From the NCBI GenBank assembly GCA_030603365.1, contig JAUVXV010000002.1:32001-96000 (forward strand): a DNA stretch of 64,000 bases, read 5' to 3'. The stretch comes from Candidatus Heimdallarchaeota archaeon. Lineage in GTDB: Archaea; Asgardarchaeota; Heimdallarchaeia; Heimdallarchaeales; Heimdallarchaeaceae. Positions 1 to 64,000 of this stretch are shown in pieces; within the stretch, counting starts at the first letter, position 1; every line of letters starts with the position of its first letter. The position numbers and the translations under genes were made by a program. The notes below the pieces were generated by a model. The model ran no database searches and was not told the origin of the DNA. It saw nothing but the letters and a program-made list of their open reading frames with translations.

Positions 1-143
1 AAAAGGACACTCGTACAAAATGTTAGAACTTCAAAGTTGTTTAAGATTTCTTTTTTGAAGAACAAAAAAAAGATACTTAAAACTATTTAGGAGAAAAAAG
101 AGTAATAGTAGTTTTGATTTTCAAATTATCTCCTGCTTTTAGG

Positions 144-233
144 TCATCCTGTCGGTATTATCTTTGACTTTCTTCTTTTTACTAGGATCACTGTAAGAGC
201 AATTAAACCTATGATTAAGACAATACGTGTCAT
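144..233 (-). pseudogene. orphan C-terminal membrane-anchor fragment (TM + basic tail)
   Basis: Manual translation MTRIVLIIGLIALTVILVKRRKSKIIPTG*; resembles the anchor tails of the surface proteins in this window but has no upstream body. Confidence 0.35.
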
Positions 234-262
234 AAAATACATCCTATAGCAACCTAAGTAAG

Positions 263-751
263 CTAAATTACATAAAACTGATTTTCCGTTTCTTGAATTA
301 TCTTGTGGAAAAACTCTTGTTTAAACTCCAATGTTTCTGTATTTATGTTTGGATGAAAAGAAACAAAATCAGCATCCCACACTTCTCGATCTACAACAAA
401 AATCACTTTATTTTCTGTATCATTAATAAGTCCCAAAGCTGAAACAGCTCCCGTAGATAATCCCAGGTATTTCTTTAATTCTTCTTCTTTAGCAAAGGTA
501 AGTTTAGAGCTACTTAGGAGAACCTCAAGCTTTCTAAACTCCAGTTTTGTATCTGAAGGAAGAGTAATAAGGAAAAATCTTTTGTCTCCAGTTTTTTCTT
601 TCAAAAATAGATTCTTACAATGTAATCCTGGAATAAAACTGCAGTGTTTTTTAGCCTCTTCTACTGTGAATACAGCTGGATGATAATGAAGCTTATATTC
701 GATATTTCTTAATTTCAGCCATTTTTCCAGTTCTGGTTCCATTATATCCAA
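263..751 (-). CDS. proX: YbaK/ProX (PrdX-like) aminoacyl-tRNA deacylase
   Basis: HPAVFTVEEA, CKNLFL, GAVSALGLIND, FHPNINTETL motifs typical of ProXp-ala editing domains. Confidence 0.88.
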   Translation of the reverse strand: MDIMEPELEKWLKLRNIEYKLHYHPAVFTVEEAKKHCSFIPGLHCKNLFLKEKTGDKRFFLITLPSDTKLEFRKLEVLLSSSKLTFAKEEELKKYLGLSTGAVSALGLINDTENKVIFVVDREVWDADFVSFHPNINTETLEFKQEFFHKIIQETENQFYVI

Positions 752-788
752 GAATAAGAGTCTAAATTTAAGATTTACTTAAGATGAA

Positions 789-875
789 CTATTCATCATC
801 CCAGCTTTGAGTAATCTCACCATTTTCCTCATCCATTTCCACATCACATTTTTCACACTTTCTACGATAAGCAAA
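789..875 (-). pseudogene. orphan 3' end of an unidentified gene (CxxC-containing)
   Basis: Manual translation FAYRRKCEKCDVEMDEENGEITQSWDDE*, preceded by an in-frame stop and with no start codon ahead of the CxxC. Confidence 0.3.
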
Positions 876-1075
876 TCAATGGAGATAACCAACTAGAAAC
901 GCTCCAGCACAATGTTACCAGAAGTAACGGGAAGAAGTGATTATTTATTCTTCATTTGACAGATAATATCCTTAGAAATATTGAAGTAAAAACAACCCAG
1001 TTCTTAAGATTTATAAGTTTTGAAAAGTAAAACCATTAATTAAACAAATTACATAAAAAACGAGGAATTAAGATT

Positions 1076-3022
1076 ATGAAAATTAGAAACAGAATTTTGT
1101 ATTGTTTTCTTATTTATTCTATCTTATTTTTACTAATGAAACCAGTTTATTCATTTGAAAATCAACCACCAGTTGAAATTGAGAACAACCTACTTCATGG
1201 GGAAGTTTCACCAAAATCTATCATCAATAATAAATTGGAATATCTTGAAGATAACACAGATGAGGTAGTTATTCCTACAAAAGCAGAAGAAATATATGGT
1301 TTTATAGAAGTTAGATTGTATGATGATTCTTCTCTCAATCCGATAGAAGGAGCTGAGGTATATCTCTATAATGCTAGTTGGGATTTCCATATGGAAGGCA
1401 TTACTGATGTGAATGGATTCTGCAACTTCACTGGATTAAGTGTAGGAGAGTATGATGCCATTGTTGATACTAGAGGTTTTTACTATCAAAGTCAATATTG
1501 TTATATCGACTATTTAGGAGAAAAAGAGACTTTGGATTTTTACCTTTTTAGACTTCCCCTTCAGAATGTTCGAATAATAAGCCCTTCGTATAGTGCAACA
1601 ATACAAGGTGGTCAAGTCTTAATTGAATATGAACCTCTATATGACACAGACAGAATAAATTTTTTGGAGATTATAGTTAACGATGAATTTGTTTACAGAG
1701 ATTATATGTATTTTCCAGGAACTAATGAAGTCGTTGTTCCCGTCTTTTCAAATGGTACAAAATTTATCGAATTAATTGTAGAATGGTATGACAATTCATA
1801 TGGAATGGACTATATTTCTGTCAATTCAATAGATGTAATTCCCATTTCAGATTTAAAAGAAGGTGATTATCTCAACTACAGAATTAATGAGTATTATACT
1901 TATGAAAATATTGACTACCATTATATCTATGATTTCAATTTTACATTCAACACCTGGATCTCCCCCTTTGAAATAAGCACATCACTTGTTTATCACCATT
2001 ATAGTGACAGCATGGAGTTCGAGTTATCTGAATATTGGCTTATTATCAATGTTTTAAACGGTTTTATCTCTGATGGAAATATGTGGTGGTTAAATTATCA
2101 CTTCTCCTTCCTTTCAGGATTAAGTTGTATGGAAGTCACAGGCTCCCTTCCGACTATAGGTGAAAAGGTTCCTTATTTTAACTGGGATCATATTTACACT
2201 GTAAACGCTTTTGATACATGGAATGGTTTAGATGTAGCTATTCTGAATAGAGGGGATGAAATCATATATATTGATGTTAATTATGGAACCTTTGTTTACT
2301 ATGAGCGTTATTACAATGATGAGAATAATAACATAAGAATCCATTATGTAACAGATACTAATATTGGACCTATTATTGATTCAACAAGTCCAAGCATTGA
2401 TAGTTCTTCAACTCTTAATTTCGAAATTGGTTCATTAGGAAATAACATTAATTGGACAGCCTATGATAATAATCCTTACAACTATACAATCTATAAAGAT
2501 GGTGTGTTTCTCGAAAATGGTACATGGGAATCAGGGTTCATGATTACTACGACCTTAGATGGAACCTCAGTAAGTACTCATGTTTATCTTTTAGAAGTAA
2601 TGGATAGCTTTGGGAATTCAGCAAGCAAAATTATAATAGTTAACATAGAAGATACAATTCCACCAGCTATTGATTCACCAGATGATAAGTTATATGAAGA
2701 AGGTATGACAGGGAACCAAATTATATGGCATCCTATAGATTTAACTTCGAATATTTTTATTGTATACAGAGACGGAGTGTTCCTTAGAGATGGTCTTTGG
2801 ACTGTAGGAGAACCCATTGTAGTTCCTATTGATGGTTTCTCTATAGGTAAACATAACCTTACTATAATTGTATACGATGCTGGAGGAAATTCAGTAACTG
2901 ATACTGTTTTTGTAACTGTAATTGTATTAGTTTCAGAATATAGAATTTACCATAGTCTTTTAATTCTGCTTGTTATGCCTCTTGCCCAGCTAATAATTCT
3001 GATACGAAAAAGAAGGAAATGA
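1076..3022 (+). CDS. secreted surface protein: carboxypeptidase-regulatory-like and Ig-like domains, C-terminal VSEY-TM-basic anchor
   Basis: N-terminal signal peptide; PIEGAEVYL...TDVNG motif; two repeats of D..P.IDS...W...D......IY.DG; ends VSEY + hydrophobic helix + RKRRK. Confidence 0.75.
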   Translation: MKIRNRILYCFLIYSILFLLMKPVYSFENQPPVEIENNLLHGEVSPKSIINNKLEYLEDNTDEVVIPTKAEEIYGFIEVRLYDDSSLNPIEGAEVYLYNASWDFHMEGITDVNGFCNFTGLSVGEYDAIVDTRGFYYQSQYCYIDYLGEKETLDFYLFRLPLQNVRIISPSYSATIQGGQVLIEYEPLYDTDRINFLEIIVNDEFVYRDYMYFPGTNEVVVPVFSNGTKFIELIVEWYDNSYGMDYISVNSIDVIPISDLKEGDYLNYRINEYYTYENIDYHYIYDFNFTFNTWISPFEISTSLVYHHYSDSMEFELSEYWLIINVLNGFISDGNMWWLNYHFSFLSGLSCMEVTGSLPTIGEKVPYFNWDHIYTVNAFDTWNGLDVAILNRGDEIIYIDVNYGTFVYYERYYNDENNNIRIHYVTDTNIGPIIDSTSPSIDSSSTLNFEIGSLGNNINWTAYDNNPYNYTIYKDGVFLENGTWESGFMITTTLDGTSVSTHVYLLEVMDSFGNSASKIIIVNIEDTIPPAIDSPDDKLYEEGMTGNQIIWHPIDLTSNIFIVYRDGVFLRDGLWTVGEPIVVPIDGFSIGKHNLTIIVYDAGGNSVTDTVFVTVIVLVSEYRIYHSLLILLVMPLAQLIILIRKRRK

Positions 3023-3052
3023 AATGAGATTTCATCCTTTTTCTTTTTTCAT

Positions 3053-3241
3053 TCAAAAGATAGAAATTACCTGGTAAGTCTGATAGATCTCTTTTCCTCT
3101 TAAAAACAGATTCTTACAACGTAATCCTGGAATAAAACTGCAATGCTCTTTAGCTTCTTCAACTGTAAAAACAGCAGGATGGGTATGGAGTTTATACTTT
3201 ATTTGGTGAGTATCTAACCATTCTTTCAATGTAGAATCCAA
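3053..3241 (-). pseudogene. truncated 5' copy of the ProX deacylase gene
   Basis: HPAVFTVEEAKEHCSFIPGLRCKNLFL nearly identical to the 263..751 N-terminus, then similarity stops abruptly. Confidence 0.85.
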
Positions 3242-3269
3242 GAAATCACTTCCTCATTTTATTAGAAAA

Positions 3270-3506
3270 TTAAGGTTTATATGATTGAAATTCATTTCCG
3301 CGTAATTCTTCTCTTTCTTTTTCTCTAACTCTTGCAAACCATATGAACAATAGTACATTTAGCAACAAAAGTATAATAGCCAATGGAACAATTATCCAAA
3401 CCTTATTTGGAAAATCTAGCACAAAATATATTGCAATTAGTGCACCAAGAAAAACAATTGAAATTGAACTAGTGAGTATATAGGTTTTACGTGCTTTGGG
3501 TTCCAT
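3270..3506 (-). CDS. small 2-TM membrane protein
   Basis: ORF track; two hydrophobic helices and a charged tail. Confidence 0.65.
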   Translation of the reverse strand: MEPKARKTYILTSSISIVFLGALIAIYFVLDFPNKVWIIVPLAIILLLLNVLLFIWFARVREKEREELRGNEFQSYKP

Positions 3507-3642
3507 AAGAGAATATTTCTAGAATTATACTTAAATGTTATCTCTAAAAGATTGATTCCGATTCTTCATAATCTCAACTCTGTTCAACTTCTCCTGTTTT
3601 TTCATCTTTTTATTTTATATAGCTTTAATGAACAAAAATAAA

Positions 3643-4341
3643 CTACTTAGATTTTTTTCTCTTCTTTGCATTTCTTTTTTCTAGTTTCTTTTTCATCAAA
3701 TCCACTTTGAAAGGTTTTCCGTGAGAAATGTAAATGTTTTTTGCTCCTTCTTCAATTATTCTTTCCCAGCTCTTCCAAATGCTATCTAAGTCCATTGCTA
3801 TTGCAGGAATTCCACGACGTAATCTCAGAGGGGGTCCATGAACTGAACATCCGATAATTGCATCGCCTTCTTCTGTTATAACTGCAATAGTACCAGGAGT
3901 ATGTCCAGGGGTATGAATAACCTTCGCTTTGATACCAAAATCAATTAGTGAATATTCATCTTGAACAACAATATCTGGTTCAACAGGGTCAGTAACTGCC
4001 CAAGATTTTGGCATCGTTGGAACTATTAATTTTGTAAACAAAGTATGCGGTTTAACTTCTGCAGAAGTTCCTTTAGCTACATGTTCTTTTTCATTTTCAT
4101 GAACTAGAACCTGTGCATTTGTGAGATCTTTAATCGATTTCAAAGCTCCAGTGTGATCGAAATGTGCATGATTTACTATTATCAGCTTGATTTCTTCAGG
4201 ACGAATATTATTTTTCTTTAAGAGTTTCAGATATTTTTTCAGATTGTGTTTATATCCAGCATCAAACTGAATATATCCTGAATCAGTTCTTAGCAAATAA
4301 ATTTTGGTGAAACCCAAGTTTAGAAGAATAACTTTTTTCAT
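3643..4341 (-). CDS. MBL-fold metallo-hydrolase
   Basis: HAHFDH (HxHxDH), HTPGHTPG, SHG motifs. Confidence 0.9.
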   Translation of the reverse strand: MKKVILLNLGFTKIYLLRTDSGYIQFDAGYKHNLKKYLKLLKKNNIRPEEIKLIIVNHAHFDHTGALKSIKDLTNAQVLVHENEKEHVAKGTSAEVKPHTLFTKLIVPTMPKSWAVTDPVEPDIVVQDEYSLIDFGIKAKVIHTPGHTPGTIAVITEEGDAIIGCSVHGPPLRLRRGIPAIAMDLDSIWKSWERIIEEGAKNIYISHGKPFKVDLMKKKLEKRNAKKRKKSK

Positions 4342-4460
4342 ACAAAGGAATTCTGAAGATAGTTCTTATAGTTTTCTTAGGTATGACATTTGAATAGGAT
4401 ATCAATTTGTTTCTGTTTTTTCAAATAATGTAAAGAACAAAAAAACGGAAGAGAAGTGAG

Positions 4461-5534
4461 TTATCTCTTTTTCTTCATTGATACAAATATACTTGTTAGA
4501 GCAAATAATGCAAAAATCGTCCATATTATGGAAGAGAAGGATATTATAGTGGTGTCAGGTAAAGTATCAGATTCGTTAGGTGTAGTGGTGTAAGGTATAG
4601 TTAAAGTATCATTTTGGTCAGGTGTCGTAGTTATCACTTCTTCTGCTCTTATTTCACAGATAATTGTATCAACACTTATATTTTCATACTTATCAGAAAC
4701 AGCTATTGTGAAGTTGTAAAAAGCAGGTGTGTAATCTCCAAATAAAAATGTTATAACTACCTCTATACCTGATGAGTACCATTCATCTTGAATTATCAAA
4801 GAATCATTAACAAGAATCCAATAATGCCCTTCACAACTAGAATCAAAGACATACCATTCGATGCCTACAGGTTCTTCTCCACCAGGCAGAAATAATAAGT
4901 GTCCGTGTACTGAAGGTGGAAGAATATCATCTGAAGAAAGCGCTAAATTTCTCACTCTGATAGACTGCTCCCAATATGCCACTGTTGCATCGATATAGAA
5001 GAAGAAAAGAAACACTTCATTATATCCTTCTGTATCGAATGTATAAACAAAATGATTGAATCCAGTATCATGTGGTGTTGAAATACCTGTATCCTGATAA
5101 TTATAAGGTCTTTTCACTCCTAAATATTTCATAGTAATAGGATCGATTATGCCAACACCCATGATCACTTGATCATATCTGCTAGAAGATGCGCTAGCTT
5201 CAAAATTAATCTCGGTTATATCTCCAGATATTGGAATTAATGCATAAACTCCTGCATAAAGGTGATAGTATGAGGAGGATGTCTCATAAACATGTATTTC
5301 TGATTCAGTTATATTACTGGAAAAATCTTCTGTTTTTGGTTCTGCGTAACCAGTTTCATAATGCGGTAAGAATGAACCTTCAGTCCAGTTAAAATCAGAA
5401 ATAGTTAAAATATTTTCTGAATTATTTTGAAGATCATCTTCCCCGAATTCCGCAGTATATACATATGATATTAGAATGGTAAAACTAGAGAATAATAATA
5501 ACAAAACTATAAGCAAACCTGTTTTCCTCTTCAA
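4461..5534 (-). CDS. secreted, C-terminally anchored surface protein
   Basis: Signal peptide, Ig-like C-terminal domain, Thr-rich linker, TM + MKKKR. Confidence 0.7.
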   Translation of the reverse strand: MKRKTGLLIVLLLLFSSFTILISYVYTAEFGEDDLQNNSENILTISDFNWTEGSFLPHYETGYAEPKTEDFSSNITESEIHVYETSSSYYHLYAGVYALIPISGDITEINFEASASSSRYDQVIMGVGIIDPITMKYLGVKRPYNYQDTGISTPHDTGFNHFVYTFDTEGYNEVFLFFFYIDATVAYWEQSIRVRNLALSSDDILPPSVHGHLLFLPGGEEPVGIEWYVFDSSCEGHYWILVNDSLIIQDEWYSSGIEVVITFLFGDYTPAFYNFTIAVSDKYENISVDTIICEIRAEEVITTTPDQNDTLTIPYTTTPNESDTLPDTTIISFSSIIWTIFALFALTSIFVSMKKKR

Positions 5535-5670
5535 GTTTATCTTTTTATGTTACTCATAAGCTCTTATAAGAATTATGGGGGAATAATACTGCCACAATTC
5601 TTATACAATAAAATGAAGAATTGGGGGAGGAACATATAAGCTTTATTAAATGAAAAAAAAGAAAAAAGGA

Positions 5671-6423
5671 TTAGGATTGTGAATGTTCGTTAATTCTGTT
5701 TTTAACGGGTAAATCTTCAATCTTCTTGAAAGAATACAAAACAAATAAAAGTCCTGTCAGTACGGCAAATATAATCTCTGTGATGCTTAAAACACTGAAG
5801 AATGTGTAAAAAGCTGTAAAAGATTCTATTTCATAGTCTATATAATAGCCTAGGTGATCCATGAAAATTCTGAAAACTGATAATCCAAAACCTACAAAGA
5901 AAGCTAATCTTAGACTTTTAATTTGGTAATTGTCTACTGCTCTGTTTAATATCCTTGCACTTTGAATAATCAAAATACAAAAGACAAACCAGAACAAAAA
6001 ACGGCATATAATTGCTGAGAGCATTATAGGATCATCTAATGGATAATAGAATAAATTATTGTAAAGGACTACATCAGGTATAAAAGCAGCTATCAACAAT
6101 ACCGCTGAGACTATAGATAGAATATAAGCAGGTTGAGCAAGATTTTCTTGAGGATTATTCTCTGCTATGCTTTTAAACGCAATTGCAAGGAATATACATA
6201 CACAAAGAAAAGTTATTGTCTGAATTACCATTCCTGTTAAAAAAGTGAGTTTGTAATAATCTCCGTAGCTCATAGTAGTTTCATATACTATATACGTATG
6301 TACAGAAGCAAGAATTGCTAAATAGGTATTCTTCAGAATATAACCAATTATCAAACTTAAACCTGCACCATAAAAAGCATTTTTTTCTTTAGTCATCATA
6401 GTGCTAACTAGTTTAATCTTCAT
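5671..6423 (-). CDS. polytopic membrane protein, unknown function
   Basis: About 6 hydrophobic segments. Confidence 0.65.
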   Translation of the reverse strand: MKIKLVSTMMTKEKNAFYGAGLSLIIGYILKNTYLAILASVHTYIVYETTMSYGDYYKLTFLTGMVIQTITFLCVCIFLAIAFKSIAENNPQENLAQPAYILSIVSAVLLIAAFIPDVVLYNNLFYYPLDDPIMLSAIICRFLFWFVFCILIIQSARILNRAVDNYQIKSLRLAFFVGFGLSVFRIFMDHLGYYIDYEIESFTAFYTFFSVLSITEIIFAVLTGLLFVLYSFKKIEDLPVKNRINEHSQS

Positions 6424-6580
6424 TATTTAAACATTTCTTGTTTTTATAATGTAAAAAAAGAAGATTGAAGAAATTCATAAAAATTTCCAAAAAATTTGCA
6501 TCTTTACTGCAATTTTTTTCTCGAGTTTATAAATGAAAGTACTTGATAATCTAGTGAATCACTCTTAGTTGGTTTAAGAC

Positions 6581-8047
6581 ATGGCAACAAGTATCGATAC
6601 ATTACCGTTATTAAAGAATGGAGAGGAGTATCTATCTCAGAGTAAGAAGACTCTGAAAGGAATCCACGGAGAGAACTTGCTAGACGTAGCTGTCGCTCCC
6701 GAAATACATGTAAGAATGGCTTTACCCATAAATAAGGCCAGTTTTCACACTCTCCAAAGTATACCCATTGATGATATTATTGACATCTTTTGCGAAGCTG
6801 GAAAAATCTTCACTCAAGATATGCTCATTAATGGTATTTCAACCTCTTTAGACGAATGGAGTGAGCTCATCACCCTTTCTACAGGCATGCCTATCAGGTA
6901 TGTTGAAAATGCACTAAACATGATCCCACACATTTTTACTAAACAACAATTGAGGAGACTCTTACGAGCTAATTCCCCAACAGGTAAATTGGCAATCTTT
7001 GATGATTATGTAGGAGTCAGGGGAAGCACTCGATTTGGTTGGAGTCCCAGAGGAATGAATGTTGGCGTAGGATTACCTGGAAATCATCCAGCTGTAAGCT
7101 TACTTGGAACGTTAATTCCACTGTTTAAGGTCCCAGCTATAATCCGAGCTAGTTCTAGTGAACCTTTTACTTCATTTAGAATCTGCAAAGCCCTTTGGGA
7201 AGCAGGCTTACCTCATGAATCTCTCTTCCACTTTGTTACTGATCACAGTACCGTTGACACCATTGTGCGTCAATCTGACCTCGGTATTATATTTGGCAAC
7301 GAATGGATTTTGAAAGCCTATGAGAATAATTCCAAAATCAAGACTTATGGTCCTGGTCGTTCTAAAGTTCTTCTAGAAATCGAAGATATGTCACCTACAC
7401 ACTTTGACTTAGCTGTTGAATTAACCTACCAAAGCATCCATTACGATGGTGGAAGAGGCTGTATCAATTCTAGTGGAGTAGTTTACAACTCACCTCATAT
7501 GTACGAAGAGTTCAAGGAAAAACTAGCAAACAAACTAGCCTCTCTTGAACCTCTTGACCCTATGAATCCTCGTGCAGAAATTCCTGCTATGGATCCAGAT
7601 GGAGCTCGAGGGATGTATAAGTTCATCAAGAGTAGAATGACTGGAAAAATCAATAATCTCACTGCTGATATTAGAGGAGAAGAAAACTTCCTGCATATAG
7701 AAGACAATCTAGCTTATCTCATGCCTACACTTCTAGAAGTTGATGAAGATCATTCTATGAGAACAGACGAATATCCATTCAGTTTCGGTGTAATTTGCCG
7801 ACCTGATGATTATTTAGTTGAAGAATTAGTTGAAGACACTTTATCCTTATCCTACCTAACTGATAATCCTTCTAACGCTAGAAGATTACTTAACATCCCC
7901 TCAATCAAGAAAGTCTTCGTTAATGACCAATCATTCAAAATGGATATAGCTGCACCCCACGAGGGGCATATGTGCGATTTCCTCTATGGTTCTAAAGCGT
8001 CAAATTATGATGGCATAAACAATATCTTGAAACCTAAAGAATATTAA
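6581..8047 (+). CDS. aldehyde dehydrogenase / acyl-CoA reductase (LuxC-like) family protein
   Basis: LPGNHP, YGPGRSK, catalytic GRGCINSS, DEYPF, PHEG motifs. Confidence 0.8.
   Translation: MATSIDTLPLLKNGEEYLSQSKKTLKGIHGENLLDVAVAPEIHVRMALPINKASFHTLQSIPIDDIIDIFCEAGKIFTQDMLINGISTSLDEWSELITLSTGMPIRYVENALNMIPHIFTKQQLRRLLRANSPTGKLAIFDDYVGVRGSTRFGWSPRGMNVGVGLPGNHPAVSLLGTLIPLFKVPAIIRASSSEPFTSFRICKALWEAGLPHESLFHFVTDHSTVDTIVRQSDLGIIFGNEWILKAYENNSKIKTYGPGRSKVLLEIEDMSPTHFDLAVELTYQSIHYDGGRGCINSSGVVYNSPHMYEEFKEKLANKLASLEPLDPMNPRAEIPAMDPDGARGMYKFIKSRMTGKINNLTADIRGEENFLHIEDNLAYLMPTLLEVDEDHSMRTDEYPFSFGVICRPDDYLVEELVEDTLSLSYLTDNPSNARRLLNIPSIKKVFVNDQSFKMDIAAPHEGHMCDFLYGSKASNYDGINNILKPKEY
8018..8047 (+). repeat. 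direct repeat copy 1: current 3' end of the ALDH gene (copy 2 at 12810..12839)
   Basis: aacaatatcttgaaac-ctaaagaatattaa vs aacaatatcttgaaac-aataagaagactaa; 16 bp exact, 25/30 overall, TAA aligned. Confidence 0.7.
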
Positions 8048-8140
8048 AAAAATTAGAGAAAAAGAAACTATTGTTTCTTCTTTTTTCTTTTTAATTATAT
8101 ATTTAATGAGACAAATATGAAATCTTTTTGGAAAGAAATT

Positions 8141-8602
8141 TCATTCCATTTTTCTTAAAAGCTTTAGATCCACTTTCAGCTCACTCTTTATTAAACTAGA
8201 AATTTCCTTCGTAAATTCCTTTTCTTCCAAGAAATATACAGGTATACCATACAAAACAGCTATTGAGAGGTTGAAGCAATCTGGAAGAGCAACTGGAATT
8301 TTACATTTGATTAAAGCAGCCAAATCATCTATTTCTTTGTCTCGAATTACTGCAAAATTACTAACTATATGTTTTACGATTTCTTTAGCTTTCGACCATC
8401 CTTTAGTTCTACAAACAATATACAAGAGCTCTGTTTTCGTAAGAAACGAAATATAAATTTGAGAAATTTGTTTATTTCTAAAAAGATTTTTATCAAGAAA
8501 TTCTTTGTATCTTTTTTGTTTAGTATTTTCTGAATCTATCGTAAGATATTCGATAATTAAACCTGTATCAACGACTGCAACTTTCTTTTGTTCACTTTTC
8601 AT
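8141..8602 (-). CDS. vapC: PIN-domain (VapC-like) toxin
   Basis: VVDT..., TELLY, LPDCFNLSIA acidic PIN motifs; overlaps the upstream small gene. Confidence 0.8.
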   Translation of the reverse strand: MKSEQKKVAVVDTGLIIEYLTIDSENTKQKRYKEFLDKNLFRNKQISQIYISFLTKTELLYIVCRTKGWSKAKEIVKHIVSNFAVIRDKEIDDLAALIKCKIPVALPDCFNLSIAVLYGIPVYFLEEKEFTKEISSLIKSELKVDLKLLRKME

Positions 8603-8831
8603 TTGTCTTGTAATCCTCTCTTAGTTCTCTGTAAGCTTCTTTAGCTTCTTTCCCTAATATTCCCTGCAATTCTTCAAGAGTCTTTTTTGGAATAACTGGA
8701 GAGCTTCTTGATAAGAGATGTTCAATTACTTCATCATATGTTAATGAACGTCCAACTTCTTTTTCTAGTCTGTTTTTTTCCAGAAAAAGTGCTTTTTTTG
8801 TTTCCTCTTTTATTTGAATTGTTGTAGCCAC
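8592..8831 (-). CDS. putative antitoxin (VapB-like, RHH-type N-terminus); likely GTG start at 8831
   Basis: ATTIQIKEETKKAL...LTYDEVIEHLL pattern typical of archaeal antitoxins; upstream of and overlapping the PIN gene (ORF track gives 8849). Confidence 0.7.
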   Translation of the reverse strand: MATTIQIKEETKKALFLEKNRLEKEVGRSLTYDEVIEHLLSRSSPVIPKKTLEELQGILGKEAKEAYRELREDYKTNEK

Positions 8832-8872
8832 TATAGTCACTATATCCACTATAGTAACTTACTATTTATAGT
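8829..8872 (-). promoter_or_regulatory. TA promoter/operator: three CACTATA repeats at 9-bp period, two ACTATAGT palindromes, TATA box
   Basis: CACTATA at 8829, 8838, 8847; ACTATAGT at 8830 and 8848; minus-strand TATAAATA within 8861-8872. Confidence 0.55.
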
Positions 8873-8902
8873 TTTTCAACATATTATCTTCAAAGAGCCA
8901 TT

Positions 8903-9112
8903 ATTGACTCTCTTCCCTCAGAAGGATACTACCTCTATGTGATTGTGGCTAGTGACGGAGTAAGAAACAGCACTCATTCAAATTGTGAGCATGTGGAATA
9001 CAAAGTTCCTCATCTGCGAGAATTCAGTATTGTTTCAGGATTGATACTTGCAGCTTTTACTTTAGTATTTGTAGTTACTAGAATACGCAAGAAGAATTTT
9101 AAACTGAACTAG
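8903..9112 (+). pseudogene. orphan 3' end (A) of a paralog of the 9339..11366 surface protein
   Basis: Open frame IDSLPSEGYYLYVIVASDGVRNSTHSNCEHVEYKVPHLREFSIVSGLILAAFTLVFVVTRIRKKNFKLN*, no start; followed by the same ACTAGT/T-tract terminator. Confidence 0.9.
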
Positions 9113-9223
9113 TTCTAATTAGTTCTTCTTTTTTTGATTTTTTCCTTCTTTCTAAATCATTTTGATTATTATCTATTGTTTGGATAAAAGATTACAACCA
9201 GATTTAAGAGAAGAGAATAAAGA

Positions 9224-9239
9224 TTCCACACTTGTGGAA
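9224..9239. promoter_or_regulatory. palindromic candidate operator TTCCACA-CT-TGTGGAA
   Basis: Perfect 7-bp inverted repeat about 100 bp upstream of the surface-protein start. Confidence 0.35.
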
Positions 9240-9338
9240 GAGAAATGCAAAACATTTTTATTTAAAACAACTATTAGTAGCAATTCGAAAAATACGTTTA
9301 ATATGAATTAAATTGATAATTAAAAAAAGGTTGATATT

Positions 9339-11366
9339 ATGAAAAAGAAAAAAATGAAACTATCTATGAGCTTAAGTGTTCTCATTATTGGTTTTTTAAT
9401 AACTACTTCTATGCTTAATGTAGTTAACACAAAAGCTCTAGTAGAGGAAAAACATGATCAGTACAACACAGATTACTTTGATAGATCTACTTGGAAATGG
9501 TCCATCACAGAAGTCATTTCCACAGAAAGTACAGGTGAGTCTCTCAACCCTTCTCTTGCTGTCGATTCTGCAGGGAATGTACATGTAGCTTGGGAAAGTG
9601 TTGATGTAGGAGGAACATTGAGTGACCACAAAATTTCCTACAAGCGTTGGGATGCTTTTTCACAGTCTTGGACGACAACAGAATTAGTTTCTACTGAAAG
9701 TACATATGGCTCTTTTTTTCCTTCGCTTGCTGTCGATTCTACTTGTACTGTCCACATAGCGTGGGAAGATTGGACTGATTATGCGGGGAGTGGAACAGAT
9801 TATGATGTCTTCTACAAACGATTGGACGCTTTTACCTCCTCTTGGACCAGCACAGAAGTAGTTTCAACAGAAAGTACTAGTACTTCTTGGTATCCTTCTC
9901 TTGCTACTGATTCTGCAGGGAATGTACACATAGCGTGGGAAGATTATTCTGATTATGCTGGGGCTGGAACAGATATCGATGTTTTCTATAAACGCTGGGA
10001 TGATTCTACCTCCTCATGGAGCACTACAGAAGTCATTTCCACAGAAAGTACAGGAACTTCTAGTGTTCCTTCTCTTGCTGTAGATACTGTAGGGAATGTA
10101 CACATAGCGTGGCCAGATCTGACTAATTATGCTGGGAGTGGAACAGATAGGGATATCTTCTATAAACGCTGGGATGCTTCTGCTTCCTTATGGATCACTA
10201 CTGAAGTCGTTTCCACAGAAAGTACAGGAAATTCTGGGAATCCTTCACTTGCTGTGGATGCTAAAGGGAATGTACACATAGCGTGGCGAGATTGGACTGA
10301 TTATCTTAGTTCTGGAACTGATATCGATGTTTTCTATAAACGCTGGGACTCTTCAACTTCCTCATGGACTACGACAGAAGTCGTTTCCACAGAAAGTACA
10401 GGAACTTCTTATATTCCTTCTCTTGCTGTAGATACTGTAGGGTATGTACACATAGCATGGCATGATCTGACTGATTATGCAGGAGCAGGACCAGGCGAGG
10501 ATATTTTCTACAAACGCTGGGACTTTTCTACCTACTTACGAACCACCACAGAAGTCGTTTCCACAGAAAGTTCAGATGAGTCTCTCAACCCTTCTCTTGC
10601 TGTAGATACTGCTGGGAATGTGCATATAGCTTGGTATGATTTTACTGATTATTCTGGGAGTGGATGGGAATATGATATTTTCTATAAACAATTCGCAGGT
10701 CCTCCTGCAGCTCCTGAATTAGCTTTTATTGCCCCTAATCCAACTAAACTCACTACTATCTATCTAGACTGGAATAATGTACTTAGGGCAACCTTTTACC
10801 ATGTTTATCGCTCCACCTCTTACATCTGGTCTGTGGAAGGACTCATCCCCCTTACTGGTGTCTCTTCTAGTGATTATGTTGATAATGTACCAATTGAAGG
10901 ATTCTATTACTACGTTATTGTAGCAGAGAACTTTGTAGGGAATAGTACTCATTCCAATTGTCAATATGTCGAAGTTGTTTTTCCTGACCTTGAAGCTCCT
11001 GAATTAGCTCCTATTCTACCCAATCCTACGGATTCAAGTAGTATTTCTTTAGTATGGGATAGTATTGATGGGGCAATAGAATATTATGTCTTCCGATCTG
11101 CTTCATACATTTGGTCAGTTGAAGGATTAATCCCCCTAACTACTGTGGTTACAGCTTCCTATATCGACTCTCTTCCCAATGAAGGATACTACTTCTATGT
11201 GATCGTAGCTAATGACGGTGCAAGAAACAGCACTCATTCAAATTGTGAATATATTGAGTATAAAACTGTTCATGTACGGGAATTTACCATAGCTTCACTG
11301 ATACTAGGTGTGTTTGTTATCTCACTTGTAATCTTGAAAACTCGTAAAAAAAGTAAACTGTACTAG
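9339..11366 (+). CDS. surface protein: 7 tandem ~57-aa repeats (probable 7-bladed beta-propeller) + 2 FN3-like domains + VREF-TM-basic anchor
   Basis: Seven TEVVSTES..S..PSLAVD..GNVHIAW.D repeats; two APELA.I.PNP...W...YHVYRS FN3-like units; signal peptide. Confidence 0.85.
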   Translation: MKKKKMKLSMSLSVLIIGFLITTSMLNVVNTKALVEEKHDQYNTDYFDRSTWKWSITEVISTESTGESLNPSLAVDSAGNVHVAWESVDVGGTLSDHKISYKRWDAFSQSWTTTELVSTESTYGSFFPSLAVDSTCTVHIAWEDWTDYAGSGTDYDVFYKRLDAFTSSWTSTEVVSTESTSTSWYPSLATDSAGNVHIAWEDYSDYAGAGTDIDVFYKRWDDSTSSWSTTEVISTESTGTSSVPSLAVDTVGNVHIAWPDLTNYAGSGTDRDIFYKRWDASASLWITTEVVSTESTGNSGNPSLAVDAKGNVHIAWRDWTDYLSSGTDIDVFYKRWDSSTSSWTTTEVVSTESTGTSYIPSLAVDTVGYVHIAWHDLTDYAGAGPGEDIFYKRWDFSTYLRTTTEVVSTESSDESLNPSLAVDTAGNVHIAWYDFTDYSGSGWEYDIFYKQFAGPPAAPELAFIAPNPTKLTTIYLDWNNVLRATFYHVYRSTSYIWSVEGLIPLTGVSSSDYVDNVPIEGFYYYVIVAENFVGNSTHSNCQYVEVVFPDLEAPELAPILPNPTDSSSISLVWDSIDGAIEYYVFRSASYIWSVEGLIPLTTVVTASYIDSLPNEGYYFYVIVANDGARNSTHSNCEYIEYKTVHVREFTIASLILGVFVISLVILKTRKKSKLY

Positions 11367-11517
11367 TTCTTACTAGTTCTTCTTTTTTTTTCCTTTAGAT
11401 CATCCTAAAGATGTTGAAAAAAAGGAACTGTCTAATGTTATTTTATAAAAATCGCATCCAAATGATCAAGTGTTATCAGAGATAAAGTTCAAATAGGATT
11501 TTACTAATAGTAAATAG

Positions 11518-11913
11518 GTGTTATCTGTGAATAGAGCTCAAATTGAGAACACTATAGAAAAAATTGTAGTAGTTGCTCAAAAAGATGATTCAATAACTGG
11601 AATCATTTTATATGGTTCCTACAATCAGAATGAATATTTTGAAGACATTGATATAGCTCTAGCTTTCCAAGAAGATACTCCAAAACAAATGATGTTCTCC
11701 AAACGAATCGATTTTTCCAGTAAGTTTCCTGATTTTTTTGATTTTCAAGTTTTAAATTTGCTCCCTCTTGCAGTTCAAAAGGAAGTTCTAGAAGGAAGAG
11801 TTCTTTATGAAACCAGACCTATTTACGACTTAGCTTATCAAATTATACTTGAATTTGAGGATTTTGAGAAATATAGGACCCAGTATGTGAAAGGTGTAAT
11901 GTTTGAAAGTTGA
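11518..11913 (+). CDS. mntA: minimal nucleotidyltransferase (MNT) antitoxin
   Basis: LYGS...EDIDIA motif; overlaps the downstream HEPN gene. Confidence 0.82.
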   Translation: MLSVNRAQIENTIEKIVVVAQKDDSITGIILYGSYNQNEYFEDIDIALAFQEDTPKQMMFSKRIDFSSKFPDFFDFQVLNLLPLAVQKEVLEGRVLYETRPIYDLAYQIILEFEDFEKYRTQYVKGVMFES

Positions 11914-12328
11914 GCATATCATAGCCAAATTCGATCAAATTAGAGAAAATATTCAATTAATCGAAGAAAATTTATCTAAAAGTTATGTCGAATTTGAGAA
12001 ACTAGGTATTGTTAAAGATGGCATTTACAAAAGATATGAATATAGTATTGAACTAGTAATCGATATAATATCTTTGATTAATGCAGAATTAAAATTAGGT
12101 ATTCCTAATGGAACTAGTGACATAATAAATCAACTTCTCAAAAATGAAATTTTAGATGAGGGATTAGCAGATATTATTAGAGGAATGAAAGGTTTTCGAA
12201 ATATCCTTGTTCATAGATATGGGAAACTTGATGACAAACTTGCGTATAAGATTATTGTAGAGAATCTATCAGATTTTCAACTATTAGAAAATCAAATAAT
12301 GACTGTGCTTAAAAGAATGCAGAAATAA
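11903..12328 (+). CDS. hepT: HEPN (DUF86) RNase toxin
   Basis: GFRNILVHRY (RX4HXY) motif. Confidence 0.88.
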   Translation: MKVEHIIAKFDQIRENIQLIEENLSKSYVEFEKLGIVKDGIYKRYEYSIELVIDIISLINAELKLGIPNGTSDIINQLLKNEILDEGLADIIRGMKGFRNILVHRYGKLDDKLAYKIIVENLSDFQLLENQIMTVLKRMQK

Positions 12329-12379
12329 AAGAATTTCAGGTTTTTTGTAAAATTTGTATGGTAATTTAAATAAAATACT

Positions 12380-12762
12380 TTGAAGCTCCTGAATTATCTC
12401 CTTTTTTACCCAATCCTATAGAATCAGACTGTATCTCTTTAGTCTGGGACAATATTGATGGAGCAATAGAATATTATGTCTACAGGTCTGCTTCGTATAT
12501 TTGGTCAGTTGAAGGATTAATCCCCCTAACTACTGTGGTTACAGCTTCCTATATCGACTCTCTTCCCAATGAAGGATACTACTTCTATGTGATCGTAGCT
12601 AATGACGGTGCAAGAAACAGTACTCATTCCAATTGCGAATATATTGAGTACAAAACAGCTCATGTCCGGGAATTTACCCTAGTTTCTGGTTTGATACTTG
12701 GTGCCTTTGCTTTAGTGTTTGTAGTTACTAGAATACGCAAGAAAAAGTCTAATCCGAACTAG
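12380..12762 (+). pseudogene. orphan 3' end (B) of the 9339..11366 surface-protein family (last FN3 + anchor)
   Basis: Aligns with 10990..11366 at offset 1390; open frame EAPELSPFLPNP...VREFTLVSGLILGAFALVFVVTRIRKKKSNPN*, with no start codon at its 5' boundary and no signal peptide. Confidence 0.9.
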
Positions 12763-12809
12763 TTTTTACTAGTTCTTGCTTTTTTGTTTTTTTTACCTTC
12801 AGATATGTT

Positions 12810-12839
12810 AACAATATCTTGAAACAATAAGAAGACTAA
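12810..12839 (+). pseudogene. displaced, decayed 3' end of the ALDH gene
   Basis: Translates NNILKQ*ED* versus NNILKPKEY* of 6581..8047. Confidence 0.65.
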
Positions 12840-12870
12840 CCGATATTTTTCTAATTTTTCTCCTACAATA

Positions 12871-12987
12871 TTATCTCCTTAGAACTTCACCTGGAAGTCT
12901 TTTATTTTGTTTTCCTTTTTCTACCACTATTTCTCCATTTACTATCACAAATTCTATTCCTTCTGAAACTTGATGAAGTTCTTCAAA
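12871..12987 (-). pseudogene. displaced 3' end of the D-aminoacylase gene
   Basis: FEELHQVSEGIEFVIVNGEIVVEKGKQNKRLPGEVLRR* versus FEEPHQFSEGIEYVIVNGEIVVEKGKQNTNMPGRVIKHV* (28/38 identical). Confidence 0.92.
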
Positions 12988-12989
12988 TC

Positions 12990-13892
12990 TTATTTTATAT
13001 TTCTGATGAGTCCTTCATTAGTGCTTTTCATCGTTTTCATAATGTTTGACAGTGTTTGAAGTAATTTAGATCTATTTTCCATCGTTATTATTAATTTCAA
13101 CATTTGATCTTGCGAAAATCCTCCTAGCGTACCATGTATTAATCCTCTTGATAATCGATAAACTGACTTACTTGTGATATTTGGATTTGTTCTATGTAAT
13201 GAAACAACAAACTCTTTCCAAGTTTTCTCATATTCTCTGGTTGTTTTCGTAATAGCTTCTATGATAAATTTGGAAAATAGATCTTTACTTTTCTTAGTTA
13301 AACGTTTTTTATTGATTCTACTTTTCATACGACCACGGAGAAACATTCCAGTTCCAGCTAGAGCAACTGTTAGAGAAACTCCTGCAATTATTATCCACAA
13401 ATAGTCATCAAGCCAAGTTCTAGGTTCAAGAGCGAAGAAAACTAACCAGTCTGACTCATATCCTTCTATTGTTGTTTGACCTCCTATCTCTCGATGTACA
13501 TTGAATCTGATTCTCATTTCTAGGTTCACTTTCTCCCAAGCAGGATCATATTCATAAGAAGAAATTGTGTTTAAAGTCTGACCTGTTTGTGTTAGATTTT
13601 CACTAATGATCTCAGTATTTGAGAAAAGAGCACCTAATCTATAATCTATTTCTAAATTGAAAATACATACAGCATCAGAGATAAGTTTAACCAGATTTAT
13701 TTCTATCTCAAACTCATTTGAACCATCTTTTGATTTAACAGAATCAATGTTTACTATAATATCAATAATGGTTTCATTATCAGTGTCGAATGTATGAGTC
13801 ATAGTTGCTCCAAAAACAGAAGTAGACAATGTTGAGATTGTTAGAAATGTGATTAAAATAGAAAAAAGTAGTTTTTTATCTCTAAATCTCAT
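12990..13892 (-). CDS. single-pass membrane protein with signal peptide and basic cytoplasmic domain
   Basis: Signal peptide, extracellular beta-rich domain, central TM, K/R-rich tail. Confidence 0.65.
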   Translation of the reverse strand: MRFRDKKLLFSILITFLTISTLSTSVFGATMTHTFDTDNETIIDIIVNIDSVKSKDGSNEFEIEINLVKLISDAVCIFNLEIDYRLGALFSNTEIISENLTQTGQTLNTISSYEYDPAWEKVNLEMRIRFNVHREIGGQTTIEGYESDWLVFFALEPRTWLDDYLWIIIAGVSLTVALAGTGMFLRGRMKSRINKKRLTKKSKDLFSKFIIEAITKTTREYEKTWKEFVVSLHRTNPNITSKSVYRLSRGLIHGTLGGFSQDQMLKLIITMENRSKLLQTLSNIMKTMKSTNEGLIRNIK

Positions 13893-13962
13893 TACATAAC
13901 CAAGGTTTCTTTAGTAAAAAAACTTTCGTCCTTAGATTTAACAGCTTGTCAGATTATAACTC

Positions 13963-15591
13963 TTAAACATGTTTTATTACTCTACCTGGCATATTCGTAT
14001 TTTGTTTTCCTTTCTCTACTACTATCTCTCCGTTGACTATTACATACTCTATTCCTTCTGAGAACTGGTGTGGTTCTTCGAATGTTGCTTTATCATATAT
14101 TCTCTCATAATCAAAAATCGTGATATCAGCCCACATTCCTTCTCTAATCAACCCTCTATCAAACAGTCCTAGTTTCTGAGCAGATAAGCTTGTCATCTTC
14201 CTTACAGCTTCTTCAAGTGTTAACAAACCTTCTTCCTTGACATATTTTCTGATAATTCTTGGAAAAGTACCATAAAATCTAGGATGAGGTTTACCATAAG
14301 CCATGATTCCTTCAGGAGCTACTCCCCAACCATCGGTTCCTATTGAGGTATACTTGTTTTTCATTATTCTTCTGATATCTTCTTCACCCATGCTACTGAC
14401 AGTTATCCCTACTTCTCCTTCATTTTCTAGCAGCATATCAAAGATAGTATCTCTTGGATCAGCTTTCCCCTTGATTTTAGTTATTTCATCAACATTCTTT
14501 CCTTCTACATCCTTCCATTCATCTACTTTCACATCGGAGATAAAGATTTTATCAGGTCCTGTTTCTCTATACCAATCATCAAATCCTTCACTTTCATTAA
14601 CCATATCTATTTTGATTTTCTCCCTTAGTTCTTCTGAAGAGAGTCTTTTTAGTGTTTCATCTATCCCACCTTCCATAACCCACGGAGGTAGAAGCGCTGA
14701 CATAGAAGTAGCTCCGCGATTGTAGGGATATTGATCACAGGTTATATCCAAGCCTCTTGTATTTGCTTCTTCTACTAGTTTTAGTGATTCTATACTCTTC
14801 CCCCAATTTCCTTTCCCTGAAGCTTTGAAGTGAGCAATTTGTCCACCACGGCAACCTGATTTCTCAACAATTTCTATGAACTCTCTAACTGCATCAAGCA
14901 ATCCTGAACCTTCATTTCTGATATGAGAAAAATATAATCCTTGGTAATCTGCAACAATCTTTGCTAATTCAATTATCTCTTCAGTTTTTGAGTATACTTG
15001 AGGAGAATAAATTAAACCTGTACTCATCCCAAAAGCTCCTGCCTCCATTGCTTCTTTAGTGAGCTCTTGCATCTCATGTATTTCTATATCTGTTGGGATT
15101 CTGTCTTCATATCCTGGACCTGCAGCTATTCTAATAGGTCCGAAACCAACCAAAGGAACTATATTAGAAGAGATTTTTCCCTTTTCTACCTCTTCCAAAT
15201 ATTCCTTAAAAGTTCTCCATGTTATTTCGGCTGGTTTCACTCCAGGAGGAGCAACCATATCTAAATCTCGCTTAAAAATATCAAAGCCTTTCTCACTTAC
15301 AGGAGCCAGAGAATAACCACATTGACCAACAACTGATGTTGTAATTCCTTGCATAATTATTGACTGTAATTTGTTGTCATAAAGTATGCCTGTATCTGAA
15401 TGGCTGTGCATATCAATGAAACCAGGGCTAATTATTAGTCCGGAAGCATCAATTGTCCTTGTTGCTGAATCTTCTATTCTGTATTGTAATTTAACTATTT
15501 TACCATCTTTTACTGCAATATCTGATTTAAAACCTAAATTGCCAGTTCCATCAAATATTTTTCCATTTTTAATAAGAATATCAAAACTCAT
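13963..15591 (-). CDS. N-acyl-D-amino-acid deacylase (amidohydrolase superfamily)
   Basis: PGFIDMHSHSD, GQCG, STGLIY, HIRNE, HPRFYGTFPR, WADITIFD motifs. Confidence 0.92.
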   Translation of the reverse strand: MSFDILIKNGKIFDGTGNLGFKSDIAVKDGKIVKLQYRIEDSATRTIDASGLIISPGFIDMHSHSDTGILYDNKLQSIIMQGITTSVVGQCGYSLAPVSEKGFDIFKRDLDMVAPPGVKPAEITWRTFKEYLEEVEKGKISSNIVPLVGFGPIRIAAGPGYEDRIPTDIEIHEMQELTKEAMEAGAFGMSTGLIYSPQVYSKTEEIIELAKIVADYQGLYFSHIRNEGSGLLDAVREFIEIVEKSGCRGGQIAHFKASGKGNWGKSIESLKLVEEANTRGLDITCDQYPYNRGATSMSALLPPWVMEGGIDETLKRLSSEELREKIKIDMVNESEGFDDWYRETGPDKIFISDVKVDEWKDVEGKNVDEITKIKGKADPRDTIFDMLLENEGEVGITVSSMGEEDIRRIMKNKYTSIGTDGWGVAPEGIMAYGKPHPRFYGTFPRIIRKYVKEEGLLTLEEAVRKMTSLSAQKLGLFDRGLIREGMWADITIFDYERIYDKATFEEPHQFSEGIEYVIVNGEIVVEKGKQNTNMPGRVIKHV

Positions 15592-15635
15592 TTTACTCAG
15601 AATTTTTTTAAAGAAGATGTATTTAATGTTATGCT

Positions 15636-16289
15636 ATGGAAGAAGCTATAGATACTCCTTACTTATCTGAAGAAGTGGAATTAGATAAAACAGGACCCAT
15701 ACACATCCTCTTCCAATTGATGAAGATTACAGCATGGAGACGTTTTGCTCACCATCCGACTTGCAGTGTATATGAAAATCATTATTATAAAATTGGACGA
15801 GTTACTTTGTGTGTAGGATGCACAAGCCTCTATTCTTCAATCATCTTATCTATGATTTTCTTCTTTTCTTGTATGAACTTCTTCCGTTCGAATCCCTATA
15901 TCTTAGCTTTCACATTTATTATTGGTATTTTAGGTCCTTTCTTTCACTTTGCAATTAGACCTAAGAATAAATGGATTAAGACTATTTTCAGAGTTTCAGC
16001 TGGTATAGCTTTAGGTGCATATATTGGATTAGTCGTTTTAATCAATGTATGGTGGATTAGATTAATCATGCTCTCTTTCATTGTAGGGGGATTTTCGTTA
16101 TATGGGTTAATGCGAGGAAAACGAGCTAATCTGAGATATTGTGAAAGTTGTCACTTGCATTTTGCAGACCCTCCGTGTAACCCTCATAGAAACACTAATA
16201 TTAAGATTAAGAAAATAAATGACTTTGTTGCTGAGCAATTGAAAGAGAAAAAAGACAAGCGAAAAGATAGGAAAAATAAAATTAACTGA
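15636..16289 (+). CDS. Cys/His-containing membrane protein (DUF2085-like)
   Basis: HHPTC...H...LCVGC N-terminus, 4 TMs, CESC near the C-terminus. Confidence 0.55.
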   Translation: MEEAIDTPYLSEEVELDKTGPIHILFQLMKITAWRRFAHHPTCSVYENHYYKIGRVTLCVGCTSLYSSIILSMIFFFSCMNFFRSNPYILAFTFIIGILGPFFHFAIRPKNKWIKTIFRVSAGIALGAYIGLVVLINVWWIRLIMLSFIVGGFSLYGLMRGKRANLRYCESCHLHFADPPCNPHRNTNIKIKKINDFVAEQLKEKKDKRKDRKNKIN

Positions 16290-16698
16290 ATAAATCATAG
16301 AACCAATCAACTAAGGTTTCCCATAGATATTTGATGTAGGTTTGTATATCTAAACCTGAATCTCCAGGTTGAGCAGATGCATGAATATTACTGCCTCCAC
16401 ATGAGCAGCTATCACAGCTGTTACTACAAGCATTATTACAGCTGTTACTACATGCTTCATCGCATCCACAGTCACATGTACAACCACTACATGCTTGCTG
16501 ACACATTTGAGAAATGGAATAACCTATTGCGTAGATAATCCCCACAGCAATCAGACCTAGAACAATTAAACTACTAAATACTATTAGAATAATGATGATA
16601 ATTCTTCTTCTTCTCTTCTTTTTTAGTAATTCAGGATCTACAGGATCTATTGGATAAGGTTGATAATATTGTTCTTCAATTGGGGCTTTTTCGTCCAT
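16282..16698 (-). CDS. small single-TM protein with a Cys-rich domain
   Basis: KKKRRRR + TM + CQQACSGCTCDCGCDEACSNSCNNACSNSCDSCSC. Confidence 0.65.
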   Translation of the reverse strand: MDEKAPIEEQYYQPYPIDPVDPELLKKKRRRRIIIIILIVFSSLIVLGLIAVGIIYAIGYSISQMCQQACSGCTCDCGCDEACSNSCNNACSNSCDSCSCGGSNIHASAQPGDSGLDIQTYIKYLWETLVDWFYDLFS

Positions 16699-16805
16699 TA
16701 TTTTGAGTTAACAAAACTAGGTTAAAAATTTTCTTCTGCTTTTAAGTCATTTTGTGTATTATATTTACAGATAGACAATTAAATGTAAATTTGCAGGTCG
16801 ATTAG

Positions 16806-18584
16806 ATGAGCCAAACTGATAATACTTATAGTCAGATAATATTGGGAACGTTAGTTAAAGATAATACTCTGCTTGTTTTCCCTCATTATATTGACTTAAA
16901 CCCCATCCTTTCTCTCGTATTAAGATTTTTTAAAGAAAAAGAACCAGACAAAAAAATAGGGATTGTATTAGATAAATCAGAATCTTTGTCAATTTTCAAA
17001 GAATTCATTGATCACTACTCTACCCAAATCAATATTTCTCTCTTATCTTCCACTTTAGCACTTGAGAAAAGAAAACGAATGTATGATGAAGGAGAGATTC
17101 TTGTTGTTACTCCCCAATTATTACGAAATGATATACTTCGTCAGATGATATCTCCTGAATCTTTTGCTTTTTTATTTTTTGCTAATGCAGGACAGGTGAA
17201 AGGTAAACATGCCTCTGTTCAACTTATGGAGATATTCCAGAAAAATGCTCTATTTGTAAGAATTGCAGCTTTGGTTCAGGAGAGAATCAATTCTGTTGAA
17301 GATTTAACAGAAATATGTGAGAAATTACTTATCACTAAAATTGAGTATATTGAGGAAAAAGACCAAAAAGTCTCTTCTCTTTACAAAACCTTCGAAGAGA
17401 AAATTACTGTTCCAATTAACAAACCTATCTATGAATTTTGTTTTGAGATTAACAGATATATCCGTGAGTATCAGTCTTTCTTAGAAGACAAAGGAATAAA
17501 CAAACCCTTAGCTGTAAGAAAGGAATTTCCTGATTTTGTCATAAGTCTTCGAAAAGAGTATGATATAGATCAACAACAGATTCTTATTAGAAAAGCAATT
17601 GAACTTATGAATTTTGTAACTATCAAGGAGCTTGTTGAAGCGTCAGGACCCACTGCTGCCTTATCTTATATGGAGAGATTGAAGAAAAGAGAGGAAGATC
17701 AAGAAGAAGATAAGTTGAGTAGCTTGACAACTAAATTTGCTCGAACACCTATTTTTGATGAAATATTTTCGGAAATAAGAAAACTCTCTGAATTAACTCA
17801 ACATCCTAAACTGGAGAGATTAAAACAGCTGATTTTATCTGTTAAAAATAAAACCAATTTTAAGAGGTTCTACATAATTGCTAATCACAAATCTGTTTTC
17901 ACTGAAATAGCGGATTCTTTAGAGGAAATAGGATTAAAAGCTAAGAACTTACCAAAGAGCCGAACCAAGGAGAGACAAAAAGCTTTAGACATTTTCAAAG
18001 AAAAAGAAATTGATGTTCTCATAGCTTCTCATTTCATAAATACAGCGGCAGATGCTGTTATTTTCTATAATGTTCCAACCAAATTTCAAACATATCTAGA
18101 AAGCAAAAAATATTCTAAGAAAGTATTTCTCTTTATTACTCATAGATCTCAAGAAGAGAGAATTTATCATAAATTCCGTAATAGAGAAAAATCTATTGGC
18201 AAAATCATCAATCATACTAAAATTCAAGAAAGATTGATTCAGAATCAACAAATTATTTTTGAGAAATCTATTGAGAAGAAAATGAATTCTAGAACCAAAG
18301 CTTTCGTTAATCTCGCTAAATCTCTATCAAGAACCAGGGAAGGAAGAGCAGAAGAGTCCGAATATACTCAAACTAAGACTAGCGAAACAAGTGCAAAACA
18401 CATTCAGTTTCTTGCAGATTGTTCTTACGATGAAGCTAAACAAATTTCTTCATTATTGAAGGACAAGAATTTAGGGAATTTAGACAAATTGTCAATAGAT
18501 GAAATTGCAGAAATATTCCCTCGATCCAGAGCTATTGAAATAATCGAAAACATAGAAGGAAGGAAATATCTTGTATCAGGTTAA
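16806..18584 (+). CDS. Hef/FANCM-like SF2 helicase-fold protein with degenerate ATPase motifs
   Basis: NTLLV, VVTPQLLRND, HPKLERL, VIFYNVP segments match the Hef layout, but the Walker A position reads FPHYIDLN and the DEAH position reads ANAG; HhH-like C-terminus. Confidence 0.7.
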   Translation: MSQTDNTYSQIILGTLVKDNTLLVFPHYIDLNPILSLVLRFFKEKEPDKKIGIVLDKSESLSIFKEFIDHYSTQINISLLSSTLALEKRKRMYDEGEILVVTPQLLRNDILRQMISPESFAFLFFANAGQVKGKHASVQLMEIFQKNALFVRIAALVQERINSVEDLTEICEKLLITKIEYIEEKDQKVSSLYKTFEEKITVPINKPIYEFCFEINRYIREYQSFLEDKGINKPLAVRKEFPDFVISLRKEYDIDQQQILIRKAIELMNFVTIKELVEASGPTAALSYMERLKKREEDQEEDKLSSLTTKFARTPIFDEIFSEIRKLSELTQHPKLERLKQLILSVKNKTNFKRFYIIANHKSVFTEIADSLEEIGLKAKNLPKSRTKERQKALDIFKEKEIDVLIASHFINTAADAVIFYNVPTKFQTYLESKKYSKKVFLFITHRSQEERIYHKFRNREKSIGKIINHTKIQERLIQNQQIIFEKSIEKKMNSRTKAFVNLAKSLSRTREGRAEESEYTQTKTSETSAKHIQFLADCSYDEAKQISSLLKDKNLGNLDKLSIDEIAEIFPRSRAIEIIENIEGRKYLVSG

Positions 18585-20367
18585 CGCAGAAGCTGAGGAA
18601 AGCTGGGAGATAGCTAAAATCATCTTCCCATATACTAAAATGAAGGCTCCCCAGAAAAAGATTATTCAATCTATCCTTTCCTCTCCCCAACCCTTACTTA
18701 TTAGTTCTCAAATAGGTGTGGGGAAAACTGCAGCATTACTCACCTCTTTACTATCTCTTAAGAAACCAGATGAAAAAATAGTTATTTTCGTTAGAACAAA
18801 AGCTCAGATTAATGTGTTTCTTAGAGAACTTTCTAATATCTTTAGACAGATAGTTAAACACTGGGATGTACTGGAACAGCATTTCGAGAACTTTCCCATT
18901 TTTGTTCCATTCTTAGGTAAGAATGAACTATGTTTGAAAGCCAAAAAAGACTATCCTGGAGAGTTGTATACACATATCTGTAATCTAACAAGATGTCCAT
19001 TGAAGGCTAAAACACAAAGAGCAACTTTGGATGATATTATCGATTCTGTCAAAAAGCTCTATGAGTCATTTTCTGATGTTATTTCTAAAGAGGATATTTT
19101 AGAAAGTTTAAACTCAGATAAATATTGTCCATATTTCTTTTCTTATTTTCTTTTGCAAAAAGCTGATGTAATAATTACTTCCTATCCCTTTCTTGAAAAC
19201 AGTGCATTGTTCACTCGTTTATTCTACAGTATAGGATCATCAGTTTCTAAAACTCTAATCGCTATAGATGAGGCCCACAACCTCTATAAACCGATAAATC
19301 AAGAAATAACTAAAGCATTCATTGAAAATGCTGCAAAAGAACTTCCTCATAAAATCTATACAGAGGTTCTAGAACTAATCGATAGGCAAGAAGTTATTCA
19401 TAATAAGTTTGATGAGTACAAACTGAAATCCTTGGAAGATGAGCTTTTCACTCTTCTCCAATCTCAGTTAATTCATAATAGTCCTCCAGCTTTTTATGCC
19501 TACATTGTTTATCATTTTCTGCATTCCTCACAAGATAAAATTCTGCTTTCTGATGGTCAGAAGCTTTCAATTGTTAATATACAACCTTCAGATGTTCTCA
19601 CTAAATTCATAGATGCTAGAAGATTTGCATTAATTTCAGGAAGTTTCGAACCTATAAGATCATTTCAACAAATTTTCAAACTTCCTAATTCTAAAATACT
19701 TCAAGTTTTTCCTCCTAAAGAAGAAATTGAAGCTAAATACTATGTCTTATGTAACCAGAAACTAAATGGCAAATATGAAAATAGAAATCATGAATACTAT
19801 GTTCTTATAGCGAGTACTATTCAAACTATCTTTGAAGCAATAGACGGACACACCTTAGTTTTTGTCCCTAGTTACAAATATATTGGAGAACTTGAGGACT
19901 CTGGAGTACTTGAAGCAGATATAATTGAAAGTAGGGAGTTAGATATCACAACACTCCAAGCAATTATTGCTAGTTCTGAGGAAAAGAAGCTTATCATTTG
20001 TGTAACAGGAGGAAAGATAAGCGAAGGAGTCGAATTCTCTGTTCAAGGTAAAAGTCTTATCAAAGGCATTATGTTAACAACATTACCTTTCCCTCCCCCT
20101 TCTCAGGAAAACCAAATAATTCATGACGATCTTCTGAAAAAGTTTGGACCTACTATAGCAAAGGAATTTACAGTAACCATACCGATGGTACAAAGATTAG
20201 CTCAGAGTTTTGGCAGAGCAATTCGAAATAAAGGAGATAGAGCTGTTCACATACTATTAGATCCCCGAGGAACTAGGCTTACACAAGATTTTCCTTTTGA
20301 AAGACATAATTCAATAAAAACCCTAAAATCTAAAATCAGACATTTTTTTCAAATTCCAAGAACTTAA
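18571..20367 (+). CDS. XPD/Rad3/DinG-family Fe-S DNA helicase
   Basis: FPY Q-motif, SQIGVGKT, Fe-S cysteines (ELC, IC, RCP, YCPY), IDEAHNL, GGKISEGVEF, QSFGRAIR. Confidence 0.88.
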   Translation: MYQVNAEAEESWEIAKIIFPYTKMKAPQKKIIQSILSSPQPLLISSQIGVGKTAALLTSLLSLKKPDEKIVIFVRTKAQINVFLRELSNIFRQIVKHWDVLEQHFENFPIFVPFLGKNELCLKAKKDYPGELYTHICNLTRCPLKAKTQRATLDDIIDSVKKLYESFSDVISKEDILESLNSDKYCPYFFSYFLLQKADVIITSYPFLENSALFTRLFYSIGSSVSKTLIAIDEAHNLYKPINQEITKAFIENAAKELPHKIYTEVLELIDRQEVIHNKFDEYKLKSLEDELFTLLQSQLIHNSPPAFYAYIVYHFLHSSQDKILLSDGQKLSIVNIQPSDVLTKFIDARRFALISGSFEPIRSFQQIFKLPNSKILQVFPPKEEIEAKYYVLCNQKLNGKYENRNHEYYVLIASTIQTIFEAIDGHTLVFVPSYKYIGELEDSGVLEADIIESRELDITTLQAIIASSEEKKLIICVTGGKISEGVEFSVQGKSLIKGIMLTTLPFPPPSQENQIIHDDLLKKFGPTIAKEFTVTIPMVQRLAQSFGRAIRNKGDRAVHILLDPRGTRLTQDFPFERHNSIKTLKSKIRHFFQIPRT

Positions 20368-20389
20368 ATAGAATACTGGAGAAAATTCT

Positions 20390-21391
20390 ATGACTGAAAT
20401 GAAAAGAGCATTGGTTCTAATTTTCATTATGATTTTAACTTCTTTTCCGGTTTCAGCTGAAATTGAAACAGAGTATGATGTAGATGAGTTAAAAAGTTCT
20501 ATTGATCCTTTGTCCGCTTGGTCGAAAAATTACAATGTTACTGCTTTAGCATTAATTTCTGTTTCTACCAAACCATATAATCAAAGTCAATTATATCATA
20601 TCACTATTCATAACGCAACAAACTTCTATGTTATTAGCAGGTATAATGTAACCGGAGATCTTTTCTTTAATTTCATCTGGGAAGGTCTTTTTAGAGCATA
20701 TATCTGGAATCCAGGGGGAGAAAGTTTGGAGATATCTATTATACTAAATAGTGATAGTTTGTCTGATGTAGAAGGGTTAGGTTATTCATTTGATTTCGAA
20801 GACAATTGGTGTCTTCAAACAACAGTATCTTCAGGAATTAATACAATATTACCAATCTCTAGCTTAACTAGAGGAAATTTTAAGATTAAGCTCTCTTCTT
20901 TTGGAGATAACAGTAATCTCAGATTATATTTAACTAATGAAAATCCTTCAGAAGAACCAACTTGGATGGATTCTGCAATAGTTATAAGTTGGATAGAATA
21001 TACGGAACAATCTGTTGTTCTTGACGAGGGTTATAACTGGATAGTTCTAACTTCTCTTGATGGACTATCCCACACTGTTGTTATAGTTATGATATACGAA
21101 AGTGGTTTAGCACTAAAAACTCGAGATATAATAATAGCTGTAGTTTTTATAGGTGCACTGATTTTATTTTTGTTGAATCAAGTAACTAGTCGAAAAAAGA
21201 GGAGACATAGAAAAAGCTACTATAGTACAAAACCATCACGAACTGATGTTCAAAAGCAACTCCACCTAATCTCGCAAGTTGATATCAGACATGAGGGAGG
21301 AAGATATGTTTACATTCCGCCTGAACTGACAAATCCTGATCTTTTGGATGAAGGGTTGGTTGAAAGAAAAAAAGATAAAGACAAAACCTAA
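20390..21391 (+). CDS. secreted single-pass membrane protein
   Basis: Signal peptide, beta-rich ectodomain, TM, basic tail. Confidence 0.65.
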   Translation: MTEMKRALVLIFIMILTSFPVSAEIETEYDVDELKSSIDPLSAWSKNYNVTALALISVSTKPYNQSQLYHITIHNATNFYVISRYNVTGDLFFNFIWEGLFRAYIWNPGGESLEISIILNSDSLSDVEGLGYSFDFEDNWCLQTTVSSGINTILPISSLTRGNFKIKLSSFGDNSNLRLYLTNENPSEEPTWMDSAIVISWIEYTEQSVVLDEGYNWIVLTSLDGLSHTVVIVMIYESGLALKTRDIIIAVVFIGALILFLLNQVTSRKKRRHRKSYYSTKPSRTDVQKQLHLISQVDIRHEGGRYVYIPPELTNPDLLDEGLVERKKDKDKT

Positions 21392-22260
21392 TCCAAGTCG
21401 AAATTTCTAACTGTTATAATCCCCATTACAGTTATTCCAGTATGACAAGCTATAGTATTTCCAACAAAAAATGGTTCAATGTGTTTAATTTTAGGGATAG
21501 TTGTTCTTTCAATCATCTTTCGGAATTTAGCATTCTCTTCTCTTGGTGTAGTTTCACCCATCCAGATGAAAAGCTCATCATCAGGGTTGTAACATTTCCA
21601 TGCTTCATTGAGTAATTTTCTACATGTCCTCTCAGTACCAATATCTTTCCCAATTGGTTTGAGCTCTCCATCAGCTAATGTGAGGATGGGGTAAGCATGA
21701 AGAACATCAGCTAGATAATACTGAATACGGCTGATTCTCCCACTTTGGAAAATATGAGTCAAATCTGTAACCATTAAAAATACTTGAACATCATTATCTC
21801 TGAAATATTCAAGTTGCTGTAAGATATTATCAATTTCTTCTCCCTGTTTTACTAATTGAGCTGCTTTGAGAGCTATAGCTCCTAAGAAATAAGAGGTTCC
21901 TTTGGAATCAAATATAGTTATTTCCGGACAATTAGCTTTTTTTCTTCTAAACTGATTTACTGTGCTTTTTACCACATTCATTGTTCCTGATAATTGAGGA
22001 GAAACAAGTATCATAAGCAGATGATCGTAATCTTGATTCTTCTCTAAAACTTTCCAAACATTATTTGGTGAGGGTTGGCTAGTTTTTGCAGATTTTGAAT
22101 TCTTAATCAATTCATAGAATTCAGCTGGAGGAGTGCTTCCATCATCCAAGTATTCTTGTTCATCTATAATTGCAAATGCTGGAATAAGATCAATATCATA
22201 ACGTTTTACCAAATCATCATTGAGATTTGATGTCGAATCTGAAATTATCTTAATTTTCAC
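21388..22260 (-). CDS. degV: DegV family fatty-acid-binding protein
   Basis: IISDST, KTSQPSP, SPQLSGT, SGRIS, CHTG motifs. Confidence 0.88.
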   Translation of the reverse strand: MKIKIISDSTSNLNDDLVKRYDIDLIPAFAIIDEQEYLDDGSTPPAEFYELIKNSKSAKTSQPSPNNVWKVLEKNQDYDHLLMILVSPQLSGTMNVVKSTVNQFRRKKANCPEITIFDSKGTSYFLGAIALKAAQLVKQGEEIDNILQQLEYFRDNDVQVFLMVTDLTHIFQSGRISRIQYYLADVLHAYPILTLADGELKPIGKDIGTERTCRKLLNEAWKCYNPDDELFIWMGETTPREENAKFRKMIERTTIPKIKHIEPFFVGNTIACHTGITVMGIITVRNFDLD

Positions 22261-22446
22261 ATTTCAATAATAAACTAGGTTTTAAAAAATGTTGTGCAGA
22301 TGAATTATTAATTTGAGATTACTCGGATTAGCTGGATTGGTCCTATCATCCTTAAAACCTAAAAAGAAAAGATGATTTTTCTTTTCTTATATCCATAAAT
22401 CTTTTTTTTTCAGAAAGATTTAGATATCTCTACTTAGAGTTAAAGT

Positions 22447-23397
22447 GTGAATAAAAAACTGATTCACTGGTTAAAAGCATCTGTCATTATTCTAGGATGG
22501 AGTCTGACACCAGTTATTGGTGATTATCTAGTCGATCAAACTAGTCAATTAACCGCTTATCAGTTATCTTTTTTTAGATATTTCATTGCTGCAGTAGCCA
22601 TTTACATTATCCTAATGATTCAGAAGGATGTCTCGAATAAGGATATAATTCAATCTGTCAAAAAGAAATGGAAACAATATATTATAGTTTCAATACCTTC
22701 TGCTTTCATGCCTGTTCTTCTATTCCTGGCGGTTAATTCAACCACTGCATCAACCGCTTCCTTCTTACTAAACTCGAATATTATTCTTATTCCAATTATT
22801 GCCTTTTTTATTATTAAAGAAAGGATAACAAAACGTTATTTCATAGGTTTAGTAATCGCTTTACTTGGAGTATTCTTTGTGGTTTTTGATGAGAATCTCT
22901 TGGATTTATCTAATCTAACCTTGGGGTCAGTTGGAGGTAATTTGCTCGCTTTAGGTTCCGGTCTTTGTTGGGCATTATACACGGTTTTTCTGAAGAAATT
23001 CTTTTCTGATGAGAATCCACTATTAGTTACTTTTTTGAGTCTTCTATTGGGAAGCATTTATCTTGTTTTCTTTGCTTTTCTTATTCCTCCTGTAAATATG
23101 TCAGTAAATCTCTTAGGAATCTTTCTTATCATAGTAATTGCAGTATTAGCCACGGCATTTGCTTATAGCTTCTGGTTGGATATACTTTCCTATCTTTCAA
23201 CTACTGAAACAGGAATCATACAAGCTTTAGTACCAATCTTTTCAGTAATTTGGTCTGTTTCCTTTCTAGGAGAAGGTGATACAGTAACGTACTTTTTTGG
23301 AATCGGAGCTGTATTGATAATTGCTAGTATAATCATTGTTGAGAGAAGAAAGGAAAAACCAGAGATTACTGATGAAAAATCCATAAAAGAAAGTTGA
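22447..23397 (+). CDS. DMT/EamA family transporter
   Basis: About 10 TMs, two EamA repeats (KERI..., GNLLALGSGLCWALY). Confidence 0.88.
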   Translation: MNKKLIHWLKASVIILGWSLTPVIGDYLVDQTSQLTAYQLSFFRYFIAAVAIYIILMIQKDVSNKDIIQSVKKKWKQYIIVSIPSAFMPVLLFLAVNSTTASTASFLLNSNIILIPIIAFFIIKERITKRYFIGLVIALLGVFFVVFDENLLDLSNLTLGSVGGNLLALGSGLCWALYTVFLKKFFSDENPLLVTFLSLLLGSIYLVFFAFLIPPVNMSVNLLGIFLIIVIAVLATAFAYSFWLDILSYLSTTETGIIQALVPIFSVIWSVSFLGEGDTVTYFFGIGAVLIIASIIIVERRKEKPEITDEKSIKES

Positions 23398-24227
23398 TAG
23401 AGAGAAACCTTTTTTTCTATGAAAGTAATCTTATTGAGTTAGTGAATAAAATGACAAAGTTTCAAGAAGATATTTGTATCCACAAAGGGGATTTCCTAAT
23501 TGTCAAAACAAAGGACATAGAATTCAACAATCCCACAGTATTTGTTACTTTTCCAACTCCTGGTATTATTGGTCCAATAGTAGCTAGACAAATGATTTCT
23601 AGTTTGGGATTAGAAGAAATAGGTTTCTTTAAGTCTGATGCCCTTAGTCCTGTTACAATTTTCATGGATAATGTTCTGAAGCACCCATATTTGCTTTATT
23701 CCAACAAAGAAGGTACCATCCTTTTGATAACTATAGAGTATCCGGTTCCTCAAGAAGCGTTTTTAGTTGTAGCTGAGGGATTAATCAATTGGATAGAGAA
23801 ACATGTTAGAGCAGAAAAAATAGTTTGTTTAGATGGTGTTCCAGTCAAACTTAAGCCAGAAAAACCTGTTGTTATAACAGCAGCAGAAAAAGGGGTAGCA
23901 GAAGAACTAAAGCAATATGGCACAGACATATACGAACATGGTGTCGTTTTAGGTCTTTCAGGAGCATTTACTAGTGAAGCTTTACTCCGTGATATTGTTG
24001 GTATGGTTCTAATGACACCTGCAACAGCTGAATTTCCTGATCCAGAAGCTGCTGTCAACCTGATCAAAGTGATAAACAGTTATTTCAAATTCGACATTGC
24101 AACAGAAGAGTTACTTGCTGAAGCTACCAAGATTAAGCAACAGTTAGCAATGATAGCTGAGAAACAACAGACTATGCAACAACCTATGGTCCCACCGCCA
24201 AGAAGAATGAGAGAAGGATATGTATAA
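23394..24227 (+). CDS. PAC2-family proteasome assembly chaperone (likely start 23451)
   Basis: FPTPGIIGPI, GLSGA, FPDPEAA motifs; C-terminal GYV. Confidence 0.85.
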   Translation: MIERNLFFYESNLIELVNKMTKFQEDICIHKGDFLIVKTKDIEFNNPTVFVTFPTPGIIGPIVARQMISSLGLEEIGFFKSDALSPVTIFMDNVLKHPYLLYSNKEGTILLITIEYPVPQEAFLVVAEGLINWIEKHVRAEKIVCLDGVPVKLKPEKPVVITAAEKGVAEELKQYGTDIYEHGVVLGLSGAFTSEALLRDIVGMVLMTPATAEFPDPEAAVNLIKVINSYFKFDIATEELLAEATKIKQQLAMIAEKQQTMQQPMVPPPRRMREGYV

Positions 24228-24350
24228 TCTTATTCTCCCTATTTTTTTATTTTAATGAAAAGTTTTTTTTTGTTTTAAACCTCGAGAAATTGCTGACAAA
24301 TTATATCGCCAAATTTTTTTTCTAAAAGAAATGAAAAGATAGAACAAAAA

Positions 24351-24734
24351 TCACTTAGATGTTTTTCCACAGTTACTGCAAAATTTCATTCCAGATTCTA
24401 ATTTCATCCCACAAAATTCACAGAAAGTTGTTTCCAGAACGTCCTTAGAAGAAGTGGATTCCACATCTTTCTCCCTTTTTGTTTTTAAACCTTTGATTTC
24501 ATGACCCTCTAGAATATCATATGTGCTTCTACGTGTTTTTGAGGTTTCTTGTCCAGTTTTCTTCAGAAAATTGAAGAATGCTATAACACCTAGAATAACG
24601 AAAAACATGATTACTCCCATCAAAATATAGAATATAATCTTTTCAGTAACAATTCCTAATACCAATAAAGTTACCAAAACTAAAATTAATCCAGTTATTA
24701 CACCATTTATAGAACGACGACTTCGAATTCTCAT
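24351..24734 (-). CDS. 2-TM protein with C-terminal zinc ribbon
   Basis: FCEFCG...FCSNCG; ATG at 24734 preferred over the ORF-track TTG at 24875. Confidence 0.7.
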   Translation of the reverse strand: MRIRSRRSINGVITGLILVLVTLLVLGIVTEKIIFYILMGVIMFFVILGVIAFFNFLKKTGQETSKTRRSTYDILEGHEIKGLKTKREKDVESTSSKDVLETTFCEFCGMKLESGMKFCSNCGKTSK

Positions 24735-24907
24735 ATAGGTACATAGAAAATAATGAACCAATATAAAGACTCCTTTGAGTATTATGTAAATAGCAGTTTC
24801 TCTCTGTCGATATATGTTCCCTGAAAAAGTAAAATAAATTATGGATAATAAACTAAATTCTTTGATGAATAACAATCTTTATTTTTAATCTCAGAACATT
24901 CTTTTTA

Positions 24908-25867
24908 ATGAAAGTATTTGTAACAAGGAAAATCCCTCAAGCTGGCTTAGAAATTCTTAGGGAGCATTTTGAAATTGATGTATTTGAAGGAGATTCCCCT
25001 ATATCTAGAGAGGAGTTGGTAACACGAGCTAGTGATTGTGACGGTCTTCTTTCATTATTAACCGATACAATAGATTCAGAAGTCATGGATGAAATAGGAG
25101 TTAAAGCTATAGCTAATTATGCAGTAGGTTATGATAATATAGATATTACTGCAGCAACCCAAAGAAAAATTCCTGTTACAAATACACCAGGTGTATTGAC
25201 AGATGCAACTGCTGATTTGACTTTTGCACTGATCTTATCCATCTCTAGACGAATAGTTGAATCTGATAAATATCTTAGAGAAGGAAGATGGACTGGTTGG
25301 GATCCTATCCTCTTACTTGGTGGAGATTTTGTTGGAAAGACTCTCGGTATTATTGGATTAGGTAGGATAGGAACAGCTGTTGCTAAGAGGGCTAAAGGTT
25401 TTGGGATGAATATCATCTATACTGATCATCATAAGAAATCTATAGAAAACGAATTGAGTGCAAGATGGGTAACATTTGAAGAGCTAATAGTAAATTCTGA
25501 TTATATTACAATTCATATACCACATACAACTGATACACATCACCTTATAGGGAAAGAAGAATTGTCCAAAATGAAAAGTACAGCTTATCTCATTAATACT
25601 TCTAGAGGTAAAATAATCAATGAAATTGAACTTATTGAAGCTTTGAAGAACAGACAGATTACTGGAGCAGGTTTAGATGTTTTCTATGAAGAACCCGATT
25701 TCAATCCTGAACTTGCAAAGTTAGATAATGTGGTTATTGTTCCTCATATTGGTTCAGCAAGCTTTGAAACAAGAAACAAAATGGCAGTAATGGCTGCAGA
25801 GAATCTTGTTGAAGCATTAAAAGGAGAGATACCTGAAAATATTGTGAACCCAGAGATATATGATTAA
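24908..25867 (+). CDS. gyaR: glyoxylate reductase / D-2-hydroxyacid dehydrogenase
   Basis: NTPGVLTDATAD, GLGRIG, INTSRG, LDVF..EP, PHIGSA. Confidence 0.9.
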   Translation: MKVFVTRKIPQAGLEILREHFEIDVFEGDSPISREELVTRASDCDGLLSLLTDTIDSEVMDEIGVKAIANYAVGYDNIDITAATQRKIPVTNTPGVLTDATADLTFALILSISRRIVESDKYLREGRWTGWDPILLLGGDFVGKTLGIIGLGRIGTAVAKRAKGFGMNIIYTDHHKKSIENELSARWVTFEELIVNSDYITIHIPHTTDTHHLIGKEELSKMKSTAYLINTSRGKIINEIELIEALKNRQITGAGLDVFYEEPDFNPELAKLDNVVIVPHIGSASFETRNKMAVMAAENLVEALKGEIPENIVNPEIYD

Positions 25868-26887
25868 CTACTCGTTTTGTTCAAAGAGTTCTTTTCTTAG
25901 ATGCTCTTTCTCATTGATGACCATTTTTGATAATGGAAAATAATAATGATCTACTCTTGTATCAGGATAAAATCCTACGTGTACCATTCCTAAGAATTTA
26001 TCTGCAACAGTTGCACAGAATGGATCTTTAGCTTGAGGGTTTGTTCCAACTCCTAATTGGGAAAGTTTCACATCTTCACGTCTAATCAGAGCTTGTATAT
26101 CCTCTCCCACTTTCCCTCCACCTACACAATCTACTAAAGTATTATCCTTAATTGTTAATGTGAGTAGTTGAGTTAACTCTTCTTGCCATCCTGGAAAGAT
26201 GTTTAAGGTTCCATTAATTGTACATACAGTTTGTCCATAATGTAACTCTAATGTTATTTCCCCTGCAGGTAAATTTGAGAACATACCTGGAGATGTGCAG
26301 AAACCAGATTCCCATAACCAATCTATAGGTGTATTGAATTCAAGTAAAAGATGACTTCCTGCTAAGTCAAAGAGTTCAAGTTTTCTTGCTCCTTGAACTA
26401 GACTGAATAATTTTGTTGTTATTTTTTCTATATCATGCAGATTCACATCTAGAGGACCTTCTGGATAGAAAACATCTGCAGGTATAAGTGGTGCTGATAC
26501 ATGTCGTATCTTCTTGTTATCTAGAGGAACTTTCAAAGATGGAACATCTGTCAAAGAAAATTCTGTTATCGTAATTACTAAGTCTGATTCTAGTATTTTC
26601 TTCTTCATTTCTTTATCATTTGGATCGATATAGTGTTGGTAAGTTGGTTTGATTAAATATAATTCTACCTTATCTTGCTTCTTTTCCTTTATGATTTCGT
26701 ATATTCTTTTTGCTAGTAAATTTCGCTCTACTATTGATTCAAGAATAGCTGTTGGTTTATTAACAAAATCCTCAGGACTTGGGTAATCACTAATAATCAA
26801 AACTTTCTCATTTTCTCTAACTTCCCAAGCTTCCTCTAATAGCCTTGTTACAATAGGTCGTATAGAATCCTTGAGATAGTCTGCCAT
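25868..26887 (-). CDS. aminopeptidase T / peptidase M29-like protein, possibly divergent
   Basis: EKVLIISD, FSNLPAGE, LGVGTNP, DKFLGMVHVG; ATG at 26887 preferred. Confidence 0.65.
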   Translation of the reverse strand: MADYLKDSIRPIVTRLLEEAWEVRENEKVLIISDYPSPEDFVNKPTAILESIVERNLLAKRIYEIIKEKKQDKVELYLIKPTYQHYIDPNDKEMKKKILESDLVITITEFSLTDVPSLKVPLDNKKIRHVSAPLIPADVFYPEGPLDVNLHDIEKITTKLFSLVQGARKLELFDLAGSHLLLEFNTPIDWLWESGFCTSPGMFSNLPAGEITLELHYGQTVCTINGTLNIFPGWQEELTQLLTLTIKDNTLVDCVGGGKVGEDIQALIRREDVKLSQLGVGTNPQAKDPFCATVADKFLGMVHVGFYPDTRVDHYYFPLSKMVINEKEHLRKELFEQNE

Positions 26888-26946
26888 AATCCCGATTTGA
26901 ACATTCGGATTTTTGCTTAAAAACATTAGTCTAAAGGAAATTGAAC

Positions 26947-28038
26947 TTATGGGTGCTTGTAGAAACATCTTAACATTGTTTTTGCGAAATTGTCACTAGA
27001 AATACATTTTCGACAATCTATACAAGATGCTCTTTCTTGTCCTTCTTCTAATAAATTCACCAAATCAGGTTCATTGATAAATGGTTTACTCATGGAGATG
27101 AAATCAGCAACATTGTTATCTAATAGAGCATCCATTGTAGTTCTACTTCGAATTCCATCTACAATAATCAGAGGTAAATCTTGTATCTGATCACGAATTT
27201 TCTTGACATGTGCTCCCCATGTTGCTTCACAATATCCAGTCTCAATAGCAGCTCTTCCTCTAGTTTTTCTGATATGATTCTGTTGTTCAGGACCTCCTCC
27301 ACTAATTTCTGCAAAAGATAGTCCTTTCTCAGCTAACCATTTTATAACGCTTATAGCATCATCTACTTGCATTCCACCTTCTTCAGCAAAATCATCACCG
27401 TTTATTTTCACACCGATAATTGCTTTTTCTCCTAACTTTTCCCTAATTGCATCATAAATCCTCATTAGTAACAAAGCTCTTTTTTCAAGTGTTTCTCCAT
27501 ATTCATCTAATCTTTTGTTGACTCTGTCAGAAAGGAATTGACTATTCAGATACCCATGAGCTGCATGAATTTGTACTCCATCAAATCCAGCTGCTATTGC
27601 GTTCTTTGCAGCTTCTGCAAAGTCCTCAATGATTTTTTCAATCTCATCTTGTCTTAATTCTCTAGCTTCCCAGTCATTAGTTTTGTAAGCTGAAGCGGTA
27701 ACTCTATCTTGACGACAGGTGAAACCTCCATGATTAATCTGACCTATGATTTTTGATCCATAAGAATGAACTATTTCAACTAGTTCTTCCATTCGTGGGA
27801 CATGTGCCTCTGCAGATAAACCAGACTGTTTAGAATGAGCTTTACCCTTTTCACTGACATATGAATGTCCTTTAATGATTAGACCAATATTTCCCTTTGC
27901 TAATTTCTCATAATGTTCTATTATTGGATCTGAAAGTATTCCAGTATCATCTGACCAATATGAAGTGGTTGCCGATCTTACAAATCTATTCTTTACTTCT
28001 AACTTTCCTATAGAAAAAGGTGTGAAAAGTTTGGACAT
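26947..28038 (-). CDS. NADH:flavin oxidoreductase (Old Yellow Enzyme family)
   Basis: KNRFVRSAT, AGFDGVQIHAAHGYL, QFLS...N.R.DEYG, C-terminal CIDCRKC. Confidence 0.92.
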   Translation of the reverse strand: MSKLFTPFSIGKLEVKNRFVRSATTSYWSDDTGILSDPIIEHYEKLAKGNIGLIIKGHSYVSEKGKAHSKQSGLSAEAHVPRMEELVEIVHSYGSKIIGQINHGGFTCRQDRVTASAYKTNDWEARELRQDEIEKIIEDFAEAAKNAIAAGFDGVQIHAAHGYLNSQFLSDRVNKRLDEYGETLEKRALLLMRIYDAIREKLGEKAIIGVKINGDDFAEEGGMQVDDAISVIKWLAEKGLSFAEISGGGPEQQNHIRKTRGRAAIETGYCEATWGAHVKKIRDQIQDLPLIIVDGIRSRTTMDALLDNNVADFISMSKPFINEPDLVNLLEEGQERASCIDCRKCISSDNFAKTMLRCFYKHP

Positions 28039-28135
28039 AGTTTAACAATTTCATAGTAATAAAAAAACATTCCTCCTCAATGCCATACTGACAAAAGTTA
28101 AATATATCTGCAATAAATGAACAGTATAACTCAAC

Positions 28136-28384
28136 TTGGTGGAGATTTATATGGTATGCGGTTTAGATTTCGATTATCCTGAATGGTTATATAAAACAGC
28201 AATGTACATAGCAGCTTTTGGAACACTTCTATTTGTAGTGTTCGTATTTGTTTATTCGTCAGCTTCAAGCGCGGAAGTACCTAATAATACTTTAATCACA
28301 ACATCTTTGTGGTTACTTATATCAGGTGTAATCTTAGTTGTACCTGCAATAATAATATTCTTCACCAGAAGCAGTGATTATTAA
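28136..28384 (+). CDS. small 2-TM membrane protein
   Basis: ORF track; two hydrophobic helices. Confidence 0.55.
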   Translation: MVEIYMVCGLDFDYPEWLYKTAMYIAAFGTLLFVVFVFVYSSASSAEVPNNTLITTSLWLLISGVILVVPAIIIFFTRSSDY

Positions 28385-29391
28385 TATTCATCTACTTTTG
28401 AACCACATTTGTGACAAAAAATTTTGTTAGGTTTTAACTTCACTCCACAGTTGGGGCAAAATTGAGCCTGTAAATGATTTATTTCATCAGTTTTTTTAGC
28501 TTCAACAAAATCAGATTGAACTACTGTTTGTGAAGTAGGAGATTTGTAAGTTTGAGGATCCACTGTTCTTTGTTGTGGAATAGTATAACCTGTGCTAGTC
28601 TCGAAATCATAATCTACTGGAACGTCATTTGCAACCAATTTTATATCATTACTCAAATTGAAAAATCCTATCATTAAGCCTACATATCCTAAAATGATGA
28701 TGACTCCTGCAATTATCAAAGGTGTTAAGTTGATAGTAGTTTCAGAACTTAGCTGATAAACACTGAATGTTAAGGGAATCATTGATAATAGTGGAACAAT
28801 TTGAGAGTAGAATAATAGTTTACTTTCTTTTTTAGGGTAGAGCTGATTTTCTTTTAGAGCCTTGAAGGTCAAGCTAATATTATAATAAGCTAGAATCAGA
28901 AAAACAAATGCCCCAATATAAGCAATTTCCGTGATATATGAGAGACCTGTCCCAATAAATGTACCCATCAACAGGCTAGCAATTTGAATGAATAAAGCAT
29001 ACCTGATGAAATTTCCCACATTGTTAGCTTGTTTTGCTACTTGTGGTATTATTCTAGCAAGTATTCGAAAACTCTTAGATATTCTGAAAAAAGTAAAAAG
29101 ATACATAATACCAGATACCAAAAGAAGAATAAAGATAAATGAAAGTGCAGAAAAAATACCAGGATTTTCATCCATAAGAATAGTTAATGAAGCTTGTATT
29201 GCCTCAATATCCGCGGTAGCGGCTTCTTGAAGGATAATCAGAAGTTCCTCTAATACATTATAGAGAAGTGCGACTAAAACCACTAATGACCCCATAAAAA
29301 CTGTTTGGACAATAGCAAGTCTTTTAGCAAATTTGCTAATTTGATTTTTTATCAAATGAATAGGTGGAACAGCATTGTAGTTGGAATACAT
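28381..29391 (-). CDS. polytopic membrane protein with C-terminal zinc ribbon
   Basis: About 6 TMs, FCPNCG...FCHKCG. Confidence 0.75.
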   Translation of the reverse strand: MYSNYNAVPPIHLIKNQISKFAKRLAIVQTVFMGSLVVLVALLYNVLEELLIILQEAATADIEAIQASLTILMDENPGIFSALSFIFILLLVSGIMYLFTFFRISKSFRILARIIPQVAKQANNVGNFIRYALFIQIASLLMGTFIGTGLSYITEIAYIGAFVFLILAYYNISLTFKALKENQLYPKKESKLLFYSQIVPLLSMIPLTFSVYQLSSETTINLTPLIIAGVIIILGYVGLMIGFFNLSNDIKLVANDVPVDYDFETSTGYTIPQQRTVDPQTYKSPTSQTVVQSDFVEAKKTDEINHLQAQFCPNCGVKLKPNKIFCHKCGSKVDEY

Positions 29392-29461
29392 TAGACATTC
29401 ACCTTGGTACTCAAATTTAGAGAATAAAGAGTGATATAAAAAACTAGTTTTTTGAACTAAT

Positions 29462-30442
29462 TCATTTCTTTTTCATAAAATTCTTCTTGATGTTCGCATA
29501 AGGTTGATTGTTAAATGGACATACCTTTATGCAGACAGTGCAGGCATAATTATTACCAAAGTATGGAAAACACTTGTTATTATCTATATGAGTGACTCTA
29601 CCAGTTTCATGTTCTATAGGTGTTTCATAAATTGCTCCAGGGGGACATTCCTTAATGCACTTATTGCATTTCTCGCAATAATCTTTGATCCAGCCATGTT
29701 CATTACTTTCATTCAAAGGGAGGTTCTCAATATTTGTATAAACAGCAGTTAATCTTAATGTTGGACCATTTATAGGAGTTATTAGAATACCAGATTTGCC
29801 AAACCCTCCCAATCCTGCTTTTTCTGCAAGTCTAGGGTAAAGAGCAATCCCTCCTAGTGGATGAGAAGCATGAGAAGCAAATCCTTTTTTCCTTAGGTAT
29901 CTTGCAACTTTATTTGATGCAACACCTAGCTTATCATAAGTCTTCCAGATATTCTTGAGAGCTTTTTTACTTGGTGCTGTATTAATTTTCTCATTATTCA
30001 TATTCATTGCTAAAACAATAGCATTTTCAAATGCAACCGCTTTTGACTCGAAGATATAATCACGTGGTACTTTTGTATAACCTATACCGGATATTTTCAA
30101 CGACTTTGCATAGTCCTCTAGTTCTAGAAGCTCTTCTTCATTGATTTTCAACTTTGGCTCTTCTTCATTGTTCTTCAGATCTGTAATTGCCCGTTTACCA
30201 TTTTTAATACAAGATAGAATATGACGAATAGTCCTCAATTTCAATGGTACGTCAATTCCTTCTCTTCGTCCGAATTCTACAGGAATATCAAATCTTTCAG
30301 GAGATTTGTCTGAGTATTTATGTGAAGTTTCTTGTGAAGTTACTGAATCTTCTAATTCATAAACCTTCAAAACTCTAGGTACTCCAACTTTTCTGAAAAT
30401 ATGTTTTTTAATTTTGCCAACAACAGACATCTCGCTAGTCAT
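29462..30442 (-). CDS. QueG/reductive-dehalogenase-like 4Fe-4S dicluster protein
   Basis: AEKAGLGGFGKSGILI.P..GP..RL..VYT, CEKCNKCIKECP, C..CIKVCPF. Confidence 0.78.
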   Translation of the reverse strand: MTSEMSVVGKIKKHIFRKVGVPRVLKVYELEDSVTSQETSHKYSDKSPERFDIPVEFGRREGIDVPLKLRTIRHILSCIKNGKRAITDLKNNEEEPKLKINEEELLELEDYAKSLKISGIGYTKVPRDYIFESKAVAFENAIVLAMNMNNEKINTAPSKKALKNIWKTYDKLGVASNKVARYLRKKGFASHASHPLGGIALYPRLAEKAGLGGFGKSGILITPINGPTLRLTAVYTNIENLPLNESNEHGWIKDYCEKCNKCIKECPPGAIYETPIEHETGRVTHIDNNKCFPYFGNNYACTVCIKVCPFNNQPYANIKKNFMKKK

Positions 30443-30644
30443 CTACATTCAGCAAAAGACGTAATTATAATAATCTTTTGTCTCCTTGTCACTTGAAAAG
30501 ACCTTTGAATCAAAATCTGATTATTTAAAAATAAATGTAATTTGACTTTTAGAATTATACATTCAAATTCACAAACCGGTATTTTCAAAAAATTTATAAT
30601 ATACTGAATTAAAAAGAAAAAAGGTTAAGGGGTTTTTTCTACTC

Positions 30645-31463
30645 TCAAAATGTCTTCCCACAACTTGAGCAGAAAGCATCTTCTTTATTCACTTTTGCAC
30701 CACATTCTGGACAGAATTTTGATTGGTCAGGTTGATTTTGGACAGGTTGTTGTAATGCTGGATCAACCATTGAATCTATTGCTTTGTAAAGAAGGAACAT
30801 ACCAGCTGATAGTAGCCCTAAGTGAACTATAGAAAATATATTATCTACTAAAGTCATAGTTATAAAATCAGTGTTGTTTGAATAAGTTAGGATTATAATA
30901 ATTATTCTTTCAACTGCAAAAACAAGACCTGAACCAATTAGAATTGGAGTTACACCTTTAGTAATTATTCCTTCTCGTTTCATACTTCTCATAATTCTAA
31001 ATAAAAGAACAAAACTGGCTATATAGAATAACGAAGCAACTAAAATTATGAAATGTCCAGTTGTAAAATTATCCGCAGAATTGGTGCCTTGAGTACTTTG
31101 ACCAACCACTTCAATACAGGCTCCTACTAACATGAGAATTCCGGTGATTCGAGCAAGATTGGGATCTCCGGAAGAAATATCCTTAAGTTTGAAAAGACTT
31201 CCCCCCAACACAAAATAGGAACCTAATAAAAGTATGTAACCCATAAAAATGAATACTAGAAGTACAAAAAATGCTCCTGCACCGAAAAACACGAAATCAT
31301 AAGAGTCAGCTTCGTCAACAATCTCTAAGGCTAAAATTAGTATTGTATTAAGAAGATAAAGGAGAGACATTAATATTCCAATCATCGTAAAAATGATAGA
31401 AATCATTCCAACTCTTCGCTTTACACTTCTTATTGGATTAGGAGTAAACGCTGCTGCGCACAT
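30645..31463 (-). CDS. polytopic membrane protein with C-terminal zinc ribbon
   Basis: About 6 TMs, FCPECG...FCSSCG. Confidence 0.75.
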   Translation of the reverse strand: MCAAAFTPNPIRSVKRRVGMISIIFTMIGILMSLLYLLNTILILALEIVDEADSYDFVFFGAGAFFVLLVFIFMGYILLLGSYFVLGGSLFKLKDISSGDPNLARITGILMLVGACIEVVGQSTQGTNSADNFTTGHFIILVASLFYIASFVLLFRIMRSMKREGIITKGVTPILIGSGLVFAVERIIIIILTYSNNTDFITMTLVDNIFSIVHLGLLSAGMFLLYKAIDSMVDPALQQPVQNQPDQSKFCPECGAKVNKEDAFCSSCGKTF

Positions 31464-31636
31464 TACTTGATTAGGAGAATAAAATCTATATAAATTTAGC
31501 TCGAAAAAAACATGATTTTAAGATTAATATTGATTTGGCATTAGCAATGTTTAAAACTTCAACTAGTTACATTGGTTCACAATGGTGAAATACTTTCAAG
31601 ATAGAGCTTGATAGTTAATATAATGAGGATTAAAAA

Positions 31637-33349
31637 ATGAGTGTAACAGATGTAGTACAGGTTCAACCTGTAAAACTAACCCAAAAACTAGGGAGATATA
31701 CAAAAGGATTGATGACAAGTATTGGTATCATCTTGGTTTCAACAACTTTAGCTATAATTGGAATTCAAATAGATGTTGATATAATTATAACTGTTGGTTT
31801 TATAATCGTTGGATTAAGCAGTATTATTTTCTTAGTTTTCCTGGTACTCTTCCTAACTAGCATTAAAAGGCTGGGAAGAACAAATAGCGATTTTTATACT
31901 TCCGCAAACAAGATCTTTATTTCTTTCTTATATGGTCTAATATTCGCTGCAGCAGGTGGTGCTAATTCTTATACAGATGCAGAAGAATTGCTGTCACAAT
32001 ACGTTCTCTCAAGGGTATATGGTATGATTGCAATTACTTTCTTTGGTTTTGCATTTATTTCCATCAATAAACTGTTCAAAGAATTCAAAGAACACAAACT
32101 ATATCCAGCTGAAGAAAAGAGAGATAATATCGGTTTACCTATAATCATGGGATTCATCTTATTGGTAATTCTGGGTGATACAATACTAAGGAATTTTGTC
32201 CCGGAGATTATACTGAATTATGTAATCTTAGCAGCAATATTTGTATTAGTAGCAACTCTATGTTATTTCATGTTTATACTTGGAAATGATTGGCTCAAAA
32301 TAGATGATGATTTAAACAATCAGTATTTCAAGATGGGTGGAAAGACTTTCAATGATAGACTCAAAGCTAATATTCTTTACATTTCAACAATTTTCATTAT
32401 TACAACCCTTCTATCTTTGATCTATGTAGTATATTATTTCATCATCTACCTCACTGGAGCATATTCCTATGAAATTGTAGAATTGGTCTTTTCAGTAGGA
32501 ATTTTTGTAGGTGTGATGATCATATTCTTAGTAATCTACATTATACGCATATCATTAAACTTCAACAAAATGGCTCAACTTAACACAAAAACATCTAACT
32601 ATGGAATATTCACAGCTATTTCTTTGTCTTTCAGTCCATTTTTACTTATTGCAGGACTTTTCTCAAATGTAGAATTCTATATCGGTGATGAACTTTACTT
32701 AATCTCAAGGATATTATTACTTCTAGGAGTAGTATTATTTGCTTTAGGTTCATATTTCAGTAATATAATTTTGAAAAATCTTAAATTGAATAAAGAAGGC
32801 TTTGAACAGAGAAAGAAAGATCTAATTCTACCTATTTCAAGTTTAATTCTTTTTGTTCTTCTCTTAGTTGATACTATTGTTAGACTTGTTGTATGGAACT
32901 TTGTATACAAAGCTAATTCTATTGGTATGGAGGTTTACAATCGTGAGTTTCTTTGGTTTGGATATTTGATGGGGGCACTTTTCTTCTTGGCCATCATTCC
33001 AACAATTTATGGAATCATAACAACAAGCAGAGAGTTTCTCAGAGTAATTCCAGCCTATGGAAAAATCCCTTTGAGATTAAGAAAATCTAAGATGCAAGAG
33101 CAACTTCAATTATATCAAGTAGAGCCAGAACAAATTGCTGCAAAAGCTGAAATAGCTGCCAAACCTATAGCCGAAAAACCTGAAGCAATCCATTTCTGCA
33201 GTAGCTGTGGAAAAGAACTCCAAGATAGGTACAACTTCTGTGCATATTGTGGAGATAAAAAAGACACTATATTGAAAACCTGTAAGAATTGTGGAGAAGT
33301 GTTGGAGAAAGGCTTTGGTTTTTGTCCTATCTGTGGTACAAAGAAATAG
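31637..33349 (+). CDS. large polytopic membrane protein with tandem zinc ribbons
   Basis: About 12 TMs, four CxxC pairs at the C-terminus. Confidence 0.75.
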   Translation: MSVTDVVQVQPVKLTQKLGRYTKGLMTSIGIILVSTTLAIIGIQIDVDIIITVGFIIVGLSSIIFLVFLVLFLTSIKRLGRTNSDFYTSANKIFISFLYGLIFAAAGGANSYTDAEELLSQYVLSRVYGMIAITFFGFAFISINKLFKEFKEHKLYPAEEKRDNIGLPIIMGFILLVILGDTILRNFVPEIILNYVILAAIFVLVATLCYFMFILGNDWLKIDDDLNNQYFKMGGKTFNDRLKANILYISTIFIITTLLSLIYVVYYFIIYLTGAYSYEIVELVFSVGIFVGVMIIFLVIYIIRISLNFNKMAQLNTKTSNYGIFTAISLSFSPFLLIAGLFSNVEFYIGDELYLISRILLLLGVVLFALGSYFSNIILKNLKLNKEGFEQRKKDLILPISSLILFVLLLVDTIVRLVVWNFVYKANSIGMEVYNREFLWFGYLMGALFFLAIIPTIYGIITTSREFLRVIPAYGKIPLRLRKSKMQEQLQLYQVEPEQIAAKAEIAAKPIAEKPEAIHFCSSCGKELQDRYNFCAYCGDKKDTILKTCKNCGEVLEKGFGFCPICGTKK

Positions 33350-33358
33350 TTTTTCCAC

Positions 33359-33988
33359 TTATCTTTTTCTTTTTCTTCTTATTTTAATAACAACTATCTG
33401 AGAAATAATTAGACTAACAATTACTCCAAAGATAGAATATGATGTTTCAAATGGAGGTGTTAATGTAGAATAGAAATTATACACATAGAAGGTTTTAGTG
33501 ACAGGTCCCTCAATTTCAGGATACTGTTTGGAGTAGTACTCTCCTACTGTTATTGAATACTCTCCATCAGGAAGAACTTCACGTGTAGGATCATAAACAT
33601 CAACACCAACAAAGTCAGTCATATGTGTAATTCCTGGTACGAAAGTTGCTTCCATAAGTACCATGATATAGAAGAAAGTTGATTGAACAATAACCAATGA
33701 TTCATTAATTGGTTCAGATTCAATTGAAGATCTCCACTTATCACCATCCCAAAAAGTGATAGTTATATTTTCCGAGGAAGTATTATTTACTATTATATCA
33801 ATATTGAAGATAAATTGTACAAAGGAGCTTGTATTATCGTCCTTATACCAATTTACTGAAGCAATTTCCAACTTAAGAGCTCCATCCAATGTAGTTTTCT
33901 CTGTGGGTTGAGAAGCTATAGTAGGAGGACAACTACATAATAACAACAAAGAAAGAAGAGCGACTGTATTTCTAAGTTTGTTTTGCAT
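33359..33988 (-). CDS. secreted C-terminally anchored protein
   Basis: Signal peptide, LPDGEY motif, TM + RRKRKR. Confidence 0.65.
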   Translation of the reverse strand: MQNKLRNTVALLSLLLLCSCPPTIASQPTEKTTLDGALKLEIASVNWYKDDNTSSFVQFIFNIDIIVNNTSSENITITFWDGDKWRSSIESEPINESLVIVQSTFFYIMVLMEATFVPGITHMTDFVGVDVYDPTREVLPDGEYSITVGEYYSKQYPEIEGPVTKTFYVYNFYSTLTPPFETSYSIFGVIVSLIISQIVVIKIRRKRKR

Positions 33989-34101
33989 TTATTCCAATGT
34001 AAACTATGTGATTTGTTTATAAAAGTGTTTTTTCAATTGTTTTTGCATTAAAATGTAAAAGAAAATTCTTCAAAAACAAGAAGGTGTTCTTATTATATTG
34101 A

Positions 34102-34133
34102 GCCACTAACAAGAAGGTAACCTTAATGCAAGG
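34102..34133 (+). repeat. 32-bp direct repeat, left copy
   Basis: gccactaacaagaaggtaaccttaatgcaagg; 31/32 identical to 36722..36753. Confidence 0.9.
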
Positions 34134-34332
34134 ACAAAGGATATATCAAATCAAACGCAAAAATTTTTTTATAAAAATCTCAATAAAAGGTTAACCCTTT
34201 TTAACTGACAATAACATGGAAAGGGTGTATAACCGAGGTATTACTGATTGGCTTCCTTTCGAAGTATCAAAGACATCAATGAAAAGAGCAGTGGATAATG
34301 AAAACCTCGAAACGATGTTTGAAGGAATGAGT

Positions 34333-35409
34333 CTATAGATTATTCACATATTTTTTCATTACATAGGGGGATGTCATAGCTGAGAGTAACGCACCGTAAT
34401 TGAGGTTGAACTCCACTTCTTTTCCCACAGTTAAATCAATCTCCTTTGCATCAACTATGATATGGTCACTGCTCGTCCCAAGAATGTTAATCGCCGATCT
34501 GGGAGTTAGTCCGGAAACTAGAACATCCTGTAATCCAACTCCAAGTATAGCTCTTCTTATTTGTCCATAATCTTGAAATTTGGGAATATTTCCAAATGCG
34601 TCTTGACAAACCTCTCCATAAGGTACAGATGGCTTTATTTTCGATTCAATGGCCTCTGCAACCAGTGTAAATGCATCTGTGAATAACCCTGAGATGGGTT
34701 TTCTATAGAGGGTTTCACGCCCCAAATAGATCGATTCACCTAGTCTTAAGTTATTAATCCTTCCAACATCCTCTGTGGACATGAACCAGTTATAATTGGC
34801 TGAGTTCCCACCTGAAACAAACTCCAATGTCAGGCTGAACCCCTCTTCAACTTCTCTAGCGAGTGAGGACAAATATCTCATTTTCTCCTCGTCCGGTTTA
34901 ATTCCTCCAAAGCAGGCTAGATTTGTTCCTATGCCTGAAAGCTCAATCCCTTCCAGCTCTACTACCTCTCTTACGATATCCTCTAAATCCGAAGGCATTA
35001 ACCCCTCTCTTAGATCACCCAACTCTACCATTAAAATGATTTTATGTGTGTTATTGTTTTTCACAGCAAACCTTGAGAGGCTTTTGACTACTGATAACTC
35101 CGAATTAAGACTAATGTCAGCATACTTTACTACTGATTCAGCTTGGCTTGGGATGGGTGTTCTTAATAGGAAAAACTGTGCCTGTATACCTGCCTTACGC
35201 ATCCTCCTGATATTGGCTATCCTTGAATCGGCAAGAGTATTTATTCCATTTTTTATCAAAACATCAGCAATCTTGGGGTCTCCACAAACCACCTTTGTGA
35301 CGCCAATTACGGCGATGTTTTTTGAACTGTATAGTTCCTTCAACTTTTTGGCATTATGTGCAATTTTTGCAAGGTCTATCTCTATCCTGGGTGTTATCAT
35401 ACCCATCAC
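34333..35409 (-). CDS. alanine/ornithine racemase family PLP-dependent enzyme
   Basis: GVTKVVCG (PLP Lys), ADSRI, GDLREG, GTNLACFGG, SGGNS, LRLGE, SSDH. Confidence 0.9.
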   Translation of the reverse strand: MMGMITPRIEIDLAKIAHNAKKLKELYSSKNIAVIGVTKVVCGDPKIADVLIKNGINTLADSRIANIRRMRKAGIQAQFFLLRTPIPSQAESVVKYADISLNSELSVVKSLSRFAVKNNNTHKIILMVELGDLREGLMPSDLEDIVREVVELEGIELSGIGTNLACFGGIKPDEEKMRYLSSLAREVEEGFSLTLEFVSGGNSANYNWFMSTEDVGRINNLRLGESIYLGRETLYRKPISGLFTDAFTLVAEAIESKIKPSVPYGEVCQDAFGNIPKFQDYGQIRRAILGVGLQDVLVSGLTPRSAINILGTSSDHIIVDAKEIDLTVGKEVEFNLNYGALLSAMTSPYVMKKYVNNL

Positions 35410-35410
35410 T

Positions 35411-36418
35411 CTATCTTAGATCATACCTCTTTATAGCAGCCAGGACTATTTCATCAAGTAATTCTTTACTATTTTTTCCTTCTGTAACAGTCATAGATCC
35501 TATATAGCTATGAGGTTTTTCTACTGGCGTGCACATCAGACCTGCAAAAGTATTTCCTTCAAGCAGTAAGGGTCCGTCCTCTGTTAATATAATATCTATC
35601 CTTCCATAATCCATAAAACCTAATACTTTGTAAGCTTTAATTGCTAGCAATTGCATCTCTAATGTTTCTTCTTTTGTTAGTTTTGCAGGGCAGAAAAAAC
35701 GATCATTATCCATTTCTTTCTGCTCATATGTCAATGTGACTTCTCCTTCACCAAAAACTATCTCCAAAGGTGGGAGTGCCCTTATATCTTCATCATTACC
35801 TAAAATACCGAATGTTATTTCCCTTCCTTTCAAGAATCTCTCAATCAAGACTGGCTGTCCTATTGTCTCATATCTTTCTAGGACACCTTTTACTAGCTGA
35901 TCATAGTTTTCAACAACAGAGTCCTCATTTATTCCAGCACTACCTCTTCCTGCTACAGGTTTTATAAAAAGTGGATAATCAAAAGGTGGATTTCCCTTAA
36001 AGATCTGACAATCTGCTTCTGTTCTTGCTACACGGAAAGGTGATGTTGGCAAACCCGCATGCTGCCATATCTTTTTTGTAAGTGATTTGTCTGTTGCAAT
36101 TGCTATTGTGAAAGTATCAGAGCCAACATAAGGTATCTCAATCTCTTCTAATATTGCAGCTTCCACCATACTGGAAACGTTAAATACAAGGTCAACGTTT
36201 GCTTTTCTTAAATCATTAATAAAATCCGGACCCCAATCTATTGTACAAACGTCATATCCCGAATCAATCAAAGCTTGTCGGTGATGTGCGACCTCTTTGA
36301 ATGTTTCGTCAACAACCTTATTAGAAACTGAAAATTTTTCCTGTAATTCAAAATTACCCCTTTTTTTGTTCAGTAATCCTATGTTAAAACGTCTTATTTT
36401 TGTTGAATCCCCGCTCAA
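35411..36418 (-). CDS. D-Ala-D-Ala ligase-like ATP-grasp protein
   Basis: IPYVGS, DKSLTK, YPLFIKP..GRGSAGI, LIERFLKGREIT, GRID, LLEGNT. Confidence 0.85.
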   Translation of the reverse strand: MSGDSTKIRRFNIGLLNKKRGNFELQEKFSVSNKVVDETFKEVAHHRQALIDSGYDVCTIDWGPDFINDLRKANVDLVFNVSSMVEAAILEEIEIPYVGSDTFTIAIATDKSLTKKIWQHAGLPTSPFRVARTEADCQIFKGNPPFDYPLFIKPVAGRGSAGINEDSVVENYDQLVKGVLERYETIGQPVLIERFLKGREITFGILGNDEDIRALPPLEIVFGEGEVTLTYEQKEMDNDRFFCPAKLTKEETLEMQLLAIKAYKVLGFMDYGRIDIILTEDGPLLLEGNTFAGLMCTPVEKPHSYIGSMTVTEGKNSKELLDEIVLAAIKRYDLR

Positions 36419-36721
36419 TATGGGTCATCCTCTCTTTTGGAGATAGTGTTATTCATTATCATAAATATCATCGAAACAGAATATAAACAGCTTAACAAAC
36501 ATTTCTTCAAAAACATTTTATTAAACTAATAGTAAATATAAGTGTCTCAATAAAAAATTATGCATGTCAGATATAAGATTAAACATTATGACGAATCATA
36601 TATTGAAAAACAAGTAGAAATTGGCAATTATTTTGCTCAAAAAGGATCACTTATTGTCAATCCTCTGTTGAACAAGTAAAACAAGCGTAAAACACGGGTA
36701 GAACTTAGCTAACAACAAATT

Positions 36722-36753
36722 GCCACTAACAAGAAGATAACCTTAATGCAAGG
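36722..36753 (+). repeat. 32-bp direct repeat, right copy
   Basis: gccactaacaagaagataaccttaatgcaagg. Confidence 0.9.
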
Positions 36754-36872
36754 TGTCGAATATTTGACATTGATTCGGGATGTTTAGTACACATTATAGG
36801 TTTTTAAAAAAAGCTTGGGTGAAGGGAGAGATCTGAGCTCTTGCCTTCATTCTTTGTTATTCTTACATTAGT

Positions 36873-37823
36873 TCAGTTATTTCTTTTCTTCTTTGAGATT
36901 ATCCTTGGGAAGAATAAGATAACTAAGGGAAGAAATAGAGTCAGTAGAATTATATGAGAGTATTCAGCTACAACAGGTTCTCCAAGAGGATAAGGATCAA
37001 CAGTACCAGCAGAACCATCTATAAGATAAGGTCCTCCTGACCAGTCAGACCATTCATTACCTTCGTTTGTTTCAACATCATACCAAGTGTTATTTTCTCC
37101 ATTGTCTAGTGCTTGGGAATTACAGTGTGGAAGTTGTCCAGTGTCTGTGATAGTATTATGATGAATGATTGTATGCTTAACTTCTAAATTTTTTAGACTA
37201 ACGCCATAATTTGAATGACCTACTATAGAGTTATACGTAATATTATTAAATTCAGCAGTATTGTATGCTGTTACAAATTTACAGGTATTATTGGTAACTA
37301 AAGAATGGTTAGAACCTGCTAGGTGAACTCCATAATTCACTATATGATTATTTGAAATAACAGCGTTAGTGCTACTTGAAATTGTAATTTGCTCAATACA
37401 GGTATTATTTGTAATAAGTGCAGTTCCTGAAGCAACTTTATTAATATAAATAGTTATATCATCAGCTGTATCAATGAAACAATCGCGAATGATAAAAAAC
37501 TTAGATGTATTATAGATATAAATTCCTTCAGAATCAGTTGCGATTATCTCATAGTTTTCAATTATATATGGATCAGTTTTTATTCCTGTACCTGGAAAAC
37601 TATAAGTTATGAAGTCATCATCAGAATCAATATCTATTGGTGCATGAGGTGTATAATCAAAAGAATAAAGAATTTCTAGTTTATCCTCAAATAGCATGTT
37701 TGTTTTGTTGACATTGCAGGGTACTGTAACAGTCTCAATCTCCAAACACAATGAAAAAAGAATAAGCAAAACTACAACTATTCCCACTAATATTTTATTT
37801 GATAAAACTATTCTCTTTTTCAT
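36873..37823 (-). CDS. secreted right-handed beta-helix (NosD/CASH-like) protein, VAEY-TM-basic anchor
   Basis: TPHAPI.I..DDDF...GTG...DPYIIENY N-cap; WYD..TNEGN.WSDW...DPYPL C-cap. Confidence 0.85.
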   Translation of the reverse strand: MKKRIVLSNKILVGIVVVLLILFSLCLEIETVTVPCNVNKTNMLFEDKLEILYSFDYTPHAPIDIDSDDDFITYSFPGTGIKTDPYIIENYEIIATDSEGIYIYNTSKFFIIRDCFIDTADDITIYINKVASGTALITNNTCIEQITISSSTNAVISNNHIVNYGVHLAGSNHSLVTNNTCKFVTAYNTAEFNNITYNSIVGHSNYGVSLKNLEVKHTIIHHNTITDTGQLPHCNSQALDNGENNTWYDVETNEGNEWSDWSGGPYLIDGSAGTVDPYPLGEPVVAEYSHIILLTLFLPLVILFFPRIISKKKRNN

Positions 37824-37892
37824 TTTCTTACCTTAATTACTATGAAATACATTTTGTTACCTAGTCACCTAAGACAAGGTTACAACAACTCA

Positions 37893-39248
37893 TCATTGTG
37901 TGATTCTGTTTCGAGTTCGTTTTCTGGTTATTTTCCTTGTGATTAACAAAGGAACAACTATCATTAGAAGCGTAAGAGTGAAGTTGAATATACTTTCATC
38001 TGTTGTAGGTTCACCATCAAGAGGATAGAGATCTTTTGATTCTGTAATACCATCAAGAGAATAAGAACCTGTCCCTGACCAATCTGACCACCAATTACCT
38101 TCATTTGTGTTTGAATCATACCAGATATTTCCTTCTCCATCATCATTTCCTTGGGAAGTTCCTTCTAGATTGTTGTCAACAAAAGTATTGTGATGAATGG
38201 TGTTGCTATCAGACGCAGATCCTATGTAGATTCCATGTCGATCATTTTCTTGCAAGAGATTGTAGGTAAGAAGACAAGAAGAAGAACTAGATAAATCGAT
38301 ACCAATATCATTGTTAGAACAAGTATTATTAGTAAGAGTAGAACCAGAAGATTCTTCCAGAAGGATACCTTCATTGTTGTTGTTGGAACAAGTATTATTG
38401 GTAAGAGTAGAACCAGAAGAAAACTGCAGAAACATACCATCACTGTAGTTGTTAGAACAAGTATTATTAGTAAGAGTAGAACCAGAAGACCACCATAGTA
38501 CGATACCAAAAGCAGATTCGGTATCATACTCGTTATTGTTACATGTGTTACTGGTAAGAGTAGAACCTGAAGAATACCACAACCAGATGCCATCATTATT
38601 GTTGTTACAAGTGTTATCTGTTAGAGTTGCACCAGAAGATTCATACAGATCGATACCATTTTCTAAGTTATTGTTACAAATGTTATCAGCAAGAGTAGAA
38701 TTAGGTGAATATTGTAGACCGATACCATAATCATTGTTGGAGCAAGTGTTACTGGTAAGAGTAGCATTGGAAGATTCCTCTAGGAGGATTCCCCAATTAT
38801 TGCCGAAACTACAATTGTTATCTATTATTGAAACGGTTCCATTAGCAACTTTGTAAATGATAATTCCATTGAAAACTGCAGATATATAGCAGTTGCGAAT
38901 AACAAAGTATTTTGTTGTATCTGTGATGAAGATTCCTGTACCATCAGTAGTTGTAATGTTGTATCCTTCAATGATAAAAGGATCAGTTTCCGTGCCTGAA
39001 CCCAGAAAACCATAATCAGTAAAATTATCATCAGAGATTATTTCTATTGCTGCATGAGGTGTTAAGGCTAGAATAGAAGGATTTTTGGTTCGGTAGTCAT
39101 TGATTGATGATTTAATAATTGTTGTATTCCAACTTAAGGAGAAAAGAATTAGTGTAGAAATGATTATCCCTACAATCGTTCTTTTTGAGATTAAAGCTAT
39201 TTTTTTCATTTTCTTTACCTCAATTACTGTAATATTTAGTATACCCAT
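37893..39248 (-). CDS. secreted right-handed beta-helix (NosD-like) protein (likely start 39209)
   Basis: Many GI.L..SSGSTLTNNTCSNN repeats; same caps as its neighbour; GAGGT SD before ATG 39209. Confidence 0.88.
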   Translation of the reverse strand: MGILNITVIEVKKMKKIALISKRTIVGIIISTLILFSLSWNTTIIKSSINDYRTKNPSILALTPHAAIEIISDDNFTDYGFLGSGTETDPFIIEGYNITTTDGTGIFITDTTKYFVIRNCYISAVFNGIIIYKVANGTVSIIDNNCSFGNNWGILLEESSNATLTSNTCSNNDYGIGLQYSPNSTLADNICNNNLENGIDLYESSGATLTDNTCNNNNDGIWLWYSSGSTLTSNTCNNNEYDTESAFGIVLWWSSGSTLTNNTCSNNYSDGMFLQFSSGSTLTNNTCSNNNNEGILLEESSGSTLTNNTCSNNDIGIDLSSSSSCLLTYNLLQENDRHGIYIGSASDSNTIHHNTFVDNNLEGTSQGNDDGEGNIWYDSNTNEGNWWSDWSGTGSYSLDGITESKDLYPLDGEPTTDESIFNFTLTLLMIVVPLLITRKITRKRTRNRITQ

Positions 39249-39329
39249 TTATTTGTAATAAACTTTGTTTAATATTGAAAGAATAGTTTAGCAATTTCAT
39301 TATGAATCTAGAACTGAAGAGAATATTGA

Positions 39330-40022
39330 CTAATTAACTGTAGGACCAATATCCGCTATATTCAGATCTTTTGGAAAGATCATCTTTGTAGGTACAGAGA
39401 AAATTCTCACACTTATAGTCTCCATGATTTCTTCAAAACTCACTTCCTCGTCTCCATATATCCTCTGTTCTTCATCCATTAAGATGAGTATTTCATCTAT
39501 TAATGGTCTAACTTTCTCCTCATATACTTTTTTTCTAAATGCAACACCATGCGTTACATTATCAGGTTGTTTGGTTCCTTTATAATTATGTTCGGTAAAA
39601 GTTTCATTAATATCCTCCAGATTATTACTATATCTGTATAATACTGATGCAGCACTTTTTCCAGTAAGCTGTGAGATGTTCTTATAGAAAGCAAGTGCTC
39701 TTTCAGGATCCTTCTTTCTTAATTTGTTGAAAACATCTAACTGGTTCTGATATACTTTCAGAAATTCTTTTGTAAGTTGATAATATCTTTCTTTCCAAAC
39801 CACTCGTGTTTCTTCTATAATTCCATTTTTTTGGAGTATTTGCAAATGATGGATAATCGTAGAATTTACTTTGCCTGTTAATCTTATCAAATCCTTTGCT
39901 TTCAATTCTTTAAAGAAATAGAAGTGCGCCACAATCTGATTTCTTGTATCTTCTAATATTGCCTCAAACATATCAATTGATTTCTCAAAATCACCATTTT
40001 TTTCTGAAGACACTTTTATCAT
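39330..40022 (-). CDS. ArsR-like winged-helix transcriptional regulator
   Basis: TRNQI...STIIHHLQILQKNGII...YYQLT. Confidence 0.8.
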   Translation of the reverse strand: MIKVSSEKNGDFEKSIDMFEAILEDTRNQIVAHFYFFKELKAKDLIRLTGKVNSTIIHHLQILQKNGIIEETRVVWKERYYQLTKEFLKVYQNQLDVFNKLRKKDPERALAFYKNISQLTGKSAASVLYRYSNNLEDINETFTEHNYKGTKQPDNVTHGVAFRKKVYEEKVRPLIDEILILMDEEQRIYGDEEVSFEEIMETISVRIFSVPTKMIFPKDLNIADIGPTVN

Positions 40023-40083
40023 GTCGATGTATCGACATACTTTATATATGTTTATCCATATGAATCATGTCGAACAATCGACA
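40022..40083. promoter_or_regulatory. paired operators TGTCGA-N4-TCGACA flanking a divergent TATA region
   Basis: Perfect copies at 40022-40037 and 40068-40083; tttatata at 40041-40048 between them. Confidence 0.75.
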
Positions 40084-40115
40084 CAAGAGGAAACATACCA
40101 CAAGAGGACGAGAAA

Positions 40116-40376
40116 ATGGCAAGTAAAGCAAATGAAATTAACCTCTACGAAGAGAAGGATACTAGTTGGTTTGATACCAAGGATCTGGAAAAATATAGAG
40201 GAAAACCAAAATGGTTGAAAAAATATAAATCCATACTCTATGGTATTCTTTCTTGTGGATTTCTTATTTTAGCTTCATTCAAAATCTGGCAAGGAATGAG
40301 TTTCATAATGTTTCTAGGTTTTTTTGTAGCAACAATCCTTACTATTGTGATTGATTCGAGAACTTTTTTTAGATAG
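40116..40376 (+). CDS. small 2-TM membrane protein divergent from the regulator
   Basis: GAGGA-like SD upstream; two C-terminal TMs. Confidence 0.65.
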   Translation: MASKANEINLYEEKDTSWFDTKDLEKYRGKPKWLKKYKSILYGILSCGFLILASFKIWQGMSFIMFLGFFVATILTIVIDSRTFFR

Positions 40377-40640
40377 GTGTTGCTATAAAAACTCCAGTAA
40401 TATTTGGGTTCAAAGTGTTCTCTAAAGTGATTCCTTGTTTACTTAATATGACGGGATGACAATTACTTATGATAAAACTATTTCAAAAAGGTTAATCTTA
40501 CAAAATCTATGACTTGACTCTGATTCTAGAATCAATAAAATTAAGTTAAAAAAATTTAATGTATTTAAAAAAATAATAAAAGAAGTGGTTGATTCTTTTT
40601 CTCATTTGAGAAGTTAAAGTCTCTTTACTTCATTTTAAGA

Positions 40641-40796
40641 TTAATATCTTGGCTTTTTTTGTGATTGATAGCATTCTCTGCAGTAAACTGGCCTATCGCC
40701 ATCTGGTTTGAATGGAACTTGAGTTTCTTGTTTACACTTTGCGCAAACTGCATCGTGCATTTCTCTAGGTCTATCATCGTATCTTCTATAACTCAT
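40641..40796 (-). CDS. CxxC-x17-CxxC small zinc-finger protein (51 aa, not in ORF track)
   Basis: Manual translation MSYRRYDDRPREMHDAVCAKCKQETQVPFKPDGDRPVYCRECYQSQKKPRY*. Confidence 0.9.
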   Translation of the reverse strand: MSYRRYDDRPREMHDAVCAKCKQETQVPFKPDGDRPVYCRECYQSQKKPRY

Positions 40797-41173
40797 TTTA
40801 ATTCACTTTTGTTTTTATATAATAATATTCACTCACTAAGAAGAACTCTTCATCCGTTATACCAGATATTACTGTTTCTCTTTTAGATATTCAATCACTA
40901 TACGAATGTAAATAAATTTTTTGAGTTTATAAAACAATAGATTGGACACAATTGTTTCTGTTTTCTTTCTGTTTTCAAAACAACAACTAAATTATAATTA
41001 AGAGCGCCCCTAAAAATATTTAAGTATTGAGAAAATACAAAAATCCATTCTTTGCTATTTTTCTAAAGTTTCATCACATCATAGAAATTATTCTCAATTA
41101 ACATTAAATTCATTATTTTTCCAATATATTCTTAAACTGGAAATTGGAATTATTATAAGATAGAGTGGTTTAA

Positions 41174-42724
41174 ATGACCTTAATCAATGAGAACTTTGTT
41201 ATGGACTTTTATCTTAAGCTAATAGAAGAAGACAAAATCAATTTTCTTGCTGGAAAAGAAGAAACTAAGAAAGAGATAAAGAAAAAAATAATTAAATTAC
41301 AGAAAAGTGAAGAAATCCATGATAAAATTCAGATCGCAAAAAATCTCTGGAAAATCCTTTTTGAAGTTTCGATGGAATTTATAGATCCTGACAAACAGGG
41401 GTATGATGATCTTTTCAAATATTTTGAAGAATTTGTGAAGTTTGAGGAGTTGATTTTTGCTTCAGATTCATTTTATCGAGATCATACTCTTCATTCCCTA
41501 TGGGTATATTTTCTAGGAGAATACTTACATGAACAACCTGAATTTGGTTTTCTTTTTCAAAATCTTAACAGACATTTGAAGGTTTCAGCTTTCATTAACG
41601 AGTACTATAAAGCCTTAAACGTACCAGATATTTTTGGAGAATTGACACTTTTACTTACAAGGGTTGCTGCAATTTTAGATTATGAAGACTCAGTTAGGTG
41701 TGTAGTGGCTTTAACTCATGATTTGGGTTACCCCTTGAAAAAGATATCAAAAATTAACAAATCTATTCGAAATATTCTCCCTTACTTTACCATATCAAAA
41801 TTTGGCGAATTTGATTTTCATTTTGAAAATGTTCAACAATTCTATATAGAAAATCTTCTTGAGATTCTTTCTCTTAATATTAGTTTTAATATTGAATTTG
41901 GTGATTTCACTTTTGATGAAAGACAGGTAGTAAAGGATATGATTGATAAACTGAACAGTTCTTCTGCAGCTCTATTCAATCTTCAAGAACCTAGTGAAGA
42001 AGAGTTTCTCGATCTTAAAAATTCTCTTAGTCAAGCAAATGAAAGACAAGTTGACATCTTAAGAAGGATATATACCATTAAAGGAGAAATGCAAAAAGAC
42101 ATGTCTGCAATCTTGAGGTATTCAAATGATTTTGAACAATATTCCCATGGTATTATGAGTGCTTATCTCTTAATGAAAACTCTAAAATCTTTCTCGAACT
42201 TACCATTAACCTATAGTAATCCAGATAATATAGTGCTAGATAATCTTGATATTGCAGCTGTGAACTCTAAAATGATTATCCTCAAAGCAATGACTGATCA
42301 TACTAGTCAAGGTTATCAAATTAGAGATTTTACTAATTACTCTGAGATACTTGTTCTCTTTGATGAAATAGAAGAATTTTCTCGAATTTCTAGAGCAAAC
42401 CAATATCGACAATTCGTTAATGAATTTTGTAAAACTGATCTAGGGGTAAAAGATGGAGTCCTAAACATCGATTTCATTTTTGATGATGAAAATGTAGTTG
42501 ACTTAGATCCTGAAATTACTTTCAAAGATAAATGTAAAAGGTTTACCACAGTTTTTGATATTCGAAATCTTGCAGATCATATCAAAATAAGGTTCAGAAG
42601 CATAGGAAAATTACCTAAAAATAAAAATATTTACGAATTGTTTATAGAAAAAAATAACGTTAGAATTTCAATTAACGGTGAAGAAAAAGATCTAACTAGT
42701 TATCTGAAAACAAAAGAGATTTAG
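41174..42724 (+). CDS. HD-domain-like metal-dependent phosphohydrolase
   Basis: RDHTLHSLWVYFLG...THDLGYP...HGIMSA...DH...FDEIEE. Confidence 0.65.
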   Translation: MTLINENFVMDFYLKLIEEDKINFLAGKEETKKEIKKKIIKLQKSEEIHDKIQIAKNLWKILFEVSMEFIDPDKQGYDDLFKYFEEFVKFEELIFASDSFYRDHTLHSLWVYFLGEYLHEQPEFGFLFQNLNRHLKVSAFINEYYKALNVPDIFGELTLLLTRVAAILDYEDSVRCVVALTHDLGYPLKKISKINKSIRNILPYFTISKFGEFDFHFENVQQFYIENLLEILSLNISFNIEFGDFTFDERQVVKDMIDKLNSSSAALFNLQEPSEEEFLDLKNSLSQANERQVDILRRIYTIKGEMQKDMSAILRYSNDFEQYSHGIMSAYLLMKTLKSFSNLPLTYSNPDNIVLDNLDIAAVNSKMIILKAMTDHTSQGYQIRDFTNYSEILVLFDEIEEFSRISRANQYRQFVNEFCKTDLGVKDGVLNIDFIFDDENVVDLDPEITFKDKCKRFTTVFDIRNLADHIKIRFRSIGKLPKNKNIYELFIEKNNVRISINGEEKDLTSYLKTKEI

Positions 42725-42766
42725 AATTTGAAATTAAAGTATTGAAAATTCTTAGGAAGACTAATC

Positions 42767-43507
42767 TTACTTTTTTTCATAGGGTTTATCTCTCAGCTTT
42801 TCTACTGTTCCTATTTTTTCTGCCCAATCAATCCAATTCTTGTTTCCACCTTCAATATAAGATCCTAAGGGCATAACAACAACTTCTAGTTTCAGAAGCT
42901 CTTCTTTTGGAATCACTTCCCCATTTGAGATTTTCTCAACTGCGGTTTTAAATGCTGAATCCAGTATTTTAGTTGGTTTTCCATAGATCTGATATCTTAC
43001 ATCATCTTCTGGCAATTGAGCAACTTGTTCTAATAGACCTGGTACTGTATGCATTGCAAAAGTTCCTGCTGCTCCTATAGGGAAACCTCCTGCCCAAGTA
43101 AAATCATTTTTCTTAGCAAATTGCTTGTAGATTTTTAAAGCTATATTGTTATGATAATATTCGAGATAACCTGCACAGGAGATGGCTAGAAGAAGTCTTT
43201 TGTCATCATTAATTTTCCCTTCTTGTTTTGCAGTAGAAACAGTATCCATTAGTTTTATTGTCATATATGGTGCAGAGTCAATATAAAGTGGTGAAGAGAG
43301 TATAATGATACTACTCTCGTTAATTGAAGCAATCATTTCTTCAATCTTTTCAGAGTTTTTCAGAGTCTTATAAGTGTGAAAACTTTTCACAGTTATTCCT
43401 CTATCTTCCAATAAACTAGATACATAATTACCCAATGAATAGGATGCACTTTTCTCTCCTCTAGGGCTACACATTAGAAATGTTGCATGCTTAGTCATTT
43501 TCCTCAC
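42767..43507 (-). CDS. flavodoxin-like NAD(P)H-dependent oxidoreductase
   Basis: SPRGEKSAS, SPLYIDS. Confidence 0.75.
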   Translation of the reverse strand: MRKMTKHATFLMCSPRGEKSASYSLGNYVSSLLEDRGITVKSFHTYKTLKNSEKIEEMIASINESSIIILSSPLYIDSAPYMTIKLMDTVSTAKQEGKINDDKRLLLAISCAGYLEYYHNNIALKIYKQFAKKNDFTWAGGFPIGAAGTFAMHTVPGLLEQVAQLPEDDVRYQIYGKPTKILDSAFKTAVEKISNGEVIPKEELLKLEVVVMPLGSYIEGGNKNWIDWAEKIGTVEKLRDKPYEKK

Positions 43508-44069
43508 CCATAATCCTTAAACTATTGTCTATCTTCGTTTTGATTGTTTGTTCATCATCACTTGTGTAAATTATTTGTGAAGTGAATTTAGGAGCAAAAT
43601 TATTGAGACTATTTCTTTTAACTAGATTGGTAAAAATCTCTTCTTGTTCTTTATTTGGTTCATCTAGTGTACCAATCACACTGAAATTTGGATATTTATC
43701 GTACCGTGTCTCATGATGTATTTCATCATGGAATATTCTGAAAAATGGCATGAGTAGACCTATTGATCTATCTAAAGCTTTCTTCAGTTCCGAAGAGTAA
43801 CCTCCATATTTGATGGGAGTGATATAGAATAAATAATCTGATTGAATCATTTTCTCTGCAACTTCTCTTCCAAAATCATCAATAATACAGATTCCAGGAG
43901 TTTCTACCCAACACTTAAAACAACCTAAGCACGGTTTGATGTCCTTTTCATGAAGATTAAGTATTTCTCCTTTAATGTCATGTTCCTGGAGTTTTTCAGC
44001 AATAAATTTGTTTATCTTGGGAATTATCGAATCATTAGATTGCATTCCGTTTAGAATAAGATAACTCAT
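43491..44069 (-). CDS. flavodoxin family / iron-sulfur flavoprotein-like
   Basis: CLGCFKCWVETPGIC, TPIKYGGYSSELKKALDR. Confidence 0.8.
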   Translation of the reverse strand: MSYLILNGMQSNDSIIPKINKFIAEKLQEHDIKGEILNLHEKDIKPCLGCFKCWVETPGICIIDDFGREVAEKMIQSDYLFYITPIKYGGYSSELKKALDRSIGLLMPFFRIFHDEIHHETRYDKYPNFSVIGTLDEPNKEQEEIFTNLVKRNSLNNFAPKFTSQIIYTSDDEQTIKTKIDNSLRIMGEEND

Positions 44070-44263
44070 GAACTATGATATCTACTTCATTATTTATATC
44101 TATTCAAATTCAAATCCTATTGTTAATCACCTAACTAGTTCTTGAGATTTTACAAACATTCTGTAGAAAAAGAAACCAATTTTTGCTGTATAATTGTTTA
44201 AAACATTCGTTTCTCATTTGTTTTAAAAGAAGATTTTAATAGACCAATGGTTTAAGCTCTCTG

Positions 44264-45397
44264 ATGAACGATTCTACTGACAAAAAACTAGATATTGAAA
44301 AAAATGATAGTGTCTTTAGAATCTTGTGTGAAAAATCTAATGATAGCATAACCCTCTTCAAGCTTGATGAGTTCAATAAGATGGCGAATTTTGTCTATTC
44401 TAATCCAGCAACTACCAAATGGACCGGTTTTACTAAAGAAGAGATTTTAGCCAGCTCTCCAAAGGATTTTTTTTCACCAGAACATCTGGAACAGGCAAAG
44501 AAGAGTATTGACATCATTGTCAAGAAAGGATTCCTTACTTACGAATCTGAACTAAGGTTGAAGGATGGAAGTTCCCTTCCTGTTGAGTTTAGTTCTAGTC
44601 TTGTTGAACTAGAAGGTGAGAAATATGTCCTTACAAGTGGAAGAGAAATTGCAGAAAGAGTTGAAACACGTCAAGAAAGAGACGAAAGCATGAAAGAAAA
44701 AACTCTTCTCTTAGATATTCTAACTCACGATCTTCGGAATTACATTGCAGTTCTCTGGAGTTGTATATCTGAAACACTTGAAAGTGAAGATGTAACAATA
44801 GAAGATGTAAAAAAGGCAATTGTAAGAGCTAAAACTTCTCTAGCAAAAACTGATGCTCTTCTAGATGATATCTCAGTATTGATGAAGAAAGATCTTGAAT
44901 TCACTTATGAGCTGAAATCTGTTAATGTTCTGAATAATGTGAATAAATGCAAATCAAATCTTAATGATATGTTCCCAAGGAAGAAAATTACTATTAAAGA
45001 TGAAGGAATCAATTCTGAACATAATGTACTAGCTGACATGCTTTTTGAACAACTGTTATTTAATATCTTAACTAATTCAGTAAGAAATACTCCAAACACT
45101 GATGTTGTTATTGATATAATTACTGAAGAAAAACCGGATAACAAGATTTTGATCTCTATCTCAGATTATGGTAAAGGTATTGCGCCTGAAATAAGAAGAA
45201 ATATCTTTGAAAGATATGGAGAGTTTAGGAAGAAGGGTAAAGGATCAGGTCTTGGATTGTTCATCATTCAAACATTAGTCCAACGGTATAATGGAGATGT
45301 TTGGTTAGAGAATAGGATAAAGGGAGATTATACTCAAGGAACTACTGTCAAAGTTGAACTTCGAAAAGCTGCAACAGCAGTATTCGAATTTGTATAA
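44264..45397 (+). CDS. PAS-domain sensor histidine kinase
   Basis: PAS (YSNPA...GFTKEE), H-box THDLRN, N-box NILTNS, DYGKGI, GSGLGL. Confidence 0.92.
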   Translation: MNDSTDKKLDIEKNDSVFRILCEKSNDSITLFKLDEFNKMANFVYSNPATTKWTGFTKEEILASSPKDFFSPEHLEQAKKSIDIIVKKGFLTYESELRLKDGSSLPVEFSSSLVELEGEKYVLTSGREIAERVETRQERDESMKEKTLLLDILTHDLRNYIAVLWSCISETLESEDVTIEDVKKAIVRAKTSLAKTDALLDDISVLMKKDLEFTYELKSVNVLNNVNKCKSNLNDMFPRKKITIKDEGINSEHNVLADMLFEQLLFNILTNSVRNTPNTDVVIDIITEEKPDNKILISISDYGKGIAPEIRRNIFERYGEFRKKGKGSGLGLFIIQTLVQRYNGDVWLENRIKGDYTQGTTVKVELRKAATAVFEFV

Positions 45398-45604
45398 AAT
45401 AATTCCCGATTGTCCTCAAGTCAATTCAAAGAGGAACTAATACTTTATCACAGTTATATGTATCTAGGATACGTTTTTGATATGTTTTTAAATTTAATTT
45501 TTCATATTGTTTTTCTCCATGACGAAAACCTTTAAACCAAGCTAAGAATCGTTAGCTTCAATTGACCTGAATTTATTATAATTGAAAGATTTCCTATAAC
45601 CAAA

Positions 45605-46795
45605 ATGGGAGCGAACGCCATGGTCGAAAGCGATAGTACTAAACATCGAAAGAAGCAAAAGAAAAGAGTTGGTTTTCCTAGGGCTTTACTTTACTATTAT
45701 TTCGATGCTATGTGGGAGAGCTTCTTTGAAGCATTAGGAGCTGAAGTTGTCCTGTCATCACCAACTAGTAAAATAACAAAGGACAGGGGTGTCTTAGAAA
45801 CATTAGATGATGAATGCTATTCAACAAAGCTGTACCATGGGCACGTTTTAGAACTTATTGAAAAAGATCTTGATTATATTTTTGCTCCTCGTTTTGCTAG
45901 TAGAAGAAAACGAGAAGTTGGATGTCCGAAGTTCGTTGCTCTTGCAGACATTCTCAAGTATACAAAAGTCAATCTTCCTCCTGTCATTGGTCCTTACTAT
46001 AGTACGTCTAGAGAAAACCATGGATTTTGGCGTTTAGTGATAATAATTTTTGAGATCGGATTCAAATTTACAAAAAATCCGTTCAGGATAATCTATGCTG
46101 CTCTCAAAGCTAGAAGAAATCACAGGATTGCTATAAGAAATAAAAGTATAGATGAGGAGACTCTTAACAAATGGGAAAATTCTGAAATTTTGCTCAATGA
46201 TGCACCTGTGGTAGAAGATGGAGAAACACCTTTGAAGGTTGCTCTTATTGGACATACTTATTTGATCAATGATAGATTTGCATCATTAGATGTACGTCAG
46301 AAACTTCAGAAATTAGGCGTAGATGTTGTAACTTCAGAACAAATGCCTAGAAACTTGCTTGAAAGACAACTTCTGCGTTTATCCATGGAAAACTATGGTT
46401 TAGATTTTTCAGAACCAGAAAAACTAACTAAAAAGGAATTGAAAAAACATCTTTTAGGAAGTAACGATTATCTTTATTTTGAATTTGAACATGAGATAGT
46501 TGGTACTGCAATGCATTATCTTGAAAATAACACTATTGATGGAATACTGATGCTTGTTAATTTCATCTGCGGTCCTGTTTCAGTTTCTATGGAATATGCA
46601 AAACTATTTGCAAAAAAAATTAAAGCTGAAACCCCAATGGCTATATTAACTCTTGATGCACATACAGGGGAAGCTGGATTTCAAACTAGATTAGAAGCTT
46701 TTAGTGATATCCTTAGAATGAAGAAGAGTACAGGAACTATACCTGAGAGTGTTAAAAGTGTATCAGGGTCAATATTTGAGATGGGGCTTAGCTAA
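45605..46795 (+). CDS. acyl-CoA dehydratase activase-related protein (DUF2229-like)
   Basis: VGFPRALLYY, ECYSTKLYHGHV, CPKF, FICGP, DAHTGEAGFQTRLEAF. Confidence 0.82.
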   Translation: MGANAMVESDSTKHRKKQKKRVGFPRALLYYYFDAMWESFFEALGAEVVLSSPTSKITKDRGVLETLDDECYSTKLYHGHVLELIEKDLDYIFAPRFASRRKREVGCPKFVALADILKYTKVNLPPVIGPYYSTSRENHGFWRLVIIIFEIGFKFTKNPFRIIYAALKARRNHRIAIRNKSIDEETLNKWENSEILLNDAPVVEDGETPLKVALIGHTYLINDRFASLDVRQKLQKLGVDVVTSEQMPRNLLERQLLRLSMENYGLDFSEPEKLTKKELKKHLLGSNDYLYFEFEHEIVGTAMHYLENNTIDGILMLVNFICGPVSVSMEYAKLFAKKIKAETPMAILTLDAHTGEAGFQTRLEAFSDILRMKKSTGTIPESVKSVSGSIFEMGLS

Positions 46796-47940
46796 TGGAA
46801 TCTTATGTTACATATCCTCATTTTGGACCACTTACTTTGCTTTTCAAGGCAATTTTCCAAGAATTAGAAGTCCCTGAAGAGCGAATAATTAACCCTTCTC
46901 CACCCAGTAAACGAACCTTAGAAATAGGATCAGAAAACTCTCCAGAATGGATGTGTACTCCATTCAAACTAAGTTTAGGCTCTCTTATTGAATGCATTGA
47001 AAGAGGAGCTAATCATGTTTTTCAGATTGGGGGAATAGGAACCTGTAGAGCTAGTTGTTATGGACCAGTTCAAAGAGTAATTACTGAAGATTTGGGATAT
47101 GATGTAAAGTACACAAATATTGATTATCACTTGCCATTGGAAATGATGAAAGATTTACGATCAGTTAGTAACAATTTCAGTGCTTGGCAGTCAATTAAAG
47201 CTCTTAGAAAAATTTGGGTGAAGAATTATTCACTTGATTTAACAGAGCACTTAATAAATTTCTATAGAGGAGTGGAAATTGAAAAAGGGAAAACGGATAA
47301 AGTAGCGAAAGAAGTTTATGATAAGTTATTTAGTATCCGTAAAGTTAAGGAAGTGAAAAGATTCCACAAGCAAATTCCGGGAATTTTCAAAAAAGAAGTA
47401 CAAATAGATGAAGATGCAGATCCTCTAAAAATAGGTATTATTGGTGAGATTTATGTTGTTCTTGAACCTATGCTTCATCTTGATTTATATCGTCGATTAA
47501 ACAATTTAGGAGTAATCTGTCGCAACACTGTTTCTTTGAAGAAATTTACAGATTTACCTGCTAAACTAAATCCATTTGTAAAAGAATATTATAAAATCTA
47601 TAGAGAGAAAGCACGTCCATACATTCAGCAGTATTGTGGTGGTGATGGACAAGAAAGTATTGGAGCAACAATATTGCTTCGAGAACTAGGATGGGATGGA
47701 ATGGTACATGTATGGCCATTTAGTTGTATGCCTGAACTCAGTGCTCAATCGGTAATTCCTAGTGTAACTAATGATTATGGTATGCCTGTTCTACCAATGA
47801 TTGTTGATGAACAAACTGGAGAAGCAGGCTTTCAAACAAGACTTGAGGCATATGTTGATATGCTTAAAATCAAACGAGAAAACGAACGTCAAGGTAAACC
47901 AAAAGAGAAAATTTCATGGGAGACTTTTAATTATGACTGA
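46795..47940 (+). CDS. 2-hydroxyacyl-CoA dehydratase-like / activase partner subunit
   Basis: SPEWMCTPFK, GTCR, IGIIGEIY, PFSCMPE, DEQTGEAGFQTRLEAY. Confidence 0.8.
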   Translation: MESYVTYPHFGPLTLLFKAIFQELEVPEERIINPSPPSKRTLEIGSENSPEWMCTPFKLSLGSLIECIERGANHVFQIGGIGTCRASCYGPVQRVITEDLGYDVKYTNIDYHLPLEMMKDLRSVSNNFSAWQSIKALRKIWVKNYSLDLTEHLINFYRGVEIEKGKTDKVAKEVYDKLFSIRKVKEVKRFHKQIPGIFKKEVQIDEDADPLKIGIIGEIYVVLEPMLHLDLYRRLNNLGVICRNTVSLKKFTDLPAKLNPFVKEYYKIYREKARPYIQQYCGGDGQESIGATILLRELGWDGMVHVWPFSCMPELSAQSVIPSVTNDYGMPVLPMIVDEQTGEAGFQTRLEAYVDMLKIKRENERQGKPKEKISWETFNYD

Positions 47941-49027
47941 AAATTGTGATTGTCCAAAAGATGAGGGAATGACTTCAACTGAAACTCATTCAAAAAAAGA
48001 AATGTTAGGATCTACACAAGAAAGCCTTGCTGTCGAAGGTTCATCCAATTGTTTCTACCTTGGAGTAGATGTGGGTTCTATCAGCACAAATTTAGCAATT
48101 ATAGATGGTCAAAAGAATCTTGTTGATTCAGTATACATACGAACTGAAGGAAGACCAATTCAATCAATTCAACATGGAGTTACTCTTCTCAAAGAAAAGG
48201 TAGGGGAGAGTTTCCAAATTCATGGTGTTGGAGCAACAGGTAGTGCTAGACAACTAACAGGTTTGATTGTTGGAGCAGATGTTGTAAGGAATGAGATCAC
48301 TGCACATTCACTTGCTTCTCTTAATGAGAACTCCGAAATTCAAACAATCATGGAGATAGGTGGTCAAGATAGTAAAATCATAATTATCAGAAATGGAGTA
48401 CCAATTGATTTTGCAATGAATACTGTTTGTGCAGCAGGAACAGGATCCTTCTTAGACCAGCAAGCAAATCGTCTAGAAATACCTATAGAAGATTTCGGAG
48501 ATTTAGCTCTAAAATCAGATAATGCCGTAGCTATTGCTGGTAGATGTACAGTTTTTGCAGAATCAGATATGATCCACAAACAACAACTAGGTCATTCAGT
48601 AGAAGACATTATACGTGGATTGAGCGAAGCACTTGTGAGAAATTACTTGAACAATGTAGGTAAAGGGAAAGATATTACCGGACCTATTATGTTGCAAGGA
48701 GGAGTAGCTGCCAATGTTGGTATCAGAGATGCATTCAGACGCTCACTCATCAAGCAAGAAAAAATTAAGCATGAGGACGAGATAATTGTTCCAGAACATT
48801 ATGACGTTATGGGAGCAATTGGGGTAGCTATACTAGCTATGAATAAGATGGTTAAGAATCCGAAAATGAAAACTAATTTTGTTGGTTGGCAAATCCCAGA
48901 TATAAATTTCAAAACTAAAGGATTTGAGTGTAAAGATTGCCCCAACATCTGTGAAGTAATAGAAGTTCTTATGGAAGACGAAGTGATTGCTAGGTGGGGA
49001 AGTAAATGTGGAAAATGGGATATTTAG
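47933..49027 (+). CDS. acyl-CoA dehydratase activase (HgdC / BcrAD-type ASKHA ATPase)
   Basis: LGVDVGSISTN, EIGGQDSK, MNTVCAAGTGSFL, RCTVFAES; ATG 47933 overlaps the upstream stop. Confidence 0.9.
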   Translation: MTENCDCPKDEGMTSTETHSKKEMLGSTQESLAVEGSSNCFYLGVDVGSISTNLAIIDGQKNLVDSVYIRTEGRPIQSIQHGVTLLKEKVGESFQIHGVGATGSARQLTGLIVGADVVRNEITAHSLASLNENSEIQTIMEIGGQDSKIIIIRNGVPIDFAMNTVCAAGTGSFLDQQANRLEIPIEDFGDLALKSDNAVAIAGRCTVFAESDMIHKQQLGHSVEDIIRGLSEALVRNYLNNVGKGKDITGPIMLQGGVAANVGIRDAFRRSLIKQEKIKHEDEIIVPEHYDVMGAIGVAILAMNKMVKNPKMKTNFVGWQIPDINFKTKGFECKDCPNICEVIEVLMEDEVIARWGSKCGKWDI

Positions 49028-49066
49028 AATTATTGTATACCAATCAGCTGATAATTATCATTTTAA

Positions 49067-49144
49067 ATCTTTGTAGGAATCATATTGGCTGCTTTCGTAT
49101 TAGTAGTCTTCAAGACTAAAGATTGGAAGAAAGACGTAATGTAA
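49067..49144 (+). pseudogene. orphan TM + basic C-terminal fragment
   Basis: IFVGIILAAFVLVVFKTKDWKKDVM*, preceded by an in-frame stop. Confidence 0.3.
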
Positions 49145-49366
49145 AAAAAATTGTGCACAACAAAGCTATGTGCAACTCTTTTCTATTTTTCTAAACGAAG
49201 TTCTTCAAAGAATTGATTTGAATTTTCAGTTACATTTTTCTTTATGTTAGTTCCAAGTTCTGTAAGTGTCTCAAATGATTTGTAAGTTTTTCCTTCTAGA
49301 CTTCTAAGGAACTAATAAATTCTTTAATGAAAATTAGAGTGGTGTAAACATGTTTTAGCTTCTTTG

Positions 49367-64000: not shown

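What the first reader, a model, noticed from the sequence alone, without database searches (positions are those of the whole stretch)
8018..14082. Fossil convergent gene junction: stacked gene-end-replacement insertions with no mobile-element enzymes
Seen: the middle of this block holds a decayed ALDH 3' end (12810-12839, +) facing a D-aminoacylase 3' end (12871-12987, -), 31 bp apart. The live ALDH ends 4.8 kb to the left and the live D-aminoacylase ends 1 kb to the right. Left cargo is VapBC, a beta-propeller surface gene with two orphan tails, and MNT-HEPN. Right cargo is one membrane protein. Inference: the ancestral layout was ALDH ->/<- D-aminoacylase. Each insertion supplied a new, diverged 3' end for the resident gene and displaced the old one. 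The duplicated ends are diverged and of unequal length (30 bp, 117 bp, 210 bp, ~380 bp), unlike target-site duplications or fixed att sites. This fits homology-facilitated illegitimate recombination of DNA from relatives, a mechanism established in naturally transformable bacteria. It would be a route for accessory gene flow in an Asgard archaeon that I do not recognise as described.
Basis: partly seen in the sequence, partly recalled or inferred. Interest (0 to 1): 0.85.

Follow-up and report, generated by a model that had tools for sequence, protein, structure and literature searches.

The report
Displaced gene ends at insertion hotspot
In a Heimdall-group Asgard archaeon, accessory genes were inserted between two converging enzyme genes along with spare copies of those genes' ends, stranding the old ends as a fossil junction; about twenty similar sites in the genome suggest gene capture without an integrase, by ordinary recombination with relatives' DNA.

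Summary
An orphan ALDH end (12810-12839) and an intact orphan amidohydrolase ("D-aminoacylase") tail (12871-12987) sit 31 bp apart. Together they align, spacer included, with the empty convergent junction of congener G013 and with the live junction of G023. G020 and G013 have the two genes directly convergent (gaps of 10 and 35 nt).

The locus is a genus-wide hotspot. The cargo is modular: VapBC 8075-8907, a propeller surface gene, MNT-HEPN 11471-12343, and a membrane-gene unit 12988-13953. These modules are 83-97% identical to copies in congeners whose core genes are only about 68-70% identical.

For the amidohydrolase, the orphan is the ancestral tail and the live tail is foreign. For ALDH the polarity is unresolved.

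My census of the genome found 23 similar sites: 16 displaced tails and 7 displaced heads. The repeats are 69-603 nt long with a median identity of 82%. They share no motif, the cargo holds no integrase, and the genome has one tyrosine recombinase.

The best explanation is one-ended homologous recombination plus an illegitimate join, or a single crossover of a circularised fragment, using DNA from congeners. This is inferred, not shown.

Bacterial analogues exist: Rhs and T6SS "C-terminal displacement" and homology-facilitated illegitimate recombination (HFIR). This scan had already noted the same pattern on other pieces of this genome.

The parts
6581..8047 (+). ALDH-superfamily gene (488 aa), the left core flank of the hotspot. 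Found only in this genus among the 41 genomes searched.
   Evidence: Pfam Aldedh/LuxC. Orthologues at 63-91% aa identity in 15 congeners.
8018..8047 (+). Live ALDH end, the left copy of the 30-nt repeat.
   Evidence: 25/30 identical to 12810-12839. The shared 16-mer is unique to these two places in the window.
8075..8907 (-). VapBC module: PIN toxin 8141-8602 and an 85-aa partner 8592-8849. It is a discrete transferable unit.
   Evidence: 97.0% nt identity to G008 and 89.4% to the MAG C4.bin.22. The unit ends are the same in three different contexts. PIN domain.
8902..9143 (+). Orphan surface-protein tail A: TM anchor plus terminator hairpin, truncated at its 5' side.
   Evidence: 78-81% identical to the other two tails. 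Its junction with the VapBC unit has about 2 nt of microhomology.
9339..11366 (+). Beta-propeller surface protein with seven ~174-nt blades, an Fn3-like tail and a C-terminal TM anchor.
   Evidence: SBBP/BNR hits. Repeat families D1-D4. 87.6% nt identity to G008's second copy of the gene.
11471..12343 (+). MNT-HEPN toxin-antitoxin module (MNT 11518-11913, HEPN 11903-12328).
   Evidence: Polbeta and HepT-like domains. 93% nt identity over 882 nt to G008. Metagenome contigs start and end their matches at 11471 and 12343.
12377..12806 (+). Orphan surface-protein tail 2: 122 codons still open, plus the terminator.
   Evidence: 89% identical to the live tail, with a 122-nt perfectly identical patch (11109-11230 = 12499-12620), which indicates gene conversion. 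86% collinear with G023.
12810..12839 (+). Orphan ALDH end. With the 31-nt spacer 12840-12870 it forms the left half of the fossil junction.
   Evidence: The same orphan lies behind a surface-gene tail in G023.
12871..12987 (-). Orphan amidohydrolase tail (38 codons plus stop, frame intact). It is the ancestral resident tail.
   Evidence: It is orthologous to G023's live tail.
12988..13953 (-). Membrane-protein unit (gene 12990-13892, 300 aa, full length).
   Evidence: 76-84% nt identity, with the same unit ends, at three other chromosomal sites in G006, G013 and G022. Those sites have no flanking repeats.
13963..14082 (-). Live amidohydrolase tail (39 codons plus stop), probably imported together with the membrane-protein unit.
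   Evidence: 72-77% identical to G020, G023 and G016, against 77-83% for the preceding 351 nt.
13963..15591 (-). Amidohydrolase (D-aminoacylase-like, 542 aa), the right core flank of the hotspot.
   Evidence: Pfam Amidohydro_3 and NCBIfam NF006560. Orthologues in 18 congeners.

Best explanation
The interval between the convergent ALDH-like and amidohydrolase genes is an insertion hotspot shared by a genus of Heimdall-group Asgard archaea.

Small self-contained accessory modules were added here by the cell's general recombination and repair machinery, using DNA from other species of the genus. The modules are two toxin-antitoxin pairs, a TM-anchored surface-protein gene and a membrane-protein gene.

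In each event that left a footprint, one end of the incoming DNA paired with the last 30-400 nt of a resident gene. The other end was joined without homology. Equivalently, a circularised fragment carrying a gene end plus cargo integrated by one crossover.

The gene stays intact with one copy of its end. A second, already diverged copy is stranded beyond the cargo. Selection keeps only insertions that leave both flanking genes whole. That is why the repeats always include a gene terminus.

Shown: the fossil junction, the empty and intermediate states in relatives, the modularity of the cargo and its inter-species identity, the lack of a recombinase or a common site, and the recurrence across the genome.

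Inferred: the recombination route itself, the identity of the donors, and the order of the left-hand events.
For: Empty and intermediate sites:
- The site is empty in G020 (10 nt gap) and G013 (35 nt gap).
- G023 holds the intermediate state: surface-gene tail | ALDH orphan | spacer | live amidohydrolase. It is 86% collinear with window 12380-12991.

Cargo versus core identity:
- Cargo is 97% (VapBC), 93% (MNT-HEPN), 88% (propeller gene) and 82% (membrane unit) identical to G008.
- ALDH and the amidohydrolase are only 70% and 68% identical to G008.
- The same units sit in unrelated contexts elsewhere.

Polarity of the amidohydrolase tails:
- The orphan tail fits the gene body's relationships to relatives, whereas the live tail's identity falls below the preceding 351 nt.
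- Tail and body are phylogenetically discordant among relatives. G023-G013 is 85% in the tail and 68% in the body. G013-G012 is 74% in the tail and 88% in the body.

Junctions:
- Cargo/orphan junctions show 0-2 nt of microhomology.
- A 122-nt identical patch shows that homologous recombination is active between the tail copies.

Genome-wide census:
- 16 of 18 same-strand orphan tails lie downstream of their parent gene (p=6.6e-4). Orphan heads run 7 upstream to 4 downstream.
- The repeats are 69-603 nt long and 70-96% identical. None is near-identical.
- Cargo is mostly single surface or membrane genes.
- At a second locus (C3), relatives have the genes directly adjacent.

Enzymes and sites:
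- No motif is shared among the repeats.
- There is one PF00589 hit in the genome, on another contig.
Against: - No recombination intermediate, donor genome or circular form was observed.
- At three other loci, which copy is closer to relatives was mixed. A strict 'orphan = resident' model does not predict this.
- Five congeners carry inserts at this hotspot with no convincing orphan ends. Most exchange may therefore be ordinary double crossover.
- The membrane-unit junction at 12987/12988 exists only in this assembly.
- No control genome was run through the same census. I cannot say the frequency is unusual.
Confidence: 0.6

Rival explanations
1. These are decayed or trans-mobilised site-specific integrative elements. 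An integrase recognising an att site inside the gene's 3' end inserted each cassette, the element supplied the replacement end, and the repeats are attL and attR.
For: The geometry is the same as for elements that integrate into gene 3' ends. Stacking resembles tandem integration. Both repeat pairs contain a 16-nt identical run that could pass for a core site.
Against: There is no integrase in the block, and only one PF00589 hit in the whole genome, on contig C11. The 24 repeated segments share no sequence. Repeat lengths range from 30 to 603 nt, and none is near-identical. The same cargo units sit elsewhere without flanking repeats. The VapBC and membrane units have different flanks in every context.
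Confidence: 0.1
2. Nuclease-driven homing. A selfish endonuclease cuts other strains' alleles of a gene end. Repair from the carrier's DNA then copies in the cargo plus a resistant replacement end, as in the mobile endonuclease ORFs of fungal mitochondria.
For: The predicted footprint is the same: a replacement end, cargo, then a displaced end. Earlier notes of this scan (e1-5503652, e1-5503641; not tested here) propose a zinc-finger nuclease at rps11 in this genome. A double-strand break at the repeat boundary also fits the amidohydrolase junction.
Against: Pfam and NCBIfam find no DNA endonuclease in this block. The only nuclease-type folds are PIN and HEPN, which typically act on RNA in toxin-antitoxin pairs. 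The membrane unit carries a single membrane protein. Cargo genome-wide is mostly surface proteins.
Confidence: 0.1
3. Local duplication followed by divergence in place. The gene end was duplicated in tandem, unrelated DNA accumulated between the copies, and the spare copy decayed.
For: One census case (G000:C15:18345-21589) does look like a tandem segmental duplication. The order of the orphans is head-then-tail, and the two cargo genes are each other's only paralogues.
Against: The amidohydrolase orphan is more similar to G023's live tail (84%) than to its own genome's live tail (75%). The orphan pair preserves the native junction and spacer. The cargo is near-identical to copies in distant congeners. 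No repeat pair is young, meaning above 96% identical.
Confidence: 0.05
4. Assembly artefact: the block is a chimera of two co-assembled strains.
For: The genome is a metagenome-assembled one. Many congener contigs break at this locus. Other samples hold the modules in other orders.
Against: The longest identical run between the repeat copies is 16 nt, too short to mislead a k-mer assembler. The tail-2/ALDH-orphan/spacer/amidohydrolase-tail order is reproduced in an independent MAG of another species, G023. The propeller-MNT-HEPN-tail order is reproduced in G008. Contigs at 100% identity from run X1 bridge 12251-12484 and 12499-12731.
Confidence: 0.04

Closest known systems
C-terminal displacement arrays of Rhs, CDI and T6SS effector-immunity loci (Jackson et al. 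2009; Kirchberger et al. 2017, PMC5361080)
   Same: A new 3' gene end plus linked cargo arrives by horizontal transfer and displaces the old end downstream. Repeated events stack the orphans. No integrase is involved. HFIR is the proposed route.
   Different: In those loci the replaced tips are variable toxin domains with immunity genes, in bacteria. Here the replaced ends are conserved termini of housekeeping-type enzymes and the conserved anchor of a surface protein. The cargo is unrelated to the gene being repaired. 5' ends are displaced as well. The host is an Asgard archaeon.
Homology-facilitated illegitimate recombination in naturally transformable bacteria (as cited in PMC5361080, which reports experiments in Acinetobacter, Streptococcus and Pseudomonas)
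   Same: There is one homologous anchor, a foreign segment, and a joint with little or no homology. The donors are related organisms.
   Different: As I recall it (not checked here), HFIR usually deletes recipient DNA between the anchor and the joint. Here the joint lies inside the anchored region, so the gene end is duplicated. DNA uptake, RadA dependence and frequency are unknown for this archaeon.
Integrative elements that insert into the 3' end of a gene and carry a diverged replacement end (for example prophage e14 in E. coli icd; own knowledge, not checked here)
   Same: The gene stays intact through an element-borne end, and a diverged direct repeat of the gene end flanks the insert.
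   Different: Those elements encode an integrase and use one fixed site. Here there is no integrase, no common site and variable repeat length.
Horizontal-transfer hotspots, or flexible genomic islands, between conserved core genes. For cold-seep archaea, see the variable hotspots rich in toxin-antitoxin and defence genes in ANME-1 (PMC13385816)
   Same: A fixed interval between core genes holds different accessory genes in each lineage, enriched for toxin-antitoxin and surface functions.
   Different: In the passages I searched, that paper does not mention remnants, truncated genes, integrases or homologous recombination. Here the orphans give a readable order of events.
Mobile endonuclease ORFs of fungal mitochondria (Allomyces atp6). 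This lead came from earlier notes of this scan plus my own knowledge, and was not checked here.
   Same: The cargo is inserted at a gene's 3' end together with a foreign replacement end, and the resident end is displaced.
   Different: Those elements encode the endonuclease that drives the event. No DNA endonuclease was found in this block.

Membership tests
Homology-facilitated illegitimate recombination footprint | A homologous anchor next to non-homologous incoming DNA | tested here: met
   Gene-end repeats of 30, 117 and about 420 nt flank cargo that has no counterpart at the empty sites of G020 and G013.
Homology-facilitated illegitimate recombination footprint | An illegitimate joint with zero to a few nt of microhomology at the far end | tested here: met
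   Membrane unit / amidohydrolase orphan: about 1 nt. VapBC unit / tail A: about 2 nt. These were read against other copies of the units.
Homology-facilitated illegitimate recombination footprint | Donor DNA from a related organism | tested here: met
   The modules are 82-97% identical in congeners whose core genes are 68-70% identical. Tail and body are discordant among relatives. The actual donors were not identified.
Homology-facilitated illegitimate recombination footprint | The displaced copy is always the recipient's own | tested here: inconclusive
   This holds for the amidohydrolase. Results were mixed at C3_48505, C12_40209 and C10_44801.
Homology-facilitated illegitimate recombination footprint | Dependence on a RecA/RadA-type recombinase and on DNA uptake | not testable with these tools
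   The organism is uncultured.
Site-specific integrative element (tyrosine or serine recombinase) | A recombinase gene inside or beside the element | tested here: not met
   None among the ORFs of 8018-14082 that were scanned. There is a single PF00589 hit genome-wide, at C11:22647-23126. Serine recombinases were not searched.
Site-specific integrative element (tyrosine or serine recombinase) | A common att core shared by independent insertions | tested here: not met
   No cross-similarity or shared 9-mer among the 24 repeated segments.
Rhs/CDI/T6SS C-terminal displacement array | A conserved 5' region with variable toxic 3' tips and cognate immunity genes | tested here: not met
   The replaced ends are conserved enzyme termini or a conserved TM anchor. 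The cargo is toxin-antitoxin, surface and membrane genes that are not fused to the gene.
Rhs/CDI/T6SS C-terminal displacement array | Displaced 3' ends stacked downstream on the same strand | tested here: met
   True at this locus. Genome-wide, 16 of 18 same-strand orphan tails lie downstream.
Integron cassette array | An IntI integrase, an attI site and attC sites bounding the cassettes | tested here: not met
   No integrase. Unit ends differ between module types. The only recurring end is the surface-gene terminator hairpin.
Homing-endonuclease mobile ORF | The cargo encodes a DNA endonuclease specific for the uninterrupted allele | tested here: inconclusive
   No DNA-endonuclease family was detected, only PIN and HEPN domains. 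The 300-aa and 85-aa proteins have no family match. No fold search was done.

The most novel reading that the evidence does not exclude
Heimdall-group Asgard archaea may have a general route of gene capture that needs no integrase. A break in or beside a gene terminus is repaired from a congener's DNA. The repair copies in a neighbouring accessory gene together with a foreign gene end and leaves the old end as a scar. Because the flanking repeats allow later excision and re-insertion by plain homologous recombination, each 'gene end plus cargo' would behave as a mobile cassette without any element-encoded enzyme. This would be a main channel for turnover of surface-protein and defence genes in these archaea.
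Probability: 0.3. Interest if true: 0.75.

Novelty: new variant of a known kind. Interest (0 to 1): 0.55.

Why it matters
How Asgard archaea acquire genes is an open question that bears on models of eukaryote origins. The integrated elements I found described for them in the literature searched here carry their own integration machinery or target tRNA genes. This locus gives a dated series of events, with empty, intermediate and doubly filled states in sister species. It shows toxin-antitoxin, surface and membrane genes moving between species with about 70% core identity and no integration enzyme. About twenty further scars in one genome make the process countable and testable in strain-resolved long-read metagenomes. 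The scars also warn annotators that short intact 'gene fragments' in these genomes are recombination footprints, not pseudogenes of lost paralogues.

Tried and rejected
- **Aloposons.** I recalled them as possibly similar. The paper shows they are tRNA-targeting transposons with giant genes, so they are not relevant.
- **Silent-cassette antigenic variation of the surface gene.** Rejected. The orphans are the conserved anchor and terminator, not the variable propeller. Orphans of this tail family occur only at this locus.
- **Viruses as vehicles.** Scans of viral contigs with the membrane protein, HEPN and PIN found no relatives.
- **Metagenome scans.** The membrane protein found nothing. The amidohydrolase found only relatives at 57% identity or less, and none has an ALDH match on the fetched locus. 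The adjacency is therefore genus-specific and these loci gave no help.
- **Read support.** Read laying returned only short Logan contigs.
- **Polarity test at three other loci.** Which copy resembles relatives was mixed.
- **Site-by-site mosaic test for a single-crossover origin at C3_48505.** Uninformative.
- **G000:C15:18345-21589.** It first looked like a second fossil junction. The order of the orphans and the paralogous cargo point to a tandem segmental duplication instead.
- **Flanking repeats around the membrane unit in G006, G013 and G022.** None found.
- **A typed-frame error** was corrected.


Full report
**What is there.** The region holds these features, left to right:
- An ALDH-superfamily gene, 6581-8047 (+).
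- A VapC(PIN) gene with its partner, on the minus strand.
- A 57-codon orphan ORF.
- A 675-aa beta-propeller surface protein with a C-terminal TM anchor.
- An MNT-HEPN pair.
- A second orphan tail.
- A 300-aa membrane protein, on the minus strand.
- A 542-aa amidohydrolase of the D-aminoacylase type, 13963-15591 (-).

- The ALDH end 8018-8047 recurs at 12810-12839 (25/30 nt). The shared 16-mer is unique to those two places in 64 kb, with none expected by chance.
- The last 39 codons of the amidohydrolase recur at 12871-12987 as 38 open codons plus a stop.
- The surface-gene tail (10987-11403) recurs at 8902-9143 and 12377-12806.

**The fossil junction is genuine.** The ALDH gene occurs only in the window's genus among 41 genomes searched.
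- In G020 and G013 the two genes are directly convergent, 10 and 35 nt apart.
- Window 12808-12987 aligns to G013's junction at 78% over 184 nt. The match includes the spacer and an early TAA stop in the ALDH end. The orphan ALDH end is therefore an intact allele, not a decayed one.
- G023 shows the intermediate state: surface-gene tail, the same ALDH orphan, the spacer, then its live amidohydrolase. It is collinear with window 12380-12991 at 86% over 617 nt.
- The tail now stranded in this genome was therefore the working tail before the membrane-gene unit arrived.
- Other congeners carry 1.1 kb (G016; G021 and G015), about 5 kb (G003, G005) or rearranged inserts. G008, G012 and G023 carry surface-gene arrays.
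- Several congener contigs break at the ALDH end.

This is a genus-wide hotspot.

**The cargo is modular and moves between species.**
- Against G008, ALDH and the amidohydrolase are 70% and 68% identical at the nucleotide level.
- The VapBC unit (8075-8907) is 97.0% identical to G008, MNT-HEPN 93%, the surface gene 87.6% and the membrane unit 82%.
- The VapBC unit has the same ends in three contexts. One is beside a TnpB gene in the MAG C4.bin.22, at 89% identity.
- The membrane unit (12988-13953) has the same ends at three other chromosomal sites in G006, G013 and G022, without flanking repeats. Its protein is full length.
- Contigs from other cold-seep and sediment samples join the modules in yet other orders, at the same unit boundaries.
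- Record titles of the relatives read 'Candidatus Heimdallarchaeota archaeon'.

**Polarity.**
- The amidohydrolase orphan is 84, 81, 80 and 78% identical to the tails of G023, G016, G013 and G020. The live tail is 75, 76, 74 and 77% identical.
- The live tail also falls below the identity of the preceding 351 nt: 72-77% against 77-83%.
- Across relatives, tail and body disagree. G023-G013 is 85% in the tail and 68% in the body. G013-G012 is 74% in the tail and 88% in the body. Gene ends at this site have therefore been swapped repeatedly.
- For the 30-nt ALDH pair, polarity cannot be read.

**Junction anatomy.**
- The cargo/orphan joints carry 0-2 nt of microhomology.
- The VapBC unit still carries a remnant of a surface-gene terminator at its left end.
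- A 122-nt perfectly identical patch lies inside otherwise about 85% identical tails. This shows ongoing gene conversion between them.

**Genome-wide census.** I called 3,096 ORFs and searched their last and first 45 residues against the 3.65-Mb genome.
- At E<1e-5, 19 orphan tails lie within 20 kb of their parent gene. Sixteen are on the same strand downstream, 2 are upstream and 1 is on the opposite strand (16 of 18, p=6.6e-4).
- Orphan heads run 7 upstream to 4 downstream.
- In the 23 oriented cases the repeats are 69-603 nt long (median 105) and 70-96% identical (median 82%). None is near-identical.
- Cargo is 0.2-15 kb, usually one gene. It is often a TM-anchored surface protein (NosD/beta-helix, LVIVD, SBBP).
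- No recombinase or transposase family was found among the 19 cargo proteins scanned.
- At C3, two stacked insertions are absent from G023, G020 and G013, where the three host genes abut.
- One case is better read as a tandem segmental duplication.
- No control genome was analysed, so I cannot say the count is exceptional.

**Enzymes.** The block contains no integrase or transposase. The genome has one tyrosine-recombinase hit, on another contig. The repeated segments share no motif. Multi-copy TnpB genes exist but not at these junctions.

**Mechanism.** The most economical reading is general recombination with congeners' DNA.
- One version is break repair. A break lies at the repeat boundary, the broken gene invades a donor fragment, and synthesis runs through the donor's gene end and the adjacent cargo. 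The new end is then joined to the other chromosomal end without homology.
- The other version is one crossover with a circularised 'gene end plus cargo' fragment.
- Both give a direct, born-diverged repeat that includes the gene terminus. Selection explains why only termini are seen.
- The mixed polarity at other loci fits the crossover version slightly better, but the data are thin.

The rival explanations are an integrase acting in trans, a homing nuclease, divergence in place and misassembly. Each is contradicted by at least one direct observation. They are listed with their odds in the rival explanations.

**Comparison with what is known.**
- Stacked displaced 3' ends attributed to HFIR are described for Rhs, CDI and T6SS loci in bacteria (PMC5361080).
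- Variable hotspots rich in toxin-antitoxin genes are described in cold-seep ANME-1.
- The Asgard integrated elements described in the two papers I read either carry integration machinery or target tRNA genes.
- I found no paper describing displaced gene ends in Asgard archaea.
- Earlier notes of this scan reached similar conclusions on other pieces of this genome. My census was made independently of them.

**Limits.**
- The 12987/12988 junction rests on this assembly alone.
- The donors are unknown.
- The recombination route is inferred.

Noticed in passing
window 11109-11230 and 12499-12620: A 122-nt perfectly identical patch lies inside the live and orphan surface-gene tails, which are otherwise about 85% identical. 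It indicates recent gene conversion between the two copies.
   Followed up: yes
G000:C3:47500-53100 (locus L073): A second stacked case in a co-directional gene row. The order is gene 52479-53075, a 905-aa cargo gene, the first gene's orphan tail abutting gene 48505-49392, a 222-aa TM cargo gene, then the second gene's orphan tail. G023, G020 and G013 have the three host genes directly adjacent. G008 has a diverged homologue of the 905-aa cargo plus an orphan tail at the same site.
   Followed up: partly
G000:C12:36990-42916 (locus L070 covers part): A stacked convergent locus. The full gene 41720-42916 is followed by a 300-aa cargo gene and a 130-aa ORF that is only a copy of the full gene's C-terminus. 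Next come an orphan tail of the opposing gene (96% identical, 133 nt), a NosD/beta-helix surface gene, and a second orphan of the first gene's tail. The whole junction appears duplicated around the cargo.
   Followed up: partly
G000:C15:18345-21589 (locus L071 7346-10590): Two paralogous 165-aa and 163-aa TM genes are separated by an orphan head followed by an orphan tail. The order fits a tandem duplication of a segment running from one gene's tail to the next gene's head, not a fossil junction.
   Followed up: partly
L069:2-1264 and G000 copies such as C15:16907-18253 and C15:28557-29867: A multi-copy TnpB gene of about 420 aa (OrfB_IS605 plus the Cas12f-like TNB domain), with at least 12 paralogues in G000. 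Several sit at contig ends. One copy lies beside the VapBC unit in the MAG C4.bin.22.
   Followed up: partly
amidohydrolase tails of G013, G023, G020, G016 and G012 (loci L041, L023, L022, L042, L048): The last 117 nt of the amidohydrolase falls into allele classes that cut across the gene-body relationships. G023-G013 is 85% in the tail and 68% in the body. G020-G016 is 89% in the tail and 79% in the body. Gene ends are exchanged even where no orphan remains.
   Followed up: partly
window 263-3247: My census recovered an orphan 5' end at 3116-3247 (66% aa identity over 44 residues) of the gene at 263-751 (-). A 648-aa TM-anchored surface gene lies between them. This is the head-end counterpart of the finding.
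   Followed up: partly
window about 24220-24878 versus G013:C120 (locus L058): The site that holds the membrane-protein unit in G013 corresponds to this interval of the window. Here G000 carries a different small gene (C15:56351-56875) from a multi-copy family. This is probably another exchange site.
   Followed up: no
window 8075, 8907, 9061, 9236, 11471 and 12343, in runs X2, X4 and X5: Contigs from other cold-seep and marine-sediment metagenomes join the same modules in other orders. Examples are 8907 joined to 9236 without tail A, 12343 joined back to 9061, and 9122 joined back to 8075. The joins are at the same unit boundaries and at higher depth than the window's own organism in those runs.
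   Followed up: partly
window 12756-12775 (and the equivalent positions after the other two tails): A conserved hairpin plus T-run (GAACTAGTTTTTACTAGTTC, then TTGCTTTTTT) follows each surface-gene tail and marks the right edge of every surface-gene module. The same edge is seen in G012 and G023.
   Followed up: partly
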